The notes: generated by a model from the sequence alone, not told the origin. Shown: positions 1 through 64,000, counted from the stretch's first letter. The stretch: DNA of 64,000 nucleotides from Acidobacteriota bacterium (GCA_947482665.1 CANKJK010000005.1:66674-130673), one strand, 5' to 3'. Numbers and translations are program-made.

Positions 1-605
1 ATCTCCAGGGACGCGTTCTGCACGTAGACCGGCGGCAGGGCCTGATACGGAGTGCTGTGCCACGGCGTCTCCGTCGCTGCGCCCGGTGCGCCCGCCCCCG
101 GCGCGGCAAACGGCAACAGCGGGAACATCCTGGCGCCGCGCACGACCCACATCTTGCCCGGATGCTCGGTGCACTTCTCGATGGCGCGAAGGGAGTCGAC
201 CCCCTGCTGGGCAAGGAACAGGGCCATGGCGCGGCGGATCGTGGCCGCCGTGCGGAACGGGCTGGTCGGCCTCAGCAGGCTGAAGCAGTCGTAGGGACGG
301 CCCGACGCGGTGAGCGTCGCGAGCGCGTGCTCGACCCACTCGATGTCGGGCGATGTGTCGCCGGCAAAAGACGCGGGCCTCAGGAACGGCACATCGGCGC
401 CGTAGTGCCGGGCGATGCGCGCGATGTCCTCGGATTCCGTGGAGACCATCACGGAGGCGAACACCCCGCTGGCCCGAGCTGCGGCGATCGAATACGCGAG
501 CATCGGGTGTCCGCCGAGCGGACGGATGTTCTTCCCCGGGACACGCTTGGAACCCTGCCGCGCGGGAATCAACGCGACGGCACGGGTGGACACGGAATCA
601 GGCAT
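1..605 (-). CDS. CMP-ulosonate (acylneuraminate) cytidylyltransferase family protein, 5-prime part only (gene runs off the left edge)
   Basis: Absent from the ORF track because it is edge-truncated. My own translation of the minus strand from ATG 605..603 gives MPDSVSTRAVALIPARQGSKRVPGKNIRPLGGHPMLAYSIAAARASGVF...HSTPYQALPPVYVQNASLEI. This carries the LIPARxGSKxxPxKN N-terminal signature of NeuA/KdsB-type cytidylyltransferases and is a paralog of 20554..21258. GGGGGA at 611..616 lies 5 nt upstream of the ATG. Confidence 0.75.
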   Translation of the reverse strand, partial: MPDSVSTRAVALIPARQGSKRVPGKNIRPLGGHPMLAYSIAAARASGVFASVMVSTESEDIARIARHYGADVPFLRPASFAGDTSPDIEWVEHALATLTASGRPYDCFSLLRPTSPFRTAATIRRAMALFLAQQGVDSLRAIEKCTEHPGKMWVVRGARMFPLLPFAAPGAGAPGAATETPWHSTPYQALPPVYVQNASLE

Positions 606-618
606 CGGACTCCCCCGC

Positions 619-2100
619 TCAGAGCCGGGCGGGATCGTGGTTGATGTAGATGGTCTTGAGGTCCGAGTACACGTCGAGCGCCGCAGTGCCTGCCTCGCGC
701 CAGCCGTTACCGGACTGCTTCAGGCCGCCAAACGGCATGTGCGGCTCGCTGCCGTAGGTCCCGCCATTGACCACCGCAACGCCAGCCTGCACGCGGTTGA
801 TGAACGTCATGGCGCGATGAATGCTGCGCGTGTGAATGGAGGCCGTGAGGCCGAAATCCGTCCCGTTGGCCAGCTGCACCGCCTCCTCGAAATCACGCAC
901 GCGGTAGAGGCACGTAATCGGGCCGAAGAGTTCGTGGCGCGAGATTTCGGCATTCGGGCCGGCGTGCTCGATGAGTGTCGGCGCGACGTAATAGCCCCCG
1001 TCACGGCCGGGCCCAGTGAGTCGTTGCCCGCCAGTCAGGACGGTCGCGCCGTCCGTCCGCGCGCGCTGCACGGCCGCCAGCATGTTCGTCATCTGCTCTT
1101 CGTTGATGACGGGGCCGTAGTCATCCGCGTCCGTCGAGCCGACCTTCAGGGCGTCGGTCGCGGCCACCAGCTTCGCCTTGAACGCGTCGTAGACCGCATC
1201 GAACACGATGATGCGGCTCCCGGCCGCGCAGCGCTGGCCCGCGTTGCTGAAGGCGGAGCCGATCGTCCACTTCACGGCATTGTCGAGGTCCGCGTCGTCG
1301 CAGACCACGAGCGGGTTCTTCCCGCCGAGCTCCAAGCAGGTCTTCGCCAGTCGCCGTCCGGTCGTTTCAGCGATCCAGCGGCCGACGGACGTAGAGCCTG
1401 TGAAACTGATGATGTCGACGTCCGGGTGCTCGACCAGCGGCGCACCGGCCTCCTCGCCCAGACCGTGCACGGTGCTGTAGACGCCGTCGGGCACGCCCGC
1501 GAGGCGCGCCAGCACGCCGAACGCCCAGGCCGATAGCGGCGTATCTTCCGATGCCTTCATCACCGCCGCATTGCCGCAGAGCAGCGCCGGGAAGGCTTTC
1601 CACGCCACGTTGGCGATGGGGGTATTGGCCGCAATGATGAGACCCGCCACGCCGAGCGGCTGGCGGATGATGAGCGCGGCCTTGTTCGGCACGGCACTCG
1701 TCGTCGTGGTGCCGTAGAAACGGCGCCCCTCGCCCGCCACAAAAAATCCCATCTCGATGGCCGCATCGGTCTCGCCGAGCGCGTCCTTCATCGACTTGCC
1801 CGTTTCGCGTGCCACGAGCGAGGCGATGGCCGCCTTGTGCTCGACCATCAGCATCGCGATGCGGCGCAGTGCATCGCCCCGCGCGACCACCGTCTGGGCG
1901 GCCCAGGCTGGCTGCGCGGCGCGGGCGGCCGTCACGGCGCGCTCGACATCCTCGCGGCGCGACCGGGCGACACGGCACAGCTCGCGCCCTGTCGCCGGCT
2001 CGAATTTCACGAAGGTCTCGCCGCCGGACGCCGGCGCGTCCTGGTGCCCGATCTGGTTCGGCACCGCCGCCGGAAACACGCGAAGGTCTGGCGTTACCAC
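619..2100 (-). CDS. NAD(P)-dependent aldehyde dehydrogenase family protein
   Basis: 493-aa ORF with ALDH hallmarks ELGGKNP, FSNAGQRCAAGSR (catalytic Cys region) and HELFGP. The GTG start at 2100 overlaps the upstream stop by 7 nt. Confidence 0.9.
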   Translation of the reverse strand: MVTPDLRVFPAAVPNQIGHQDAPASGGETFVKFEPATGRELCRVARSRREDVERAVTAARAAQPAWAAQTVVARGDALRRIAMLMVEHKAAIASLVARETGKSMKDALGETDAAIEMGFFVAGEGRRFYGTTTTSAVPNKAALIIRQPLGVAGLIIAANTPIANVAWKAFPALLCGNAAVMKASEDTPLSAWAFGVLARLAGVPDGVYSTVHGLGEEAGAPLVEHPDVDIISFTGSTSVGRWIAETTGRRLAKTCLELGGKNPLVVCDDADLDNAVKWTIGSAFSNAGQRCAAGSRIIVFDAVYDAFKAKLVAATDALKVGSTDADDYGPVINEEQMTNMLAAVQRARTDGATVLTGGQRLTGPGRDGGYYVAPTLIEHAGPNAEISRHELFGPITCLYRVRDFEEAVQLANGTDFGLTASIHTRSIHRAMTFINRVQAGVAVVNGGTYGSEPHMPFGGLKQSGNGWREAGTAALDVYSDLKTIYINHDPARL

Positions 2101-2903
2101 GCGGTGAAGCCTCCGTCGACGCGCAGTTCGTGTCCGGTCACATAGGATGCGGCACTGGACGCCAGGAACACGAGGGGCCCCTTGAGATCGACCGGCTCCG
2201 CCATGCGGCCGAGCGGCACGCGGCTGCCGAACTTGGCCTTGAAGTCCGGGTCCTGTCCGCCGAGCACACCACCAGGAGACAGGGTGTTCACACGCACGCC
2301 GGCCTTACCCCAGAGCGTGGAGAAGTACTTCGTCATGTTGACCACTGCCGCCTTCGAGGCGCCGTAGGCAGGCGACTTCAGGAACGGGAGGTTCCCGGGC
2401 ATGTGGTCGTAGAAGCGCTGGTCCGGGGAGACCGACGCGTAGAGTGAACCGATATTGATGATGGAGCCCCGGCCGGCCTTCGCCATCGCGCCGCCGATCA
2501 CCTGGATCACCTGGAGGGTACCCAGCAGGTTCACCTCCACCATCTTGCGGAACTGCTCCACCGGCACGTCTTCGATGGCGCTGCGACTGGTGCCGGAGTC
2601 TGGGGGCTGGTCAACGCCGGCGTTGTTCACCAGGATCGAAGGCACGCCGTACGCGGCGCTCACCAACTGGCCAGCCGCCGTGATGGATGCGCGATCCGTG
2701 ATGTCGCAGTCGTAGCGAACGACGCGGCCCTCGTACGTCCCCTCCAGCGCGGCGAATGCCGGGGAGGTCGTCATCGCCGGCAGTTCCAGCGCCGCAACCG
2801 TGGCGCCCGCTTCGAGGAGCGCCTCGACCCAGATCGGGCCGAGCTTGCCGCACGCCCCCGTGACGACGGCGATCTGGCCATCCAAACTGAACGCGGGGTT
2901 CAC
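2094..2903 (-). CDS. Short-chain dehydrogenase/reductase (classical SDR)
   Basis: 269 aa with VVTGACGKLG Rossmann start, LVNNAG and YGASKAAV (YxxxK). GTGA overlap with the stop of the upstream NeuB-like gene. Confidence 0.9.
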   Translation of the reverse strand: MNPAFSLDGQIAVVTGACGKLGPIWVEALLEAGATVAALELPAMTTSPAFAALEGTYEGRVVRYDCDITDRASITAAGQLVSAAYGVPSILVNNAGVDQPPDSGTSRSAIEDVPVEQFRKMVEVNLLGTLQVIQVIGGAMAKAGRGSIINIGSLYASVSPDQRFYDHMPGNLPFLKSPAYGASKAAVVNMTKYFSTLWGKAGVRVNTLSPGGVLGGQDPDFKAKFGSRVPLGRMAEPVDLKGPLVFLASSAASYVTGHELRVDGGFTAW

Positions 2904-3979
2904 GAGCGCGCCAGCCCGACCTTGTCCGCGCCGGCCAGCAGGTCCACGCTCAGGAAGTCGTCCTCTCGGAGCGCCTCGGTCGTCGTCAGCCCAATGACCT
3001 GTTCCAGCTCATAGGGGGGAATCCCGCCGCCGGGGGACTTCATCGTGATGTCCTCCACTGTCAGCACGTGACCCGCCGGAATGGCGCGTTTCGCGAACAG
3101 GCTCTTCCCCATCTTGAGAATGGGCGCCTTCTCGCTCTCGAAGATCTTCTTCTTCCCGTCGCCAAGCGCGAGACGGGTCCGTTCGAGATCGCGCACCATC
3201 TTCTTCAGGCCGAGCGGCTCCAGCGAGAACGCGTGGTCGGTGCCCTTCATCGCGCGGTTCAGCGTGAAGTGCTTTTCGATGACGCGCGCGCCCAGGACGT
3301 AGGCGGCCACGGCCATCGCGATCCCGTTGTCGTGGCCAGAGAACCCGACGACCGCTCCCGGGAACTCCTCACGGAACTGCGTGATGACGCGCAGGTCGAG
3401 TTCCTCGAACTTCGCCGGGTAGCCCGCGGTGCACTGCAGAATCACCAGTTGCGGGTTGATCGGCATGATCGCGTCGTAGGCCCGGCGGATCTCGTCGAGC
3501 CTGGCGCCACCGGTGGAGATGATCATCGGCTTGCCGAACGTCGCGACGTGCTTCAGGAGTGGGGTGCTCTTGATGTCGCCCGAGGCCAGCTTGTAGGCCG
3601 GCGGGTCGAGCGCCTCCAGGAAGTCCGCGCTCTCGGCATCGAAGGCCGTCGAGAAGAAATCCACACCGAGCTCGGCGGCATAGGCCTTCAGCTCCTGGTA
3701 TTCCTTCAGCCCGAACTCAAGGAACTCCCGGTGCTCGCCGTACGTGGCGCCGTAACTGTTCTCGTTGTCGTACGGCTTGTCGTAGGCGGCCTTGGTGAAC
3801 AGGCCGCGATTGTTGCGCTTCTGGAGCTTCACCGCGTGCGCGCCGGCCGCCTTGGCCTCCTTGAAGAGTTCGCGGCACTGCTGGAGGCTGCCCTGATGGT
3901 TGTGGCCGATCTCCGCGATGACGTAGCAGTCGGTGTGGTCACCAATCTCCCGGGACCCGATCCTGATGGTTGCTGACAC
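2900..3979 (-). CDS. Sialic-acid-synthase (NeuB) family enzyme, NANS-like
   Basis: Track ORF 2900..4087 trimmed to GTG 3979, which is preceded by GAGGAG (3986..3991) with a 6-nt spacer. Motifs CYVIAEIGHNHQGS, YGEHREFLEF, ILQCTAGYP and SGHDNGIAMAVAAYVLGARVIEKHFTL, plus a C-terminal SAF-like domain. From memory, the YGEHxxxLEF and PMIISTG blocks resemble animal Neu5Ac-9-phosphate synthase more than the second NeuB at 23364. Confidence 0.88.
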   Translation of the reverse strand: MSATIRIGSREIGDHTDCYVIAEIGHNHQGSLQQCRELFKEAKAAGAHAVKLQKRNNRGLFTKAAYDKPYDNENSYGATYGEHREFLEFGLKEYQELKAYAAELGVDFFSTAFDAESADFLEALDPPAYKLASGDIKSTPLLKHVATFGKPMIISTGGARLDEIRRAYDAIMPINPQLVILQCTAGYPAKFEELDLRVITQFREEFPGAVVGFSGHDNGIAMAVAAYVLGARVIEKHFTLNRAMKGTDHAFSLEPLGLKKMVRDLERTRLALGDGKKKIFESEKAPILKMGKSLFAKRAIPAGHVLTVEDITMKSPGGGIPPYELEQVIGLTTTEALREDDFLSVDLLAGADKVGLARS

Positions 3980-3985
3980 TGAAGA

Positions 3986-3991
3986 CTCCTC
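3986..3991 (-). promoter_or_regulatory. Shine-Dalgarno (GAGGAG) for the NeuB-like gene
   Basis: The reverse complement of ctcctc at 3986..3991 is GAGGAG, 6 nt upstream of GTG 3979. Confidence 0.6.
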
Positions 3992-4001
3992 TGGCCGGAA
4001 C

Positions 4002-4955
4002 CTACGCGAGGACAGCCGGCCGCAACTGCGCGACGAGCCGGTCCCACCCATATTGCGACTGCGCAACCTCGCGCGCCGCCCGCCCAATTCGCGTCGACTC
4101 CTCCACCCCGGGAAGGCCGTCGCATCGGTTGATATCCACGATGTTCGTCATGTGCTCGAAGCCGGTCGGCGAGTGGGCGTCGAGGTTGGTGATCACGGTG
4201 CACCCGCATTCCATCGCCGCGTTGACCGTGGTGTTGTTGGCACGCAGCCCCTTTTCGAAGAAGGCCGCGAGATACGAGCAGTCGAGCAGGTGGTTGTAGA
4301 CCGCCGTGTCCGAGAGATACCCCATGAAATACACGCGCCCATTGAAGAGCGCTTGCAGTTCCTCGAACCGAACCACGAAGGACCCGTCGAAGTTGGTGCC
4401 TTCGTGCAGCGCCGTTGAGACGAACACAGAATAGGTCTTCCCGGTGGCGTCGAGCAGGTCGCGGAGCCTCGTATAGAGCGGCACCCGGATCTTGTGGGCC
4501 ATGCCGAAGGTGAAGATCTTGAGCTCGGTATCCTCGAACCGCTGCGGGTTGAGAATGGTGCCGGGGCAGAACAACTCGCTGAGGTCTGGCCTCGACGGCC
4601 GGAGTTCCTGCGCCAGTTCGGAGTTGCCGCAGTAGACCTTTCCCGCGGCGGCCAGCAGGCGCTGCTCGATGGGTTCGCCCCGGAAATTGTGGAGGAACAG
4701 TTCAAAGTCACCGGCGTGAGCCTGACTCCACAGGTCGAGGTCCGCCGCGTCCGGCGCCGAAAACTCCTCGAGCTTGATGGACAGCAGCGGCCTCCGGTAC
4801 CGGCCCAGCTCGACCGCACGTATCCCGACCACCGGCACATCAAGGTGACCGGAGAGGATCGTGTTGAACTTGGCGATGCCGCAGGTCCACGGATTCAGGT
4901 GGTACCCGGCAATACAGTCAATCGTCGGCACGGACAGCATGGGCAGATTGTTCAT
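4002..4955 (-). CDS. Putative GT-B glycosyltransferase (GT4-like C-terminal domain)
   Basis: 317 aa. The C-terminal half (KIFTFGMAHKIRV...VYFMGYLSD...YLAAFFEKGLRANNTTVNAAMECGCTVITN) has the layout of a GT1/GT4 donor-binding domain. The N-terminal domain is short and unrecognised. The ATG at 4955 lies 1 nt after the upstream stop. Confidence 0.6.
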   Translation of the reverse strand: MNNLPMLSVPTIDCIAGYHLNPWTCGIAKFNTILSGHLDVPVVGIRAVELGRYRRPLLSIKLEEFSAPDAADLDLWSQAHAGDFELFLHNFRGEPIEQRLLAAAGKVYCGNSELAQELRPSRPDLSELFCPGTILNPQRFEDTELKIFTFGMAHKIRVPLYTRLRDLLDATGKTYSVFVSTALHEGTNFDGSFVVRFEELQALFNGRVYFMGYLSDTAVYNHLLDCSYLAAFFEKGLRANNTTVNAAMECGCTVITNLDAHSPTGFEHMTNIVDINRCDGLPGVEESTRIGRAAREVAQSQYGWDRLVAQLRPAVLA

Positions 4956-4956
4956 T

Positions 4957-5889
4957 CTATCTTAGGGACTCAGACCCATTACCTTGGGCTCCACGTCCGG
5001 CATGCCCCTCTACCAGGTAGACCGGCCGCCGGCGTGCCAGCTCAAGCGTGCGCCAGACATACTCCCCGACCACCCCGAGCGCCGTCAGGTGCAGCCCCGA
5101 CAGCGCGGCCAGGCCGGAGCCCAGGCCGAGGCGGAATCCGCCCCGCAGCACCCAGGCCAATCCGCAGACAAGCCCCGTAGCCAGAAGCAACACACCCGTT
5201 GCGGTCACGAACCGCACAGGCAACGCGGAAAACGCCGTCACCGAATCGGCCACGAGGGCGACTTTCCTGGCGGTGGTCCATCCGGAACGGCCCGCCGCGC
5301 GGGGCTGCTTGTCGTATTCGATGGTGGCCTGGCGAAAGCCCATCCAGGCCACGAGCGCAAAGACGGAGATCTGCCGCTCGGCGTGCTGCGCAAACGCGTC
5401 GAGGACCACGCGGTCGGCCAGGAAGAAGTCGGCGCCACGCTCGGGCAGCGCCGTCACGCCGACCAGCCGGCGCATGATCCAGTAGTAGATGGCCGCGAAG
5501 CCGGCGTGCGCCGGTGCGCCCGGTTGCTCCCGGCGCGTCCCCCAGACGACCTGCGCGCCTCCGCGCCAGGCCGCCAGCATGGCGCCGATCGTCTCTGGCG
5601 GATCCTGGAGGTCGGCAGCCAGCACCACAGCCGCGTCACCCCTGGCGTGATGGAGCCCGGCGGTAATGGCGACGTGCGACCCTTCGTTCCTCGCCAGCCT
5701 GAGGCCACGGACCCTGGGATCGGTCTCAGCAACGGCCCGGAGCACATCGAACGTGTTGTCCGTCGAGTGATCGTCCACGACGATCCACTCCCAGTCCTGG
5801 CCGAGCGTGTCCATCGTTGTCCGGATCCGGGCATGGAGGCCGCCCAGGTTCAGCGCTTCATTGAACGCCGGCGTGACCAGCGTGAGCAT
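4957..5889 (-). CDS. GT2 polyprenyl-phosphate glycosyltransferase (ArnC/GtrB/DPM1-like)
   Basis: Track ORF 4957..6054 trimmed to ATG 5889 (TGATG 1-nt overlap with the DegT stop). Motifs MLTLVTPAFNEALNL, VVDDHSTDNT, LARNEGSHVAITAGL and LAADLQDPPE. Two C-terminal hydrophobic helices, as in GtrB/ArnC. Confidence 0.85.
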   Translation of the reverse strand: MLTLVTPAFNEALNLGGLHARIRTTMDTLGQDWEWIVVDDHSTDNTFDVLRAVAETDPRVRGLRLARNEGSHVAITAGLHHARGDAAVVLAADLQDPPETIGAMLAAWRGGAQVVWGTRREQPGAPAHAGFAAIYYWIMRRLVGVTALPERGADFFLADRVVLDAFAQHAERQISVFALVAWMGFRQATIEYDKQPRAAGRSGWTTARKVALVADSVTAFSALPVRFVTATGVLLLATGLVCGLAWVLRGGFRLGLGSGLAALSGLHLTALGVVGEYVWRTLELARRRPVYLVEGHAGRGAQGNGSESLR

Positions 5890-7040
5890 CACGCCTCTAC
5901 CGCCTTCATCACCGAGGCGATGACCTGATCCTGCCTGGCTTCGTCGAGGGCGTGAAACAGAGGCAGCACCACGGTCGTGTCCTGCAGGTGCTCGCTCACC
6001 GCAAGCCCGCCTGGTGCCGCACGCCAGGCTCCTGCAGGATAGGCTCCCTCGCAATGGGCATTCATGGCGCCGCGCCGCGTGGCAATTCCAGCATCAAGCA
6101 GATGCTGCATCACGGGGCGCTGTCGCGTGGGATCGGTGAGCCTGATGGCGTAGCTCTGCCAGTTGCTCCGGGCCCACGACGGTTCGTGGGGCACGGTCAG
6201 CGCGGAAACACCGGTAAAAGCCCTGGCGTAGCGGGCGGCAAGTAGGCGGCGACGCTCGACGATCGCCGAAAGACGCGTCAGCTGCACGCGGCCGATGGCC
6301 GCCTGAATGTCGGTCATCCGGTAGTTGTAGCCAAGCGTCGGATAGGACTCCGTCACGACCGTCGAGGCCGCATGACGCACGGTGTCCGGCACGTCCATCC
6401 CGTGCTGGCGAAGCAGGCGGAACCGTGCGTCAAGGGCGGGGTCGGCGGTCGTCAGCATCCCGCCGTCTCCCGTCGAGAGGAGCTTTCTCGGATGGAAGGA
6501 AAAGCAGGCGATGTCCGCATGCGGAAGACCGATGCGTTCCCACGCTCCGGTCTCGCTCAGCACCTCGCTGCCGACGGCGCAGGCCGCATCCTCCACCACC
6601 GGCAGGCCATGCCGGGCTGCGATCGCTCGGACCGCACGCAGGTCGCACGGCATCCCCAGCTGATGCACACAGAGAATCGCCCGCGTCACCGGCGAAATGG
6701 CCGCCTCGATGAGTGTCGGATTGATGTTGCAGGTCTCCGGTTCCACGTCGACGAAGACGGGCGTCGCTCCGCAGTACCGCACGACATTCGCCGTGGCGAT
6801 GAACGAGTGGCTGACGGTGACCACTTCATGGCCGGGGCCCACGCCGAGCGCCACGAGCGCCACATGCATCGCCGTGGTGCAACTCGATACCGCGCACGCG
6901 TGCGAGGCGCCGACCGCCTCCGCGAACTCGCGCTCGAACGCCGCCACCTCCGGACCCTGGGTGACCCATCCCGAGAGAATCGCCCTGCGTGCGGCGGCCG
7001 CCTCCTCTTCGCCCATCCAGGGCTGCGCGACCGGTATCAC
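5889..7040 (-). CDS. DegT/DnrJ/EryC1/StrS-family PLP-dependent sugar aminotransferase
   Basis: Track ORF 5889..7112 trimmed to GTG 7040 (GTGA overlap with the upstream stop). VIPVAQPWMGEEE start, FSFHPRKLLSTGDGGML (catalytic Lys block) and NYRMTDIQAAIG. Confidence 0.9.
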   Translation of the reverse strand: MIPVAQPWMGEEEAAAARRAILSGWVTQGPEVAAFEREFAEAVGASHACAVSSCTTAMHVALVALGVGPGHEVVTVSHSFIATANVVRYCGATPVFVDVEPETCNINPTLIEAAISPVTRAILCVHQLGMPCDLRAVRAIAARHGLPVVEDAACAVGSEVLSETGAWERIGLPHADIACFSFHPRKLLSTGDGGMLTTADPALDARFRLLRQHGMDVPDTVRHAASTVVTESYPTLGYNYRMTDIQAAIGRVQLTRLSAIVERRRLLAARYARAFTGVSALTVPHEPSWARSNWQSYAIRLTDPTRQRPVMQHLLDAGIATRRGAMNAHCEGAYPAGAWRAAPGGLAVSEHLQDTTVVLPLFHALDEARQDQVIASVMKAVEA

Positions 7041-8026
7041 GCGGGCATCCAGTTCCGCACGACTTCGCGCTCGAGAAGAATCGCCGGGTCCACACCCTGT
7101 TCGCGATACCACGCAAGCAGGCGCGTGAGCCCCTCGCGCAGGCCGATGGTCGGCTCGTAGCCCAGCAGTTGCTTCGCCTGCGACATGTCGGCATAGAGCC
7201 GCAGCACGTCACCGGGCCGTCCCTCGACGTGCTCGACGGCAGCATCGGGCCGTCCGGCAGCCTCGGCCACGGCGCGGGCCAGATCGCTGACTGTTGTCTC
7301 CGCACCGAACCCGAGATTCATCGTCCGGCCGATCGCGTCTGGATGCGATCCGGCCAGCAGGATCCCTCGCGCCGAATCGGACACGTACGTGAAGTCACGT
7401 GTCTGGGAGCCGTCGCCAAAGATCACCATCGGCTTCCCCGCCAGACAGCGCAACAGGAACTTTGGAATCACCTCGCCGCTGTCGCCCTCGTGATGGCTCC
7501 TCGGACCGTAGGTGTTGAACGGCCGCACCACGACCGTCGGATAGCCGTACGTGCGGTGGTAGGCCCGCGCGTAGGACTCGCCGGCCAGCTTCGACCCGCC
7601 ATAGACCGTGCACGGGAAGGTCGGATGGTCTTCCGTCATCGGTGCCCAGCGCGCTGTGCCGTACACCTCCGAGCTCGACACGTAGACAAAGCGGCCCACG
7701 CCAGCCGCGCGCGCTGCCGCGAGCAGCCGGAGTGTTCCGGTCGCGTTGACCTCGTGGTTTTCCTCGGGCGCATGGACGGAGTGCCGTACACCCAGGCAGG
7801 CCAGGTGGAATACGACGGCCGTCTGCTCAAGCCAGGGCGCCAGCGACGCCGCATCACGGACGTCGGCCTCGACAACCGTCAGGCCCGCCTGTCCGTCAGG
7901 CAGGTTGGCGCGGGATCCATTGACGAAGTTGTCGACCACGACCACCTGTTCGCCACGGTCGAGGAGTTGATGCACGAGTTCGGACCCTATGAACCCGGCG
8001 CCACCGGTCACCAGCACACGTGTCAT
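7037..8026 (-). CDS. NAD-dependent NDP-sugar epimerase/dehydratase (extended SDR)
   Basis: 329 aa with MTRVLVTGGAGFIGSELV, SSSEVYG and YGGSKLAGE (YxxxK). Confidence 0.9.
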   Translation of the reverse strand: MTRVLVTGGAGFIGSELVHQLLDRGEQVVVVDNFVNGSRANLPDGQAGLTVVEADVRDAASLAPWLEQTAVVFHLACLGVRHSVHAPEENHEVNATGTLRLLAAARAAGVGRFVYVSSSEVYGTARWAPMTEDHPTFPCTVYGGSKLAGESYARAYHRTYGYPTVVVRPFNTYGPRSHHEGDSGEVIPKFLLRCLAGKPMVIFGDGSQTRDFTYVSDSARGILLAGSHPDAIGRTMNLGFGAETTVSDLARAVAEAAGRPDAAVEHVEGRPGDVLRLYADMSQAKQLLGYEPTIGLREGLTRLLAWYREQGVDPAILLEREVVRNWMPA

Positions 8027-8500
8027 CTAGCGCGTCTCTCCTGTGGGCGCCGCGATCACCTCATCGGCGTCGGGACCACACACCGCTTCGATGCCCGGTT
8101 GTGCGAGCAGCGTCAGCACATCTTTCGCATGGGCGCGCCCTGCGATGCAGAGCAGGTGCGCGCGATCCGCGTCCTCGATCGGCAGCCCCCGCGCCATCAG
8201 GAGACCCAGGATCCCCGCCCGATCCCGCAGGGCAGCGGCCTCCATGGGCGTGATGCTCCGGCGCGGCACCGGCCGCATCAGGTCGTTGCCAATCGGATAC
8301 CGCGCCAGACTGTCCCCACCCGCACGAAGGAGACGGACGACCTGTGGCGGGTCGTCCTCAACCACGGCTTCGGCCACATTCAACGGGCGATCCGTCAATG
8401 GCCGGAAGCCCAGGAGCTCAAAGCCCGTGTACACCGCCACCAGGACCGTCGCGGCCACCACTGGGCCCGCCGCCAGCCATCGCACCATTCGTTCCGTCAT
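8027..8500 (-). CDS. Signal-anchored small protein with ankyrin-like repeats (paralog K1 of 3)
   Basis: Track ORF 8027..8734 trimmed to ATG 8500 (ATGA overlap with the stop of M1). It has one N-terminal hydrophobic helix (WLAAGPVVAATVLVAVYTGFELL). This is followed by ITPMEAAALRDRAGILGLLMARGLPIED, which fits the ankyrin TPLxxAAxxGxxxxVxxLLxxGA pattern. Paralogous to 11045..11506 and 14693..15175. Confidence 0.6.
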   Translation of the reverse strand: MTERMVRWLAAGPVVAATVLVAVYTGFELLGFRPLTDRPLNVAEAVVEDDPPQVVRLLRAGGDSLARYPIGNDLMRPVPRRSITPMEAAALRDRAGILGLLMARGLPIEDADRAHLLCIAGRAHAKDVLTLLAQPGIEAVCGPDADEVIAAPTGETR

Positions 8501-9915
8501 TGGGTGGTGTCGAACCAGTCGCCGGGCCAACGCCAGTGGATCTGGATCCGGGGCGCCGCCGGTCTCTTCCACAGCGCATCGGCCATGAGCCGGTCCGTAA
8601 TCGCCCGCTCGCGCGGGCTTGCCAGGCTGACCTCCTGGTCCTTCAGCCACCCATCGGCGTAGGCCCAGGCCTTCCGCGTGGCGTGCGCGCTGTCGCGGAG
8701 GCTGTAGTGCACGCCTGCCATCTTGATACCCCACGAGAGCGACAGCACCGCCAGGAGCACCACCGTTCCGGCCGCTCGCGGTGACGGCCCTGGGCTGTCA
8801 ACCCGCGCCGCAAGTGCGCCCCCGGCCGCCAGGGCGAACAGTGCGCCGGCTGGACCCATGATGACGTCCTTCGTGTACACCAGATTCATTGTGGCGTTCC
8901 CGGCCAGTACGGCGGCAAACACCACGATGATCCGATCGGCCTCCGAGAGCTGCCACCGGCGCCAACGATCCCAGCCTCGCGCCACGTGCGTGACGAGCAG
9001 CAGCGTCGTCGCGCTGCAGGCCGCCACATTGACGACCATCCAGGGCGCGAGGTCGTCACGCAGCGCCGCGCGCGTCACCCAGAACACGCCGGCACGCGGC
9101 TCGGCGAACAACACCGACCCAGCAGACGCCAGCACGTTATAGGTAAAGAGCTGCCACGGATGGGCGCCAAATCGCGCCTGCACCTCCCGGGGCTCCAGCA
9201 CGGCAAACCCAAAGCCGGTCGCCCGCTCATCGAGTCCAGGCGTCCCGACGTGCAGCACCAGATACCGCATGCCGAGATACGCCACCACGCCAACAACCAC
9301 GGCGCCGACGCCCCAGCGGGAGATGCCCCGCCAGCCAGCGATGTAGGCAGCGACCACGATGACCCCGACGAGCAGTCCGCTCTCGACGGAGAGGGCCGCG
9401 ATGGCCAGCAGCACCACAGCGCCGGCATCGGACCACCAGTGATGCTTCGCTCGCGCCAGGAGCACCGTCAACAGACAGCACAGGACAATAGTCAGGTAGG
9501 CGTTGACCGGGAACGCCTCTCGAATGTTGTCGGCGAAGGTGTGCATCGAGAGCAGCACCGCCACGGCAATCGGCGCCGATGTCGCCTGCGCCCAGGTGCG
9601 AACGCCCAGACACGCCACCAGCGCCGCGATCGTCAGCGTGAGCTGCACCGCGTGCACACCACGAAACCACGTCGTGTAGTCGCCGTCCGAGGCGAGATAC
9701 GCGATCCGGATTGGGACGAAGAGCAGAGGCCGCATATAGCCGTTGGCCCAGAGGTTGTTGACGATCAGTTCGCGCAACGTCCGCCGGTCGGCCGAGAAGA
9801 TGTTCTGCAGGCTGTCGCTCAACTGGACCGGAATGTCGATCAGGAAGTACGACGCCAACGCCGCGACCACTGCCGCATAGATCCAGACAGCCCCCCTTGG
9901 GGTGAGACGCATCAC
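8497..9915 (-). CDS. Polytopic inner-membrane protein, paralog M1 of 3 (GT-C-like or polymerase-like, family unassigned)
   Basis: 472 aa and almost entirely hydrophobic helices. Blocks shared with M2 and M3: IPVQLSDSL.N after TM1, REAFPVNA(Y/F)LTI, ALSVESGLLV, GTPGL.ER(A/S)(T/S)GFGF, YTKDVIM(G/S)P and a soluble C-terminal tail ending WFDTTQ. Start is GTG 9915 (GTGA overlap) or ATG 9912. Confidence 0.7.
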   Translation of the reverse strand: MMRLTPRGAVWIYAAVVAALASYFLIDIPVQLSDSLQNIFSADRRTLRELIVNNLWANGYMRPLLFVPIRIAYLASDGDYTTWFRGVHAVQLTLTIAALVACLGVRTWAQATSAPIAVAVLLSMHTFADNIREAFPVNAYLTIVLCCLLTVLLARAKHHWWSDAGAVVLLAIAALSVESGLLVGVIVVAAYIAGWRGISRWGVGAVVVGVVAYLGMRYLVLHVGTPGLDERATGFGFAVLEPREVQARFGAHPWQLFTYNVLASAGSVLFAEPRAGVFWVTRAALRDDLAPWMVVNVAACSATTLLLVTHVARGWDRWRRWQLSEADRIIVVFAAVLAGNATMNLVYTKDVIMGPAGALFALAAGGALAARVDSPGPSPRAAGTVVLLAVLSLSWGIKMAGVHYSLRDSAHATRKAWAYADGWLKDQEVSLASPRERAITDRLMADALWKRPAAPRIQIHWRWPGDWFDTTQ

Positions 9916-11048
9916 GCGCCTGTCCGCCCGTCGCCGCGCACGGCGCCGTCCCGCAGAATGGCGGCCACGTAGTCGACCTGTTCGGGCGTCAGTTCCGGAT
10001 AAATGGGCAGAGAGAGCACTTCTCCAGCCGCGTGCTCGGCCACGGGAAAGTCGCCGGGCGCGCCGCCGAGATTCCTATAGGCGGGCTGGAGGTGCACGGG
10101 AATGGGATAGTGCACACCCGTCTGCACGCCCGCCGCCTCGAGCCGCACGCGCGCGGTATCCCGATCCGCCAGGCGCACTGCGAACACGTGATACACGTGC
10201 CGGTCACCAGGCCGCTCTGTGGGCACCCGCACGCCGGACCCGACGAGCGCGGCCACATACTGGGCGGCCCGGGCCCGTCTCGCTTCGGTCCAGGCCTGCA
10301 GATGCCGGAGCTTGATGCGAAGGATGGCACCTTGAATGCCATCCATCCGGTAGTTGAAGCCCTTGAGCAGGTGCTCGTACCGGCGCTCCTCGCCCCAGCT
10401 TCGGAGCAGCCGCGCCGTGTGCGCGATCGCGGGGTCCGCGGTCACAAGCGCACCACCTTCGCCATAGGCTCCGAGATTCTTGCCGGGATAGAAAGAGAAG
10501 CAGGACACATCGCCCATCGAGCCGCAGGGCTGCCCCTGGTACGTGGCGCCATGTGCCTGCGCCGCATCCTCGATCACGCGCAGCCCGTGCCGCCTGGCGA
10601 TGGCGAGAATCGGATTCATGTCCGCCGGGTGCCCGAAGAGGTGGACGGGCATGATGGCCTTCGTCCGGGGAGTAATGGCCGCCTCGATCTTCGCCGGATC
10701 CATCGTCAGGTACTCCGGCTCCACGTCCACGAGAACGGGTCTCGCGCCGGCGTATTCAATCGCTGAGACGGTCGCGACGAACGTGAACGGCACCGTGATG
10801 ACCTCATCTCCCGGTCCGATCCCGCAGGCCAGCAGCGCCAGATGGAGCGCACTCGTGCCGGAGTTCACGGCCACGCACTCCGAAGTGCCCGTAAACGCGG
10901 CGAACTCCTGCTCGAACGCGGTGACATCAGGTCCGAGAATGAACTGCGTGCTCCCAAGCACCCGCAACACCGCGGCATCAATCTCCGTCTTGAGGGCGCG
11001 GTACTGGGAGGCCAGGTCGAGATACGGAACCTTCATCACGATTCTCAC
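9912..11048 (-). CDS. DegT-family PLP-dependent sugar aminotransferase (second copy)
   Basis: 378 aa with KVPYLDLASQYRALKTEID, NSGTSALHLAL, FSFYPGKNLGAYGEGG (catalytic Lys) and FNYRMDGIQGAIL. Start is GTG 11048 (GTGA overlap) or ATG 11036. Confidence 0.9.
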   Translation of the reverse strand: MRIVMKVPYLDLASQYRALKTEIDAAVLRVLGSTQFILGPDVTAFEQEFAAFTGTSECVAVNSGTSALHLALLACGIGPGDEVITVPFTFVATVSAIEYAGARPVLVDVEPEYLTMDPAKIEAAITPRTKAIMPVHLFGHPADMNPILAIARRHGLRVIEDAAQAHGATYQGQPCGSMGDVSCFSFYPGKNLGAYGEGGALVTADPAIAHTARLLRSWGEERRYEHLLKGFNYRMDGIQGAILRIKLRHLQAWTEARRARAAQYVAALVGSGVRVPTERPGDRHVYHVFAVRLADRDTARVRLEAAGVQTGVHYPIPVHLQPAYRNLGGAPGDFPVAEHAAGEVLSLPIYPELTPEQVDYVAAILRDGAVRGDGRTGA

Positions 11049-11506
11049 TTCTCTGGGGGTAACGGACGGTCAGCCAAGGCCGCGCACTCCTCTGCCTGCG
11101 GGACACGGGGCAGGAGCATGGCCGCGATTTCCGCGTCTCCGTACGATAGCGCAGCGCACGCGAACTGGACGCGGCTCCCAGCATCCGGGGCCGCACCGAA
11201 ATCAAGCAGCACGCGAATCAGGTCTGGTTCATGCACGCGAAGCGCCTCCTGCATCGGCGTCGTGCGCCGGCCCGGCTGCTCCGGCGTCGGACTCGGATAC
11301 TCCGCGGTGACGGAGGCGCCAGCGTCTAGCAGGCGCACCGCCTGGGCGAAGTCCCGGTGGTAGATTGCCTGCGACGGCGTCATCGGCGCGTCCGCCCAGG
11401 GCGTGGCCACCAGCACACCTCCGACGAGGGCCCACACACCCGCCAGCGGCGCGACAGCCGCCACGGCGATGACCGCGGCGCCGAGCTGTCGTGAGAGGAA
11501 CGCCAT
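11045..11506 (-). CDS. Signal-anchored small protein with ankyrin-like repeats (paralog K2)
   Basis: 153 aa. N-terminal helix AAVIAVAAVAPLAGVWALVGGVLV, then TTPMQEALRVHEPDLIRVLLDFGAAPD (ankyrin-like). The start abuts the stop of M2 (11507). Confidence 0.6.
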   Translation of the reverse strand: MAFLSRQLGAAVIAVAAVAPLAGVWALVGGVLVATPWADAPMTPSQAIYHRDFAQAVRLLDAGASVTAEYPSPTPEQPGRRTTPMQEALRVHEPDLIRVLLDFGAAPDAGSRVQFACAALSYGDAEIAAMLLPRVPQAEECAALADRPLPPEK

Positions 11507-12973
11507 CTACTGCAGGTCGAAATAGGTGAAGTAGCCAGGCACAGGACGGGACGGCAACGGCACGGGCATGTCCAGCGCCCGGCGCCGGAGGGTCTCCACC
11601 AGTGCCCTGTCGGCGGGCGCATCGACACTGATGTGCTGGCCCTCGAGCCACGGGTACACGGTGGCCCAGTCGTTCCGGGTCTTGAAGGCCTCCGCCGTGA
11701 GCAGGACAGGGAGCGCCGCGGCGCGCACCGCCCAGCCCGTGGCCATCACTGCGACGACCGCGGCAACCGCGACGCGACCCGAGAGTGGGGCCCGGGCCGG
11801 TTCGGCCAGCGAGCGCACGGCCGCGTAGACGATCAGGGCTAAGCACACGCCACCCGGGCTCATGATCACGTCCTTGGTGTACGCGTAGCCGAGGCAGGCG
11901 TTCGCGCCGAGTACGGCACACCCGACCGCGGCTACGCGGTCGGCGTAGGTCATCCGGCAGTCCTGCCAGCGGCGAGTGGCCCCGATCGCCCAGACGACAC
12001 AGACGAGCGTGGTCAGCACCGAGACACCGATGTCCAGGGCGAGCCAAGGCGGCATCTCGCCATTCTCGAGCCACCGCTTCGCCGACAGGAAGATGCCGGC
12101 CCGCGGGTCTGAAACGAGCACCGTCATCAGGGACGCCGCTACGTTGTACGCATAGAACACCATGGGGTGCCCGCCGAACCGACGGATCAACTCCGGCGGA
12201 TCCAGAACCGAGATGCCGAAGCCGGAGGAGCGCTCCACGAGGCCGGGGAGGCCGTTGCCGGACACGCCGAAGCGCAGGCCTAGGTATCCCGCCACCAGTG
12301 CGATCGAGAGCGCCACACCGGCGCGGGAGATGCCCGTCAGGCCGACAAGGCGGCCCGCGAGGATGGCCACGGCCACCAGCAGCCCGGACTCTACGGTCAA
12401 CGCAGCGAAGACCAGGAGCGCGGCCGCCGCGACGTCCACCACTGGTCGCGGCCTGAGCGTGCTCAGATTGATGGCCAGCAGCACGCACACGACAATCGTC
12501 AGGAAGGCGTTGACGGGGTGCGCCTCGCGGACGGTGCCGCTGAAGGTGTGCAGTCCGAACACGACAGCCAGGGCGAGCGGCACGAAGGCCGCGTCGAGCC
12601 ACGACCGGACACGAAGGAGACGGACCGTGAGGACGGTCATGACCAGCAGCTGCACGGCATGGATGGTCTTCAGCACCAGCAGGAAGCCCGGCGACGCGAG
12701 GTCGTAGGCAAGCTTGATCTGGACCCACAACAGCGGCCGCAGGAAGCCCTTCGCCGAGAATTGGTCAATGAACACCCGCCGGTACGGCACGCTGCGGGCC
12801 TCCAGCATGTTCCCAAGGCTGTCGCTGACCTGCACGGGGATGTGCGCGACATACCAGGCCACCACGAGGGCCATGCCTGCACCCAGTGCGTAGGACACGA
12901 TCACCCAGAGGCGAGCCGCCCGGCCGTCGTGCACGCCTGGTGCGGCGCCCGAATCTGACGCAGACACGGTCAT
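11507..12973 (-). CDS. Polytopic inner-membrane protein, paralog M2
   Basis: Track ORF 11507..13015 trimmed to ATG 12973 (ATGA overlap with the acetyltransferase stop). Carries the same conserved blocks as M1 and M3: HIPVQVSDSLGN, REAHPVNAFLTI, ALTVESGLLV and YTKDVIMSPGG. Confidence 0.7.
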   Translation of the reverse strand: MTVSASDSGAAPGVHDGRAARLWVIVSYALGAGMALVVAWYVAHIPVQVSDSLGNMLEARSVPYRRVFIDQFSAKGFLRPLLWVQIKLAYDLASPGFLLVLKTIHAVQLLVMTVLTVRLLRVRSWLDAAFVPLALAVVFGLHTFSGTVREAHPVNAFLTIVVCVLLAINLSTLRPRPVVDVAAAALLVFAALTVESGLLVAVAILAGRLVGLTGISRAGVALSIALVAGYLGLRFGVSGNGLPGLVERSSGFGISVLDPPELIRRFGGHPMVFYAYNVAASLMTVLVSDPRAGIFLSAKRWLENGEMPPWLALDIGVSVLTTLVCVVWAIGATRRWQDCRMTYADRVAAVGCAVLGANACLGYAYTKDVIMSPGGVCLALIVYAAVRSLAEPARAPLSGRVAVAAVVAVMATGWAVRAAALPVLLTAEAFKTRNDWATVYPWLEGQHISVDAPADRALVETLRRRALDMPVPLPSRPVPGYFTYFDLQ

Positions 12974-13677
12974 ACGTGGCGGCCGGACGCCGGGACCCGC
13001 GGATCGGTGCGCCACCGCAGGAACCGGGCCGGAACGCCTGCGACGATCGCGCCCGGCTCAACGTCGGCCGTGACAACCGAACCCGCCCCGATGATGGCCC
13101 CCTTGCCGACGCGCACGCCCGGCAGGATTACCGCGCTCACGCCGACATCCGCCCACGCCTCGACCCGCACCGGCGCGATGACCAGGTCGGTGGCAATCAC
13201 GGGCCCATCCACCGGTTCGCCCGTGTGCTGGGAGCCCAGAATCCTGGCCCCCGAACCCCAGCCCACGTACTCGCCAATTTCCAGGTCGCGTGCATCGAGA
13301 TAGGCCTGTGGTCCGATCCACGCACGGTCTCCGATGACACACCGTCCGTCGAAGCGTCCCTGGATAAAGGACTGTTCGCCGATGAAGACGCCGTCACCCA
13401 CCTCGATGGTCTCTGGGTGGCGGACGAGGGCGCCGCGGCCGACCCGAAGGCCGTCCCCGCACCGCTTCAGCATCGCGCGCCAGGCCACCCGGCGCAGCCG
13501 CGCGTCCTCCTCCGTGTCGCCCCACGCGTGCGCCGCCGCCACGGCCCGCAGATCGGCCAGCGTGCGGTCACGGCGCCACGCGTCCGCCAGCGCCACGTCT
13601 TCGGCGGGGTCGGGCGCCACGGCCTGCTGGCCGTGCACGGCCGGCACGATCCGCGAGCCCGCGGGCTCGTCTCTCAC
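12970..13677 (-). CDS. Left-handed beta-helix (hexapeptide-repeat) acyl/acetyltransferase
   Basis: Track ORF 12970..13806 trimmed to GTG 13677 (GTGA overlap). Hexapeptide periodicity is visible in VGDGVFIGEQSFIQG...IGDRAWIGPQAYL...VGVSAVILPGVRVGKGAIIGAGSVVTADVEPGAIVAGVPA. Confidence 0.8.
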   Translation of the reverse strand: MRDEPAGSRIVPAVHGQQAVAPDPAEDVALADAWRRDRTLADLRAVAAAHAWGDTEEDARLRRVAWRAMLKRCGDGLRVGRGALVRHPETIEVGDGVFIGEQSFIQGRFDGRCVIGDRAWIGPQAYLDARDLEIGEYVGWGSGARILGSQHTGEPVDGPVIATDLVIAPVRVEAWADVGVSAVILPGVRVGKGAIIGAGSVVTADVEPGAIVAGVPARFLRWRTDPRVPASGRHV

Positions 13678-14696
13678 CGGAGGACCGGCTCCGTGGAAGC
13701 CGATGCCCCGCGCGCCGCGAGCGAGGTCGCCGCGGCCTCGAGCAGCCGCACCACGCGCAGGCCGGCCGCGCCGTCCGTGAGCGGCGTCGCCCCGGTTTCG
13801 ATGCACTCGGCGAAGTGCGCGATCTCGGTCTGCAGCGCCTCGGCCACGGGCAGGTGCGGCGCCGACATGTCGCCGGAGCGATACCCGACCAGGACCTGGT
13901 AGAGATTCTCTGGACTGGTGTCGACCGAGATGCCGCGGTCGTACACCTTCACCTTCTCGCTGGCTTCCAGGTCGTCGAAGACCACCATCCGGCGGCTTCC
14001 GCCGATGAGCGTCCGCCTAACCTTCACCGGGGCAAGCCAGCTCGCGTGCACATGGCCGAGGAGCGTCCCTTCGAAGAACATCGTCAGATAAGCCACGTCC
14101 TCGGGCTTGCCCGGCACGTGCGACATCCCTGTGGCGGACACCGAGACCGGGCTCCGTCCGAGCACGTAGTCCATGATCGAGAGGTCGTGCACGGCGAGGT
14201 CCCACAGCACGTTGACGTCGTGCTGGAAGAGGCCGAGGTTGATCCGCACCGAGTCGTAGTAGTAGATGTCGCCCAGCTCACCGTCTTCGACGAGCTGCCG
14301 GATCTTGCGCACCGCCGGCGTGTAGACGAACGTGTGATCCACCATCAGGGTGAGCCCGCGCCGCGCGGCCTCCGTCACGATCGCTTCCGCGTCGGCCACG
14401 GACGAGGCCAGCGGCTTTTCGACCAGCACGTGCTTCCCCGCCCTGAGCGCCGCCAGCGCCAGGGGAGCATGCGTGGCCACCGGCGTTGCGATGGCGACCG
14501 CGTCGATGTCGGGCGCGGCGAGGAGCGCCTCGGCGCTCTCGACCACCCGAGCGCCTGGGAACCGCCGGGCCGCCGCCTCCCGGCGCGCCCCCGACGGATC
14601 CGCGATGGCGACGAGCGCCGTGGATGGGCATTCGGCAAAGTTGCGCGCCAGGTTCGGCCCCCAGTAGCCGTATCCGATTACGCCGATCCTAATCAT
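13674..14696 (-). CDS. Gfo/Idh/MocA-family NAD-dependent sugar oxidoreductase (WbpB/UDP-GlcNAc 3-dehydrogenase-like)
   Basis: 340 aa with MIRIGVIGYGYWGPNLARNF Rossmann start and HVLVEKPLA. ATGA overlap with the stop of K3. Confidence 0.85.
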   Translation of the reverse strand: MIRIGVIGYGYWGPNLARNFAECPSTALVAIADPSGARREAAARRFPGARVVESAEALLAAPDIDAVAIATPVATHAPLALAALRAGKHVLVEKPLASSVADAEAIVTEAARRGLTLMVDHTFVYTPAVRKIRQLVEDGELGDIYYYDSVRINLGLFQHDVNVLWDLAVHDLSIMDYVLGRSPVSVSATGMSHVPGKPEDVAYLTMFFEGTLLGHVHASWLAPVKVRRTLIGGSRRMVVFDDLEASEKVKVYDRGISVDTSPENLYQVLVGYRSGDMSAPHLPVAEALQTEIAHFAECIETGATPLTDGAAGLRVVRLLEAAATSLAARGASASTEPVLR

Positions 14697-15175
14697 CGCT
14701 GCTGCACCGCCTCACCACAGGCATCGGGTGTCCAGTCCGGAGGGGAAATCATGTGACTCACGCTCGTCCGGCCCTTGCCTGCCAGAAAACACGCGACCTC
14801 GCGGGCCTCCGCCGGCAGCAGGGTCGCGCCAAACCGCTGCGCCAGCCGCACCATGTCGTCGTCCGACGTATACGCGGCGGCGGACAGGGGCCGGACACGC
14901 GTGCCGACATCGCTGGCGAGCATGCCCGGCCGAATATCGTACATTGCGGCCGGATCCGCTCCGTCCCGGAACATCCTGACAGCGGTCGCCGAGTCGCTGA
15001 GCGCCAGCGCTTCCGCCACGTTGCGCGGCGGGTCCGGCCGGAAAGGTCCCATGCCAGCCGCCCCTCCGAGGGTTACGGCCGCGACGAACCCCACGGCCGC
15101 CACGAGTGGCGCCACGATCACAAGGGGCACGGCCCACGGGCGGTTCATCGGGTCCCGGCGCTCACTGGGTCTCAT
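14693..15175 (-). CDS. Signal-anchored small protein with ankyrin-like repeats (paralog K3)
   Basis: Track ORF 14693..15247. Candidate starts are ATG 15175 (14-nt overlap with the M3 stop) and ATG 15148 (13-nt gap). Helix WAVPLVIVAPLVAAVGFVAAVTL, then NVAEALALSDSATAVRMFRDGADP and RPLSAAAYTSDDDMVRLAQRFGA. Confidence 0.55.
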   Translation of the reverse strand: MRPSERRDPMNRPWAVPLVIVAPLVAAVGFVAAVTLGGAAGMGPFRPDPPRNVAEALALSDSATAVRMFRDGADPAAMYDIRPGMLASDVGTRVRPLSAAAYTSDDDMVRLAQRFGATLLPAEAREVACFLAGKGRTSVSHMISPPDWTPDACGEAVQQR

Positions 15176-16583
15176 CGAACCATCCCGGGCTCCACGGCAG
15201 TCGTGGCCAGGGTGGAACAGGCAGTCGAGTGAGCGCGTCTGTTTCAAGCGCGTTCTTCACCGCCCGCTTCGCCGGGGTGTCGAGCACAATCTCCTGGCGC
15301 GCCAGCCACTGATCCACCTGCGCCCACTCCTTCCGGACCGAGACGCTCTCCTTGCGCACGCTGTAGTGAATGCCGATGAACTTGATGGCCCACGCGGCCG
15401 TGAGCATCGTCAGTGCCGCGGTTGCCACGACGGAGGCGGCCCGGCCCCGACGCAGCCACGGTGCCGCCAGCGCGTCGCGCATGGCCACGTAGGCGGCCGC
15501 GGCGACGAAGACGCCGGCCACCGACAGGACGACGTCCTTCAAGTACGCGTAGCAGAACGCCGCGTTGGCCGCGGCCATTACCGGCAGCATCAGGAGCACG
15601 CGGTCATGGTGCGTGAGGCCGTGTGTCCAGCCTCGACGCCGGCGCCAGAGCGAGATGGCCACCAGGAGTGTCACGCCGGTGGCACAGGCCACGTTCAGTT
15701 GCATCCAGGGCTCGTGCGGTCCGACCTCAAACCCCCGGACGAACCGGTACACGCCGCCCCGCGGTTCGCCGACCAACAGCGCCAGCAGTGCCCCGGACAC
15801 GTTGTAGGCGTAAAAGACGAGCGGACGGCCTCCGAACCGGCGCTGGATGTCGGCCGCGTCCATCGGGGCAAACCCGAAGCCGGATGCCCGCTCCACCAAA
15901 TCGGGCGTACCGGTGTGAAACCACCCGAACCGCACGACGAGGTAGGCGGCGACGCCCGCCGTGATCGTGATCACGGCTCCCCGCGAGATGCCGCGCCAGC
16001 CCAGCACCCACGCGGTCACCGCAGCGACCCAGACCAACAGGCCCGACTCGAGCGTCAGCACCGCGTAGGCAAACAGCAGCACGGCGAGGACGTCTTTGCC
16101 GAGGCGCGGGCGCCCGGCCGCGAGGACCGCCACCCACAGCGTGCACACAGCCATCGCCAGGAAGTGGTTGATCGGGAACGCCTCGCGGATGGCGCCGGGA
16201 AACGTGTTGCCGCCGACAAGTACCGCCACGGCGAAGAGAAACGCGGCCAGGTCCGTGCCCGTCTCGACCCGCACCCAGCGCGCCAGCAGTAGGAGGAGCC
16301 CGAGCAGCTGCGCCACGTGGATGGCCTTGAACCAGACGAAGTAGGCACCGCCGGACCAGTCCATGACGAGCCGGTACGGCGGCCACATCAGTGGCCGGAA
16401 GAATCCCTCATTCGTCATCTTCCCGACGAACACCTGCCAGGCGCTGACATCCGCCACGCTGATCATGTTGCTGGCGCCATCGGTCAGCTGAATCGGGATC
16501 CGCGTCATGAAGTAGCCGAGCGTGGCCGTCACCAAGACGGCGACCGCGATAGCCAGCGCCTTCCACGGCCGCGGGCCGCTCAA
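15162..16583 (-). CDS. Polytopic inner-membrane protein, paralog M3
   Basis: Track ORF 15162..16706 trimmed to TTG 16583 (TTGA overlap with the acetyltransferase stop). Blocks RIPIQLTDGASN, REAFPINHFLAM, VLTLESGLLV, GTPDLVERASGFGF and the tail ending WFDETQ. Confidence 0.7.
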   Translation of the reverse strand: MSGPRPWKALAIAVAVLVTATLGYFMTRIPIQLTDGASNMISVADVSAWQVFVGKMTNEGFFRPLMWPPYRLVMDWSGGAYFVWFKAIHVAQLLGLLLLLARWVRVETGTDLAAFLFAVAVLVGGNTFPGAIREAFPINHFLAMAVCTLWVAVLAAGRPRLGKDVLAVLLFAYAVLTLESGLLVWVAAVTAWVLGWRGISRGAVITITAGVAAYLVVRFGWFHTGTPDLVERASGFGFAPMDAADIQRRFGGRPLVFYAYNVSGALLALLVGEPRGGVYRFVRGFEVGPHEPWMQLNVACATGVTLLVAISLWRRRRGWTHGLTHHDRVLLMLPVMAAANAAFCYAYLKDVVLSVAGVFVAAAAYVAMRDALAAPWLRRGRAASVVATAALTMLTAAWAIKFIGIHYSVRKESVSVRKEWAQVDQWLARQEIVLDTPAKRAVKNALETDALTRLPVPPWPRLPWSPGWFDETQ

Positions 16584-17053
16584 CGGCCCTCCGAACGGCG
16601 CACGAGGCGCGCCGGCACCCCTGCGACGACGGCGCCTGCCGGTACGTCGTGCGTCACCACCGCACCCGCACCGACCATTGCACCCGCGCCGATTGTGACG
16701 CCGCACATCAACACAGCACCGCTACCGATGGAGGACCCGCGGCCCACGCGCGTCGGCACCACGGTCCAGTCAGCCTCCGTTTGCAGGCGACCATCGGCCG
16801 TGGCACGCGGGTAGCGGTCATTGATGAACATGACGCCGTGGCCCACGAAGACATCGTCCTCGATGGTCACGCCCTCGCAGACGAAGGTGTGGGACGAGAT
16901 CTTGCAGCGCGCGCCAACGGACGCGCCCTTCTGGATCTCGACGAAGGTACCGATCTTCGTGTCGGCGCCGATGGCACAGCCATACAGGTTCACCAAGTCC
17001 GGATGGTGAATGACCACGCCGGAACCCAGCACGACGGAAGGGGCGATAGGCAT
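16580..17053 (-). CDS. Left-handed beta-helix N-acetyltransferase (QdtC/WxcM-C-terminal-like)
   Basis: Track ORF 16580..17104 trimmed to ATG 17053 (1 nt after the upstream stop). Hexapeptide repeats are visible in IGADTKIGTFVEIQKGASVGARCKISSHTFV...VGRGSSIGSGAVLMCGVTIGAGAMVGAGAVVTHDVPAGAVVAGVPA. Confidence 0.8.
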   Translation of the reverse strand: MPIAPSVVLGSGVVIHHPDLVNLYGCAIGADTKIGTFVEIQKGASVGARCKISSHTFVCEGVTIEDDVFVGHGVMFINDRYPRATADGRLQTEADWTVVPTRVGRGSSIGSGAVLMCGVTIGAGAMVGAGAVVTHDVPAGAVVAGVPARLVRRSEGR

Positions 17054-17054
17054 C

Positions 17055-18251
17055 TCAGGGTGTCCTGCGGCGTCCGCGCAAGCCGAGCCGGTGCGTGAGC
17101 ACAAGCAGATCGTACATCGCCCGCTTCACACCACGTCGGACCAGCGCCATCCTGTGGTGCAGCACCTGCCCGGCCTCATAGCTCCAGGCCCTGGCATTCC
17201 GGCGTGCAACGGCGGCCTGATAGACCGCCGCCCGCACGAGGTGCAGCAGGTACTTCTCCGTGACGCGGGCGATGTGCTTGGGCCGCAGACGCATCCGCAT
17301 GCGGTACCAGAACCAACGGCCTTCGTAGCGCAGATCCTTCCACGCCTGGACGAGGGCCTCCCACTGTTGGTCGATGCGGTGGAGCAGGTAGCCCTGCTTC
17401 GTGTAGTGCCGAAACAAGTACATCGCCTGATACCGCAGCACCAGCACCGCCATGGCGAGGCGACCCAGGCCGGCAGGCCGCGGCCCCGTCACATACTCCC
17501 GGAACAGGACGCGCGAGTGCTGGAGCCAGATGGGCTGATCGAGCCCGCCCGGCGAGGCACCGGCAAAGAGCGACGTTCGCTGCTTCTCCACGCTCGCCTG
17601 TGCGGGCTGGCGCCTGAACCAGAGCACGTCCGAGACCTGGGCGAATCGACCGGCGAGGGCCAGCTCCACCATCAACAGGCGGTCCGGTTGAATCACCGTC
17701 CTGAAGACGCCAGCCCGCGTCAGGGCCTCGATGCGCATCAAACCGTAGACCATGTCTCCCGCGCCAACCGGCTCTGAGGCAAAAGCCATGACCCGGCGTG
17801 CAGGGTTGTCGAGGGTCGTCGTATCAAACGCCTTTGGCGGCTTGTCCAGTGGCTGACGAGCATCATCCACCCGCTGCGTGAGGGCATAGGCGAGGACGGT
17901 GCCGGGTTGTGCCTCGAGCGCGGCGCGCACGCGCCGCAACCAGTCTGGATGCCACCAGTCGTGGTCGCTGGCCCACGCAAAGTACTGCGCCGAGGGAAAC
18001 GTCGACACCGCCAGCTCGAACGCATCACGCCAGGTGGGCACCATCCCCTGCCGTACGGGATGCCGGAGGTAGCGGACACGCGGGTCTCCGAGATACCGAT
18101 GCACCACCGCTCCGGTGTCATCCACGGACGCATCGTCAACCAGGACCACACCGAAGTCCTGGTCTGTCTGCGCCAGAAGGGAATCGAGGGCTTCGGGCAG
18201 GTGACGCGCGTTGTTGTAGAGCGTCACGCCGAAGACCACGGACGGTGTCAT
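17055..18251 (-). CDS. Family-2 glycosyltransferase with unrecognised C-terminal half
   Basis: 398 aa. The N-terminal part, VVFGVTLYNNARHLPEALDSLLAQTDQDFGVVLVDDASVDDT, is a GT2 signature. Confidence 0.8.
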   Translation of the reverse strand: MTPSVVFGVTLYNNARHLPEALDSLLAQTDQDFGVVLVDDASVDDTGAVVHRYLGDPRVRYLRHPVRQGMVPTWRDAFELAVSTFPSAQYFAWASDHDWWHPDWLRRVRAALEAQPGTVLAYALTQRVDDARQPLDKPPKAFDTTTLDNPARRVMAFASEPVGAGDMVYGLMRIEALTRAGVFRTVIQPDRLLMVELALAGRFAQVSDVLWFRRQPAQASVEKQRTSLFAGASPGGLDQPIWLQHSRVLFREYVTGPRPAGLGRLAMAVLVLRYQAMYLFRHYTKQGYLLHRIDQQWEALVQAWKDLRYEGRWFWYRMRMRLRPKHIARVTEKYLLHLVRAAVYQAAVARRNARAWSYEAGQVLHHRMALVRRGVKRAMYDLLVLTHRLGLRGRRRTP

Positions 18252-18919
18252 GCGCCCTGCAGTTTCTCCACCACAATGACGCGGCCCTTGCCGCCCCAGT
18301 CCATCCTGGCTTCGAGATCCGGCCGCGACTTGCAGCCCTCCAGTATGAACATCAGCCGCAGCAGGTCCTTATTGAGGAGCGTGATGTGCGTCGGGTCGAG
18401 GTCGTCCTTCTGGTTGAAGTCCAGGAGGTCGGCGGGACTCGGATGGTAACGCGTCGTGACATAGATCAGCCGTGATGTCATGCGCACCATATTCGCGACG
18501 GCCTTCTTGACCTCGAACACCGTGAGGTGCTCGATCACCTCGCGGCAGATCACGAGGTCCACGCAGTTGGCCGGCTTGAGCGTGTCGTCGGTCACTGACC
18601 CGATGGCGATGCGATCGCGCACCTCCGGAGTCGCGAGCCGCCGGCTGCTCTCCGCGAAGTCAATGCCCTCGACGTCGACGCCCAGCTCCCAGAGCAGGTG
18701 CATCAAGGCGCCAGGACCGCACCCGAGGTCCAGCGCGCGCACGGGCTGAAACACCTCCTTGATGAGCGCGGGGTTGCGGCCCTCGATGCCTCGCCTGACC
18801 TCGAGGCTGTAGTTGTTGCCGGCATCGCGCCATTCGCCTGTGAAGTATTCGGCGTCGTAGTGCGTGGAGGCGGTGGGCTTCTGCTCCAGAATGCGGCGTT
18901 CAAACTCGGTGATGGTCAT
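18248..18919 (-). CDS. Class I SAM-dependent methyltransferase
   Basis: 223 aa with the SAM motif I VRALDLGCGPGALMHLL. ATGA overlap with the downstream GT2 start. Confidence 0.8.
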   Translation of the reverse strand: MTITEFERRILEQKPTASTHYDAEYFTGEWRDAGNNYSLEVRRGIEGRNPALIKEVFQPVRALDLGCGPGALMHLLWELGVDVEGIDFAESSRRLATPEVRDRIAIGSVTDDTLKPANCVDLVICREVIEHLTVFEVKKAVANMVRMTSRLIYVTTRYHPSPADLLDFNQKDDLDPTHITLLNKDLLRLMFILEGCKSRPDLEARMDWGGKGRVIVVEKLQGA

Positions 18920-18949
18920 GAAGGTCCTGACGGGAAATGAGGTGTCGTC

Positions 18950-19411
18950 TTACGGGCGAGGGGCCGCGGATGCCTCCGCGGACTGCCGGAAGCGCTCAAG
19001 GAGCCGGCTCGAGGAATCCAGCACCGTGTCCAGATACACGATGCCGATACCGTGCTCCGCGCAGATACGAACCTGCTCCGGCGGCAGGCGACCATCCCAG
19101 TCCTTGCCCTTGACGTAGTACTTCGGACGCAGGTGCCGGAGGATGGTTTCCGTATCGTGGGCGTTGATATGCGTGTAGGTGATGTAGCGAATCGCGTCGA
19201 TGACGATGGCCCGCTGGTCCTCCGGGAGGAGCGGCGTGTGCTTCGTGCGCACATAGCGATCCGATGCGACATTGCAGAGCAGCGGCACGTCGACCGCCGC
19301 AGCAGCGGCCCGGAAGTACTCGATGTGGCCCTTGTGGAGCGGATCGAATGCACCGTCCACCATCGCGACGGCGCCGTGATAGCGCGTCAGGTCGTCGAAC
19401 GCGAGGATCAC
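18950..19411 (-). CDS. HxGH-type nucleotidyltransferase (TagD glycerol-3-P cytidylyltransferase / RfaE domain II superfamily)
   Basis: Track ORF 18950..19498 trimmed to GTG 19411 (GTGA overlap). VDGAFDPLHKGHIEYF carries the HxGH motif. IDAIRYITY and YVKGKDWDG match the TagD layout as I remember it. Confidence 0.75.
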   Translation of the reverse strand: MILAFDDLTRYHGAVAMVDGAFDPLHKGHIEYFRAAAAAVDVPLLCNVASDRYVRTKHTPLLPEDQRAIVIDAIRYITYTHINAHDTETILRHLRPKYYVKGKDWDGRLPPEQVRICAEHGIGIVYLDTVLDSSSRLLERFRQSAEASAAPRP

Positions 19412-20544
19412 GACTGGACCAGCAGCCCTTTCGCCTTGAGCTCGTCCATCGCCTTGTCGAAGAAGTCGACGGCCACATCCGGCGTGGTCTTGGCCCACTC
19501 GATGAGTTCGGCGAAGCCCTGCTCCAGGGAGACCTTCGGCTCGAATCCCAGTGTGTCCCGAGCGCGGGTGATATCCGCCGTGTTGTGGCGGATATCGAAC
19601 GTCCTCCCCGCGTTGGTGACCTCGGGCTCGACGCGGCTCCCGAGCAGCCGCTGCAGCATTGTCGCAATCTCAAGGATGGTGACCGTGGTGCCGGAGCCGA
19701 CATTCACCGGGAGATAGTCGGCGCCGGGCTTTTCGAGCATCAGCGTCAGGCACGCCACGACATCGTGGATGGAGACGAAGTCGCGGAGCTGCCCACCATC
19801 CTCGAACACGATCGGCGCCTTCCCGTTCATCAGGCGGCTGATCCAGATCGCGGCCACACCGGCGTACGGGTTGCTCAGGCTCTGGCGGGGGCCGTAGACA
19901 TTGAAGAATCGGGGCGCGACCGCGGGAATCCCGTACGTCTTGCCGATGAGCAGCACCATCTCTTCCTGGTGATACTTCGTCATCGAATAGATGTTGTCGC
20001 GGTAGAGCGCCTTGTTCTCCGGCGTGGGAATAGAGACCACCGACGCGCCGCAGGAGGGGCAGCGCTGCTCCCAGTCCTTCGCGGCCATCTGCGCCTCGCT
20101 CCGGATTCCCGGCGCCACCGGTCCGCAGGCCGCACACTGATAGGCGCCTTCCCCATAGACACCGATCGAGGAAGCGACGATCACCTTTTCGACCTTGTGC
20201 TTCGCATTGACGAGGATGTCGAGCAGGACCGCCGTGCCGCGGGTGTTCACGTCCACGTAGCGGTCGATCTGATACATGGACTGGCCGATGGAGACAGCGG
20301 CCCCGAAGTGCACGACGGCTTCGGATGCGAGCACGAGAGGCTCGAAGACCGACCGGTCGCGGACATCTCCCTTCACATAGCGCACCTTGGGATTCGCGTA
20401 CGACGGCCAGGTTCCCGAGCGGTGCACCTGCGGCTCAAGGCTGTCAAGCACCACGACGTCATACCCGCGCGCCACCAGCGCGTCCACCAGATGGGACCCG
20501 ATATACCCGGCGCCGCCGGTCACCAGCACGTTCCGTATCGCCAT
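19408..20544 (-). CDS. NAD-dependent epimerase/dehydratase with a Cys4 zinc-ribbon-like insertion
   Basis: 378 aa with VLVTGGAGYIGSHLV, the SSIGVYG...YSMTKYHQE (YxxxK) catalytic pair, and an insertion YQCAACGPVAPGIRSEAQMAAKDWEQRCPSCG between them. Confidence 0.85.
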   Translation of the reverse strand: MAIRNVLVTGGAGYIGSHLVDALVARGYDVVVLDSLEPQVHRSGTWPSYANPKVRYVKGDVRDRSVFEPLVLASEAVVHFGAAVSIGQSMYQIDRYVDVNTRGTAVLLDILVNAKHKVEKVIVASSIGVYGEGAYQCAACGPVAPGIRSEAQMAAKDWEQRCPSCGASVVSIPTPENKALYRDNIYSMTKYHQEEMVLLIGKTYGIPAVAPRFFNVYGPRQSLSNPYAGVAAIWISRLMNGKAPIVFEDGGQLRDFVSIHDVVACLTLMLEKPGADYLPVNVGSGTTVTILEIATMLQRLLGSRVEPEVTNAGRTFDIRHNTADITRARDTLGFEPKVSLEQGFAELIEWAKTTPDVAVDFFDKAMDELKAKGLLVQS

Positions 20545-20553
20545 TCCGCTCCT

Positions 20554-21258
20554 CTACCCCTTTGCTCCGCCTGACGCCATGCGGCGCTCGGCGTCGGCCC
20601 AGTCCTCGGGGCCATCGATCGTGAGCGACTCCAGCGCCGACACCACCATCGGCCGACAGTCCCGCCCATAAATACTCTGCTGTTCCAGTAACGTTCTGCG
20701 CCAGAACGTATACACGGTCCCATCCCTGACGCAGGCGACGCGTGCGTCCTGCCGTCGCGTGATGCGCGCGCCTTCTGGCAGGAACGGCACCAGCCGTCCG
20801 GACTCGTCCACTCGCATTACGTAGTCGGGCGACAGGTGCCGGGGCAGTTCCAGAACCCCGACCACCGAGTCCGCGCCGGTCTCCTGCAGCAGTTCGACCG
20901 ACCGGCGGATGTGCGCCGGCGTCCTGAGGGGCGAGGTTGGCTGGAGCAGGACGATGATGTCCGGCTCCCAGCCCTGCTCGTCCAGATACCTCACCGCGTG
21001 CGCAATGACCGGGAGCATGGGCGTGTCGTCGGCCGCGAGCGTCGGGGGCCGTAGAAACGGCACCTCGAGACCCCACGCCCGGCCAACCGCGGCAATCTCC
21101 TCGCTGTCGGTGGAGAGCACGGTCCGGTCGATGACACCCGAACCGGCCGCGGCCTCCACGGCGTAGGCGAGCAGCGGCTTGCCGTGAAGCGGCAACGTGT
21201 TCTTCCCAGGCAGCCCCTTCGAGCCGCCGCGCGCCGGGACCAGCCCGAGCACGTTCAT
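20554..21258 (-). CDS. neuA: CMP-N-acylneuraminate (nonulosonate) cytidylyltransferase
   Basis: 234 aa. The MNVLGLVPARGGSKGLPGKN signature, in a neuC/neuB neighbourhood. Confidence 0.85.
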   Translation of the reverse strand: MNVLGLVPARGGSKGLPGKNTLPLHGKPLLAYAVEAAAGSGVIDRTVLSTDSEEIAAVGRAWGLEVPFLRPPTLAADDTPMLPVIAHAVRYLDEQGWEPDIIVLLQPTSPLRTPAHIRRSVELLQETGADSVVGVLELPRHLSPDYVMRVDESGRLVPFLPEGARITRRQDARVACVRDGTVYTFWRRTLLEQQSIYGRDCRPMVVSALESLTIDGPEDWADAERRMASGGAKG

Positions 21259-22185
21259 CTACACGCTCCGTCGCACATTCTGCACGTAGCGGATCTCGTT
21301 CAACAGCGCCCGCACGCCATCTCGTGACGGCAGCAGATCGCTGCGCGTCTGCACCGGACGGCAGACGTAGCTGATGTGCAGATGGTCCGCCGCGTAGTCA
21401 GCCCGGAGCGGCTCGAAGCCGGCGCGGCGCAGATACGCAATCATCGTGTCCTCGGTGAGGTAGTAGGGATGATCGATCTTGACCGCCTCCTCCACCGACC
21501 CATTTCGCAGATAGGCGGCGCGGAAATCGACGATGTCAACAAACAGCAGGCCGAGCGGATAGATGAGTGCACGGATTACGTTGAGCGTCCGCTCGATATC
21601 GAGCAGGTGATCGACGGTCTGGAAGAGGCCCACCACGTCGAACCGCCGCCCGTCCGGCTCATACTCCTCGACCAGGGCGGTGATCGTCTCGAGGCCGAGC
21701 GCCTTCGCCTCGTCCACCTCGAGCGGCGCGGGGTCGATCACCGTGGCGTTCAGACCAAAGGTCTGCGACAGGTGGTGGGCGACGACCCCGGTGGAGCCGC
21801 CGATGTCGAGCAGGCTCGTGAAGCCGGCGCCCTCGACGTACGGCGCCAGGAACTCGGCTCGCTCCCGCGCGTAGTCCAACTGCTCGCCCTGGATCGACTT
21901 CGCATCGATGAGCCGCCCGTGGTACGCGCTCACGAGGGGCCGGTATGAGCCGTTATAGAACTGTCCGTAGGCTTCGGGTGTCATCACCGGATTCAAAAAG
22001 ACGAGCCCGCAATCGGCGCACGCGCACGCTGGCGCGGGATACCCGTAGCGGTCGCGGTGGGTAATGACGACGAAGCGATCGCCGCCACAGAGGTTGCACG
22101 CCCGCACGGGCGCCTTGGGCTGTGCGGCGAAGTCAAAGGGTAGAGCGGCGATGCGGGCCGCACGCTCTGGATTCACGCTGGTCAC
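21259..22185 (-). CDS. SAM-dependent methyltransferase with N-terminal Cys4 zinc ribbon
   Basis: 308 aa with CNLCGGDRF...CADCG, then motif I LLDIGGSTGVVAHHL. The stop abuts the neuA start. Confidence 0.8.
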   Translation of the reverse strand: MTSVNPERAARIAALPFDFAAQPKAPVRACNLCGGDRFVVITHRDRYGYPAPACACADCGLVFLNPVMTPEAYGQFYNGSYRPLVSAYHGRLIDAKSIQGEQLDYARERAEFLAPYVEGAGFTSLLDIGGSTGVVAHHLSQTFGLNATVIDPAPLEVDEAKALGLETITALVEEYEPDGRRFDVVGLFQTVDHLLDIERTLNVIRALIYPLGLLFVDIVDFRAAYLRNGSVEEAVKIDHPYYLTEDTMIAYLRRAGFEPLRADYAADHLHISYVCRPVQTRSDLLPSRDGVRALLNEIRYVQNVRRSV

Positions 22186-22212
22186 GAATGACTCCTCGGG
22201 AAGTGTTCCGTG

Positions 22213-23367
22213 CTAGTAGGTCAGGCGCTTCTCGACGGTGAGTGCTGCCGTCGCGAGGCAATCCGCGATCCGGTGGCCGGCTTGGCCGTCGCCATAGAGA
22301 TGATCGGGGGCGGGGCGTCCGCGCCGTTGGTGCTCGCGGATCGCGGCGGCAATGGCCGTGCGATCGTGGTCGACGTCAATCACGTTGATGCCGCGCTCCC
22401 GGCCCTGCTGGCGCGACCCGACATTGACGGCGGGCACGCCGAGGAACGAACACTCACGGATGGCCACGCTGGAATTACCGACGATGGCGGTCGCACCACA
22501 GAGGAGACGGAGGAAGTCCTCCGGAAACATATTGCGGAAGAAGTGGAAGTGCTCCGGCTTCTCTTTCTCGCGGAACACTCGGATGCCCTTCGAGGTGCCG
22601 TCGCTACCGGCATCCACATTGGGCCAGAACCACAGCACGGGGAGCCCCGCGTCCTTGACGGCATAGAGCGTTTCGTCGACCTGATGGCGCGCCCCGTCGT
22701 ACTCGGTCGTCACCGGGTGCTGCATGACCACCAGATAGCCCTTCGACAGGTCCCCTCGGGCGCCAACGCCGCCGTATTTCTGGAACGGATCGAAGTCCAT
22801 GGCCGGGCTGGCTGCCACCTCCGCCGCGATGTCGATCGAGGGGCAGCCGGTCAGCAGCACATGCGCCGGCTCCTCGCCCAGGCGGATCACCCGCTCGCGC
22901 GCCTGCGCCGTGGAGACCAGGTGCAGGTTGGCGAGCTTGGTCACCGCGTGGCGGACCTTCTCGTCGATCGACCCGGTCACTTCCCCGCCCTGGACGTGCA
23001 CGACAGGGATATTCATGTACGAGGCCGCGACCGCCGTGGCGAGTGTCTCGTAGCGGTCGGCGATGGTGACCACTGCGTCAGGCCGGAGGTTGTCGAACAC
23101 CGTCGCCAGCTCGACCAGGCCCATGCCCGTCGTCTTGGCGGATGTGACGAGGTTCTCGCCCTCCACCACCATGTAGACGCGAGCGGCGGGGACGAACCCG
23201 TCACGCTCGATGGCCCCGATGGCGTTGCCGTAGCGCTCCAGCAGCGCCGAGGCCGCCACCACGAGCTGCAGTTCCAGGTCCGGGTGTTGCTGTATCGCCG
23301 TCAGAGCCGTGCGGATGCGCGAATAGCTCGGGCGCGCCGTCACAACCACGCAGATTTTTCGCTTCAT
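22213..23367 (-). CDS. neuC: UDP-N-acetylglucosamine 2-epimerase (hydrolysing), NeuC type
   Basis: 384 aa with MKRKICVVVTARPSYSRIRT and VVHVQGGEVTGSIDEKVRHAVTKLANLH. ATGA overlap with the neuB stop. Confidence 0.85.
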   Translation of the reverse strand: MKRKICVVVTARPSYSRIRTALTAIQQHPDLELQLVVAASALLERYGNAIGAIERDGFVPAARVYMVVEGENLVTSAKTTGMGLVELATVFDNLRPDAVVTIADRYETLATAVAASYMNIPVVHVQGGEVTGSIDEKVRHAVTKLANLHLVSTAQARERVIRLGEEPAHVLLTGCPSIDIAAEVAASPAMDFDPFQKYGGVGARGDLSKGYLVVMQHPVTTEYDGARHQVDETLYAVKDAGLPVLWFWPNVDAGSDGTSKGIRVFREKEKPEHFHFFRNMFPEDFLRLLCGATAIVGNSSVAIRECSFLGVPAVNVGSRQQGRERGINVIDVDHDRTAIAAAIREHQRRGRPAPDHLYGDGQAGHRIADCLATAALTVEKRLTY

Positions 23368-24395
23368 GCCAGATGGTCTTCCGTCAGGAGTTCGTCCAGA
23401 TCGAGCGCCCGCAGCAGCCGGCGTCCCACGACGTCAGCCAGCCGCGATTCGGGGAGGCCCGTGCCGGGCTTCTTCAGCACCAAATCCCCGTCAGCCAGTG
23501 TATGCCCCTCCGGGAGCGCTCGGACGGCCACGAGGCTGCGCGTGAAGATGGCGCGCAGTGGCTCGGTCGTCACGGCCGCCTCGTCCTTATCGAGCGGCGA
23601 AGCCTGCATCCGCTCGATGAACCGGATGCCCTCCACCAACTGCCGCAGTTCTGCCGTGGTCACCGACGCCGGCACATCCGGGCCAAACATCTCGCGGCTG
23701 AGGGTGACGTGGAGCTCCAGAATGTCGATGCCCATCGTGACCGCGGCGAGCCCTGGATAGATCGTGGCGGAGTGGTCGGAGAGGCCGACCCACCCGTCGT
23801 ACCGCTGCCGGAACAGGGGAATCATGTTGAGCCCGACCAGTTCGGGCGGACAGGGATAGGCCGTCGTGCACTGGAGGACGCCGGCCTGACTGCCGGCGAC
23901 CTGGATACGGGCCATGGCCGCATCCGTCTCCGCCAGCGGGCTCATGCCGCTCGAGATCACGACGGGACGCCCCGTGGCGATCATCCGGTCCAGGAGCGCC
24001 CGATGACCGATTTCCCCTGAGGCGACCTTCCAGAAGCGCTGGCCAATCCGGTCGAGCACCTCGACGGCCTGATTGGAAAATGGCGAGCAGATAAAGGCGA
24101 CACCGCGCTCGGTGCAGTGCTCCGCGAGGCCCTGCCACTGCTCCGGCGTGAATGCCATCCTGCGCCAGTAGTCATAGCGCGTCTGGTCCTGCCGGCTGAA
24201 CTTCACGCGGAAGGGCTCGGAGGGGGTGCTCTCCGCTTCCGCGATGTGCATCTGGAACTTCACGGCGTCGGCGCCGGCCGCGGCGATTGCGTCGACGAAG
24301 GCGTGGGCCTGACCGAGGCTGCCGTCGTGCGTGAGCGCAACTTCACCCATCACGTAGCAGCGTCCGGTTCCAATTTCGGGCTCTGTCTGACTCAT
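23364..24395 (-). CDS. neuB: N-acylneuraminate (nonulosonate) synthase
   Basis: Track ORF 23364..24488 trimmed to ATG 24395 (ATGA overlap with the FamA A1 stop). Motifs CYVMGEVALTHDGSLGQAHAFVDAIAAAGADAVKFQ, VLQCTTAYPCPPE and LSDHS, plus a C-terminal SAF-like domain. Confidence 0.88.
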   Translation of the reverse strand: MSQTEPEIGTGRCYVMGEVALTHDGSLGQAHAFVDAIAAAGADAVKFQMHIAEAESTPSEPFRVKFSRQDQTRYDYWRRMAFTPEQWQGLAEHCTERGVAFICSPFSNQAVEVLDRIGQRFWKVASGEIGHRALLDRMIATGRPVVISSGMSPLAETDAAMARIQVAGSQAGVLQCTTAYPCPPELVGLNMIPLFRQRYDGWVGLSDHSATIYPGLAAVTMGIDILELHVTLSREMFGPDVPASVTTAELRQLVEGIRFIERMQASPLDKDEAAVTTEPLRAIFTRSLVAVRALPEGHTLADGDLVLKKPGTGLPESRLADVVGRRLLRALDLDELLTEDHLA

Positions 24396-26062
24396 GGCAG
24401 GCTCGGTCCTCTCGACGATAATCCCGGCGCCACGCGGAGCACCGCGGTCTTCGCGGCGGCGACGACTCTGGCCCATCGCCGTCGCCATAACGTGGTCCGC
24501 TGTTCCCGGTACTTCTCCGCGTACCGGCGGGCGCGGTCCGCCTGAACCGCCGCCTTGTCTACCGCCTCGCGCGCCTGACGGGGGTCACCCAACCAGCGCC
24601 GTCCCCACGCGGTGTCCATCATCAGGGCCAGCCCGACCGCCTGGAGACGGCCGCGTGCTGTCACCACCTCTGGCAGACCCGGCCGTGCGGCCGCGACGGC
24701 TTCAACCGCCTCCACGAAACGCGGCGTCGCCGGCGCCGTCAGCCCATGAGGCCGCACGAACGCCTCGACAAACGGCGTATTCCGCCGGCTCGTCGTCCCG
24801 GTGAGCCCCGCGAGCAGTTGCCACGCGTGCTCGTCGAGTGAGCGGCTCGTGTGGAGGAAACCCTCACCCACCCGCAGCAGGTATTGGAAGTGGAGTGTGC
24901 CCTCCTGGTTCTCCCGAAACTCGGGCAGCAGGACGGTGTACACGGGCCGGTCGACGATGGCCGACTCGATGAGCGCGCTGGTGTTCAGCCCCACGACGGC
25001 CGCCGCGTGATACATCGAGTCGAAGTAGTCGGCGCGGGTCCCGGGGTCGAGCGGCGCCGAGCCAAACACGTGGACGCCGGGGAACTCCGCGGCGAGATCG
25101 ATGCCGTCCCACTCGGCGAGGCGCTGCGGATGCGGGCGGACGACAATCGGCACCTCGCGCAACCGGGCATCGGCATGTTCCCGAAGCGAGCGGATCCACT
25201 GGCGAACGAAGCCCGGTTCGGGCGGACTGCCCTTGAAGAGCGACGAGCACACATAGAGCACGAACGCGCGGTCGTCGGGCAATCCCACCCGTCCGCAGAA
25301 GACGTCTCTGGCGAGCGCGGGCTGCCGGTCGAACCACTGGTCGAAGCACTGCGCACCAGTCACGACGACAGCCTCGGGCGCCAGACCGTGCAGCTCGACG
25401 GCTTCGCGCCGTTGGGTCTCGTTCCACACGAGCACGCGGTCGGGACGCACACGGATGAGCGCCTTGCTCGTCAGATGATCCCAACTCCACACGGCGAGTG
25501 CGGTGCGGATCCCGAGCGCCCGGGCCGCGCGGAGATAGTCCAGCTGCGGCGACCCGAGCTCAATCAGCGGTGTCAGCACCACCAGGTCGGGAGCCTGCGA
25601 CGCGATGAACTCCCGGACGCGCGGGGACGGTTCGATCGCGCGTTCCACTTCCGCAACCCTGGTCACGGCCTCCCCGACGCCCCAGCGGTCGCGGGCCCAC
25701 GCCGCCAGCGCCGGTGTGCGCTCCGCCGCGCGCTGCCGGATCTTCGAGGCGTCGGCGTAGCGAGCGTCCTCATAGCGAAGGAAGTCGAGGCTGAACCTGA
25801 GCCCTTCCGAGAGGCGCCTCCGCCGCGTGGCCGGCACCTGCGGAGTCAGGCCAAAGGTCACGCCTGGAGTCTCGGCGGCCAGGCGCTCCACGAACTCACG
25901 GTTGTCGTCGCGATCGACGGCCAGGTGCACGCGGTGCCCACGCGCGGCCAATAGCCGGATGGCACCGTCGAAATTGCGGAAGTACGTGTAGTGCCGCGCG
26001 AGAAAGAGAATCGTCATGGTCCCGGACGGGCATCCCGCCTCGCGGCGTTGCTCATCGCTCAT
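24392..26062 (-). CDS. FamA paralog A1: putative GT-B-fold transferase, family unassigned
   Basis: Track ORF 24392..26374 trimmed to ATG 26062 (ATGA overlap with the B1 stop). By homology an alternative start is ATG 26017 (MTILFLARHYTYFRNFDG). Family blocks: LDFLRY, TPLIELGSPQLDYLRAARALGIRTALAVWSWDHLTSK, VVTGAQCFDQWF, FVLYVCSS, IVVRPHP, DYFDSMYHAAAVVGLNTSALIESAIVDRPV, ENQEGTLHFQYLL and FVEAFVRPHGL. Confidence 0.7.
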   Translation of the reverse strand: MSDEQRREAGCPSGTMTILFLARHYTYFRNFDGAIRLLAARGHRVHLAVDRDDNREFVERLAAETPGVTFGLTPQVPATRRRRLSEGLRFSLDFLRYEDARYADASKIRQRAAERTPALAAWARDRWGVGEAVTRVAEVERAIEPSPRVREFIASQAPDLVVLTPLIELGSPQLDYLRAARALGIRTALAVWSWDHLTSKALIRVRPDRVLVWNETQRREAVELHGLAPEAVVVTGAQCFDQWFDRQPALARDVFCGRVGLPDDRAFVLYVCSSLFKGSPPEPGFVRQWIRSLREHADARLREVPIVVRPHPQRLAEWDGIDLAAEFPGVHVFGSAPLDPGTRADYFDSMYHAAAVVGLNTSALIESAIVDRPVYTVLLPEFRENQEGTLHFQYLLRVGEGFLHTSRSLDEHAWQLLAGLTGTTSRRNTPFVEAFVRPHGLTAPATPRFVEAVEAVAAARPGLPEVVTARGRLQAVGLALMMDTAWGRRWLGDPRQAREAVDKAAVQADRARRYAEKYREQRTTLWRRRWARVVAAAKTAVLRVAPGLSSRGPSLP

Positions 26063-27318
26063 TGATTCCCAATCAACTCGCTCTTCGCGCCTTGCGATCC
26101 GGGCGCCCGGCCAGGACCATCTGTCAACGCCGTGAGCGGGTCGAGCGCGCGAAGGTCCAATGGGGAGAAGCGTCCCGCGCCGGGCAACCGGTGGCAGGCG
26201 CGCAGCGCCACTGAGAGGTGTGCGTGCAGGAACTCCGGGTCGGCGAGCACGGCGGAGGTATTGACGCCGAGCATGGGCGCCAGCCACGTGAGGCTTCCAC
26301 AGGTGCCGACGTAGGCCGAGGCGTGGGCGATGATGTCGGTCTGCGCCGCAAGATTCATGGAGGGCGTCAGCCACTCACGCGCACTGACGATGCGCGGATC
26401 ACCGGCGAAGGCGTAGTCGGCGTGGTCGTCAATGGCCAGGCCGGTATCAAGCAGCACCACGGTGCTCCGCTCCGCCAGCTCGCGGACCATACGCTGCAGC
26501 GCCTGCCGGATGGCCGGCGTGTCGGGCATCGAGCGCGCCGCGTAGAACTTCACCGCCACGTAGGACTCGGGCAGACTCGTCCGCGCGATGACGCCTGGCG
26601 GACGGTGGAGGCGGAAGCGCGTGTGGCTGTCGAGGAACCCGCTCGCCCGATGGCCGGACCAAAAGAGCTTGAAGAGCCGGAACATCAACGACGGATGCAG
26701 GACCCGCGCGCCCTCGAGCCCCTGCGCCTTCACGGCGGCCGCGACCAGGTCCGCTTCGAGCGGCGAATGCGTGAGCTGCTTGAGATCGCCACGCTCGGCG
26801 TTGCGGCGCGCGAACTCCTCCGGGGTGATGTGATCCCACATCTCCACGTAGCGTGACGCGATGCCGTCGTACCAGGCCGAAACACCACCGCGGGACACCG
26901 CGGTGACCCGGGCCGGATCGAGCTGATACGCCGCACTGACCCAGCGGAGGAACGGAATCCAGTAGAGGACTTCGTAGCCGACCTCGGCCAGCCAGGGTCC
27001 GATGATGATCGGCGCGTCGCCGTCAGTGAGGGCGGCAAGCTCACGCTCCACCTGCCACTCGGTCTGGTTCCAGCCGTCCTGTTCCTTCAGTTCAGCCAGA
27101 CGGTGGCGCCGCTCACGCAGAGGACGCCGGACCGCACGGTAAACGTCCTTACCGGCGTTCACCGCCCGGTTGGACACCCCCTCGCGCACGTGCCCCACGG
27201 CGTGCATGGCGTCCTTCATGCCCTCGAACACGACCTTCCACGTATGCCGGACGCGGTTCTGCGCACGGCGCGCCTGCTTCAGCGTCAGATTGCGGGCGGC
27301 GGTGAGGCGCTGGGGCAT
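26059..27318 (-). CDS. FamB paralog B1: basic helical head plus putative GT-B-like core, family unassigned
   Basis: 419 aa. An Arg/Lys-rich head of about 100 aa, then PIIIGPWLAEVGYEVLYWIPFLRW, SRGG, VLHPSLMFRLF, YVAVKFY, PDTP, DDHADY, NLAAQ and AYVGTCGSLTWLAPMLG. Confidence 0.7.
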   Translation of the reverse strand: MPQRLTAARNLTLKQARRAQNRVRHTWKVVFEGMKDAMHAVGHVREGVSNRAVNAGKDVYRAVRRPLRERRHRLAELKEQDGWNQTEWQVERELAALTDGDAPIIIGPWLAEVGYEVLYWIPFLRWVSAAYQLDPARVTAVSRGGVSAWYDGIASRYVEMWDHITPEEFARRNAERGDLKQLTHSPLEADLVAAAVKAQGLEGARVLHPSLMFRLFKLFWSGHRASGFLDSHTRFRLHRPPGVIARTSLPESYVAVKFYAARSMPDTPAIRQALQRMVRELAERSTVVLLDTGLAIDDHADYAFAGDPRIVSAREWLTPSMNLAAQTDIIAHASAYVGTCGSLTWLAPMLGVNTSAVLADPEFLHAHLSVALRACHRLPGAGRFSPLDLRALDPLTALTDGPGRAPGSQGAKSELIGNQ

Positions 27319-27327
27319 CGTCCGGTG

Positions 27328-29979
27328 TCAGTCGCGGGGCACGGCGGGCACGGCCGGCGGCATCGGAAACGCAGCGGCCAGCGCGCGCCTGTGTCGGATG
27401 TCCACTTCCGAAAAGCCTCCGCCGCCGAGGCTCGCGAACACGCGCTTGGCGACCTCGAGGTGATCCCAGCGGAAGCCGCCGGGCTCGGAGTAGAACGTGA
27501 TCGTGTCGGTGCCGGCCAGGGGCGCGAGATAGGAGAAGCCGCCATAGCTGCCGACATAGGCCTCGGCGCCTCGGATCACGGCCGTCTGCACGGCAAGGTT
27601 CGTGGCAGGCACCATCAGGTGATCGATGGTGTGGATGCGGCCGCGCATCTCGCGCGGGAAGTCGTCATGATCGTCGTAGCGGACGCCGGATCCGAGCAGC
27701 ACCACGTCGCCACCCTGCGCGAGGCCCGCTAGGCACTGTTCCACGAACGCACGGTTGTCGGGCGAGTCCGGTAACGCGACGTTGCCGTAGAACTTCGCCA
27801 CCACGTACCGGTCCGGCAACTGGCGGCGAATGGCCTGCTCGGCCTCCGAGGCCCCGATGCGCGCGTACTGCGTGAACAGCTCCACGAGCGTGATGGGCTG
27901 CTCCTGCCGCCAGAAGAGCTGGAAGAGGCCGTACATCAGCGACGGGTGCAGCACCTCATAGCTCGCGAGCTCGCGTGACGCGGCCACACGCTCGGCGATC
28001 TCCTTGTCGAAGCCGGCAAGCTGCACGTGCTTCAGCACGCCCTTCTGCTCGGTGATTCGCGCCTCGTTGCGCGTCCGGAACTCCTCGGGCGTGAAGTAGC
28101 TGAAGACGTCGTCGTAATTCGGCGTGATGTCCTGATACCAGAGCCCGGTACCACCGCGCGACACCACATGCAGGCGTGCCGGGTCGAGGTGCGCATACCG
28201 CTTCGCCCATCGGACGAAGGGCACCCAGTACAACAGCTCGAAGCCGGCCTCGGAGAGCCACGGGCCCACGATGATGGGCTTGCCTGATTCTGCCAGCCGG
28301 ACCACCGCCTCGCGCACCGCCTGCGCCTCGGGCGTCTGGCTGCCAGCCAGCACCTTCTGCTCGCGAAGCTTTCCAACTCTGGGCGCGAGCGCGGACGCGC
28401 CGCCGATGGCTTCGGCCCTCGCGTGCTCGGCGGCCTTGCGCTTGTCGGCTCCGCGCACGGTGACCCGGCCCGGGCCGGCGGCCTCCCGGTCGCGGCGACC
28501 CACAGCGGCCAGCACCCTCGGCAGGATCCGGCCCGCAATCCCGGCAAAGGGGACGCGCGCGGGCGCCGGGCTCGGACGGGAGCCAAGGCGCTCGATGGCC
28601 TCGACGAATTTCGGCGCGGCTGCGACCTCGAGCCCGAAGGGCCGGATGAAGTAGCGCGCGAAGTCGCGGCTCTTCGGATCGGCGTCCACATGCGCCGAGA
28701 GCGGAGCCGCGAGCTGCGCGACGTGCTCCTCGAAACTACGCGCCACGTGCAGGAGACCACCGCCCGCCGAGAGACCGGCTTCGCGCCCGGCACGGTCGCG
28801 CGTCCGCTCGCCCAGCAAATACCGGAAATGGATGGTCCCCTCCTGGTTCTCCCGCGAGTACTTCGGCAGGATCACCGTGTGGACCGGCCGGCCGACGACC
28901 GCCGACTCAAGGAACGCGCTCGTGTTGAGCCCGACGACCACCGCGGCATGGTGCATCGAGTCGAAGTAGTCGGCGCGCGACGCCTCGTCGAGCGGATGGC
29001 TCCCCCAGAAGGCCACATCCGTGTAACCCGACAGATCGAAGCCGGCCCACTCGTCGAGACGGCTCGGGTGCGGACGGATCAGGATCCCCGCCGTGGCGAC
29101 GGCCGGTTCCGGCGCTGACCGGATGGCCCGGATCCACTTCTCGACGAACACCGTCTCGTCGACCGTGTCCCGGAACAGCGACGAGCACACGTAGAGGATG
29201 TAGGGCCGATCAGGCGGGAGTCCAAGTTGTGCGCAGAGCTGCGCGCGTGAACGGCGGGGCGTCCAGCCGAACCAGTGATCGTAGGTGTGCGCGCCGGTCA
29301 CCTCGACGGATGCAGACTCGAGCCCGTGCAGACGGACGGCTTCGTCCTTCTGCAGCTCGTTCCACACCAGGATGAGCCCGGGGTTGCCGCGAACCGGCGC
29401 CTTGCTCGACAGGTGATCCCAGCTCGTCACGGGCAGCGCTGTCCGGAGGCCCAGCGCACCGGCCGCCTGGAGGTAATCCATCTGCGGCGACCCGAGCTCT
29501 ATCAGCGGCGTCACCAGCACGACATCCGGCTGCTCCGCGCGCAGCCACTCGAGGATGGGCTGACTCACGGGCACCGCCGCTTCCATCCACCGGAGGAACG
29601 CGGAGAGCAGCGCACGGCCAGGCTTGCGTCGGATGAGCGGCGCATTCAGCCAGCGAAGGATGGCGCCGGGCGCCCGGGCTTCCGCCCGGGCGCGCAGGTG
29701 ACGCGCCTGGTTGTAGAGCGGGTCGCGGAAGCGGACGGCGTCGATGCCGAGCCGGAGGTGCCGGACACGATCCGCCTGCTCCGTCTTGGCCCGCACTGGG
29801 GCCGTCGTGACGGAAACACCCGGACAGTCGGCCATCAGCGCGTCGAGCAGCCGCTGGCTGCTCGGGTCCTCGCGCTCGACCGACAGCCGGACGATGTGAC
29901 CTCGGGCCGCAAGTGCCCGGATGACGCCGTCGAAGTTGCGGAGGTAGCCGCTGTGGCGCGCGATAAACAGGACCTTCAC
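27328..29979 (-). CDS. Natural FamA-FamB fusion (A2-B2)
   Basis: Track ORF 27328..30171 trimmed to GTG 29979 (GTGA overlap), giving 883 aa. It starts VKVLFIARHSGYLRNFDG and carries all FamA blocks (VTSWDHLSSK, ILIRPHP, ENQEGTIHFRYLL). A basic linker of about 100 aa follows. The last 316 aa (from about nt 28278) form a complete FamB core: PIIVGPWLSEAGFELLYWVPFVRW, VLHPSLMYGLF and AYVGSYGGFSYLAPLAG. Confidence 0.75.
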   Translation of the reverse strand: MKVLFIARHSGYLRNFDGVIRALAARGHIVRLSVEREDPSSQRLLDALMADCPGVSVTTAPVRAKTEQADRVRHLRLGIDAVRFRDPLYNQARHLRARAEARAPGAILRWLNAPLIRRKPGRALLSAFLRWMEAAVPVSQPILEWLRAEQPDVVLVTPLIELGSPQMDYLQAAGALGLRTALPVTSWDHLSSKAPVRGNPGLILVWNELQKDEAVRLHGLESASVEVTGAHTYDHWFGWTPRRSRAQLCAQLGLPPDRPYILYVCSSLFRDTVDETVFVEKWIRAIRSAPEPAVATAGILIRPHPSRLDEWAGFDLSGYTDVAFWGSHPLDEASRADYFDSMHHAAVVVGLNTSAFLESAVVGRPVHTVILPKYSRENQEGTIHFRYLLGERTRDRAGREAGLSAGGGLLHVARSFEEHVAQLAAPLSAHVDADPKSRDFARYFIRPFGLEVAAAPKFVEAIERLGSRPSPAPARVPFAGIAGRILPRVLAAVGRRDREAAGPGRVTVRGADKRKAAEHARAEAIGGASALAPRVGKLREQKVLAGSQTPEAQAVREAVVRLAESGKPIIVGPWLSEAGFELLYWVPFVRWAKRYAHLDPARLHVVSRGGTGLWYQDITPNYDDVFSYFTPEEFRTRNEARITEQKGVLKHVQLAGFDKEIAERVAASRELASYEVLHPSLMYGLFQLFWRQEQPITLVELFTQYARIGASEAEQAIRRQLPDRYVVAKFYGNVALPDSPDNRAFVEQCLAGLAQGGDVVLLGSGVRYDDHDDFPREMRGRIHTIDHLMVPATNLAVQTAVIRGAEAYVGSYGGFSYLAPLAGTDTITFYSEPGGFRWDHLEVAKRVFASLGGGGFSEVDIRHRRALAAAFPMPPAVPAVPRD

Positions 29980-31337
29980 GCCGCGCCTCCCGGTTCCCGG
30001 CCGCTGTTGAGCGTCAGCCCCAGCGGCGCCAGCGCACCGAGATCGAAGGGCGTGAAGCGCCCAGCGCCGAGCACGCGATAGACCCGCCGCGCCACGTGCA
30101 GGTGCACGTTCAGGAACCGCACGTCGGTCATCACGGCCGTCGTATCCGTGCCGAGCATGGGCGCCAGCCACGCGATACTGCCGCAGGTGCCCACGAACGC
30201 GCGGGCGTTGGCGATGATCCGCGACTGCACGGCCAGATTGTTCCGTGGGTGCATGAAGGACCGGGCGCTGATGATGCGGTCGTGATGCGGGAAGTCGTAC
30301 TCGCCGTGGTCGTCGAGCACGAGGCCCGTATCAAGCATCACGAGCGGGTGACGCTCGGCCAGCGCGCCCAGCAGCTCACGGAGGATCCGGCGCGTCTCCG
30401 GCGTGTCCTGAAGCGACTGCGCGGAGTAGAACTTTACGGCGACGTAGTCGCGCGGCAACTCCGGCAGCGGGGCCTCGGCCTCGCCAGGTGGCGCGATGAG
30501 GCTGTAATTCGTGTGCTCGTCGAGGAAGCTCAATGCGCGGTTCCCGGCCCAGAACTGCTGAAAGAGGCGATACATCAAGGATGGATGCAGCACCTGCGCG
30601 CGGGGCACGCCCCAGTCGGCGCGCGCGCGCTCGATGAGGTCGCGCTCAAAGGCCGAGATGTCCAACTGCTTGATCGTGCCGCCGGGACCCTCCGCCTTCG
30701 AGGCGTTGTAGGCCGCGAAGGCCTCCGGCGTGATCTGGTCGAACACCTCGACACGGTTGGGCGTGATGTCGCCGTACCAGGCGCCGGCTCCACCGCGCGA
30801 AAGCACCAGCATCTGATCGGCCTTGATCCGGTAGGTGGCGCGGAACCAGCGGACGAAGGGCACCCAGTAGAGCGCCTCATAGCCGACCTCGGAGAGCCAC
30901 GGCCCGACAATGATCGGGTCACCAGGATCGGTCAGCCGCTCGATTTCCTGCTCGAGGCTGATCTCCGTCCGGACCGCCGACCACTTCTCCTGTACGCGCC
31001 GGCGGCGGGACCGCCAGCGCATGACGGGCCGCCGCAGGCTCCAGAGATAAAGCAGGCCCTTGCGCGTCAGGTTCCGCGTGATCACCGGGGCGTTCCGCAG
31101 CCGCTCCCCGGCAATCTTGAGCGGCTTGAGGAGCTTCGGTCCGCGCAGCTCCGTCTCGCGGGCAATCTTCCGGCCCCAGCGGGTTGCCACGCGGACGAGG
31201 GCGGCCTGCCGCCGCTCGAGGACGCGAGCGCCTTCCTTGCGGACGCGCTTGACCGCTCGACGTGCCTCGCCCACCCAGTGCCGCTTCTGCTCCCGGGCGA
31301 ACGTGTCGAGCCGCTGGAGCACCGACATAGCCGTCAC
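29976..31337 (-). CDS. FamB paralog B3 with about 140-aa Arg-rich helical head
   Basis: Track ORF 29976..31628 trimmed to GTG 31337 (GTGA overlap), with ATG 31328 as an alternative. Head: AREQKRHWVGEARRAVKRVRKEGARVLERRQAALV...RWRSRRRRVQEKW. Core: PIIVGPWLSEVGYEALYWVPFVRW, VLHPSLMYRLF and AFVGTCGSIAWLAPMLG. Confidence 0.7.
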   Translation of the reverse strand: MTAMSVLQRLDTFAREQKRHWVGEARRAVKRVRKEGARVLERRQAALVRVATRWGRKIARETELRGPKLLKPLKIAGERLRNAPVITRNLTRKGLLYLWSLRRPVMRWRSRRRRVQEKWSAVRTEISLEQEIERLTDPGDPIIVGPWLSEVGYEALYWVPFVRWFRATYRIKADQMLVLSRGGAGAWYGDITPNRVEVFDQITPEAFAAYNASKAEGPGGTIKQLDISAFERDLIERARADWGVPRAQVLHPSLMYRLFQQFWAGNRALSFLDEHTNYSLIAPPGEAEAPLPELPRDYVAVKFYSAQSLQDTPETRRILRELLGALAERHPLVMLDTGLVLDDHGEYDFPHHDRIISARSFMHPRNNLAVQSRIIANARAFVGTCGSIAWLAPMLGTDTTAVMTDVRFLNVHLHVARRVYRVLGAGRFTPFDLGALAPLGLTLNSGREPGGAA

Positions 31338-32350
31338 GACGCAACCGCCTCGGGCGCGCCAGCCGACACGGCGGTGAGCCGCAGCAGATCCGGGCCGAAG
31401 CCGGCGAAGACTGACTGGGCCAGGGCGAGGTGAGCCTGCGAGAAGCCCGCGGGGTTCGAGTACACGGCGCGGGCCGGGATGCCCCGGCTGGGCGCGAGGT
31501 AGGCGAAGCCGCCGTAGGTGCCGACCCAGGCACGAGCGCGCGCGACGATGGCGTCCTGCTCGGCGAGATTGGTGGCCGCGACCGGCGTCGGAAGGCCCCG
31601 CTGCGCGGCGTGCGCTTCCTCTTCCCACGCGACGTGGTCATCCACGCGCAGGCCAGTGGCCAGCGAGACAACGGGCCCCTCGGCCGACAAGCCCCGCACG
31701 ATACGGTCCGCGGCCGCGCGGTTCTCGGACGTGGGCGGGAAGGCCTCGTTGAAATAGAACTTCACCGCAGTGAAGGACGCCGGCAGTGCCACCGACGGGG
31801 GTGGCGCCGGCGGCAACAGCGTAAAGCGCGCGTGCGATCTGACCCAGCCCACATCCGCATGCCGCCACCAGAACGGATTGAACAGCCGGAACATCAGACC
31901 GGGGTGGAGTATCTCGGGGTTCCGGAGCCCCTCGGCTACGGCAACATCCCGCACAAGGCCCGCTTCGGACCCGGTGAGGCGTACCTGCTTCTGCTCGCCG
32001 AACCGCCTCACCCGTTCCTGGTGCATCCGCGGCAGGGCATCGGGAGAGAGGAACTCGAAAGCGTCACGGTAGCGCGCGGAGATGTGGCCGTACCACGCCG
32101 CTGGGCCGCCACGGGACACGACAACCAGCTGCTGCCGATCGAAACCGTGTGCCTCGATCGCCCACTCGAGGAACGGCCGCCAGTACAGCAGCTCGAAGCC
32201 GACCTCGCCGAGCCAGGGTCCGACGATGACGGGGCGTCCGCTCCGCGCCATTCGCGAGAGTTCGCGCAGCACCGCCCGCTCTATCCACGTTCGCCAGGCC
32301 GAAGTGGCCAGCGGGCGCAGGGGTGGGGGCAGCAGCCGGGCCAGAGTCAT
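31334..32350 (-). CDS. FamB paralog B4 (short about 40-aa head)
   Basis: 338 aa with ATGA overlap with the upstream stop. Motifs PVIVGPWLGEVGFELLYWRPFLEW, ILHPGLMFRLF and AWVGTYGGFAYLAPSRG. Confidence 0.7.
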   Translation of the reverse strand: MTLARLLPPPLRPLATSAWRTWIERAVLRELSRMARSGRPVIVGPWLGEVGFELLYWRPFLEWAIEAHGFDRQQLVVVSRGGPAAWYGHISARYRDAFEFLSPDALPRMHQERVRRFGEQKQVRLTGSEAGLVRDVAVAEGLRNPEILHPGLMFRLFNPFWWRHADVGWVRSHARFTLLPPAPPPSVALPASFTAVKFYFNEAFPPTSENRAAADRIVRGLSAEGPVVSLATGLRVDDHVAWEEEAHAAQRGLPTPVAATNLAEQDAIVARARAWVGTYGGFAYLAPSRGIPARAVYSNPAGFSQAHLALAQSVFAGFGPDLLRLTAVSAGAPEAVAS

Positions 32351-35013
32351 CGCGGGCCGGTCCCCGCCGGCGCCGTCTCGCGGTCGCCACCGCCGAGCAT
32401 GCGCCGCGTGACCGGCAGTTCGCGCAGGTCGAGCGGCGTGAAGGTTCCAACCTGCAGCGCCGAGAAGACGCGCCGGGCGACATCGAGGTGGTCGAACCGA
32501 AAGCCCGTCGGGTGCGAGTAGAACGCCACGGTGGGCACCCCAAGTAGCGGCGCGAGATACGAGAAGCCGCCGTAGGTGCCGACAAACGCCTCGGCGCCCG
32601 CAATCACAGCGGACTGCACTTCGAGGTTGTCTTCAGGACGCATCAGATCCGTGACGCGGTGCACGCGCGCGCGCACCTGCGAGGGCAGGTCGGCGTGGTC
32701 GTCAAAGCGGATACCCGTGTCGAGCAGCACGACGTCCGAGGTCTCGGTGAGCGCGGCAAGCGTCTCCGCGATGAACTGCCGGTTGCCCGCCGTATCCGGG
32801 AGCGCGCCGTTCGCGTAGAACTTCGCCGCGACGTACCGCTCCGGCAGGGCGGCGCGGACGTCCGGACGGTCCGGACGCTGCAGCGGGCCGTGCGCCGTGA
32901 ACGCATCAATGAGCGTCACCGGGGCGAGCTGCCGCCAGTACGCGTTGAAGAGCCGGTACATCGTCGAAGGATGGATCCGGTGCGTCTTCCCGAGCTTCAG
33001 GTCCGAGGCGACACGCTGCTCGATTTCGCGATCCCAGGCGGTCATCTCGAGATGCTTCAGCCGGCCCCCATAGGACGCCTGCCGCGCCTCGTTCATCGCG
33101 CGGAACTCGTCGGGTGAGCAGTAGCCGAAGAGGTCGACGTAGCGGCTGGTGATGTGCCGGTACCACGACGCCGTGCCGCCGCGCGAGATCACGACCAGGC
33201 GTTCCGGGTCGATGTTGCCGTAGGCACGGGCCCACGCGAGGAACGGAATCCAGTAGAGCAGCTCGAAGCCCGTCTCCGACACCCACGGCCCCAGAATGAT
33301 GGGCTCCTGAATGCGGCCGATGGCCGTCACAAGTGCTCGAACCTCCTGCACCTCAGGCACGTTCGGGAACTTCTCGACTTTCGCCGGATCGGCGCCCTTC
33401 CCCACCTTCGGCAGCATGGTGCCCTGATGGGGCGCGGGCGGCGCGGCCCCGAGCCACGCCAGCAGGCGCCGGCGCACCGGCGCCCACAGCCGCTCGACGA
33501 TCCGGCGCTTCATGCGCTGCACGAACGAGCGGGCCATCTTCCGCCCCAGCTCCGTCCATACCTGCGCGCCGGCCACCAGGAACCATGGCAGCAGGAGGAT
33601 GCGCGCGAGGAACGCCGCCGGGGCCGACACGCGCACCGGGGCCGGCGCCGGTCGCCCTCCAAGCGCCTCGATCGCGTCGGCGAAGCGAGGAGTACCCGCC
33701 TCCTCGCGCCCGAACGGACGGACGAACCCTTCGATGAACCGGCGGCTCTTGTCGGACGTCTCGCCGGCCAGCGTGCGCGCGAGCTGGCCGCGGTGCTCGT
33801 CGAAGCTGCGGGCCACATGCAACAGGCCGCCGTTCACTTCCATGAGGTACCGGAAGTGAAGCGTGCCCTCCTGGTTCCGGTCCGAGAACTCGGGCAGCAG
33901 TACCGTGAACACCGGCCTGTCCACGCAGCCCGCCTCGATGAAGGCACTCGTGTTCAGCCCCACCACGGCGGCGGCGTAGTGCATGGAGTCGAAGTAGTCG
34001 TTCTTGGACTCGGCGTCGATCGGGTGCGCGCCGTAGAGCACAACGTCCGTGAAGCCGGTGAGCTCCGTCGACGCCCATTCCTCCATCCGCTGCGGATGCG
34101 GCCGCACGAGAATCGACGCGTCGCGGAGCGCCGGGTCGGTGCTCGTGCGCACTTCCTGGATCCACCGCTCGACGAATCGGGCCTCGTTGCCCGTGCCCTT
34201 GAAGAGCGACGAGCAGACATACAGGATGAACGGCTTGTCGCGCGGGAGTCCCACGCGTTCGAGGAACGCCTCACGCGGGCGCGACGGCGCACGGTCGAAC
34301 CATTGGTCGAAGCACTGCGCGCCGGTGACGACCACCCGCTCCGGCGGCACGCCATGGAGCCTCACGGCCTCGTCGCGCTGGACGGGGTTCCAGACCGTGA
34401 CGAGCTCAGGCAGCTCGCGGAGGCGTGACTTGCTGGACAGGTGGTCCCAACTACCAACCGCGAGCACCGAACGCAGACCGAGCGCCTTGGCGGCAATCAG
34501 GTGGTCGAGCTGCGGCGTCCCGAGTTCGATGAGCGGCGTGATCAGCACCGCATCCGGCCGCTGGTCCCGCAGGAAACGCTCAAGGGGCTCGTTCGCGGGA
34601 ATGGCGCGCTCGAGCACCCGCAGCCAGCGTTCGAGCCGGCGCGCACCGTCGACGCCACCCAGCCCCGGCACGCGCTGCAGACGGAGCAGGATGTGGGGTG
34701 CGCGCTCACGGGCCCTGGCGCGCAAGTGCGGCGTGTCGTCGTAGAGAGGATCCACGAAGCGCAGGTAGTCAAGCGCCAGGCGCAGCCGGCGCGCCATCTC
34801 CACCCACGCACCGGACTCGCGGCCCTTCGTCCAGCCAAACGTGAGATGCCCGCCGGATTCAGCGGCCAGCCGGCGGACGAGCTGTTCGCCGCCGAGCAGC
34901 TCCCAGCGATCCGCCGACACGTGCACATCGTGCCCGCGCCGGACGAGCTCCATCACCGCGGACTCGAAGTTCCGCAGATAGGCGTAGTGCCGGACAAGGA
35001 AGAGGATACGCAT
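32347..35013 (-). CDS. Natural FamA-FamB fusion (A3-B5)
   Basis: Track ORF 32347..35136 trimmed to ATG 35013 (TGATG overlap), giving 888 aa. It starts MRILFLVRHYAYLRNFES and carries the FamA blocks (VGSWDHLSSK, ILVRPHP, RNQEGTLHFRYLM). After a linker, the last 318 aa (from about nt 33303) form a FamB core: PIILGPWVSETGFELLYWIPFLAW, RIHPSTMYRLF and AFVGTYGGFSYLAPLLG. Confidence 0.75.
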   Translation of the reverse strand: MRILFLVRHYAYLRNFESAVMELVRRGHDVHVSADRWELLGGEQLVRRLAAESGGHLTFGWTKGRESGAWVEMARRLRLALDYLRFVDPLYDDTPHLRARARERAPHILLRLQRVPGLGGVDGARRLERWLRVLERAIPANEPLERFLRDQRPDAVLITPLIELGTPQLDHLIAAKALGLRSVLAVGSWDHLSSKSRLRELPELVTVWNPVQRDEAVRLHGVPPERVVVTGAQCFDQWFDRAPSRPREAFLERVGLPRDKPFILYVCSSLFKGTGNEARFVERWIQEVRTSTDPALRDASILVRPHPQRMEEWASTELTGFTDVVLYGAHPIDAESKNDYFDSMHYAAAVVGLNTSAFIEAGCVDRPVFTVLLPEFSDRNQEGTLHFRYLMEVNGGLLHVARSFDEHRGQLARTLAGETSDKSRRFIEGFVRPFGREEAGTPRFADAIEALGGRPAPAPVRVSAPAAFLARILLLPWFLVAGAQVWTELGRKMARSFVQRMKRRIVERLWAPVRRRLLAWLGAAPPAPHQGTMLPKVGKGADPAKVEKFPNVPEVQEVRALVTAIGRIQEPIILGPWVSETGFELLYWIPFLAWARAYGNIDPERLVVISRGGTASWYRHITSRYVDLFGYCSPDEFRAMNEARQASYGGRLKHLEMTAWDREIEQRVASDLKLGKTHRIHPSTMYRLFNAYWRQLAPVTLIDAFTAHGPLQRPDRPDVRAALPERYVAAKFYANGALPDTAGNRQFIAETLAALTETSDVVLLDTGIRFDDHADLPSQVRARVHRVTDLMRPEDNLEVQSAVIAGAEAFVGTYGGFSYLAPLLGVPTVAFYSHPTGFRFDHLDVARRVFSALQVGTFTPLDLRELPVTRRMLGGGDRETAPAGTGPR

Positions 35014-36608
35014 CAGGCGGCGGTCTTCCGGGGCTTGCCGTCCTTCTTGCTCGGCCCCTTGGATTGGCGGCGGCGCTCCTTCTCCGCCGAGGCTTCGTCG
35101 GCGAGCCAGATCCGGCCGGCCGGCGTGCCAGCCCACCGTAGCGCCAGTCGCGCACCGAGCCGCGCCATGACACCGGGACCAGCGGGCGCGGCCGCGGGAC
35201 CGGACGACGGGAGCGTGGTGATCGCGGAGACGAACCGCGGCGTCGCGGCATCCGTCAGGCCATGCGGACGCACGAACGCTTCGACGAACCGCCGGCTCCG
35301 CGCGGCATCCGCCTCGCCACGGAGGGCGCCCGCGATCTGGATCGCGTGCGCCTCGAGCGAACGCGAGAGGTGCAGCAGGCCCGCGCCCGATCCATCGACG
35401 TCCGTCGACGTCGAGCCGTCCGGGGCCACCGCGGCGCCCAGCAGGTAGTGGAAGTGAATCGTGCCTTCCTGGTTGTCGTAGTACTCGGGCAGGAGCACCG
35501 TGTAGACGGGCCGTTCAGCGATGGCGCCCTCGATGAACGCGCTCGTGTTGAGCCCCACCACCGCGGCGCTGTAGTGCAGTGAGTCGAAGTAGTCGGCCCG
35601 CGGCTCCGGCGCGATGGGATTCCCGCCCCAGACGGTCACGCCCGCCTCCTGAGACAGATCCACGCTCTCCCACTCCTGGAGACGCGATGGATGCGGACGC
35701 ACGAGAATCCCGCACGACGCCAGCTCGGGATGCCCGCTCTCGCGAAGAGCGCGGATCCACCGCCGCACGAATTCCGCCTCGACGGGACTCCCCTTGAAGA
35801 GCGACGAACACACCCAGAGAAGGAACGGCCGGTCATCGGGCAGGCCCACGCGTTGGCAGAACTCGGCGCGCGGACGGGAGGGCGTCCGGTCGAACCAGCG
35901 GTCGAAGCATTGCGCGCCGGTGACCGTCAGGCGCGATGCCGGCACGCCGTGCAGGTCGATCGCCTCGCGCTCCTGTGTCGGGTTCCAGACGATCACGCGG
36001 TCCGGCACGGTCCGGATGATGGCCTTGCTCGAGAGGTGGTCCCAGCTCCATACGCAGAGCGCGGACGGAATGCGGAGCCGCCGCGCCGCATAGAGGAAGT
36101 CGAGCTGCGGCGAGGCCACGACTCCGATGAGCGGCGTCAGCAGCACCGCATCCGGCTGTTCGGCCCGGAGCAGGGCCTCGACCTCCGGCGCGGGGCCGAT
36201 CGCCTGTTCGACGGCGGAGAGCATCCGGCCGAGCCAGCGGCGCAGCGGCGCCCGACTGAATGGGCCGCGCTCGGTCAGCCGCACGACGCCGGACGGCGTC
36301 TTCCGGCGAGCCCGACCCTTCAGGCGCGGCGTCTTCGCGTAGGCCGGCTCCAGATACCGCAAGTAGTCGATGCCGAAGCGGAGGCGGACGGCCAGCGCGT
36401 AGCCGCGGCCGGCCGGGGCCGGCGACACGCTCGTCCGGATGCGACCGGGATAGGCGGCACTGAGGCGGTCGATGATCTGCGTGCCGCCGAACTCCTCGTG
36501 CTGTTCGACCACGATGTGCAGGTCGTGCCCGGCGCGGGCCAGCTCCTCGAGCGCGGAATCGAAGTTCCGCAGGTACGTCAGGTGCCGGGCCACGAAGAGG
36601 ATCTTCAT
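35013..36608 (-). CDS. FamA paralog A4
   Basis: 531 aa with ATGA overlap with the upstream stop. Motifs MKILFVARHLTYLRNFDS, VWSWDHLSSK, ILVRPHP, DYFDSLHYSAAVVGLNTSAFIEGAI, DNQEGTIHFHYLL and FVEAFVRPHGL. Confidence 0.7.
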   Translation of the reverse strand: MKILFVARHLTYLRNFDSALEELARAGHDLHIVVEQHEEFGGTQIIDRLSAAYPGRIRTSVSPAPAGRGYALAVRLRFGIDYLRYLEPAYAKTPRLKGRARRKTPSGVVRLTERGPFSRAPLRRWLGRMLSAVEQAIGPAPEVEALLRAEQPDAVLLTPLIGVVASPQLDFLYAARRLRIPSALCVWSWDHLSSKAIIRTVPDRVIVWNPTQEREAIDLHGVPASRLTVTGAQCFDRWFDRTPSRPRAEFCQRVGLPDDRPFLLWVCSSLFKGSPVEAEFVRRWIRALRESGHPELASCGILVRPHPSRLQEWESVDLSQEAGVTVWGGNPIAPEPRADYFDSLHYSAAVVGLNTSAFIEGAIAERPVYTVLLPEYYDNQEGTIHFHYLLGAAVAPDGSTSTDVDGSGAGLLHLSRSLEAHAIQIAGALRGEADAARSRRFVEAFVRPHGLTDAATPRFVSAITTLPSSGPAAAPAGPGVMARLGARLALRWAGTPAGRIWLADEASAEKERRRQSKGPSKKDGKPRKTAA

Positions 36609-39325
36609 GCGGGCCCCGCCCCTCGACGCGTGCGGCCCGTGAGATGGCGATAGTGCAGGCTGTCGCTGCTCTGGGTCCGGTCGCCCTTGCCCAGCTTCGA
36701 CGCCCGCGGCGCCTTCTTCATCGCCGACGTGTAATCCGTGTCGAGCAGCGTCACGTCTTGGACGACGTAGTCACGCCCGAGGATCGCGCTCACTGACGAT
36801 AGCTCGTCATTGTGCGCCGAGTGCTCCCGGTTGAGGCTGTAGACGCGCGGGCAGCCGGCCTTCGCGGCTAGGTCCAGATAGGCGGCCACTTGGTCGGCCC
36901 TCATCTCCTGGAACGACGCGATGTTCACGAGGAGCGACGGCGCGAAACCGGGGAGTTCGTGGGTCCGCGTGTGAGGCACGAAGACGACGTCGTACTCGCG
37001 CCAGCGGGCCTTCTCGGTCTCGGGCATCGCCGGATCCCAGATGAGCGTCTTCGCCGATGGCCGCACCGTGCGCAGGTAGGTCGCCGAGAAGAGGAACAGC
37101 TCCGGGAAGTCGGTGATGACGTAGGTGCACGGCGTCACGAGCGACGTGAACTGGTACGCGAAGCCGCCCCAGCCGGCGCCGATCTCCCAGACCACGGGCC
37201 GCGACAGGGCGTCGCGCGTGGCGGCGGCCTCCGCCCGGACCTCGTCGAGCATGCCGGTCCGGTGCAGCCCGGTGAGCACCTCCAGGTATTTCAGCGTGTC
37301 GAGATTGTGCAGAGTGCTGTCGATCTCGAAACCGAAGCCTCCGAGCGCCGGATGCTCCGGGACGACGAGACTCCCGCCACCCAGCTCCAGCAAGGCGCGC
37401 AGGCGCGCCTCGAAGGAGACGCGCTTCTCGCCATGGCTCTCTCGGTAGTCGTAGGGCCGGAGCCCGGTGATGTGGAAGGCGTGATGACGCAGCTTGGCGA
37501 TGACGAGCGGCGTCGCCTCGATCATGTAATCGATGTTGCCCAGCTCTTCGGTCCAGTAGGCGCTTGGCGACGACGTCCCGGAGAGGAGGCCCCGCTCGCG
37601 TGCCAGAATCGCGGCCACGCGACTCCGCACGTCGGCGAAGATCGCGACCGGATCCGAGGCGGCGGCGCCCGTCACGATCGCGGGGTGGATGCGCACGGGT
37701 GGGTGCACGACTGGTGCCTCGATCGTCGCGGGCGTCTTTCTCACCGTCTCTGGCTTCTCCACCGACGCGGCCACCGGCGTCGCCTTCGGAGCCTTCGTGG
37801 GCTTCGGCGGTTTCGGCGTCCGCTCATCCTTCGGCGGGCGCGCCTTCCCCTTGGGCGTTCCCTTCGGCTTCTTGCGTTCGGGCGCCCGGTTCACGAGCGC
37901 TGCCACGGGCCGGAGCGCCGTCCGGACCACGACATCGAGCAGGCCGTCACGATCCGCCACGGGCGCCGGCCCCGACGCGAACCGCTCGATCGTGTCGGCG
38001 AGAATCGGCGTGCACGGTGTCTCGATGCCATGCGGGCGGATGAACGACGCGACGAAGCGCCGCGTCTCGGCCGTCGCCGCCTCGGGGTTGCCCAGCACGC
38101 CCGCCAGTTGCCGCAGGTGCTCCTCGAACGTCGCGGCCACGCGGAGGAACCCGCCGTTCTCCGGCAGCAGATGGCGGAAGTGCAACGTGCCTTCCTGCGT
38201 GCCGGCGAAGTCGCCGGTCAGCGAGAAGACCGGCCGGCCCACGATGGCGGACTCGATCATCGCGCTGGTATTGACGCCGACGACGGCTGCGGCGTGGAAC
38301 ATCGAGTCAAAAAAGCCGGCCCGGTTCGCTTCGTCGACGGCGTTGTACGGCCCGCGCGGCCACACGGAGACGGCTCCGAGGTCGCTCAGGTCAGCGTGCT
38401 CCCAGGCGTGCCAGTTGTACGGGTGCGGACGCACGAGCACCGGGATGTCGCGCACCAGGGGGGCGGCGGAACGGCGCAACGCCTCGATCCACCGGCGCAC
38501 GAACGGCAGCTCGATCTCGGAGCGGGCGATGAAGACCGACGATGCCGTGTAGAGCAGATACGGCCGAGCGTCCGGGAGACCGGCAGCCGCGGTGAAGTCC
38601 TCGCGCGTCGTGCTGGCGGTCCGCTCGAACCAGCGGTCGAAGAGCTGCGCGCCGGTCACGGCCACCTTCGAGGCGGGCACCCCGTGATACCGCACCGCCT
38701 CGGCCTTCTGGGCTTCGTTCCAGACGATCACGAGGTCCGGCTGCACGCGCAGCAGCCCCTTGTTGGTCAGGTTGTCCCAGCTGGCGATCGCCACCGCGAC
38801 GCGAATGCCCAGGCGCCGCGCCGCGCGCACGACATCCACCTGCTCGGAGGCTGCGTCGATGAGCGGCGACACCACGACAACATCGGGGCGGTGGGTGCGC
38901 AGGAACTCCAGGACGCGGCCGCTCACCGGCACGCCGCGCTCGGCTTCGCCCAGCACGCGCACGGCGGCGCCCAGCGTGCCCGGGCGCAGGGACCGGATCC
39001 GGTCGAGCCCCTGCAGTGGGTGCGGCAGCACCTTCCGCCGCATGCGGTCCCGGAGCGCGGGTGCATCCGCGTAGTCAGGATGGAGGTAGCGCAGGAAGTC
39101 GACCGTGCCTCGCAGGCTCGTCGCGAGCCGCGCCCAGCGGTCGCCCCGGACCGGCACCAGCCCGAGCGAGTGGACGCCGTCGACGTCGTCGACGCGTGCC
39201 TGCTTCTGCTCCTTCACGTGACTCACCGCGACGGAGACGTCATGACCGCGACTCGCCAGCAGGCGCAGCACCGAATCGTAGAACCGGAGGTACTCCGGGG
39301 ACGCGAGAACGAAGAGCACCTTCAC
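36605..39325 (-). CDS. FamA paralog A5 fused via Pro/Lys-rich linker to a SAM-methyltransferase-like domain
   Basis: Track ORF 36605..39919 trimmed to GTG 39325 (TAGTG overlap), giving 906 aa. Residues 1 to about 480 are FamA (VKVLFVLASPEYLRFYDS, IASWDNLTNK, VLVRPHP, GTQEGTLHFRHLL). Residues 481-548 (nt 37682..37885) are the linker RKKPKGTPKGKARPPKDERTPKPPKPTKAPKATP. Residues about 550-870 contain VVWEIGAGWGGFAYQF (GxGxG SAM motif I) and VNIASFQEM. Confidence 0.7.
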   Translation of the reverse strand: MKVLFVLASPEYLRFYDSVLRLLASRGHDVSVAVSHVKEQKQARVDDVDGVHSLGLVPVRGDRWARLATSLRGTVDFLRYLHPDYADAPALRDRMRRKVLPHPLQGLDRIRSLRPGTLGAAVRVLGEAERGVPVSGRVLEFLRTHRPDVVVVSPLIDAASEQVDVVRAARRLGIRVAVAIASWDNLTNKGLLRVQPDLVIVWNEAQKAEAVRYHGVPASKVAVTGAQLFDRWFERTASTTREDFTAAAGLPDARPYLLYTASSVFIARSEIELPFVRRWIEALRRSAAPLVRDIPVLVRPHPYNWHAWEHADLSDLGAVSVWPRGPYNAVDEANRAGFFDSMFHAAAVVGVNTSAMIESAIVGRPVFSLTGDFAGTQEGTLHFRHLLPENGGFLRVAATFEEHLRQLAGVLGNPEAATAETRRFVASFIRPHGIETPCTPILADTIERFASGPAPVADRDGLLDVVVRTALRPVAALVNRAPERKKPKGTPKGKARPPKDERTPKPPKPTKAPKATPVAASVEKPETVRKTPATIEAPVVHPPVRIHPAIVTGAAASDPVAIFADVRSRVAAILARERGLLSGTSSPSAYWTEELGNIDYMIEATPLVIAKLRHHAFHITGLRPYDYRESHGEKRVSFEARLRALLELGGGSLVVPEHPALGGFGFEIDSTLHNLDTLKYLEVLTGLHRTGMLDEVRAEAAATRDALSRPVVWEIGAGWGGFAYQFTSLVTPCTYVITDFPELFLFSATYLRTVRPSAKTLIWDPAMPETEKARWREYDVVFVPHTRTHELPGFAPSLLVNIASFQEMRADQVAAYLDLAAKAGCPRVYSLNREHSAHNDELSSVSAILGRDYVVQDVTLLDTDYTSAMKKAPRASKLGKGDRTQSSDSLHYRHLTGRTRRGAGPA

Positions 39326-40851
39326 TAGCCGCGCTCCCGTTCGTCGGCGGCGGGCCCGCCGGCAGAGGCCTTCTTCCGTGCCTTCTGCAGGGCGGCGGCA
39401 CGGTCGACGGCGGCCGCGACCGGCGCGGCCGCCCAGGTGATCAGGCGATCCGTCATGGTCCGGGGCCGCGGGTGCGGCTTCACATCGACCAGCGACTCGA
39501 TCGCCCGCACGAAGGGTTCGGCTGCAGGCTGCGTCAGGCCGTGAGGCCGCACGAACGCCTCGATGAAGGCCCGACTCCGCGCCGCAAAGACCTCCGGTGC
39601 CGCCAGGATCTCGCCAAGCTGCGCGACGTGCGTTGACAGATCCGAGGCCAGATGCAGCAGGCCGCCGTTGACGCTCTTCAAGTGCTGGAAGTGCAGGGTG
39701 CCTTCCTGCGTGCCGGCGAAGTCCGCGGTCTGAATCGCGCAGACGGGGCGACCGACGATGCCCGACTCGATCTGCGCGCTCGTGTTCACGCCGACGACGG
39801 CCACGGCGTGAAACATCGAGTCGAAGTAGACGGCTCTCGCATCGGTGTCCACCGGGTTGGCGCCGGCGCGCGGCCAGATGGCCACGGCCTCGACGTCTCT
39901 GAGATCGACGTCCCGCCACTGCTCCGCGTTCTGCGGGTGCGGGCGGATCAGGACGCCGGCCGTCCGGACGCGCACGTCAGAGGAGGCGCGAAGCGCCGCA
40001 AGCCAGGTCCGGATGAACGGCACCTCGTGAGGCGTGATGAACGGCGACGAGCAGAGGTAGAGCACGAACGGCCGGCCCTCGGGCAAGCCGACCATCGCGC
40101 AGAACGCCTCGCGCGTCGTCGAGGGCTGTTGCGTGAACCAGTGGTCGTAGGCCTGGGCGCCGGTCACCATCACGCGGTCCGGGGGCACGCCGTGGATCTC
40201 AGCGGCTTCGCGGCGCTGGGCCTCATTCCACACCGTCAGTCGGTCGGGAATCTCATGAATCACGCCCTTCGTCGTCAGGTGGTCCCAACTGCCGACGCAG
40301 TGGCAGACGGGAATGCCGCGGTCCCTCGCCGCGCGCACGTAGTCGACCTGCACGGAGCCGAAATAGAGCAACGGCGTCACCAGCAGCACGTCGGGCTTGT
40401 GCTCATCCAGGATCTGGAGCGGCCCGCGCCCGTAGGGCAGCGCGCGCTCGACCCTTCGGACGAGGGCGCCCAGGAGTGCCATGCCCGGAACCGACCCGAT
40501 GACGGGCCAGCGGGCCACGCGCGAGGCGATGGGCGGCGCCTGCGTGGACGCGCGGACGCGGAGGCTCCGTGCCTGGTCGTACCGCGGGCCGAGATAACGC
40601 CAGTAGTCGAGGCACTGGCGGAGTCGCACGGCCAGCTGATGGAACGGATCGCTCTTCCGCGTGGGCGCGTAGCCGTAGGTGAATGCCTCGGGATGGGTGG
40701 CCAAGAGGTTGTCGATGGTCTTCGTGCCGCCGAGCGTGTCGCGCCGGTCGGCCAGCAGGTGAATGCGATGGCCGGAAGCCGCGAGCCGCCGCAGCGCCGG
40801 CTCGAAGTTCCGCAGGAACCCGAAATGAGAGACGGAAAAGAGAATCTTCAC
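39325..40851 (-). CDS. FamA paralog A6 (first gene after the intergenic promoter region)
   Basis: Track ORF 39325..40878 begins at a GTG with no SD. I prefer GTG 40851, which gives a VKILFSVSHFGFLRNFEP start homologous to the other paralogs and has GGGAG 12 nt upstream. Blocks VGSWDHLTTK, VLIRPHP, GTQEGTLHFQHLK and FIEAFVRPHGL. Confidence 0.7.
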   Translation of the reverse strand: MKILFSVSHFGFLRNFEPALRRLAASGHRIHLLADRRDTLGGTKTIDNLLATHPEAFTYGYAPTRKSDPFHQLAVRLRQCLDYWRYLGPRYDQARSLRVRASTQAPPIASRVARWPVIGSVPGMALLGALVRRVERALPYGRGPLQILDEHKPDVLLVTPLLYFGSVQVDYVRAARDRGIPVCHCVGSWDHLTTKGVIHEIPDRLTVWNEAQRREAAEIHGVPPDRVMVTGAQAYDHWFTQQPSTTREAFCAMVGLPEGRPFVLYLCSSPFITPHEVPFIRTWLAALRASSDVRVRTAGVLIRPHPQNAEQWRDVDLRDVEAVAIWPRAGANPVDTDARAVYFDSMFHAVAVVGVNTSAQIESGIVGRPVCAIQTADFAGTQEGTLHFQHLKSVNGGLLHLASDLSTHVAQLGEILAAPEVFAARSRAFIEAFVRPHGLTQPAAEPFVRAIESLVDVKPHPRPRTMTDRLITWAAAPVAAAVDRAAALQKARKKASAGGPAADERERG

Positions 40852-41114
40852 GTGGCGTACAGGCTCCCGCCCTCTCACCTACAGGCGGTGACGACGGCCG
40901 TCCCGGGCTGCGGCAAAGCGGGGCTTCGCGGTCAGCCGGAGGGACGGTACACGGGTTCAGTGCGACAAGGCCGCCCGTACCTGGCAATGGTGACGCCGGA
41001 ACGGCAGGCCTTCGCCGGGTCGGGGAGGCCCGATCAGGACAGCGAGACGAGCAGTTGGCGTGCGGAGCACCAGACCCGGAAAGTGGCGGGAGCGGTCATG
41101 CGCAATAGAGGTGA

Positions 41115-41143
41115 ATTTTAGCCGGATCTGCTCGATCTATCAA
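41115..41143 (-). promoter_or_regulatory. Putative sigma70-type promoter (TTGATA-17 nt-TAAAAT) on the coding strand
   Basis: The reverse complement of 41138..41143 is TTGATA and that of 41115..41120 is TAAAAT, with exactly 17 nt between them. The pair sits in the only obvious AT-rich island of the 426-nt gap, about 265 nt upstream of the A6 start. Confidence 0.5.
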
Positions 41144-41277
41144 CGGCTTAGCGGGAGTCGGGAGGTAGGCAAACCCAGCGGTCACCTGCCGGTCTAAAGG
41201 CGGGAAAAGCAGGCGGAACTGACGGGGAAGGCACCCCGAATGCCAGAGGCGGACACGGGGCGGGAGCCGGGAGCCGG

Positions 41278-42555
41278 CTACGGCAGGCGGGAGGTGGGGT
41301 GTGACGGCGCGCCCAGGATCCCGCGCAGCAACCCCGCCTGATGGACTGAGAGCGGAACCAGGGCGCCGCCGTCGACCAGTTCGAGGGCGTGCTGCGCTGC
41401 GTGCAGATGGGTCGTCTGGAAGTTGGACTCGGCGTGAAAGGCCACCGTGTCCACGCCGTAGAGCGGCGCCAGGTACGAGAACCCGCCATAGGTGCCCACG
41501 AAGGCGGAAGCACGACTGATGACGGCTGTCTGAATCGCGAGATTGGCCGAAGGATGCAGACCAGCGTCCACCAGGTGAACCCGATGTCCGCGCTCCGCGC
41601 CGGCGTCAGAGTGGTCGTCGAGTCCCACGCCCGCGCTGAGGACGACGACATCGGTACTGGCCGCGAGGCTTCTGATCGTCGTGGCGACAAAGGCCCGGTT
41701 CTCGGGCGTGTCCGGAAAGCACTGGCTGAAGTAGAAGCGCACGGCCGTATACGTGGGTGGCAGGGTCACGCCCGCGTCCACCGCCGGCAGCGGCTCATAC
41801 CGGCGGTACCGCGTGTACGCGTCGAGCCTGGCGATGGACGCGTCGCGCCGCCAATAGGGATAGAGGAGCGCGTACATCATCCCCGGATGAATGATCGACA
41901 CCGCGCCAGGGCCCGTGCCCTGCACGGCGCGCCGAAGCAGATCCCGATCGAAGGTACCCATCACGCGCTGCTTGGGATTTTCCGTCGTCCGCCGGCGGAA
42001 CTCCTCCGGCGTCGCCAGGTCGAGCGCGTCCACATAACGGCTCGCGAGGCCGTCGTACCAGGGAGCGGTGCCCCCGCGCGAGATCACGGTGACTCGGGCC
42101 GGGTCGATGCCGGCGTGGCCCAATGCCCACCGGACAAAAGGCACCCAATAGATCAGCTCGAAGCCGACCTCCCCCGTCCACGGCCCCACGATCACGGCGC
42201 CGCTGGACCGGCCCGCACGGGCCAGCCGATCGAGCACTCGCTCCTCATTCAGCTCGACGTTCCGGTCGCTCACCCGCTTGAGGACCCGCTCACTGAATTG
42301 CAGTTGGCGCGTGAGCCGGGACCGCAGCCCCGAGGTGTGCTTCCGCAGCACCTCGACCTCGCGATAGACCTCGGTCAGCCGCTCAGACTGCGACGACGCG
42401 CGGCGCTGCAGCACCTCGTTCACATCCCGCTGCTCACGCGCGAACTTCTCGAAGCGCGCGCGCTCCGCGTCGGCATCCGGGTTGAGAAGGGGCCGGAGGC
42501 GGCGACCAAGCCCCGCGAGCAGGCGTCCCGCGAGGGTGGGCGGGGACTGGCTCAC
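41278..42555 (-). CDS. FamB paralog B6 with about 120-aa coiled-coil-like head, coupled to the ABC exporter genes
   Basis: Track ORF 41278..43428 trimmed to GTG 42555 (GTGA overlap with the wzm stop), giving 425 aa. Head: ERARFEKFAREQRDVNEVLQRRASSQSERLTEVYREVEVLRKHTSGLRSRLTRQLQFSERVLKRV. Core: AVIVGPWTGEVGFELIYWVPFVRW, IIHPGMMYALL and AFVGTYGGFSYLAPLYG. Confidence 0.7.
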   Translation of the reverse strand: MSQSPPTLAGRLLAGLGRRLRPLLNPDADAERARFEKFAREQRDVNEVLQRRASSQSERLTEVYREVEVLRKHTSGLRSRLTRQLQFSERVLKRVSDRNVELNEERVLDRLARAGRSSGAVIVGPWTGEVGFELIYWVPFVRWALGHAGIDPARVTVISRGGTAPWYDGLASRYVDALDLATPEEFRRRTTENPKQRVMGTFDRDLLRRAVQGTGPGAVSIIHPGMMYALLYPYWRRDASIARLDAYTRYRRYEPLPAVDAGVTLPPTYTAVRFYFSQCFPDTPENRAFVATTIRSLAASTDVVVLSAGVGLDDHSDAGAERGHRVHLVDAGLHPSANLAIQTAVISRASAFVGTYGGFSYLAPLYGVDTVAFHAESNFQTTHLHAAQHALELVDGGALVPLSVHQAGLLRGILGAPSHPTSRLP

Positions 42556-43445
42556 AGTTCGTCCACCGCGGCCGCCTCTGAACTCGTGAAATACCAGAGG
42601 CCCGCGAGCAGGAGCACCAGGATGATCACGGCCGTGGACAGCAGCGGCAGCCCGGGAAAGACACCCACGCCGAGCAGCCCCCACTTGAAGGTCTCGACGA
42701 GGGACGCCATCGGATTGAGATAGATCACCCAGCGCAGGTGCGGAGGCACCTGGGACATCGGATAGATCACGGGCGTCAGGTACATCCAGAACCGGGTGAA
42801 GTAGCGGAGGCCGTAGCGCACTTCCTTGTGCCGCACCTGCCAGACGGAGGTGAACAGCCCGACCGCCGTCGCCATCAGGACCGCGCCGATCGCGGCGCCG
42901 AACGCCACCAGCCAGCCCGGACCGAACGCGAGATACCACCGGTGATCGGTGTAGAGGTAGTAACACGCGCCGACAACAATCAGACCGAGGTAGATGAAGA
43001 AATCCACGAATCCCGGAGCGGCCGCCGAGGCGGGCACGATCACGCGCGGAAAGTAGAGCTTCTTGATCACGCCCTTGTTCATGTCGACGCTGCGCGTCAC
43101 CCACAGCAGCGATCGTTCGAACAGGTGCCAGATGGACATGCCCGTCAGGAAGAACAGGAAATACGGCAGCCCGTCCGACGGCACCTTGAGGAACTTGCCG
43201 AAGATGAAGGTGCTGATGAGGATGGGGGCAAGCGGCCGCGCAAACAGCCAGAAGATGCCGAGGGTGGTGCCCTGATACTTCTGCGTCACGAGGCGCGTGG
43301 CGAAGAACCACCACAGCTTGCGATAGCGCCACGTTTCCTCGACGCGGGCCTGGAAGCCCATCGCGACCGGCGCAATCTCCCACGCAACGGCGTCCCCGGC
43401 CGGGGCCGGCAGGAACCGCCGTACCCAACGCTTAAGCAGGGACAT
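42552..43445 (-). CDS. wzm: ABC-2-type polysaccharide/teichoic-acid export permease
   Basis: 297 aa with about six hydrophobic helices. The N-terminal YRKLWWFFATRLVTQKYQGTTLGIFWLFARPL is typical of Wzm/TagG/KpsM permeases. 14-nt overlap with the wzt stop. Confidence 0.85.
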   Translation of the reverse strand: MSLLKRWVRRFLPAPAGDAVAWEIAPVAMGFQARVEETWRYRKLWWFFATRLVTQKYQGTTLGIFWLFARPLAPILISTFIFGKFLKVPSDGLPYFLFFLTGMSIWHLFERSLLWVTRSVDMNKGVIKKLYFPRVIVPASAAAPGFVDFFIYLGLIVVGACYYLYTDHRWYLAFGPGWLVAFGAAIGAVLMATAVGLFTSVWQVRHKEVRYGLRYFTRFWMYLTPVIYPMSQVPPHLRWVIYLNPMASLVETFKWGLLGVGVFPGLPLLSTAVIILVLLLAGLWYFTSSEAAAVDEL

Positions 43446-44706
43446 GCGCGGCCTCCACCGTCCACTCCAGACGTGGCGAGACGAATCCGGTGCGGTTCAA
43501 CTTGCCCTTGGACGTCACCGCACCCTCCGTGGCCGTGTTGTAGGCCATGAATGACAACGCGCTGTAGACAACCAGCGTGTACTCGCGCGCCTGCCCCTCA
43601 CGGAGCGTCGTCACGCTGACGTTGACGGTGTAATTGATGTCCGCGAGCAGATGCGCCGGAATCCGGGCCATGAGCGAATACATCCCCGGCTCCAGGATTT
43701 CCAGCCACTCGGTGGCCTGCGCCCGAAACACCAGCTGGTTTTTGGCCAGCAAATCGAGTCCACCCCGGACGGACACCCGCTTGAACGCCTCGAGGTCGAT
43801 GCGCACGAACACATCTTCCGTCGTGGGCGCGGCGCCGATCTCCTTGCCGGCTGCCGAGAGGAGCTTCACGCCCCTGATGGAGCAGAAGCGGCTCTCCTGG
43901 CGGCCACGCTCGTAGCGCGTCGCCTCGGAGTTGTCCCAGACCGAGGCCTGATACTCGGCGACGACCTCCTCGGGCTCCCCGAGGCTGGCCACCGTCCCCT
44001 TGTTGAGCCAGATCACCTTGTTGCAGACGCGCACGATGGCGTCCATGTCGTGCGAGACGAAGAGCACGATCAGCCCTTCGCGGCCGGCCTGCGCGACACG
44101 CTCGAGACACCGCTCCTGGAACACAAGATCCCCGACAGCCAGGATCTCGTCAGCCAGCAGGATCTGCGGGTTCATGTGAATGGCCACCGAGAACGCGAGC
44201 CGCAGGTTCATCCCGCTGGAGAAGTACTTGACCGGCTGATCGAGGAACTGGTCGATTTCGGCAAAGGCGAGGATGTCCCCCATCCGCTCCATCACCTCGG
44301 CCTTCGGCATGCCATGCATCGCGGCGTTCATGATCACGTTCTCCCGCGCGGTCAGGTCGGCGTTGAAGCCCGCCCCGAGTTCGAGCAGCGAGACGACGCG
44401 GCCGCTACCGCGGACCCGGCCCTCGGTTGGCGGGGTCACACGCGCCAGAATCTTCAGGAGCGTGCTCTTGCCGGCGCCGTTCGGACCGATGACGCCGAGG
44501 ATCGTCCCTGGCTCGACCTCGAAGGAGGCGCTCCTGAGCGCCCAGAAGTCGCGCAGCGCCGGGTCCTCCGTGCTGCCGAACCAATCCCGTGCGCGCCGCA
44601 GGGCGCCGCGCCAGCCACCGCCGGTGTCGGCGCGCTCGACGGGGGCGCGGTCCAAGCGATACCGCTTGCCAAGGTCCTCGACGATCAGTTTTCCCTGACT
44701 ACTCAA
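43432..44706 (-). CDS. wzt: ABC polysaccharide export ATP-binding protein with C-terminal glycan-binding-type extension
   Basis: 424 aa with Walker A GPNGAGKSTLLK, signature FSSGMNLRLAF and Walker B ILLADEILAVGD. An extra beta-rich C-terminal domain of about 170 aa sits where Wzt carbohydrate-binding modules occur. TTG start at 44706 with GAGGAG 10 nt upstream. Confidence 0.85.
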   Translation of the reverse strand: MSSQGKLIVEDLGKRYRLDRAPVERADTGGGWRGALRRARDWFGSTEDPALRDFWALRSASFEVEPGTILGVIGPNGAGKSTLLKILARVTPPTEGRVRGSGRVVSLLELGAGFNADLTARENVIMNAAMHGMPKAEVMERMGDILAFAEIDQFLDQPVKYFSSGMNLRLAFSVAIHMNPQILLADEILAVGDLVFQERCLERVAQAGREGLIVLFVSHDMDAIVRVCNKVIWLNKGTVASLGEPEEVVAEYQASVWDNSEATRYERGRQESRFCSIRGVKLLSAAGKEIGAAPTTEDVFVRIDLEAFKRVSVRGGLDLLAKNQLVFRAQATEWLEILEPGMYSLMARIPAHLLADINYTVNVSVTTLREGQAREYTLVVYSALSFMAYNTATEGAVTSKGKLNRTGFVSPRLEWTVEAAHVPA

Positions 44707-44713
44707 CCTGTTC

Positions 44714-45166
44714 TCACTCCTCTGACTGGCCGCCCGAGATTCGCCGCCTCACGCCGCCCGCCAGGCCTCGCACCTTCCCGGCTGTGCGACGAAGCGGACG
44801 GCCCATCATCCGGCTCGCTCCACGTCGCACCCGCCGGACTGCCGTGTCGGCGTTCTTGCCGACCGCACGTCGAAACCGCCGCCAGCGACGGCCGCCATCC
44901 TCAACACCGTGTCTCCACGCACGCGCTACCCGGTGGCGCCTTCGCCAGCGTTCATCAAACCAGAGCGCGGTGACGAACCAGCCGCGCCGCCCCCTCGCAC
45001 CCACGCGTGCCGCGACGGCAGGCACGGCGCGGGCGCCGTCAATCACGCCATACGGCACGGCCATGACCGCCACCACGACCCCGACCAGCGCCACGATCAG
45101 CCAGGCCCACGCCGGACGGGACGGCGCTCCGGAACCTCCGGCGGCGTCAGCGGGCTGGGCACTCAC
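44714..45166 (-). CDS. Small single-pass membrane protein with extremely Arg-rich tail (hypothetical)
   Basis: Track ORF 44714..45238 trimmed to GTG 45166 (GTGA overlap with the C1 stop), giving 150 aa. Helix AWAWLIVALVGVVVAVMAVPYGVI, then RRWRRFRRAVGKNADTAVRRVRRGASRMMGRPLRRTAGKVRGLAGGVRRRI. Coding status rests on the coupling geometry and on GC-rich third codon positions seen by eye. Confidence 0.5.
   Translation of the reverse strand: MSAQPADAAGGSGAPSRPAWAWLIVALVGVVVAVMAVPYGVIDGARAVPAVAARVGARGRRGWFVTALWFDERWRRRHRVARAWRHGVEDGGRRWRRFRRAVGKNADTAVRRVRRGASRMMGRPLRRTAGKVRGLAGGVRRRISGGQSEE
44717..44722 (-). promoter_or_regulatory. Shine-Dalgarno (GAGGAG) for wzt
   Basis: GAGGAG lies immediately before the TGA of the upstream small ORF, 10 nt upstream of TTG 44706. 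Confidence 0.55.
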
Positions 45167-46458
45167 CGTCCGGCACCGGCGTCCGCCTGAAACCGCACCA
45201 GCGCCCCGTCCCCCAGGAACCCTCCGTCGGCGCCCCACTTCCGGACGTAACCGAACTCAGCCCGCAAGCCATCCGCGGCCTCGGTGGCCATCGCGCGGAA
45301 CACGTTCTGCCCATCTGCGTCAGCCGGCTCCCCGACGCGTTCCAGTATCTCGTACGCCGCCAGGAGGATTTCCTCGCCCGTGTTGTCCCGGTAGACGTAC
45401 CGCCCCGGGTTCCGAAGTCCGCCCGCATAGTCGCGGCCCAGCAGGTCACGGGCCGTCAGGGACCCGCGTGCCGGGTCCTCAACGTGCTTCAAGAGAAACA
45501 GGCTGGAAGCACGGACGGGATAGGAGCCGATCGGATCGGTGGCATTGACGGTCAGCAGGGCCGTGCCCGCCAGATAGCTGGCGGCGCTGGGGCCCGACTC
45601 CCCGGAAATCAGGATGCGGCTCCTCAGCAGACAGTAGACCTGCAACAACGGGTCGTTGGCCGGCGATGCCGGCAGATCGAAGACGCCCGGGTGACGAAGG
45701 GGGGTCATGCTCGCGTCGCCGATGCGGACCACCGTGAAGCCCTTCTCCACCAGCATGTCGATCGCCGGGCCATAGGTTTCAATGCGCGCGTTTCGAAGAG
45801 AGTCGTCGCGATAGCCCTTCGCGGCCCCGTGCATCTGCGGCTTCTGATGAACCTCACGCCCGCCCCGCTTGTAGCCAGCCTCGCGGGCGTGAATCGTGAC
45901 CAGCGGTCCCTCAAGCGGCAATCCGGCGGCGCGCGCCAGCGCTTCGGCGCGCCGAAGGGCCTCGGGCCTGAGTGCGACGGGGATGGCCGCGCGGATCAGG
46001 CGGCGCCGGAAGTAGGGCGGCTGGAATCCCCGATGCTGCAGCCGGGTCCGGTGGCCGAGCCCCTGCTTCAGACCGCGCAGATGCCTGGCCAGCGTCGGTG
46101 GGAGCGGCGAATGATCGATGTGAAAGGTAACGGCGCGAGCCAGTTGGTCGAAGCATGACTCGACGACGGCATCCGCCGCGAACCGCCCGCCCCGCGTCAG
46201 CCCCGCAAGGCCAAGCCGCAGGCGAGCGAGGGGACGCAACACCGCTGGCAACCGGCGGAGCGGCACGTCCGGACACTCCACGTCGAGCAGCGCGGGGTTG
46301 GCAGCGCCCGCCGGAGGAACGAGCCACACGGAGGCGCCGCTCGCACGTGCCGCCGAGAGCGCCATGGCCCACTCCAGCGCGAGGTGCCCGAACTGGCGGC
46401 CGTCAGGGCACACCAGCAGCACCCGACGGCCGATGGGCGCCATGAAGTCAATGCGCAT
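45163..46458 (-). CDS. FamC paralog C1: putative glycosyltransferase-like protein, family unassigned
   Basis: 431 aa. Family blocks: LVTIHAREAGYK, DDSLRNARIETYGPAIDMLVEKGFTVVRIGDASMTP, RSRILISGESGPSAASYLAGTALLTVNAT, NTGEEIL and YVRKWGADGGFLGDG. Confidence 0.65.
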   Translation of the reverse strand: MRIDFMAPIGRRVLLVCPDGRQFGHLALEWAMALSAARASGASVWLVPPAGAANPALLDVECPDVPLRRLPAVLRPLARLRLGLAGLTRGGRFAADAVVESCFDQLARAVTFHIDHSPLPPTLARHLRGLKQGLGHRTRLQHRGFQPPYFRRRLIRAAIPVALRPEALRRAEALARAAGLPLEGPLVTIHAREAGYKRGGREVHQKPQMHGAAKGYRDDSLRNARIETYGPAIDMLVEKGFTVVRIGDASMTPLRHPGVFDLPASPANDPLLQVYCLLRSRILISGESGPSAASYLAGTALLTVNATDPIGSYPVRASSLFLLKHVEDPARGSLTARDLLGRDYAGGLRNPGRYVYRDNTGEEILLAAYEILERVGEPADADGQNVFRAMATEAADGLRAEFGYVRKWGADGGFLGDGALVRFQADAGAGR

Positions 46459-46505
46459 GGTTCAGCGCCAACCGCCTCCCACCGGGCAGGATGCTGGCGA
46501 GCCGT

Positions 46506-48365
46506 TCACCGCTCTGGCCGCTCGCTTACCGGTGTCGGCTTCGACGTCACCTTCCGCGCCGAGGCGGCACGGTCCGCTGCGGCCGCCCGCGACCGGCGCT
46601 TCCGCCACTTGCGCAGCTCGGCCGGCGCCCGGCGCAATCCGAGGGGCACATTCTTCGCCTGACGGGCGATGCGGCGCAGCGTCTCGCTCGGAGTCCGACG
46701 TTTGGCGGGCGGCGCGCCGCGGACTGAAGCACGCTTCCTCCGAAGCTCAGCGGAGGCTTGACGCGCCCGCTGCCACTCAGTGAATGCGGCGGCGGCCCGC
46801 AATCTCCCGACATAGGCGCGGATAGCCAGCCACACAAACGGAAACACGACCCACCACCATAGGGGATGGCCGGAGTCCGACTCCTTGCTCCAGCACCAGG
46901 CGATCAGGGGGGCCAACGGACGCGTCAGCCACTTCTGTATGACCACATCGGAGGGTGCGGCGCCTGTGCGTCTCGGCCGGTAGTCCGCAAGGCGCTCGAT
47001 CTCGCGGACGAGGCGCGGCGTGGCCGGCTGGTCCAGCCCGTGGGGGCGGACGAACCGACCGACGAAGGCTCGGCTCCGGGCCACCATGGCACTGGCGTCG
47101 GTAAGCGCTTCCTCCAGATCCCTGAGATGCGCGTCGAGTGTCGGTGCCACGCGAAGCAGCCCCGCGTCGGGATCGGCAAGGTGCTGAAAGTGAAGTGTGC
47201 CCGCCTGCGAGTGCGCGAACTCCTGAACCGTCACCGTGCAGACCGGGCGGCCCACGATGGCGGCTTCAATGAGCGCGCTGGTGTTCACGCCGACCACGAC
47301 GGCACAGTGGTACAGCGAATCGAAGAAGTCGTCCTTGAACTCTGGATCGAACGGGTCCGCGCCGAACGGCGGCCAGACGGCCACGCGATCCAGTCTGGCG
47401 ACGTCACTCTTCAACCACTGCACGGTGTTGTTCGGATGCGGGCGGACCAGGATCGGCGCTTGCGATAACCGCGAGGACGTGGAGGCGCGGATCGCCGCGA
47501 TCCACCGTTGGGCGAACTCGGCCTCGTTGGGCGCGATGAAGTAGGACGACCCGAGATACAGAATCCCGGGTACGTCGGTCGGCAGGCCCGTTCTCACGCC
47601 GAACGCCTCTCGGTCCCGCCGCGGCTGCCACTCGAACCAGGAGTCGAAGATCTGGGCACCGGTCACGGTGACGCGCTCCGCGGGGACGTCGTGGAACGAG
47701 ACGGCCTCCTGCTTCTGCGCGTCATTCCAGACGAACACCCGGTCGGGCACAACCCGCATGAGGCCCTTGTTGGTGAGGTTGTCCCAACTCGCCACGCACA
47801 GCGCGGACGGGATGCCCCGCTCGCGAGCCGCGCGAACGTAATCCGGCTGATCGGAACCCACGTCGACCAGCGGCGTCAACAGAATCAGGTCGGGCTGTTC
47901 GGCGTCCAGGAACGCACCGATCGCGGTGGACGACGGCACCGTCCGCTCGAGGACCTTCGTCAGCCGGCGGAGGGCACGCACCCCTGGCTGACCGAACAAC
48001 CGGGCGAAGCCGGCGATCCGCAGAAATGAGCGTGGGACGAGCTTCTCGACGCGGTCACGGAGCCGGTCGGCCTGGGCATACCGGGGGTCCAGGTAGCGCA
48101 GAAAGTCGAGGAAGGTCCGCAGCGACCGGACCACGACGGTCCAGACGCCCGGCTCGCGGCGCCGCGCAACGGACCCGGTTACCGCGGCGCAGTCGGCCAC
48201 CAACCGCTGCAGCAGCACATTTTCGCCCAGCTTGTTGCGATCCAGCTCATGGACGATGTGAATCGTGTGCCCCTGACGGGCGAGCTGTCGCAGCGCGGCG
48301 TCGTAGTTGCGGACGAACCCCGCGTGCAGCATGACGAAGAGGATCCGCAATGGGCGCTGACTCAC
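46506..48365 (-). CDS. FamA paralog A7 with hydrophobic segment and Arg-rich C-terminal tail
   Basis: Track ORF 46506..48431 trimmed to GTG 48365 (GTGA overlap), giving 619 aa. LRILFVMLHAGFVRNYDA, VASWDNLTNK, ILVRPHP, HSQAGTLHFQHLA and FVGRFVRPHGL. The tail is HPLWWWVVFPFVWLAIRAYV followed by RKRASVRGAPPAKRRTP...RKWRKRRSRAAAADRAA. Confidence 0.7.
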   Translation of the reverse strand: MSQRPLRILFVMLHAGFVRNYDAALRQLARQGHTIHIVHELDRNKLGENVLLQRLVADCAAVTGSVARRREPGVWTVVVRSLRTFLDFLRYLDPRYAQADRLRDRVEKLVPRSFLRIAGFARLFGQPGVRALRRLTKVLERTVPSSTAIGAFLDAEQPDLILLTPLVDVGSDQPDYVRAARERGIPSALCVASWDNLTNKGLMRVVPDRVFVWNDAQKQEAVSFHDVPAERVTVTGAQIFDSWFEWQPRRDREAFGVRTGLPTDVPGILYLGSSYFIAPNEAEFAQRWIAAIRASTSSRLSQAPILVRPHPNNTVQWLKSDVARLDRVAVWPPFGADPFDPEFKDDFFDSLYHCAVVVGVNTSALIEAAIVGRPVCTVTVQEFAHSQAGTLHFQHLADPDAGLLRVAPTLDAHLRDLEEALTDASAMVARSRAFVGRFVRPHGLDQPATPRLVREIERLADYRPRRTGAAPSDVVIQKWLTRPLAPLIAWCWSKESDSGHPLWWWVVFPFVWLAIRAYVGRLRAAAAFTEWQRARQASAELRRKRASVRGAPPAKRRTPSETLRRIARQAKNVPLGLRRAPAELRKWRKRRSRAAAADRAASARKVTSKPTPVSERPER

Positions 48366-49636
48366 TGGTTCCGCTCCGCGTAGAACCGGCACACGAGCCC
48401 GTCGCCAATGAACCCCCGATCCGAGCCCCACTTGCGCACGTAGTTCAGTGAGGTGCGGAACTGCTCGCCGGCCTCGGCCGCCAGATCACGGAAGCGGACC
48501 TGCTCCGGCGTCTCATGACGAACACCGCCCGTCCACTCCAGCATCTCGAGCACCGCCGACCGAATCTCCTCGGGCGTGTTTTCCTGATAGGTGAAGCGGG
48601 CCACATTCCGCAGGTTGCTCAGATGATCCTCGCTCACGAGTTCGCCGAGGGAGAGGGGCCGCCGGGTCGTCCGGTCGAGCACCGTTTTCGGGATGAAGAG
48701 TCCGTCAGCGCGAATCGGATACGAACTGATCGGGTCGGTCGCGTTCACAGTCAGGAGCGGCGTTCCAGTCAGGTAGCACACGCCGACGGGGCCGGCCTCC
48801 CCCGAGATGAAGAAGGCGCTGCGCAGCATGCAGTACAGCTCGAGGAGATTGCTGCGCCGGTCGCTCGTGGCCAGGTCCACGACACCGGCGCGCGCGATGG
48901 GCGTCATGCTCGGGTCCCCGAGCCGCACGACCACGAACCCACGGGACACCAGTTCGTCGATCGCGTCGTGATAGTGCGCGATCTGGGCATTGCGGGTCGA
49001 GTCGTCCCTGGACCCGGGCTTGGCGTCCTGCATCTCGCGGCCGAACTTCCAGCCGGCTTCGCGGACATGCAGGGTGACGATGGGCGCATCGGGATCAAGC
49101 CCAACGGCCTGCGCCGATGCGCGCGCCGCCGCCAGCGCGGCCGGACGGAGGTGAACCCCCTGGCGCTCCCGCAGCAGGCGGCGCTGGTAGTAGAGAGGAG
49201 GGCCCACGGCGCGTGGCTTGGGATCACCAAGGCGCTTGATCCAGCGTTGTGCCTTCTTGATGCCGTCCTGCACCGACTTCCGGCCCCGATTGGCGTCCAG
49301 TTGGCCGTCAAGCATCAGGGTCGCCTCGCGACGGCTCACGGCCCAGAAACGCGTCAGGAAGGCGGCGGCGGAATCCCTGCCGTCCGCGCACATCCAAGCC
49401 GTGCGCACCAGCGCACGCGCGACAGGTCCACGCAGGACGGTCACATCGTCCGGCTCGATCTCGAACATCGCTTCGGACACGACCTGGCGGGGCCGCAGAA
49501 AGCAGACGGCCGCCGCCTCGCGCTTTGCCAGCGCGAATGACATCGCCATCTCGAGACCCTGGTGACCGTACTGCCGTACGTTCAGGTGCGTGCCCAGCAC
49601 ACGCCTTCGCGGAAACTCGAACAACCTGTAGAGCAT
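48362..49636 (-). CDS. FamC paralog C2
   Basis: 424 aa with [81 protein letters not shown] and YVRKWGSDRGFIGDG. Confidence 0.65.
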   Translation of the reverse strand: MLYRLFEFPRRRVLGTHLNVRQYGHQGLEMAMSFALAKREAAAVCFLRPRQVVSEAMFEIEPDDVTVLRGPVARALVRTAWMCADGRDSAAAFLTRFWAVSRREATLMLDGQLDANRGRKSVQDGIKKAQRWIKRLGDPKPRAVGPPLYYQRRLLRERQGVHLRPAALAAARASAQAVGLDPDAPIVTLHVREAGWKFGREMQDAKPGSRDDSTRNAQIAHYHDAIDELVSRGFVVVRLGDPSMTPIARAGVVDLATSDRRSNLLELYCMLRSAFFISGEAGPVGVCYLTGTPLLTVNATDPISSYPIRADGLFIPKTVLDRTTRRPLSLGELVSEDHLSNLRNVARFTYQENTPEEIRSAVLEMLEWTGGVRHETPEQVRFRDLAAEAGEQFRTSLNYVRKWGSDRGFIGDGLVCRFYAERNQ

Positions 49637-49645
49637 GAGCGGCGG

Positions 49646-50902
49646 TTACCCCTCGTCCAGAAACCGGGCGGCAAAGGTTGCGCCGATGCGTCCGTGTCCC
49701 AGCAACTGGTGTGCCGGCTCTCCCTTGCGGATGCGTCCCGCGGCCACCAGCGGCGAATCGTACATCGCGGTGGCGAGGTCGTGGAACGTCTCCTGAGCCG
49801 GCGTGGTTCCGGTTCGGCTGCCCGCGACAACGGCGAGCAGTTCGTCGACGCCCTCGACAAGTTCGGAGGGCGTGTTGTCTTCAAACGCGTACCGCTCCAG
49901 GTCCTTGCGGTGCGCGAAGTAATCGGGTGACAGCATCTCACGTAACGAGAGCCGCCGCCCCGTCTGCCGGTCGACCGCGTGCTTGACCAGATACCGGTCC
50001 CCGGAATGGATGGGATATCCGCCAAGGATGTTGGTGACGTTGACGGCCAGACACGGCACACCGGTCAGATAGCTCGTGACGTACGGACCGGAATCGCAGG
50101 CCACGAACAGCGCGCTCCGCATCAGGAGCGCGAACTCCAGTTCCCCGGTTCGCGCCGGAGACGTCGCCACGTCGACCACGCCCGGTTGGGAGAATGGCGA
50201 CATGGACGGGTCACCAATCCTCGCGACGACATACCCGTTGCCGGTCAGCCGCTCGCAGAGCGCCCGGTAATCATCGATGCGTGCATTCCGAATGGCATCG
50301 ACCGGCGCCTCTTGCCCCTGCTTGAAGCCGGATTCCCGTACGTGGAGCGTCACCAGTGGCGCGTCCCGGCCGATGCCGAGCCTCGCGGCCGCGCGGTCTG
50401 CGCGGTCCTGCAGGTCGGCCGGCAGCCGGAACTGGAGGGGCTCCCTCGCATAGCACGCGCGAAAGTCGAGACCGCGGAAGTCTGGGACTGCGGAGCCGAT
50501 CTCGGCCGCGTGCCGCCCCATGTACCCCTTGAACTGCTTCCGCCACCCCTTGGCCGCGGGATATCGCCCGGCCAGCACACCGAGCCAGTCCAGCAGCGTC
50601 CGCTCACCCGCCGCCCGCCGTGCCGCGGACCACTGGCGCCAGCTGCGCTGCCGGCGCAGCTTCCCTTCCGCCGCCAGGGCCCGCTGGGCCTCGGCGCCTC
50701 TGAGGATCTCCGCATCCTGGCATTCGAGCGAAAACACCGCCGGATTGGCGGGCGCCTCGTCGAGCACGAATGTCACGGCCCCGCCCAGCGCCTGGGCCAG
50801 ATGGATGCCCATCAGGAACTCTAGGACCTGATGCCCCAGCGAGCCGCGCCGCGGCCGCACAACCACGACGGGGCGCTCCCCGGGCAGTACCGAAAAATTC
50901 AT
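49646..50902 (-). CDS. FamC paralog C3
   Basis: 418 aa with ATGA overlap with the C4 stop. LVTLHVRESGFKQGQE, IRNARIDDYRALCERLTGNGYVVARIGDPSMSP and RSALFVACDSGPYVTSYLTGVPCLAVNVT. Confidence 0.65.
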   Translation of the reverse strand: MNFSVLPGERPVVVVRPRRGSLGHQVLEFLMGIHLAQALGGAVTFVLDEAPANPAVFSLECQDAEILRGAEAQRALAAEGKLRRQRSWRQWSAARRAAGERTLLDWLGVLAGRYPAAKGWRKQFKGYMGRHAAEIGSAVPDFRGLDFRACYAREPLQFRLPADLQDRADRAAARLGIGRDAPLVTLHVRESGFKQGQEAPVDAIRNARIDDYRALCERLTGNGYVVARIGDPSMSPFSQPGVVDVATSPARTGELEFALLMRSALFVACDSGPYVTSYLTGVPCLAVNVTNILGGYPIHSGDRYLVKHAVDRQTGRRLSLREMLSPDYFAHRKDLERYAFEDNTPSELVEGVDELLAVVAGSRTGTTPAQETFHDLATAMYDSPLVAAGRIRKGEPAHQLLGHGRIGATFAARFLDEG

Positions 50903-52353
50903 GCGTCGAAATGCACCGCCGCGAAGGCATGGACGACCCGGCCATCCCCGAGGAAGATCTCGGCGCTGCCCGTCTTCTCGAGCATCTTGGCCTGGCTCAA
51001 CGCGCCCTGGCGGGCCTTCCTGACCAGCCCCGCGTAGCGCCGCTGCGCCTCGGACTCGGGCGGTGCCGAACCGCCGACGGCGTCGAACATCTCACGCACG
51101 CCGGCCAGGATCTCCTCTGGTGTGTTGTCGACGTACTCCACCTCACCGGTCTTGAAGATGCGGCGGCGGATGCCGTAGATGAAGTCCTCGCGAAGCATGG
51201 TGACGAGCGGGACCAACTGCCCCGTCGCGATGTCCCGCAGGCGCTTGACCAGATAGCGATCCGCTGGACGCAGCGGAAATACGCCGAGCGTGTTCGTGAT
51301 ATTCACCGAGAGGCACGGCACCTCGAACAACCAGCTCAGCAGGTAGGGGCCCGAATCAGACGCGATGAAGAAGGCGCACCGCGCGAGGCACCACAGTTCG
51401 AGCGCCTGGGTCCGGCGCTGGTGCGTGGCCAGATCGATGACTCCCGCTCGCTCCAATGGCCTCATGCTGGGGTCGCCGATCCGCACCACGGTGTACCCAC
51501 GGGCCACGATCTCATCGATCGCCGGGATGAATGTCCCGATGTCCGCGTTGCGGACCGTGTCCTTTGAACGATCTTCGATACCCGCCGTGGCCTTGGTGCT
51601 CCCCTCGCGCACGTGCAGGACGACCAGCTTCTCCCGATCCAGCCCGAGGTCGGCGGCCACCGCCGCCGCGGCCGCCTCGTCCTCATCGGCCAGATGGGCG
51701 TGCAGGGGCTGGGTGAGGGACAGCTCTCGGATGTCGAAGCCGTGATGGACCTCGGAACGCCTGGGCAGAACGGGGCGAAGCTCCTCGAGCCAGTCATTCA
51801 CGCGGCCGCCGGTCTGCTTCCAGCGAACGCGTACATTCATCTTCGTCGCCGTGGTGTCCTGGAACTTCAGGCCCTCAATCGCGACCAGCCACGCCGGGAG
51901 AGGACGACGGCGATCTGTGTGGCACCAGCGAATGACGATACGCAGGAAGGTGTTCCACCTCCGTTTCGAGATGGCCTCGACGTCCGTGCACAGTTCCAGA
52001 AACCCGTTAACCCTCGGGTGCACGAACCGGAAGAGACGCTGGGCGAGGGAGATGCCGTGATTCCGCCAGTCCAAGACCCAGAGCCAGGCAGCCGAGGTCC
52101 GAAGACCAAGCAGGAACTTCGCGGTGGCGATCTGTCCGGCCGGAGAGCGCGGATCAATCCACGTGATGCCGGAACACCGCAAGCGCAGCAGGGGCGAGTC
52201 GGCCCTCTCCTCCGACCTGAGCAGCACCAGCGCCGCGCCGGAACTGCGGGCCACATGCAGGCTCACCAGCACGTCCGCCACCAGCAGACCCAGCGCCTGA
52301 TGGCGCGGCCGGCTGACCAGGACCCGCCTCCGCGATACGAACTGTGCGTCCAT
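50899..52353 (-). CDS. FamC paralog C4 (longest, about 60-aa insertion in N-terminal half)
   Basis: 484 aa with LVVLHVREGSTK, VRNADIGTFIPAIDEIVARGYTVVRIGDPSMRP and RCAFFIASDSGPYLLSWLFEVPCLSVNIT. Confidence 0.65.
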   Translation of the reverse strand: MDAQFVSRRRVLVSRPRHQALGLLVADVLVSLHVARSSGAALVLLRSEERADSPLLRLRCSGITWIDPRSPAGQIATAKFLLGLRTSAAWLWVLDWRNHGISLAQRLFRFVHPRVNGFLELCTDVEAISKRRWNTFLRIVIRWCHTDRRRPLPAWLVAIEGLKFQDTTATKMNVRVRWKQTGGRVNDWLEELRPVLPRRSEVHHGFDIRELSLTQPLHAHLADEDEAAAAAVAADLGLDREKLVVLHVREGSTKATAGIEDRSKDTVRNADIGTFIPAIDEIVARGYTVVRIGDPSMRPLERAGVIDLATHQRRTQALELWCLARCAFFIASDSGPYLLSWLFEVPCLSVNITNTLGVFPLRPADRYLVKRLRDIATGQLVPLVTMLREDFIYGIRRRIFKTGEVEYVDNTPEEILAGVREMFDAVGGSAPPESEAQRRYAGLVRKARQGALSQAKMLEKTGSAEIFLGDGRVVHAFAAVHFDA

Positions 52354-52433
52354 GGGATCAGCGCTCAGGGCTCAACGGCACGGTGGCGTACTTGCCCCTG
52401 AACTCGTGCGCCCGATCGCGGATTCGCCGGCCA

Positions 52434-55184
52434 CTACCTGAAGCAGGGCAGACCCAGTGATGGATACGTGCCGGTCGGTGTGCGCCGGCTGTCCGCCAGC
52501 ACCCAGAGGACCCGTCCGGCCAGCTGATCCTGCAGTACCGCGTGGCGGTTGGTGAATCGCTTGTCAACGTACTCGCGGACGAGCGGATATTGATTGAGAT
52601 TGTCCAATGGCTTCTCATTGCCCACCCCGAATACGATCGGGACGGGTTCCCTTTCCATCAGATCGATCATTCGCCGCTGATACGCCTCCGCGGTCATGAA
52701 TCCGTTCTGCCAAAAGATATGCCCAACGCCACGGCGCTCCGTGTAGTAGGGCAGGGCGTAGCTATCGGATGTGACGAAGATTCGGTCCTCAGGGCGCGTG
52801 CACTCGTACAGGTAGCGAATCACCGCGAGGTCTCCGCGCGCGTCCTTCGGTGCGTAGGCGTCGATGGCAGGAGACTTGGCGTGCCGCCTAATCTTGGAAA
52901 CCAGATCGTCCATCGCCCGCGGGAATTCCTGCGACAGACCGTACCGGTCGACGAATGTCGCCATGTCCGTATACGTGGCCGCCGCGATGACCGACACGAA
53001 CGCGAGCCCAACCGCTCCCGTGCGCACGGCGACACGCAGGGCGCCCCCTTTGCCCACGCTCCGCCACGCCAATGCCGCGACCCAGGAGCCGAGTATGACG
53101 GCAACGTCAGCGTGATCCGGGAAGTAGCCCAGCTTCCGCATCAGCCCATGATTGGCCACGACCATGAGTGTCGCCGCGGCGAACATCTTCGCGCCCTCGT
53201 GAGGCATGCCTTCAGGCACGGAAGACCCTTTGAGGTGCCGCGCCGCTAGCACGAGCAGGATGAATACAGGTAGGCCGTAGCACACGTAGTAGAGCCACAC
53301 TCCGGCGTTGTCGTCATGAAACAGTCGCGGCAAGGGCACAACCCGGAGCAACGGATACCGCCGCCATTGAGCGCGGAACCAGGACTCCCCATCTGGGCGC
53401 CACACGCGGTCGTCCACCCCATCGAACTTCGCGATTCCCGCTTCGTTCCATAGCGCCTGTATCCGCTCCGGCCGAGCATCGCGGAGCAGGTAATGGGTCG
53501 TGTTGGCCTCGGACTCCGCGACGGCGGTCAGGTGATAGGTCGCCTCCAGGGTCCGCCGCTTCTCAACAGTCAAAGGACCCAAGGTCGTCCAGAGGACGGA
53601 GAGATGCACCGGTGTCTTCTTGCCCCGCGGCGGGGCCTTGAACATCCCCGGAACACCAGTCGGGACGAATCCAGACGCATCCTTGAACACGGGGTCCGCG
53701 TAGAGTGCGGCGACGTTTGTGTCCGATGTATCCACCAGGTCGTAGCGGAAGGTCGGCTCCGGCCCCACACTGTCGACCCGCGGCTGCCTGAGGCCGTATT
53801 TGCTCTCCAGCAAGGCGCGCCCGGCCGGGTCGTCGTTCCTCCACTGCACGCGGACGTCCGGTCCCTCGGGGATCCGCTCCTCCAAGCCAAGAACAACCGG
53901 CACATGCACGAAGTACGTGCCGTCCACTCGCGCGGAGTCATCTGTCTCGTGAAGCGCTGTGACATTCTGAAGGGTGAGGTCATCGATGTCGTACACGAAC
54001 GGCCCGGTGTGCGCCGTGCCTGCCAGCGCTCGCGGCTTGGAGAGATGGAACCTGCGCTCCGCGTCGGCCACTGCGGCGGCACTCAACGCGGGCTTCCAGG
54101 CAACCGTCACCGTCCCGCGCCCACCAGCGGCATCATCGACCGCGAAACCCTGCCTGAACGAGCCGGTCAGCCCGTCCACCGACACCACATGCCGATCGGA
54201 CATCAGGGCCGTAAGGTTCTCGTTCGAGTAGTCGTCGAGAACGTATTGCATCCAACCGCCAGGGGGAGGCGGTGGCAGGCGCTTCAGCCCGTACCGATCC
54301 TCGATCGACGCCTTTGTCGCATCGCTGGCAACTGGCGTCCATTCGATCTGCACCGCCACGGGCAGTTGCGGCTCGACCTCGAACCAGAAAGGCTTCTCAT
54401 CCCTGAAGGCAAAGGGCACGGCGCGACGCCCCGCTTCGTCGATCTTTGTGGCGAACGCAATCCGTTCAGTGAAATACGAAATGAGGCCTTCGTTTACCTG
54501 AATCAGCACGAAGTATGGCGAAAGGACAAGGACCGTCAGCGCGCCAACGCGCACCAAACCCAGTGCCGTGGCCCGGACACCCTGTGGCCAATGGGCAGCG
54601 AGCGCCGCGGCCGTGATGCCCGCGGCGACGTACGCTCCATGGTCGTGCCTGTAGCCCCAGGCGATGGCTACCCCGACCGCCATCGCCAGAGAGCGCCGCC
54701 AGCCGGGTCGGTCGATGTAGCGCCACCCGAGCCAGATCGCCATCGGATAGATGAAGACCTTGGGATAGCTGTAAAGCTTGGTGGGCGCCAGCAGGAACGC
54801 GGCTACGACGGAAAAGCCGAGCGAGATGAGGACCGACCGGCTCGCACGCATGGCGAGCACGACACTCAGGGCCATGGCGCCGGACATAAGGAGGAACCCC
54901 AGCCCGATCTCGCCAATGGGGCGATAGCCGACGACTGTCTGGGCGAGCGCCGACATCGCCCAGTAGAGCGGGTCACCTGGGTCAACGAACTCCTGAAACG
55001 GCCGGTCCCCTTTGAGGAAGGTTGCTGCGGTCCACAGCGACCAGTGATCGTCTCCGCCAAGCGACCCCAGCGTCACCCACCGGAGAAGCAGCGTAAGGAG
55101 AAACACGAGAACACCGGCGGCGACTCCCCACGACACAAAGGTTGTCTGCCGCGCCGATGCCGCAGGAGGGGGACTAGCACGCAT
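52434..55184 (-). CDS. 916-aa polytopic membrane protein, GT-C-like, with large repeat-containing soluble insertion
   Basis: Track ORF 52434..55277 trimmed to ATG 55184 (TGATG overlap). The N-terminal helix bundle has LGGDDHWSLW in the first loop, an acidic DD motif as in GT-C enzymes. Four tandem soluble repeats span aa about 276-590. A second helix bundle follows, then a soluble C-terminal domain. Confidence 0.65.
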   Translation of the reverse strand: MRASPPPAASARQTTFVSWGVAAGVLVFLLTLLLRWVTLGSLGGDDHWSLWTAATFLKGDRPFQEFVDPGDPLYWAMSALAQTVVGYRPIGEIGLGFLLMSGAMALSVVLAMRASRSVLISLGFSVVAAFLLAPTKLYSYPKVFIYPMAIWLGWRYIDRPGWRRSLAMAVGVAIAWGYRHDHGAYVAAGITAAALAAHWPQGVRATALGLVRVGALTVLVLSPYFVLIQVNEGLISYFTERIAFATKIDEAGRRAVPFAFRDEKPFWFEVEPQLPVAVQIEWTPVASDATKASIEDRYGLKRLPPPPPGGWMQYVLDDYSNENLTALMSDRHVVSVDGLTGSFRQGFAVDDAAGGRGTVTVAWKPALSAAAVADAERRFHLSKPRALAGTAHTGPFVYDIDDLTLQNVTALHETDDSARVDGTYFVHVPVVLGLEERIPEGPDVRVQWRNDDPAGRALLESKYGLRQPRVDSVGPEPTFRYDLVDTSDTNVAALYADPVFKDASGFVPTGVPGMFKAPPRGKKTPVHLSVLWTTLGPLTVEKRRTLEATYHLTAVAESEANTTHYLLRDARPERIQALWNEAGIAKFDGVDDRVWRPDGESWFRAQWRRYPLLRVVPLPRLFHDDNAGVWLYYVCYGLPVFILLVLAARHLKGSSVPEGMPHEGAKMFAAATLMVVANHGLMRKLGYFPDHADVAVILGSWVAALAWRSVGKGGALRVAVRTGAVGLAFVSVIAAATYTDMATFVDRYGLSQEFPRAMDDLVSKIRRHAKSPAIDAYAPKDARGDLAVIRYLYECTRPEDRIFVTSDSYALPYYTERRGVGHIFWQNGFMTAEAYQRRMIDLMEREPVPIVFGVGNEKPLDNLNQYPLVREYVDKRFTNRHAVLQDQLAGRVLWVLADSRRTPTGTYPSLGLPCFR
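53415..54359 (-). repeat. Four tandem protein-level repeats (about 65-80 aa each) inside the 916-aa membrane protein
   Basis: The four repeat units read as follows.
- VQIEWTPVASDATKASIEDRYGLKRL...YVLDDYSNENLTALMSD
- VTVAWKPALSAAAVADAERRFHLSKP...FVYDIDDLTLQNVTALHET
- VRVQWRNDDPAGRALLESKYGLRQP...FRYDLVDTSDTNVAALYAD
- LSVLWTTLGPLTVEKRRTLEATYHLTAV...HYLLRDARPERIQALWNE
Shared pattern: V.V.W, then E..(Y/F).L, then Y.L.D.s..N..AL. Confidence 0.6.
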
Positions 55185-56455
55185 CAGAGGACTCGCGGCG
55201 TCGGCAGAGGCACGATGAACTTCCCGCGATAGCCGGCACGCCTCAGCTTGCCGGCCAGTTCCTCGCCGATGTGCCACGAGAGCAGCAGTGCGTACTCGGG
55301 CTGATCCTCGAAAAGGCGCGTCTCATCCAGCACGGGAATCAGCGTGCCAGGCATGTACTTTCCGATCTTGTAGGACCCGGCAATCTCGAGCACGCAATCG
55401 AGGATCGAGTCGTCGAGACCGACGTAGTTCACCAGAGTGCTCGCGCGGGACGGCGCACCCACCCCGTAGACCCGCGCACCCGTGGCTCGCACCTCCTTCA
55501 GCAGCGCCAGCAGGTCGAGCTTGGACTGCGACACGCGCCGCTTGAAGTCCCGCAGCCGCTCCGGCGCCAGCGCCACCGCTTCCTCGGCGAGCATACGCGC
55601 CACGTCCGCCGACACCGGGTGCGTGCCCGTGCGCGCCGCGTAGACCCGGATGGAGCCTCCGTGCGTGGGGATCGGCCGCGCGTGAATCACCTCGAGTCCG
55701 TGCATGGCCAGCAGGTTGGACAGGCTCCGCAGAGAGTAGTAGCGGAGGTGCTCGTGATAAATGGTGTCGTACTGGAGGGTCTCGACCAGTGGCGCAAGGT
55801 AGTGCGACTCGGAGATGAAGACGCCGTCCGGCCCAAGCAGGGAGAGAATGCCGCGCACGACATCGTGCACGTCCTCCATGTGCGCGAACACGTTGCACGC
55901 CGTCACGATCCGGGCCTGCCCGTGGCGCTCGCGGACCACGCCCGCCGTCTCCGCGGAGAAGAAGGCATTCACCGTCGTGATGCCGGCGGCCTGAGCGATC
56001 CGGCATGCGTTGGTCGGCTCGATGCCGCACACGCGGTGGCCGTGCCGGTGGAAGTTGCCGAGGAGCGTCCCGTCATTCGAGCCGACGTCGACGACCAGAT
56101 CGTCGGCGGCGAGCGGATACCGCTCCATCACCTCGTCATAGAGCTGGGCAAAGTTGTCCCGGAGGATCCGCGTCGTCCCGCTCGTGTAGGCATAGTGCGG
56201 AGGAAAGATCACGGCGGGATCCACGATCAGGCCTAATTGCACCAGCTCGCACGACGGGCACCGGAGCAACTCCGCGGGATACGCGGGCTGTTCGTTCGGA
56301 CGGCTTCCGATCGGGCTCATGGTGTTCACCGGCGGCAGATACCCGATGAACAACACGGGTTGCAGATCACGGCTACCGCACACCTGGCACCGATCCACGA
56401 GCACGCTGCCGCCGGTACCGGCGGTGCGGGAGAGGGGGTAGGCTGGCGTCGTCAC
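55184..56455 (-). CDS. NDP-hexose C-methyltransferase (TylC3-like: zinc ribbon + SAM domain + C-terminal C-methyltransferase domain)
   Basis: 423 aa with CQVCGSRDL...CPSCELVQ, motif I VVDVGSNDGTLL, and ISESHYLAPLVETLQYDTIYHEHLRYYS, which is typical of this family. Confidence 0.8.
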   Translation of the reverse strand: MTTPAYPLSRTAGTGGSVLVDRCQVCGSRDLQPVLFIGYLPPVNTMSPIGSRPNEQPAYPAELLRCPSCELVQLGLIVDPAVIFPPHYAYTSGTTRILRDNFAQLYDEVMERYPLAADDLVVDVGSNDGTLLGNFHRHGHRVCGIEPTNACRIAQAAGITTVNAFFSAETAGVVRERHGQARIVTACNVFAHMEDVHDVVRGILSLLGPDGVFISESHYLAPLVETLQYDTIYHEHLRYYSLRSLSNLLAMHGLEVIHARPIPTHGGSIRVYAARTGTHPVSADVARMLAEEAVALAPERLRDFKRRVSQSKLDLLALLKEVRATGARVYGVGAPSRASTLVNYVGLDDSILDCVLEIAGSYKIGKYMPGTLIPVLDETRLFEDQPEYALLLSWHIGEELAGKLRRAGYRGKFIVPLPTPRVL

Positions 56456-56468
56456 GGGATATCTCCTG

Positions 56469-57446
56469 TCAGGCCTGTTGCGCGTTGAGGTACCACGTCA
56501 CCGTGGACCGAATCCCTTCAGAAAGGGGTGTGTGCGGTGTGAAACCCAGCGCCCGAAGCATCGTGATATCCGGGCTACGCCGAGCCGTGCTACCCGCCTG
56601 AAGCGGACCTGGCTGGATCGCGATTGACCGCCGAAGAGCCTGAGCGACCAGTTGCGCGACCTCGGCGATAGGTACTTCGTCGTCAGTACCGATGTTGTAG
56701 ATCTGCTGGTGCCGACCTTGTTCCAGCACACGCACGAAGCCATCCGTAAAGTCATCGATGTGAATGAATGCCCGCGTCTCCTCACCAGTTCCCTGAATCG
56801 GAAACGGAAGGATGCCCGACGGCGTGGCCTTATCCGCACGGATCAACCGTTCCGCAAACTGCGGAATGACGTGCTCATGCCCCATGTCCGGCCCATACAC
56901 GTTATGGGGCCTGACAATCAGGACGCGACTAAGTCTCGAGTGTCCATAGTGATAAGCGAGAAGCTCGCTGATGATCTTTCCGCCCCCGTAGGAGAACCGG
57001 GGATTGGTGAGGTCCGGCACAACAAGTGGCACGGACTCCGGTGTCGGCACGACCGACGCTCGCTGGTACACCTCAGAGCTCGACGCCAGAAGCAGCTCGC
57101 CCACGCCGTGCGCCAGGCAGGCGTCCAGGACATTGATCATGCCCTTCACGGCAACTTCCAGAATCACGTCTGGCCGCTGGTAGAAAAACTCCGTGCCATT
57201 GACATAAGCGAGATGACAGACGGAGTCCATGCCGGCCACCGCGGTCTGCACGGCTGGGGCGTCCCGGATGTCCGCCTCACGGAACTCCACCTCGGGAAGG
57301 TCCGCCAGACGGCGGGCGTGGCCGCGCGATTGATCGTCGAGCACACGAACGCGTGCACCTCGCGCCAGAAGCCCGCGGACCACCGCGCTGCCGATGAACC
57401 CGGCGCCCCCCGTGACAAGAATGCGCCGGCCTGCTACAGGAATCAC
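56469..57446 (-). CDS. NAD-dependent NDP-sugar epimerase/dehydratase/reductase (extended SDR)
   Basis: Track ORF 56469..57617 trimmed to GTG 57446 (GTGA overlap). Motifs RILVTGGAGFIGSAVV, SSSEVYQ and YGGGKIISE. Confidence 0.88.
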   Translation of the reverse strand: MIPVAGRRILVTGGAGFIGSAVVRGLLARGARVRVLDDQSRGHARRLADLPEVEFREADIRDAPAVQTAVAGMDSVCHLAYVNGTEFFYQRPDVILEVAVKGMINVLDACLAHGVGELLLASSSEVYQRASVVPTPESVPLVVPDLTNPRFSYGGGKIISELLAYHYGHSRLSRVLIVRPHNVYGPDMGHEHVIPQFAERLIRADKATPSGILPFPIQGTGEETRAFIHIDDFTDGFVRVLEQGRHQQIYNIGTDDEVPIAEVAQLVAQALRRSIAIQPGPLQAGSTARRSPDITMLRALGFTPHTPLSEGIRSTVTWYLNAQQA

Positions 57447-58186
57447 AGTTCGCTCTCTCCTCGAAGCCCTACCGACCGGGGCCCACGGCCAAGCACGCGT
57501 GTCGCCAACCCATAGCGGACCCACACGAGATACGCCGGCAGCCATGCCAGCACGCGGAAGCGGCTGTTGCCGGTTCGCCGCTCGCGCCAGAGGAACGGCG
57601 TCTCCGCAATCGGCCACCCCAGTCTGTGCACCTTGACGAGCAGCTCAATGCTGTAGGCAAATCCCTCACGCGACTCGATCGGCACGCGGTCGATCACGCG
57701 ACGACTGAAGAGTCGCAGCCCGTTGGTCGCATCGTGCGTCGGCACGCCGACGACATGACACATAAACCACGCGGCGGTCCGGACCAACAGGGCCTTCAGC
57801 CACGGGCACCCTTCCATCGTCCCTCCAGGCATGAAGCGGGAGGCAGACACGAGGTCGTGTCCCTGGTGACCAAGTTGCACCAGGGTATTCACCCGGGGAC
57901 CGTTGTAGTCATCGTCGGCGGGGTAGGTGACCACGAACGGCGCGTCTGAGACGGCAAGCCCTGCAGCGATGGCACCAAACGCACCTCGGCCAGGGTTTTT
58001 CACGAGTGCCACGTCCAGCGGCGACGCGTCGTAGTCTCTCAGGGCCTCGAGTGTATTGTCCGTGTCCTGGTCGTAGCAGATCAGTACGCGCGTTGGGTGG
58101 GCGATCTCTTTCAGCGAGTTTAGAACTTGGCGGATGGTCGCGCCCTCGTTGAAAACGGGAATGACAATATCCACCTCAGCGGGCAC
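57443..58186 (-). CDS. GT2 polyprenyl-phosphate glycosyltransferase (DPM1-like)
   Basis: Track ORF 57443..58243 trimmed to GTG 58186, which has GGAGGAG (58196..58202) 9 nt upstream. Motifs VDIVIPVFNEGATI, YDQDTDNT and TYPADDDY, plus a C-terminal hydrophobic helix. Confidence 0.8.
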   Translation of the reverse strand: MPAEVDIVIPVFNEGATIRQVLNSLKEIAHPTRVLICYDQDTDNTLEALRDYDASPLDVALVKNPGRGAFGAIAAGLAVSDAPFVVTYPADDDYNGPRVNTLVQLGHQGHDLVSASRFMPGGTMEGCPWLKALLVRTAAWFMCHVVGVPTHDATNGLRLFSRRVIDRVPIESREGFAYSIELLVKVHRLGWPIAETPFLWRERRTGNSRFRVLAWLPAYLVWVRYGLATRVLGRGPRSVGLRGESEL

Positions 58187-59177
58187 GGGTCGGTTCTCCT
58201 CCGGCGGCGTCTGCGGCAGCAACCCATGCCTGGGCCCGCACACCGTCCCCGAGCCCAGGTGTCACGTGTCCCCCGCCCAGGATGGCGTCACAGAACCGCC
58301 TGGCGATCTTTGCCGTGACGGCAATTCGTCCGTCCTCAATCGCCGCTGGAGGCGCCGCCACGAGGGTCTCCCAGTCGGAGCGCCCACGCGTCGCCAACCG
58401 CAACTCGAAGCCGGAGACGTAGTCAGCGCCTGGATTCGCCAATACCAACGTTCCGTCCTCTCCGAAGATCTCGACCACGTGGCCCTGACCGCGGAACGCG
58501 TCCGCCCAGATCGAGAGGCGTCCAGGCACGCCCGACACGAGGTCCACGGCCGCATCCACGGTCAGGGCCGAACGGAGGTCACACCCGGAAAGACACCGAA
58601 TCGGACCGCAGAGCCACTCGATGTTGTGGAAAGCGTGCGGGCCGAAGTTGCCGAGCGCTCCCCCGCCTGCGTCCGGACGTGCCTTCCAGGAACCATCGAC
58701 AACGCGGGCTGCCCGCGTTTCCACGTGCCAGCGATACGAAATACGCCGAAGACGCCCAAGAGCGCCGGAGTCGACAACCCGCTTCGCGCCAATCCAGGCG
58801 GACGACTCAGGAAAGCCGAAGTTGATCGCGTTCACCACCCCGGCACGCGTGACTTCCTCGAGCATCGCCTCGGCCTCGGCGAGGCTGGCTGCCGCCGGCT
58901 TCTCGCAGAACACATGCACGCCAGCCCGCGCCGCGGCACTCACCACCTCGGGTTGCAGAGCCGGAGGCACGGCGACGGCGACGGCCTGGACACGCCCGCT
59001 GGCGATGAGGTCACGCCAGTCGTGAAACGCGGACAACCCCTCGGCGTCGGCCATCGCCGCCGTCCGCTCTCGGGACGCCCCCGCAACGGCTTCGACCGCG
59101 ACTCCCGCGAGCGAACGAAAGGCCGGCAGGTGCACACTCCCCGCAAACCTCGTCCCGATTAGACCGACGCGCAGCAC
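58176..59177 (-). CDS. Gfo/Idh/MocA-family oxidoreductase (second copy)
   Basis: 333 aa with LRVGLIGTRFAGSVHLPAF and HVFCEKPAA. The GTG start shares 1 nt with the upstream TAG (TAGTG). Confidence 0.85.
   Translation of the reverse strand: MLRVGLIGTRFAGSVHLPAFRSLAGVAVEAVAGASRERTAAMADAEGLSAFHDWRDLIASGRVQAVAVAVPPALQPEVVSAAARAGVHVFCEKPAAASLAEAEAMLEEVTRAGVVNAINFGFPESSAWIGAKRVVDSGALGRLRRISYRWHVETRAARVVDGSWKARPDAGGGALGNFGPHAFHNIEWLCGPIRCLSGCDLRSALTVDAAVDLVSGVPGRLSIWADAFRGQGHVVEIFGEDGTLVLANPGADYVSGFELRLATRGRSDWETLVAAPPAAIEDGRIAVTAKIARRFCDAILGGGHVTPGLGDGVRAQAWVAAADAAGGEPTRAR
58196..58202 (-). promoter_or_regulatory. Shine-Dalgarno (GGAGGAG) for the DPM1-like GT2
   Basis: The reverse complement of ctcctcc at 58196..58202, 9 nt upstream of GTG 58186 and inside the 3-prime end of the upstream gene. 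Confidence 0.55.
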
Positions 59178-60391
59178 TACCCTGCGTGACCGCGATGCAC
59201 CACGCCCCAGATGTCCGCGACGGGAACCGTGCCGGTATCGAGGTGGGCGTACTCCGCATGGGGCGTCGCCACGACCAGCAGGTCGCTGAGCGCGACGACC
59301 TCCTGCAGGGGCCGCAGTTCGGCATCACCGACCACATGTGGGTCCGTCGTCAGCACCGCCCGGGCATGCAGGCGCAGCTGTTTCTTGAGCCGATAGCTCA
59401 ACGACGAGCGCACGTCGTCCGTCCCGGCCTTGAATGCCATGCCCAGGATACCGACGGTCATCGTGCTGAGGGGATACCGCCGGCGGAGGTCCTCGACGAC
59501 AAACGCCGGCAGGCCTTCGTTCACCTGCATCGCCGCGTGGCCGAGGCCGAACTGCTGGCCTGAGGAGGCGGCCAGTTGCAGTGTGTCCTTGAGTAAGCAG
59601 GGGCCAGCCGTGAAGCCCGCGCCGGGAAATCCGCTCATACGCGGATAGTCCTCCTTCATGCCCGCCACGATGCGGTCGTAGTCGCAGCCAGCCTGCTGCG
59701 CCATCATGAAGAACGCGTTGCTTGCCGCGAATTGGATGTAGCGATAGGCATTGCAGAACAGCTTGGCGAATTCCGCCTCAGCCGGCTGCATGTACACCAG
59801 ACTCGGAGTGACGCGCGCGAAGATCTCAGTGGCCCGTGCAACGGCCAGTTCCGAGGTCCCACTCACAATCTGCGGCATCCGCTGGCTCTCATCGATCGCC
59901 CGGCCCTGGACCACCCGTTCCGGGCAGAACGCCACAGGCAGATTCATACCTTGAGCGTCGAGAAACGCCTGCAGGCGCGCCGTGGTCCCTGGCGCGACGG
60001 TCGAGCGAAGCACGAGCAGAGAGGCGTGCGCCAGCGACGGCAGCAGCGCCCGGACGCAGTCGGTCACAGCCTCCCACCGCGGATTCTGGAACTCGTCAAC
60101 GGGCGTGCCGATCGTGAGCAGCACCGTCGAGGCCCGTGCCACATCCGCCGGATCGCTCGATCCGAACAGATGGCCGGACGCCAGCGCCGCCACCAGGTGG
60201 GCATCGCCCTCGTGCTCGATGAAGGGAAAGCGGCCAGCCAGAATCGACGCGATGGCCTGCGCGTTGGTGTCATAGATGAGCGTGGAGAGGCCCTTGCTCG
60301 CGAGTACCGTGGCCATCGGCGCGCCGACGTGTCCAGCGCCGCCGACGACACAGATATCCACATGGCTGGGGAGAGTCCGGGGGTTCGTCAC
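59177..60391 (-). CDS. UDP-glucose/GDP-mannose dehydrogenase-family nucleotide-sugar 6-dehydrogenase
   Basis: Track ORF 59177..60886 trimmed to GTG 60391 (GTGA overlap), giving 404 aa. Motifs [38 protein letters not shown] (catalytic Cys block) and [14 protein letters not shown]. Confidence 0.85.
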
Positions 60392-60960
60392 AGTCCGAGA
60401 TCCTTCCAATCGGCGCGGACCATCGCAGCCGCGACAATGGCCCAGTGAAGCTGATGCCGAAATTCCAGCGTCCGCATCATGCGGAGCAGTTCGGCCGTCG
60501 TGACAAGACGGATCTCGAGACCCGTCTCTGCCGTGTAGAGCGCGGAGGCGCGGGTACGGATGAAGAACGCGTGCGATTCGACCTGGAGACGGCCGGTGTC
60601 CGGGATGAAGGTGCCGAGGTCCGTCACGGTGTCGGCCTCCAGCCCTGTTTCCTCCGCGAGTTCGCGAATCGCGGCCGCCTCTGGCGTCTCGCCCCGGTCC
60701 ACCGTGCCTGCCGGAAATTCCCAGGTCCAGCCTTCGACCGCCGGCCGATACTGCCGCACGATCGGGATGCGTCCGTCTGGCGTCACGGCGAGCACTCCGA
60801 CGTACGGGGCCTGCGTCAGGCAGTGATACGTCTGAGGCGCACCACGCTCTGCGAACTGGACGTCTTTCTCCACCAGTGTGACCCACGGCGACGAAAAGAC
60901 GTCTGTCTTCCGGATGATTCGCGGGAAAGCGCGTCCTCCGCCGGACTCCTGCTCAGCCAT
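60388..60960 (-). CDS. NUDIX hydrolase
   Basis: Track ORF 60388..61065 trimmed to ATG 60960 (8-nt overlap with the C5 stop). Nudix box [23 protein letters not shown]. Confidence 0.85.
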
Positions 60961-62128
60961 GTGCCGCACCTCCCAGTGACGCCGCCGCGAACGCCGCGCC
61001 GAAGAAACCATCGCCGGGATAGAACGGCGCGCCCTTCTGCTTCCGGCGTCCCCAATCGCCGTCAAGGAAGTCCACGATCGCCTGCCTGCCGCGCTGTTGA
61101 TCCGCCGAAGGAGAGCCGGCCCGCCCTTCGACGATCTCGGCCATTTCCTCGACCGCGGCCAGAATCTCGCCCGGCGTGTTGTCCTCGAAGTGAAATCGCC
61201 CCGGCGCCCAGCGGAATTTCATGTGACCGGGTGTGAGCATCTCGCCAAGCGAGAGGCGCCGGCCTGTGCCGGTATCCGTAACGTGCTTCAGAATCATGCG
61301 GTCATGCGACCTGAGCGGATACGCCCCCAGCAGGTGTGTGATGTTAACGCCGAGCGAGGGCACCCCGGTCAGCACGCTGAGATTGAACGGGCCACTGTCG
61401 CTCGCGACCAGGAATGCGCTCCGGAGCACGCACCACAACTCAAGGGCCAGCGTACGTCCGGGCGTCGTCGCCAAGTCAACGAGTCCAGGACGGGCCACTG
61501 GCGTCATCGTCGGATCGCCGATCCGGACGACGCGATAGCCGCGCGCGACAAGCCAATCCACCGCGTCACGGTAGGTACCGATCCGGGCATTGCGCGCCGT
61601 GTCCTTGTCCCGGTCCTGCACGCCGCGCGCGGCCGCGTGCCCGGCCTCGCGGACATGGAGCGTGACGATTCTCGCGTCCAGAAGACCAAGCCGTTCGGCC
61701 ACGGGTGCGACCGCCTCTGCCTCACGGGACGACAGTCGCACCGGCAGACCCGACGCCGCCGCCAGATGGCGGAAGTCCAGACCGAAGTACCCGCGGTCGC
61801 TGTCACTCCCCCTGCCCTGCGGGCCGAGTTCCGCCAGCGTTCCCACGACACGCGGCCAGGGCCATCCCAGACGTGACAGGCGCGCCATGCCGCGCGCCGC
61901 CCTGGCCATCACCGCACCCGCGTCCACTCGCCGGACACCGTCGCACTCCAACGTGGTGAGCGCGGCGAGACGCTCCGGTGCCAGCGGTGCGACGCAGAGC
62001 GCCGCCTCCAGCTCGCGCGCCAGGCGAAAGGACCAGGCCATGTTCAGGATGGCGTTGCCGTAGGCGTGCGTATCCGGGCGTGTGACCAGCATGCGCCGCG
62101 ATCCGGCGGTCAGCAGCGCGTACTGCAC
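60953..62128 (-). CDS. FamC paralog C5 (detached from the C1-C4 block)
   Basis: 391 aa with [49 protein letters not shown] and [29 protein letters not shown]. Confidence 0.65.
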
Positions 62129-62131
62129 GTG

Positions 62132-63838
62132 TCAGACCCGCACCGGATGCGCCAGGCAGTAGAGGCTCTCGTCACGCGCCGCGAGGATGCCCGGCACGTC
62201 GGCAGCCGCCCTCGTGACTTCGTCGGGGTCAAACGTGATCGGTGTAAAGCCAGCCGCCGTCAGCCTGACCGCCAGCTCGCCACGGCTCCACGCATTCTGA
62301 TGGTTGAAGTGGTACGAGGGTTCGTGCGCCACGACATAGGCACGCATCGCCAAGGCAAGTGCGTGCGGGGATGCGCTAGTGACGAGGCGGCGCAACTCGT
62401 CCGGCGGGATCGGTGCGGGGCCGTGGTAGGCGCCCTCCTTCACGGTGCGGTCGCCGAAGTGGTTCCCATAGGCGTCGTTCCAGAAACCGCAAAACACCAT
62501 CGAGGCGCGCGAGTCGAGTGTGTCCGGCACACCCCGGGCCGGCCACAGCGCCTTGAGCTTCCGGAGCCCCCACCGGTCCTCGTCGAAGAACTCGGGGCGG
62601 CCGGCGCGCCAGTCCTCCAGCGCGCGGTCGAAGTCCGGCAGCTTGATGACCAGACGGCCGTCCGGACGAATCACGCGTCGCGCCTCGGCGAGGACCTGGT
62701 CCACAGTGGCGTCGTCGAGGTGCTCCAGGCAGTGTGACGAGTAGACGGTGGACAGGGTGCGATCGCGCACCGGAAACACGCACTGCGGGTGAAACGAGAA
62801 GGGCGTGGGGTTGGCCGGACCACGGGCGCCATCCAGATTGACCCACCGGAACTCGGCGAACTCGGCGCCGCCCCCGATGTTGAGCGCCACGGGGGGCACC
62901 ATGCGATTGATGAGCCGCACCCACCGCTGGTGCCGCCGTCGCCGTGCGAGTTCGGCCCGGGCGCGCGCTTCCTTCGCGGCGCCCGCCGCCGCCTTCTGAG
63001 CCGCCCGTTCAGCCTTCTCGCGCGCCCGGTCCGGCTTTCCTGGTCCCGCCTGGGCCGGGTCCTCTGTCTCCGTAGCCCGGGCGGATGGCGCCGGCTCGGA
63101 GCCACCGCGAGACCAGGGATATTCAGGGTAGGTGGCGTTCAGGCCGGCGAAGACAGGTTCGGTAGAACGCCGCCACGACGGTGCCAGCGTGATCTCGATG
63201 GCCAGCCGCGTCCCGGTGGTCGGCGGGACGCCCCGATGGATGACCGTCGAATTCCTGAACAGCACCCACGTGCCGGCGGGCCCCTCTATGCAGGAGGTCG
63301 CCCCACCCTGCAGCTGGAACTCGGTCGTTCCGCATGCGGGCCCCGCGGGCGACAGGTACACCATGATCTTGAGCAGTTCGGGCGGAAACCCGTCGCCGTG
63401 CCAGGCGTTGGGGCCCATGATCGCCGCCGAGGGGAGCGTCTCCAGAATGCGCGTGTTCACCACCCGCCACTCGGTGCCGAGAGCACGGTGCACCTCGGGC
63501 CCGAGCGCGGCGATCAGTGACGAGAGGGCGACGCGATCCACGGGCTCCGGCATGAAGTACCGGTGTCCCGCGTTCAGCGTCTTCGCGACCTTATAGACCT
63601 TCTCGCTGCTCCGATATCCCGGGAGGCTGTCCCCGGCCCGCATCTCGATGACCCGGGCTCGGCGGACCATGGCCAGGGCGCGCTCCACGAGAACAGGCGG
63701 CAGGTGACCGACGAGATAGCCCCTGGCCGCGAACTCCGGAGACGGACGGCGCAGGCCGAACGCGTGCACGAACCGGCCATGCCACCGCCACGAGGCGTGA
63801 ATGGACCGGTCGTACCACGTGACCCCTGCCGCCGTCAT
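62132..63838 (-). CDS. Two-domain protein: 2OG/Fe(II)-oxygenase-like (PhyH-like) N-terminus fused to a class I SAM methyltransferase
   Basis: 568 aa. The N-terminal part has WHGDG (HxD), VIHRG (distal His) and TRLAIEIT. A charged linker follows (KPDRAREKAERAAQKAAAGAAKEARARAELARRRRH). The C-terminal part has LNIGGG, VYSSHCLEHLDD and RVIRPDGRLVIKLPD. Confidence 0.65.
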   Translation of the reverse strand: MTAAGVTWYDRSIHASWRWHGRFVHAFGLRRPSPEFAARGYLVGHLPPVLVERALAMVRRARVIEMRAGDSLPGYRSSEKVYKVAKTLNAGHRYFMPEPVDRVALSSLIAALGPEVHRALGTEWRVVNTRILETLPSAAIMGPNAWHGDGFPPELLKIMVYLSPAGPACGTTEFQLQGGATSCIEGPAGTWVLFRNSTVIHRGVPPTTGTRLAIEITLAPSWRRSTEPVFAGLNATYPEYPWSRGGSEPAPSARATETEDPAQAGPGKPDRAREKAERAAQKAAAGAAKEARARAELARRRRHQRWVRLINRMVPPVALNIGGGAEFAEFRWVNLDGARGPANPTPFSFHPQCVFPVRDRTLSTVYSSHCLEHLDDATVDQVLAEARRVIRPDGRLVIKLPDFDRALEDWRAGRPEFFDEDRWGLRKLKALWPARGVPDTLDSRASMVFCGFWNDAYGNHFGDRTVKEGAYHGPAPIPPDELRRLVTSASPHALALAMRAYVVAHEPSYHFNHQNAWSRGELAVRLTAAGFTPITFDPDEVTRAAADVPGILAARDESLYCLAHPVRV

Positions 63839-63874
63839 GACTTCACGAAACGCGGACTCCCGGCACCCGCCTGA

Positions 63875-64000
63875 TCACGTCCGGAGTACGTAGTCGGTCG
63901 GGACATCCCGCAGCTGGGGCAGATAGGTACGGCCCCACTCGACCATCTCCTTCAGTCCCTCTTCCAGGCTGATCTGGGGCTCCCAGCCGACATCCCGCTT
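63875..64000 (-). CDS. C-terminal 41 codons of an NDP-sugar epimerase/dehydratase-like protein (gene enters from the right edge)
   Basis: Not in the ORF track. My translation of the minus strand is KRDVGWEPQISLEEGLKEMVEWGRTYLPQLRDVPTDYVLRT followed by TGA at 63877..63875. The LGWEPxxSLEEGL block is a common C-terminal block of extended SDRs. Confidence 0.55.
   Translation of the reverse strand, partial: KRDVGWEPQISLEEGLKEMVEWGRTYLPQLRDVPTDYVLRT

Follow-up and report, generated by a model that had tools for sequence, protein, structure and literature searches.

Direct precedent exists for the capping of a glycan by multidomain proteins that join methyltransferase and glycosyltransferase modules, the export then running through a Wzt with a carbohydrate-binding module (PMC11231755, PMC2943079, PMC3482155). 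WbdD (Escherichia coli O9a/O8) and ORF6 (Klebsiella pneumoniae O7) contain a methyltransferase and bring ABC-transporter-dependent glycan synthesis to its end, and in these systems the C-terminal carbohydrate-binding module of Wzt admits capped chains only (PMC3482155, PMC11231755). Terminated systems carry such a module on Wzt, and a coiled-coil ruler is present in all characterised terminators (PMC11231755). The terminal signals known include methyl groups and also ulosonic-acid caps, with Kdo caps in Klebsiella O12 and O4 (PMC11231755). In the S-layer glycan of Geobacillus stearothermophilus NRS 2004/3a, the WsaE system, the chain is capped with 2-O-methyl rhamnose, and the proposal is that Wzt binds this methylated end (PMC2943079).

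We analysed a 64,000-nucleotide stretch from an Acidobacteriota bacterium (GCA_947482665.1, CANKJK010000005.1:66674-130673), hereafter the window. An earlier note had read positions 36605-39325 as a FamA domain fused through a spacer to a methyltransferase, and had proposed the product as a chain terminator. The fusion itself is borne out by start/stop overlaps, codon GC and orthologs sharing the architecture: 36605..39325 (minus strand) is a real gene whose 906-aa product, here FamA-MT, has three parts (FamA, tether and methyltransferase), is soluble and contains no hydrophobic segment. The start codon is GTG, overlapping by one base the stop of an upstream FamA paralog (39325..40878, minus strand; TAGTG), and the TGA stop overlaps the ATG of a downstream FamA paralog (35013..36608, minus strand; ATGA). 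Third-position GC in the stop-to-stop ORF is 0.82, a typical coding value at a window GC of 68%. The exact 906-aa protein is present on 18 metagenome contigs. The gene sits within a very large surface-polysaccharide cluster of an uncultured soil-type bacterium.

The fusion is kept in ∼19 metagenomic proteins, mostly labelled Vicinamibacterales. Chance read-through as its source is rejected, since 18 full-length metagenomic orthologs (60–77% identity, 96–100% coverage) have the two-domain architecture in common. At locus L085 the two halves are separate genes that lie side by side and in synteny, FamA (532 aa) and then the methyltransferase (375 aa). Thirty-six methyltransferase-carrying loci have a same-strand FamA upstream as well, and in 25 of them the FamA domain ends no more than 1.2 kb before the methyltransferase. 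These arrangements speak for a functional coupling of the two halves.

FamA (aa 1–480; 37886..39325, minus strand) is a GT-B glycosyltransferase-like domain of an uncharacterised family, for which a Pfam search gave no family at cutoff. Its AF2 model (pLDDT 91.6) has the GT-B fold, with two Rossmann-like domains and an inter-domain cleft. Foldseek returned GT-B proteins only, with UDP-GlcNAc 2-epimerases, LanGT2, WaaG and MshA on top (E down to 4e-12; target-normalised TM-scores up to 0.68); because all structural matches of FamA and of the methyltransferase are remote (query-normalised TM-score 0.3–0.5, ∼12–16% identity), they indicate fold only. Seven FamA paralogs, FamA-MT included, occur in the window, and the 89 residues invariant across them are all kept in FamA-MT. 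Tandem FamA-FamA proteins and FamA-FamB fusions also exist.

The C-terminal Rossmann half of FamA contains an invariant R-P-H-P motif (aa 299–302; 38420..38431, minus strand) similar to the HP motif that bacterial sialyl/nonulosonic-acid transferases have, as described in PMC5420450. The Tannerella forsythia proteins BFO_1060 / Tanf_01245 are pseudaminic/legionaminic-acid transferases (NF046086), and HP and D/E-D/E-G are motifs of bacterial sialyltransferases (PMC5420450). Like FamA, this family is GT-B-type, has an HP motif and is encoded beside CMP-nonulosonic-acid biosynthesis genes; the window holds two NeuB copies, a NeuC-like epimerase and a CMP-transferase. Unlike it, FamA falls below the NF046086 cutoff (27.2 bits against 200 for FamA-MT, at profile positions 41–169 of 365) and lacks D/E-D/E-G: the pattern [DE][DE]G is absent from aa 1–480 of FamA-MT, where the HP-type RPHP is present. 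Weak NF046086 matches recur in 19/19 orthologs (best E 1e-7) and in five of the seven window paralogs, FamA scoring 20–27 bits over ∼130 of the 365 profile positions. On these matches FamA can be no more than a distant relative, and any donor sugar named for it is a guess, because the score lies far under the cutoff and D/E-D/E-G is absent.

A tether of ∼80 aa (aa ∼481–558; 37652..37885, minus strand), Pro/Lys/Ala-rich, basic and predicted to be disordered, separates the two domains. A low-complexity linker had been placed in 37682..37885, and the string quoted for it is present just inside, at aa 484–543 (nt 37697–37876), with P at 25% and K at 20% against 7.2% and 3.2% in the whole protein. 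Low pLDDT at the start of the methyltransferase AF2 model belongs to the evidence for this tether. Proline makes up 20–25% of the tether. We reject the tether as a length-defining molecular ruler, since its length ranges between 34 and 92 aa across the orthologs, a crude heptad script found no heptad pattern in aa 431–600, and the tether is absent at L085, where the halves are separate genes. FamA-MT thus has no coiled-coil ruler of the kind found in terminators of the WbdD / WbbB / Kp O7 ORF6 type.

The C-terminal domain (aa ∼559–906; 36608..37651, minus strand) consists of a helical N-terminal subdomain and a Rossmann core. The GxGxG SAM motif claimed for it is the SAM-binding motif I VVWEIGAGWGGFAYQF (E714-x-G716-x-G718; aa 711–726; 37148..37195, minus strand), an intact E-x-G-x-G-x-G, downstream of which a conserved acidic residue, D739 (in YVITD), follows strand 2. 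E169, G171, G173 and D194 (domain numbering) are invariant in 108 homologs. The family named in the earlier note, TIGR04371, proved correct: it matches aa 707–822 with 70.3 bits (E 1.9e-19; cutoff 44), the alignment covering profile positions 148–263 of 273 (the C-terminal 116), and it is matched by 19/19 orthologs (best E 1.4e-24). No Pfam methyltransferase family is above threshold for the FamA-MT protein. The AF2 model of the domain (pLDDT 92.5) gave 431 PDB matches in Foldseek at E ≤ 1e-3, and the best 50 of the 431 are almost all SAM methyltransferases; the best is LCMT1, a carboxyl methyltransferase, and the matches span O-, N- and C-methyltransferases without discrimination. Standalone homologs of ∼350 aa, some named as TIGR04371, cover 85–98% of aa 546–906. 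The predicted fold and the motif confirm the domain as a complete class-I SAM methyltransferase of ∼350 aa, which may bind SAM and transfer methyl to a sugar hydroxyl.

TIGR04371 is curated by NCBIfam as ‘putative sugar O-methyltransferase’ (methyltran_NanM), the name that NCBI already gives the orthologs; in the literature searched we found no experimentally characterised member. Its members are mostly standalone proteins of ∼350 aa, whereas in FamA-MT the domain follows a GT-B module within one fusion protein.

The genes wzm and wzt lie two genes upstream of FamA-MT, as in clusters for ABC-transporter-dependent glycans. Wzm is an ABC-2 permease with hydrophobic segments (42552..43445, minus strand), and Wzt is a TagH/Wzt-type ABC-transporter ATPase (43432..44706, minus strand; 424 aa; ABC_tran match at aa 57–188). 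The extra C-terminal domain that had been claimed for this ATPase is indeed there, at aa 263–424 (∼162 aa; 43435..43920, minus strand). Against PF14524 it scores 16 bits (E 0.01; profile positions 4–130 of 143), below the cutoff of 30.4; 17/20 orthologous extra domains match PF14524 and no other family, and one Wzt homolog, P0394, carries PF14524 with a score that passes Pfam. A PDB sequence search with the profile of the extra domain gave no match. Its sequence points to a divergent Wzt_C, and we call it Wzt_C-like.

Our preferred reading, to which we assign a probability of roughly 0.45, is that FamA-MT is a soluble bifunctional enzyme that adds a sugar and O-methylates, and that the methylated non-reducing end stops elongation and signals export by Wzm/Wzt. 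In the scheme that we infer for donor and acceptor sugars, methyl position, termination and Wzt recognition, the enzyme would be a cytoplasmic member of a surface-glycan assembly line, whose product probably contains nonulosonic acid and would be exported by the ABC transporter. FamA would add one sugar to the lipid-linked glycan at its non-reducing end; CMP-activated nonulosonic acid is a possible donor because of the weak, consistent likeness to the Tannerella Pse/Leg transferases and the invariant RPHP. The tethered TIGR04371 domain would then O-methylate the added residue or its neighbour, the tether serving merely to hold two catalytic modules together and measuring no length. The methylated terminus would block elongation and tell Wzm/Wzt that the chain is finished.

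The same bifunctional enzyme might instead place its methyl within the chain, on a residue of every repeat or, in a glycan that is long and non-repetitive, at a fixed site inside it, as a decoration that neither stops elongation nor signals export; we regard this as a real possibility, if a doubtful one. Such a use would suit a methyltransferase family that is large (4345 50%-identity cluster representatives) and mostly standalone or joined to varied glycosyltransferase modules at either end, and that co-occurs with nonulosonic-acid genes irrespective of a nearby transporter. Three other sampled contexts of the family have nonulosonic-acid genes near and no wzm/wzt within 10 kb; in these three it tracks the former more than the latter, which also tells against termination. 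So does the position of the FamA-MT orthologs at L001, L006 and L085, inside a glycosyltransferase array and away from the transporter rather than beside wzt. Related loci can carry two or three TIGR04371-type domains, which fit decoration better than a single cap, but the window has only one. A Wzt with a Wzt_C-like domain implies some terminal signal, methyl being among those known (PMC11231755), and a methyltransferase tethered to a transferase would by design act on the newly made non-reducing end; both argue against decoration. The missing coiled coil argues for it, and a tether that is Pro-rich, variable and dispensable in the split form weakens the terminator reading, as do the window Wzt_C assignment below the Pfam cutoff and an NF046086 score of 27 bits against 200 with D/E-D/E-G absent.

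The signal read by Wzt could also come from another protein, FamA-MT being then an ordinary elongation or decoration module, which we think unlikely. At least three other methyltransferases in the window, at 18248–18949, 21259–22185 and 55184–56455, speak for this and against FamA-MT as terminator; the one at 18248–18949 overlaps a GT2 gene and might act paired with it. The other candidate is g425 (41278..42555, minus strand), a sixth FamB paralog (∼40% identity) directly after wzm, which might add a capping sugar such as nonulosonic acid, given that ulosonic-acid caps are known and characterised terminators have coiled coils (PMC11231755). It has a charged, helical N-terminal extension of ∼100–125 aa with a heptad signal, and the order wzt-wzm-g425-FamA-[FamA-MT] recurs at L008; but that signal, obtained with a crude script, is weak, other loci have their g425 orthologs well away from wzm, and FamB has no known function. 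Very improbable, in our view, is a chemistry other than sugar O-methylation by a transferase-methyltransferase, with the methyl going to a nonulosonic/uronic acid carboxylate or an amino substituent, or with FamA acting as an epimerase-like sugar-nucleotide enzyme. LCMT1 as best methyltransferase match, the mixed O-, N- and C-methyltransferases beside it and the UDP-GlcNAc 2-epimerases heading the FamA matches would agree with this, but these likenesses are remote and of fold only, the curated TIGR04371 entry stands for sugar O-methyltransferases, the window already has a true Epimerase_2 gene at 22213–23367, and seven paralogs with FamA-FamA tandems and FamA-FamB fusions point to transferases that build a polymer and not to enzymes that supply precursors.

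A bolder form of the terminator reading, in which the FamA transferases form a new, CMP-nonulosonic-acid-dependent family and FamA-MT caps the chain with an O-methylated nonulosonic acid read by a divergent Wzt_C clade, without a coiled-coil ruler, seems to us distinctly unlikely. If true, the cap would be an export signal of a kind so far undescribed, belonging to a narrow Wzt_C clade in uncultured Acidobacteriota (Vicinamibacterales), and with no coiled-coil ruler the completion of the chain would depend on how roughly 20 dedicated transferases are ordered, not on length measurement.

By analogy with WbdD, WsaE and Klebsiella O7 ORF6, a chain terminator is a plausible reading of FamA-MT. Of the earlier proposal, the transferase-methyltransferase fusion, the TIGR04371 assignment and the extra Wzt domain stand, and there is direct precedent for methyltransferase-glycosyltransferase cap proteins working with a carbohydrate-binding-module Wzt; a coiled coil, usual in terminators, is absent. 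Where WbdD and ORF6 have a coiled-coil molecular ruler, FamA-MT has a Pro/Lys-rich tether of variable length, and whereas the O9a and O7 terminators have a kinase making methyl-phosphate, FamA-MT has none. We detected no relationship in sequence to WsaE, whose modules run MT-GT-GT, the methyltransferase at the N-terminus and rhamnosyltransferase domains behind it, in contrast to the GT-B(FamA)-tether-MT order with TIGR04371 found here. Like WsaE, however, FamA-MT is a single soluble polypeptide that combines glycosyltransferase and methyltransferase modules, and its gene belongs to a wzm/wzt cluster in which start and stop codons overlap.

We consider it probable (about 0.85) that the target gene encodes a bifunctional glycosyltransferase-methyltransferase that is active on a glycan. 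The 906-aa protein, hereafter FamA-MT, is encoded on the minus strand at 36605..39325 and joins a domain of the glycosyltransferase-like FamA family (aa 1-480) to a C-terminal methyltransferase domain (aa ∼559-906). The window has a GC content of ∼68%, with almost every gene on its minus strand. The target shares one base of its GTG start with the stop of the upstream gene (TAGTG), and at its other end its TGA runs into the ATG of the gene downstream (ATGA), close packing that is usual in polysaccharide operons. The protein has no hydrophobic segment, and exactly the same protein is encoded on 18 metagenome contigs. The linker string read in the earlier note was located at aa 484-543 (nt 37697-37876), where proline makes up 25% and lysine 20% of residues, versus 7.2% and 3.2% in the whole protein; the SAM motif that it reported, VVWEIGAGWGGFAYQF, lies at aa 711-726.

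The C-terminal domain belongs to TIGR04371, the NCBIfam family 'putative sugar O-methyltransferase' that the earlier note had named: the model matches aa 707-822 with 70.3 bits (cutoff 44) as well as 19 of 19 orthologs, and orthologs of the target already carry this name in public annotation. Pfam, applied to the separate domain, gave only a sub-threshold match to Methyltransf_12. A search with aa 546-906 alone returned 844 relatives; among the 120 listed most are standalone proteins of ∼350 aa with 45-60% identity, and because these cover 85-98% of the query the module is taken to be complete. An exhaustive profile search yielded 4345 cluster representatives at E<=1e-3, and by a rough count about one-fifth of the best 150 of these carry further modules, fused at one end or the other. 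The AlphaFold model of the domain (108 sequences; pLDDT 92.5, pTM 0.91) has a helical subdomain at its N-terminus and, after it, a Rossmann core. Of the 431 PDB matches that Foldseek returned at E<=1e-3, 50 were listed; these are nearly all SAM-dependent methyltransferases, and none of the 50 is close (query-normalised TM-score <0.4, identity ∼12%). A PDB search with the single sequence gave nothing useful. The family alignment shows no variation in the E-x-G-x-G-x-G motif or in the acidic residue that follows strand 2 (D739 of the target). The domain is thus a genuine class-I methyltransferase without a close solved relative; its fold does not reveal its substrate, and the sugar specificity is putative. 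Our literature search found nothing specific on a characterised member of TIGR04371 or of TIGR04372.

The FamA-methyltransferase architecture is common to 18 other proteins with 60-77% identity. Their inter-domain segment varies from 34 to 92 aa, and only its composition is conserved (K, P and A; net charge +2 to +12). A crude scan found no heptad pattern in the tether. In GCA_040960095.1 the same syntenic position is occupied by two genes with overlapping ends, encoding a FamA protein of 532 aa and a methyltransferase of 375 aa that is 59% identical to the domain of the target. Thirty-six non-redundant loci with a methyltransferase match have a FamA domain upstream on the same strand, which ends within 1.2 kb of the methyltransferase in 25 of the 36; these 25 include FamA-FamA proteins followed by a gene for the methyltransferase domain with a ∼350-aa C-terminal extension, taken to be a GT2 domain since some homologs are fused to GT2. 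From the conserved fusion, the split syntenic pair and the proximity of FamA we conclude that the two activities are coupled in function, with the linker a flexible tether. Its variable length, proline content, missing heptads and split ortholog rule out a molecular ruler.

The 18 fusion orthologs come mostly from MAGs labelled Vicinamibacterales, with one from a MAG labelled Acidimicrobiia. Two loci that share the synteny at 64-72% identity, L009 (VFZH01000010.1) and L012 (CAYNUO010000002.1), are from MAGs labelled Acidimicrobiia and 'Bifidobacteriaceae', while nearly all other relatives are from Vicinamibacterales/Acidobacteriota; the odd labels point to horizontal transfer or mis-binning. 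Another ortholog of ∼60% identity (locus L002, 10001-12586 of ENA ERZ28763718 ctg125398) lies away from any glycan cluster, with IS110, IS1595 and IS3-type transposase genes and HNH endonuclease genes as neighbours.

FamA, a GT-B family, is uncharacterised. Pfam gave no match above cutoff, Glyco_transf_4 being sub-threshold, and neither single-sequence nor profile search matched a PDB sequence. The AlphaFold model (pLDDT 91.6) has the GT-B fold, with UDP-GlcNAc 2-epimerases as the best Foldseek matches, followed by LanGT2, WaaG, MshA and CalG1. The window holds seven FamA paralogs of 41-50% identity, and all 89 residues invariant among them are kept in the target, including R-P-H-P at aa 299-302; tandem FamA-FamA proteins of ∼1070 aa are common outside the window. 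Every ortholog gives a weak match to NF046086, the family of Tannerella forsythia BFO_1060/Tanf_01245, which carries an HP motif and by genetic evidence transfers pseudaminic- or legionaminic-acid derivatives (PMC5420450). Membership of FamA in NF046086 is not supported, the matches being at most 27 bits against a cutoff of 200 and the D/E-D/E-G motif being absent.

Genes of nonulosonic-acid type lie at 2900-4087, 5889-7112, 9912-11048 and 20554-24488, and comprise two NeuB homologs, a NeuC-like 2-epimerase, a CMP-sugar cytidylyltransferase and two DegT-type aminotransferases, with a small methyltransferase gene (21259-22185) lying between those of the epimerase and the cytidylyltransferase. 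The set points to one or two nonulosonic-acid pathways that include tailoring. By table count, genes of nonulosonic-acid type also occur within 10 kb in roughly 45 of the related loci fetched by FamA similarity. A CMP-nonulosonic acid as the FamA donor is for these reasons a reasonable lead, not a result.

Transferase-like genes show extreme paralogy at 24392-52353 and 60953-62128. Besides FamA there are six copies of FamB, two of them fused behind FamA, and five of FamC, which belongs to the TIGR04372 glycosyltransferase family; together with three GT2 genes these make up ∼20 transferase modules in one operon-like array. FamB has no family assignment and carries the motifs GPWxSEVGFELLYWxPF and VGTYGGFSYLAP. 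A distant kinship of FamB with the methyltransferase was considered because FamA-FamB fusions mirror FamA-MT, and was ruled out by its glycosyltransferase-like motifs and the lack of BLAST similarity to the methyltransferase domain. Two pairs of longest-ORF calls overlap by 196-316 nt (24392-26374/26059-27318 and 27328-30171/29976-31628); the downstream members probably start later than called, so the N-terminal extensions of those FamA and FamB proteins are uncertain. A second transferase-methyltransferase pairing is formed by a GT2 gene (17055-18251) and the small Methyltransf_11 gene that overlaps it (18248-18949). The three paralogous FamD proteins (8497-9915, 11507-13015 and 15162-16706; 38% identity) are polytopic, with 9-12 hydrophobic segments, and have a weak DUF4149 match only; they may be components resembling a polymerase, ligase or flippase, and parts of that kind would be unexpected beside an ABC exporter. 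Pfam matched nothing in a 947-aa protein (52434-55277), which has about six hydrophobic segments.

The exporter genes, wzm (42552-43445; ABC2_membrane) and wzt (43432-44706; 424 aa), lie two genes upstream of the target. The extra C-terminal domain that the earlier note had seen in the ATPase is present, residues 263-424 extending past the ATPase domain, and is likely a divergent Wzt_C domain by sequence. The Pfam model aligns over positions 4-130 of 143 with E 0.01 and 16 bits, under its cutoff of 30.4; it matches 17 of 20 orthologous C-domains from related loci, another, weak match being seen in one only. Across 5.8 billion proteins, the profile search yielded only 30 relatives; one of them (41% identity) carries PF14524. 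The profile matched no PDB sequence.

Chains are terminated with methyl or methyl-phosphate groups by WbdD and by ORF6 of K. pneumoniae O7, and every terminated system studied has a carbohydrate-binding module on Wzt (PMC3482155, PMC11231755). The proposal that FamA-MT is a chain terminator read by the Wzt C-terminal domain is favoured by the apparent Wzt_C-like domain, by the single TIGR04371 domain in the window, by the gene order wzt-wzm-g425-FamA-[FamA-MT] being kept in a related locus (L008), and by the consideration that a transferase-tethered methyltransferase would naturally act on the new non-reducing end. Against it, the target has no coiled coil, a feature described as a hallmark of terminators (PMC11231755), the window has at least three other methyltransferases, one overlapping a GT2 gene, and some related loci have two or three TIGR04371 domains. 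Moreover, in loci L001, L006 and L085-L087 the methyltransferase gene neighbours nonulosonic-acid genes, and no transporter lies within 10 kb of it. The Wzt C-domain is seen in 19 fetched loci and the methyltransferase also in 8 of these 19, but since the clusters (40-60 kb) far exceed the 10-kb flanks, absences are uninformative and co-variation of the two cannot be read. The capping enzyme could alternatively be the product of g425 (41278-42555, minus strand), perhaps the real terminating transferase: this FamB paralog (∼40% identity) directly follows wzm, and its N-terminal extension of 100-125 aa is charged and helical and gives a weak heptad signal. We hold only tentatively, at slightly under an even chance, that the product of FamA-MT is a terminal signal read by Wzt.

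Should the methyl group be no more than a decoration, the target would be an ordinary tailoring module, already correctly annotated by public pipelines. Its interest rests mainly on a possible ruler-less terminator, perhaps of a nonulosonic-acid cap, in an abundant uncultured phylum, and the surrounding cluster adds to this by its very unusual size and paralogy. Capping of ABC-exported glycans by methyltransferase-glycosyltransferase fusions is an established principle, known from only a handful of Proteobacteria and Firmicutes. A terminator here would extend it to abundant uncultured soil Acidobacteriota and to two families without a characterised member (FamA and TIGR04371), with no coiled-coil ruler, and would offer a way into an unusually large cluster of ∼20 transferase modules and two nonulosonic-acid pathways. 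FamA-MT stands outside the families of WsaE, WbdD and O7-ORF6, differing in domain order, transferase family, methyltransferase family and the missing ruler, but would work like them.

Follow-up and report, generated by a model that had tools for sequence, protein, structure and literature searches.

Gene content of the locus

The window analysed here, a 64,000-nucleotide stretch of DNA from an Acidobacteriota bacterium, is taken up by a ∼64-kb glycan cluster of the Wzm/Wzt (ABC-exporter) type, carried on one strand. The source bacterium is uncultured and of a soil type. It encodes seven FamA, six FamB, five FamC and three GT2 transferases, which fall mostly into families for which there is no Pfam model. 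The Wzm and Wzt genes stand between the transferase blocks. Our main subject is FamC, whose five members we call C1 to C5. The features discussed below are as follows, with positions counted from the first nucleotide of the window.

36860..37207, minus strand: TIGR04371 (NanM-type) putative sugar O-methyltransferase domain (69.9 bits, cut-off 44)
42552..43445, minus strand: Wzm-type ABC-2 permease (PF01061; at least four hydrophobic segments)
43432..44706, minus strand: Wzt/TagH-type ABC exporter ATPase (PF00005; 424 aa)
45163..46458, minus strand: C1, TIGR04372-family GT-B-like paralog, predicted glycosyltransferase (431 aa; 99.9 bits, E = 1.2e-28)
46506..48365 (or 48431), minus strand: A7, FamA member between C2 and C1 (public gene call, 619 aa)
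48362..49636, minus strand: C2, TIGR04372-family paralog (424 aa; 134.3 bits)
49646..50902, minus strand: C3, TIGR04372-family paralog (418 aa; 125.4 bits)
50899..52353, minus strand: C4, TIGR04372-family paralog (484 aa; 146.4 bits; AlphaFold2 pLDDT 92.3)
60953..62128, minus strand: C5, TIGR04372-family paralog (391 aa; 133.0 bits)

All five FamC ORFs of the original prediction were found in place on the minus strand, and their GC3 values (0.79–0.85) are usual for coding sequence in this window, which has 68% GC. Where contigs of identical sequence have public gene calls, these give the same 484-, 418- and 424-aa products for C4, C3 and C2. The C4 and C3 reading frames overlap at ATGA and those of C2 and A7 at GTGA, while 9 nt separate C3 from C2 and 47 nt separate A7 from C1. 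These overlaps and short gaps make the arrangement C4-C3-C2-A7-C1 operon-like, and the overlapping stop and start codons are compatible with co-translation. C5 lies, as originally described, 8.6 kb from the other four copies, on their upstream side; the genes immediately downstream of it encode a NUDIX protein and a nucleotide-sugar dehydrogenase. Scans of the whole window for tRNA and Rfam families found no RNA genes, and a promoter/terminator scan of positions 44000–53000 yielded nothing exceeding the shuffled expectation.

The exporter ATPase has a C-terminal extension, and its matches to the TagH and Wzt/RfbE models are sub-threshold. The cluster has two nonulosonic-acid routes; its genes include two for NeuB, one for a genuine NeuC 2-epimerase and two for homologues of CMP-sugar synthetases. 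A literature search on nonulosonic acid in Acidobacteria gave nothing relevant. The window also encodes aminotransferases, dehydratases, a nucleotide-sugar dehydrogenase, a C-methyltransferase and several O-methyltransferases. Of the heptose pathway, no GmhA, GmhB or heptose kinase was found in the 64 kb, and an RfaE-domain-II-like nucleotidyltransferase at 18950-19498 is sub-threshold (64 bits vs a cut-off of 181).

FamA and FamB

A7 is 37–46% identical (BLASTP) to six other ORFs of the window, which gives FamA its seven copies; FamB is another unnamed transferase family. AlphaFold2 modelled A7 (pLDDT 86.5) as a complete GT-B fold that ends in a basic, helical tail, and the best Foldseek matches of this model are UDP-GlcNAc 2-epimerases, WaaG and MshA (E ∼3e-9, target TM-score ∼0.65). 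A tetrapeptide, R308-P309-H310-P311 (RPHP), is near-invariant in FamA, which also has a weak, sub-threshold match to NF046086 (the BFO_1060 family). Profile–profile comparison of FamC with FamA and FamB gave no significant match (∼1% probability); the three families are separate.

TIGR04372 is reported to co-occur with TIGR04371 sugar O-methyltransferases, although this is no formal criterion of the family. A methyltransferase domain of the latter kind had been suspected at 36605..37681, and it is indeed present, as residues 905-1020 of ORF 36605-39919, where it is fused C-terminally to a FamA transferase. The domain lies 8–15 kb from C1–C4 in the same locus and adjoins no FamC gene. The first ∼190 codons of this 1104-aa ORF are spurious (GC3 0.4–0.5), which places the gene at ∼36605-39325. 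We accordingly rejected a conserved overlap of the ORF with the upstream FamA gene: the overlap is only apparent, a product of the spurious N-terminal extension.

C1–C5 are members of the TIGR04372 family

The NCBIfam model TIGR04372 describes a 207-position domain, covering the C-terminal half only, and has a curated cut-off of 45 bits. In hmmscan searches all five proteins scored two to three times this value (99.9–146.4 bits), so the family named in the original prediction is the correct one. C1–C5 thus add members to a family that is known but uncharacterised. No characterised member was found in the searchable literature, which mentions neither accession, TIGR04372 nor TIGR04371, and the function in the PGAP product name is predicted only. 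Pfam searches with C1–C5 returned no family at E ≤ 1, PF01075 included. Sequence-profile searches of the PDB (alignments A1 and A2) gave no significant match, the GT9 structure 3tov appearing only at E ∼1.

The five proteins share 31–43% pairwise identity, with BLASTP E values of 1e-37 to 1e-87, well past what chance would produce, and every ORF is intact, in agreement with their description as divergent paralogs. The shared blocks listed in that description are all visible in an alignment of the five: RR.LV..P....G near the N-terminus; LHVRE, followed by RNA.I..Y..AI..LV.RG..VVRIGDPSM.P, in the centre; and then RS..F....DSGP....L.G.P.L.VN.T and DNTPEEI. Across 60 family members, nine residues are invariant (H247, R249, G286, R291, G293, D294, D307, N351 and K370), and all nine are retained in 5/5 of the copies here. 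No transmembrane segments were predicted in the FamC proteins.

Predicted structure

An AlphaFold model of C4 was obtained with high confidence (pLDDT 92.3, pTM 0.84). Residues 242-410 form alternating strands and helices, a Rossmann-like arrangement that makes this C-terminal part a nucleotide-binding domain of GT-B type in the model, and the nine invariant residues sit at strand ends and in loops of this domain. Foldseek matched the model to the C-domains of GT9 enzymes with a probability of 1.00. The best match was GT9 3tov_A (E = 2.7e-4), and the best neighbours were all of this class: 3tov, WaaF (1psw), WaaC (2h1h/6dfe) and TibC (4rb4). Next came TagF, UGTs, UDP-GlcNAc 2-epimerase and NodZ, all of which have GT-B-type folds. 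The likeness to GT9 is distant, however, with whole-chain TM-scores of 0.28/0.37 and an rmsd of >20 Å. The N-terminal half comprises strands at 2-6, 11-15 and 41-44 and long helices over 71-235, and appears to lack the canonical full Rossmann domain that shapes the acceptor cleft in GT-B enzymes; C4 has the largest helical insert of the five, located in this half. The proposal of a GT-B-like fold is supported by this confident model and by its best solved neighbours, GT9 and other GT-B enzymes, but the similarity is distant and the modelled N-terminal domain is reduced.

In GT9 enzymes such as WaaC, the catalytic Asp is N-terminal, in a G-D motif that follows the first strand. The equivalent position in FamC, just after a near-invariant Gly, is occupied by H, H, H, L and N in C1, C2, C3, C4 and C5, respectively. 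Hence, the catalytic Asp of GT9 is not conserved in FamC. Judging from the model, FamC would be a distinct GT-B-type family whose nearest solved relatives, distantly, are the GT9 heptosyltransferases. Binding of a nucleotide-activated sugar is most likely the task of the conserved, Rossmann-like C-terminal domain, which contains the LHVRE, RIGD, DSGP and VN.T motifs and a conserved K. Choice of the acceptor most likely falls to the N-terminal half, which is poorly conserved and has a helical insert that differs in length.

Relatives in other genomes

In an Acidobacteria MAG (L001), four consecutive genes are individually closest to C5, C4, C3 and C2 and are followed by an orthologue of A7. Identities to the window proteins are 52% for C2, 47% for C3 and 47% for C5, and the C5 orthologue adjoins that of C4. 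The existence of separate orthologues for C2–C5 indicates that the duplications are old and that each copy has been maintained. The idea that the paralogs are step-specific receives indirect support from these orthologues and from the retention of the invariant residues in 5/5 copies. The order FamC-FamA-Wzt-Wzm-FamA/FamB recurs in four further loci (L002, L003, L005, L006).

The nearest relatives outside the Acidobacteria are found in L004 (Actinomycetes), L032 (Plantibacter), L033 and L034. In these four loci and in L038, the TIGR04372 gene adjoins an HldE-like kinase/nucleotidyltransferase, and GmhA-like SIS and/or GmhB-like HAD genes are present in L033, L034, L004 and L036. Elsewhere, TIGR04372 homologues have NeuB, NeuC and cytidylyltransferase genes as immediate neighbours (Planctomycetes L015 and L017; Nitrospira L022 and L026) or are placed among such genes (Acidobacteriota MAG L009), and the Solidesulfovibrio plasmid pDCAR1 carries a PGAP-annotated TIGR04372 protein in a pseB/pseC/Maf-like island. 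In a tree of C-domains, the nonulosonic-acid-adjacent members form a clade apart from C1–C5. More generally, members of the family occur in ABC-exporter and methyltransferase-rich sugar loci. Public data contain ∼7,580 TIGR04372 clusters at 50% identity. The distant members lack the N-terminal block common to C1–C5 and their acidobacterial and actinobacterial relatives. Five copies per locus is unusual for the family, in which proteins with several modules in tandem are also found (P0093, P0105, P0172).

Proposed function of FamC

The reading we favour, and consider probable, is that C1–C5 are soluble TIGR04372 enzymes of the cytoplasm, five copies that arose by ancient duplication, are each conserved and are predicted to act as step-wise glycosyltransferases. 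Each paralog would catalyse one particular glycosyl transfer, with its own donor, acceptor and linkage, and the acceptor would be a lipid-linked glycan that is extended on the cytoplasmic side of the membrane. The FamC enzymes would act together with the seven FamA, six FamB and GT2 enzymes of the cluster, and the methylated product, containing nonulosonic acid, would be exported by the Wzm/Wzt ABC transporter. We lean towards FamC handling sugars other than nonulosonic acids; candidate donors are heptose, or a modified UDP/NDP-sugar made by the genes adjoining C5.

Two narrower assignments of the donor seem to us unlikely, and about equally so. One is that FamC enzymes are CMP-sugar transferases, adding the legionaminic- or neuraminic-type sugars of the two NeuB routes. 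The nonulosonic-acid genes of the window and those that accompany homologues on pDCAR1 and in the planctomycete, Nitrospira and L009 loci are consistent with this assignment, as are fusions of TPR and TIGR04372 domains (P0066-P0069), which recall FlmG of the Caulobacterales, a proven Pse/Leg flagellin transferase with a TPR + GT-B architecture (PMC7591256). The family members that adjoin such genes belong, however, to a clade distinct from C1–C5. GT-B sialyl- and nonulosonic-acid transferases have HP and D/E-D/E-G motifs (PMC5420450); FamC has no HP motif, its invariant His being followed by V-R-E, and no sialyltransferase-type fold was among the best 50 Foldseek matches of the C4 model. It is in FamA that the near-invariant RPHP and the weak similarity to the BFO_1060 family are found, and for transfers from CMP-nonulosonic acids we lean towards FamA, with its HP motif, as the stronger candidate.

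The other assignment is that FamC enzymes are heptosyltransferases that use ADP- or GDP-heptose and form a divergent sister group of GT9. The structural neighbours of C4 and the heptose-pathway-like genes beside relatives (L004, L032, L033, L034, and also L038 and L036) point in this direction, as does the DSGP...G.P.L.VN.T pattern, which resembles a motif of the GT9 C-domain. Against it, the window lacks GmhA, GmhB and heptose kinase genes, PF01075 is not matched, the catalytic Asp of GT9 is not retained and the global TM-score is low.

GT-B folds also house proteins that are not glycosyltransferases, such as 2-epimerases and TagF-type phosphotransferases. FamC might be of this sort: a TagF-type phosphotransferase, an epimerase or hydrolase acting on nucleotide sugars, or a scaffold without catalytic activity. 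In favour are the presence of TagF and UDP-GlcNAc 2-epimerases among the Foldseek matches, the reduced N-terminal domain, which shows no evident catalytic base, and the predicted status of the family's glycosyltransferase label. We judge this reading very improbable, because the nine invariant polar or glycine residues in the nucleotide-binding domain argue for catalysis, GT9 enzymes rank above non-glycosyltransferase folds, a set of five paralogs conserved step by step is more in keeping with transferases than with epimerases, and the locus already has its NeuC 2-epimerase.

Going beyond the reading of FamC as step-wise glycosyltransferases, we can tentatively imagine TIGR04372 as an unrecognised family of glycosyltransferases, structurally a sister to GT9 but with its acceptor domain reshaped. 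Within pathways that use an ABC exporter, it would be specialised for higher-carbon or heavily tailored sugars, such as heptoses, nonulosonic acids and branched or methylated sugars. In the present acidobacterial lineage, five FamC and 13 FamA/FamB enzymes might then work as an assembly line, each acting once, to make a long, defined, non-repeating heteroglycan. If this speculation were true, the product would not be a simple repeat-unit polymer.

As a piece of genome annotation the finding is an ordinary one, as PGAP would already name C1–C5. Still, TIGR04372 is a large family, unstudied as far as the searchable literature shows, that has neither a Pfam model nor a solved structure, and it recurs in many phyla at loci for unusual methylated, heptose or nonulosonic-acid surface glycans. 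Five divergent, intact copies with conserved orthologues are convenient for comparing determinants of donor and acceptor specificity. The locus also indicates that abundant soil Acidobacteria (Vicinamibacterales-like) devote ∼64 kb to one surface glycan, built mostly by transferase families currently annotated as hypothetical.

Comparison with known systems

An identification of TIGR04372 with ManT, the mannosyltransferase of mycobacterial methylmannose polysaccharide, was rejected, since ManT is a GT4 enzyme (PMC9883506).

The likeness to FlmG is partial. Beyond the fusions noted above, a separate TPR gene precedes the family member in L036, and part of the TIGR04372 family resides in nonulosonic-acid loci. 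In contrast to FlmG, C1–C5 have no TPR and belong to a polysaccharide-export locus rather than a flagellar one. The alphaproteobacterial homologues L016 and L021 likewise showed no TPR and no flagellar neighbours, and no FlmG-named protein was among the best 120 of 789 matches when the glycosyltransferase domain of a TPR fusion was used as query. As L036 carries a separate GT41 gene, FlmG may belong to GT41 rather than to TIGR04372.

GT9 heptosyltransferases resemble FamC in the order of elements within the C-domain: a basic strand/loop, a strand with R-I-G-D, and DSGP followed by a helix. They differ in the N-terminal domain, which in the C4 model is cut down to three or four strands plus a helical bundle of ∼160 residues.

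Assembly of O-antigen and capsule by the Wzm/Wzt pathway involves multiple glycosyltransferases and depends on an ABC transporter. The present locus is like those systems in having its exporter genes among soluble transferases and methyltransferases, and in the coupling of its genes on a single strand. The number of transferases, however, is far larger here.

Genes of the FamC locus

Annotation shows that the whole window is one very large surface-glycan cluster, with a GC content of ~68% and nearly all genes on the minus strand. Besides a Wzm/Wzt ABC exporter, two NeuB homologues and two CMP-sugar synthetase homologues, it encodes aminotransferases, 4,6-dehydratase-like enzymes, hexapeptide acetyltransferases, a nucleotide-sugar dehydrogenase, GFO/IDH/MocA oxidoreductases, a NUDIX protein, a sugar C-methyltransferase, several O-methyltransferases and three GT2 enzymes. 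Three families of putative transferases emerged when the ORFs were compared all-against-all by BLASTP: FamA (seven copies), FamB (six, joined in two cases to the C-terminal end of FamA) and FamC (five).

Features of the window
45163-46458, minus: C1 (FamC), 431 aa
48362-49636, minus: C2 (FamC), 424 aa
49646-50902, minus: C3 (FamC), 418 aa
50899-52353, minus: C4 (FamC), 484 aa
60953-62128, minus: C5 (FamC), 391 aa
24392-26059, 28552-29988, 33637-35028, 35013-36608, 37850-39337, 39325-40878, 46506-48365, minus: seven FamA paralogs, 37-50% identity
26059-27318, 29976-31040, 31334-32350, 27328-28320, 32347-33351, 41278-42300, minus: six FamB paralogs, ~300-aa module
36860-37207, minus: TIGR04371 domain
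42552-44706: Wzm/Wzt ABC exporter genes
2900-4087 and 23364-24488: two NeuB homologues
8497-9915, 11507-13015, 15162-16706, minus: three paralogous integral membrane proteins, ~38% identity, 9-11 predicted TM segments

The five divergent FamC paralogs of the original prediction were borne out, with coordinates exact. C1-C5 align end to end with 31-43% pairwise identity (BLASTP E values of 1e-37 to 1e-87), and all of the shared blocks listed at the outset are seen in their alignment. A7 (46506-48365), whose interleaving had also been noted, lies between C1 and C2 and is a FamA member. GC3 is 0.79-0.85 across the five genes, and products of 484, 418 and 424 aa are also called, with identical sequence, in public assemblies, the longest carrier being a 623 kb metagenome scaffold. 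No transmembrane segment was predicted in any of C1-C5.

Several neighboring reading frames deserve mention. The only long spacer of the block, 456 nt between C1 and wzt (44707-45162), is one uninterrupted open frame that begins at a GTGA overlapping the C1 stop; its product would have a hydrophobic segment ahead of an Arg-rich tail, and the GC by codon position (0.78/0.66/0.75) does not clearly mark the frame as coding. Directly upstream of C4 is a gene for a large protein (52434-55277, minus; 916 aa in the public gene call) with ~6 hydrophobic segments and no Pfam or NCBIfam match; of the loci retrieved, L012 alone has a relative, and a weak one. The 568-aa protein directly upstream of C5 (62132-63838, minus) has a C-terminal SAM-methyltransferase fragment as its sole family match and weak, sub-threshold similarity to MftM, the mycofactocin oligosaccharide methyltransferase. 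Genes for the three 9-11-TM membrane proteins, for which no family assignment was found, each lie among aminotransferase, acetyltransferase and oxidoreductase genes.

FamC belongs to TIGR04372

The resemblance of FamC to TIGR04372, proposed at the outset, was confirmed by profile search. All five proteins match this NCBIfam model ('TIGR04372 family glycosyltransferase', a 207-position domain model) at 99.9-146.4 bits, above the cut-off of 45, through their C-terminal halves only. Searches of Pfam gave no family even at E<=1, and profile searches of PDB sequences gave nothing significant. The family is large, with 7,580 clusters at 50% identity for E<=1e-3 and 2,814 for E<=1e-30. Named members among the matches listed bear the TIGR04372 label and no other name, and a literature search for TIGR04372 and TIGR04371 found no mention of either accession. 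Some members are giants (P0093, 1551 aa; P0105, 1342 aa; P0172, 1500 aa; P0101, P0129, P0170, P0182 and P0194) with two or three tandem modules or large extra domains; in these proteins, what the window carries as separate paralogs is fused.

The FamC paralogs are individually conserved

Scanning one genome per species, we found 28 related loci, the closest being in Acidobacteria/Vicinamibacterales MAGs. In one of these (L001), four consecutive genes are individually nearest C5, C4, C3 and C2 (47, 39, 47 and 52% identity), followed by an orthologue of A7. A neighbor-joining tree of the C-terminal domain likewise pairs each of C2-C5 with its own L001 counterpart, and the gene order FamC-FamA-Wzt-Wzm-FamA/FamB was found again in L002, L003, L005 and L006. 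Because of this one-to-one pairing and recurrent order, the FamC duplications are older than these lineages, with each copy maintained. This is what one would expect if every paralog has its own job, and it supports, short of proof, the original prediction of step-specific paralogs.

Genomic context points to two classes of sugar

The contexts of TIGR04372 genes are split between heptose and nonulosonic-acid loci. Relatives adjoin nonulosonic-acid genes in Planctomycetes (L015, L017), Nitrospira (L022, L026) and an Acidobacteriota MAG (L009), and on a Solidesulfovibrio plasmid a PGAP-named 'TIGR04372 family glycosyltransferase' gene has pseB, pseC and a Maf-like gene as neighbors. Heptose-pathway genes (HldE-like, GmhA-like, GmhB-like) adjoin the relatives in L004, L032 (Plantibacter), L033, L034 and L038, and in part L036. 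In the C-terminal-domain tree, C1-C5 cluster with the heptose-context members, and members adjoining nonulosonic-acid genes form a separate clade.

The window has two separate nonulosonic-acid gene sets (1-8026 and 18248-24488), each with one NeuB and one CMP-sugar synthetase homologue. Both NeuB homologues score nearer NeuB/LegI than PseI, under the equivalog cut-offs. A bona fide NeuC-type hydrolysing 2-epimerase (TIGR03568, 364 bits versus a cut-off of 236) belongs to the second set and is indicative of a legionaminic- or neuraminic-type route; the set also has two methyltransferases and a sub-threshold RfaE-domain-II-like nucleotidyltransferase (18950-19498). The latter is the sole heptose-pathway trace of the window; no GmhA, GmhB or heptose kinase was found in the 64 kb.

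Throughout the family, TIGR04372 genes are repeatedly accompanied by those for ABC exporters, many methyltransferases, NUDIX proteins, transketolase/TPP pairs and epimerase/dehydratases. A NUDIX hydrolase gene lies near TIGR04372 genes in unrelated lineages (window, 60388-61065; L032, 8383-9873; L036, 5421-5879; L038, 16480-17016), often with transketolase/E1-type or TPP enzyme pairs and an HldE-like gene. This combination suggests a shared, uncharacterised sugar-tailoring module.

FamA and FamB surround FamC

FamA has no Pfam or NCBIfam assignment. Nearly all of its >3,798 database homologues are labelled 'hypothetical protein', and many are ~1,070-aa tandem FamA-FamA proteins of Vicinamibacterales. 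We modelled A7 because it falls within the FamC finding. The model (pLDDT 86.5) has a complete GT-B fold, with UDP-GlcNAc 2-epimerases, WaaG and MshA as best structural matches (E ~3e-9, TMt ~0.65). The interleaved gene represents a GT-B family far less annotated than TIGR04372. FamA proteins carry a near-invariant R-P-H-P motif and show weak, sub-threshold similarity to the family of BFO_1060. In strain FDC 92A2, BFO_1060 is the homologue of the pseudaminic/legionaminic-acid transferases of Tannerella forsythia, enzymes in which an HP motif has been pointed out (PMC5420450). For the nonulosonic-acid transferases, FamA is a stronger candidate than FamC. FamB has invariant motifs (GPW..E.G.E..YW.PF and VGT.GG...LAP..G) and no Pfam or NCBIfam family, its sole match, to TibC/Aah heptosyltransferase, being at chance level. 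Profile-profile comparisons of FamC with FamA and with FamB were not significant.

The original prediction also placed a possible TIGR04371-kind methyltransferase domain at 36605-37681. This domain (NanM-type sugar O-methyltransferase; 69.9 bits, cut-off 44) is indeed present, at aa 905-1020 of ORF 36605-39919; it is fused to a FamA domain, and no FamC gene adjoins it. The true gene is ~906 aa, starting near 39325: over the first ~190 codons of the ORF, GC3 is 0.4-0.5 versus 0.87 in the overlapping upstream frame, the true FamA gene. The 1104-aa ORF is artefactual, a result of the rarity of stop codons; conservation of the upstream FamA gene explains the tblastn matches to an alternate frame in L002, L006 and L007.

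As the contexts of the relatives point two ways, we commit only to FamC being putative transferases that depend on nucleotide sugars, each working at one particular step of an ABC-exporter pathway. We lean towards CMP-nonulosonic acids for FamA, and heptose or the tailored NDP-sugars made beside C5 for FamC.

FamC fold and comparison with known transferases

An AlphaFold2 model of C4, built from a 60-sequence family alignment, had a mean pLDDT of 92.3 and a pTM of 0.84. Residues ~242-410 form a domain of alternating strands and helices; in the N-terminal half, no more than three or four strands (2-6, 11-15, 41-44) precede long helices (71-235). The best Foldseek matches in the PDB were GT9 enzymes (3tov_A, E 2.7e-4; WaaF 1psw; WaaC 2h1h/6dfe; TibC 4rb4), followed by TagF, plant UGTs, UDP-GlcNAc 2-epimerase and NodZ, all of GT-B-type fold. 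The GT9 match is distant (whole-chain TM 0.28/0.37); for the C-domain, only 120-140 columns align, at an rmsd of ~5 Å. Given this and the reduced N-terminal half, the earlier description 'GT-B-like' holds for the nucleotide-binding domain, while the predicted acceptor domain looks remodelled. The model provides a first fold assignment for FamC, a predicted GT9-like C-domain with a remodelled N-domain. Nine residues (H247, R249, G286, R291, G293, D294, D307, N351 and K370, C4 numbering) are invariant in 60/60 sequences and kept in all five FamC copies, as are almost all near-invariant positions.

Collectively, these data confirm the observation and support the interpretation that C1-C5 are new members of a named, experimentally uncharacterised family. 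Automated annotation would already label them; what is added here is the fold assignment, the invariant-residue set, the evidence for ancient, individually conserved copies, the heptose/nonulosonic-acid context split and the family assignment of A7. More novel than FamC itself is the expansion of FamA and FamB around it in the window.

In GT9 enzymes, the catalytic base is the Asp of a G-D motif after the first strand. This Asp is not conserved in FamC, where C1-C5 show G-H, G-L or G-N instead. A further comparison is with FlmG, the Caulobacterales flagellin pseudaminyl/legionaminyl transferase, which joins a TPR domain to a GT-B domain. TPR-TIGR04372 fusions were found (P0066-P0069), and in L036 a GT41 gene stands, separately, next to a TIGR04372 gene; FlmG could therefore be a member of either family.
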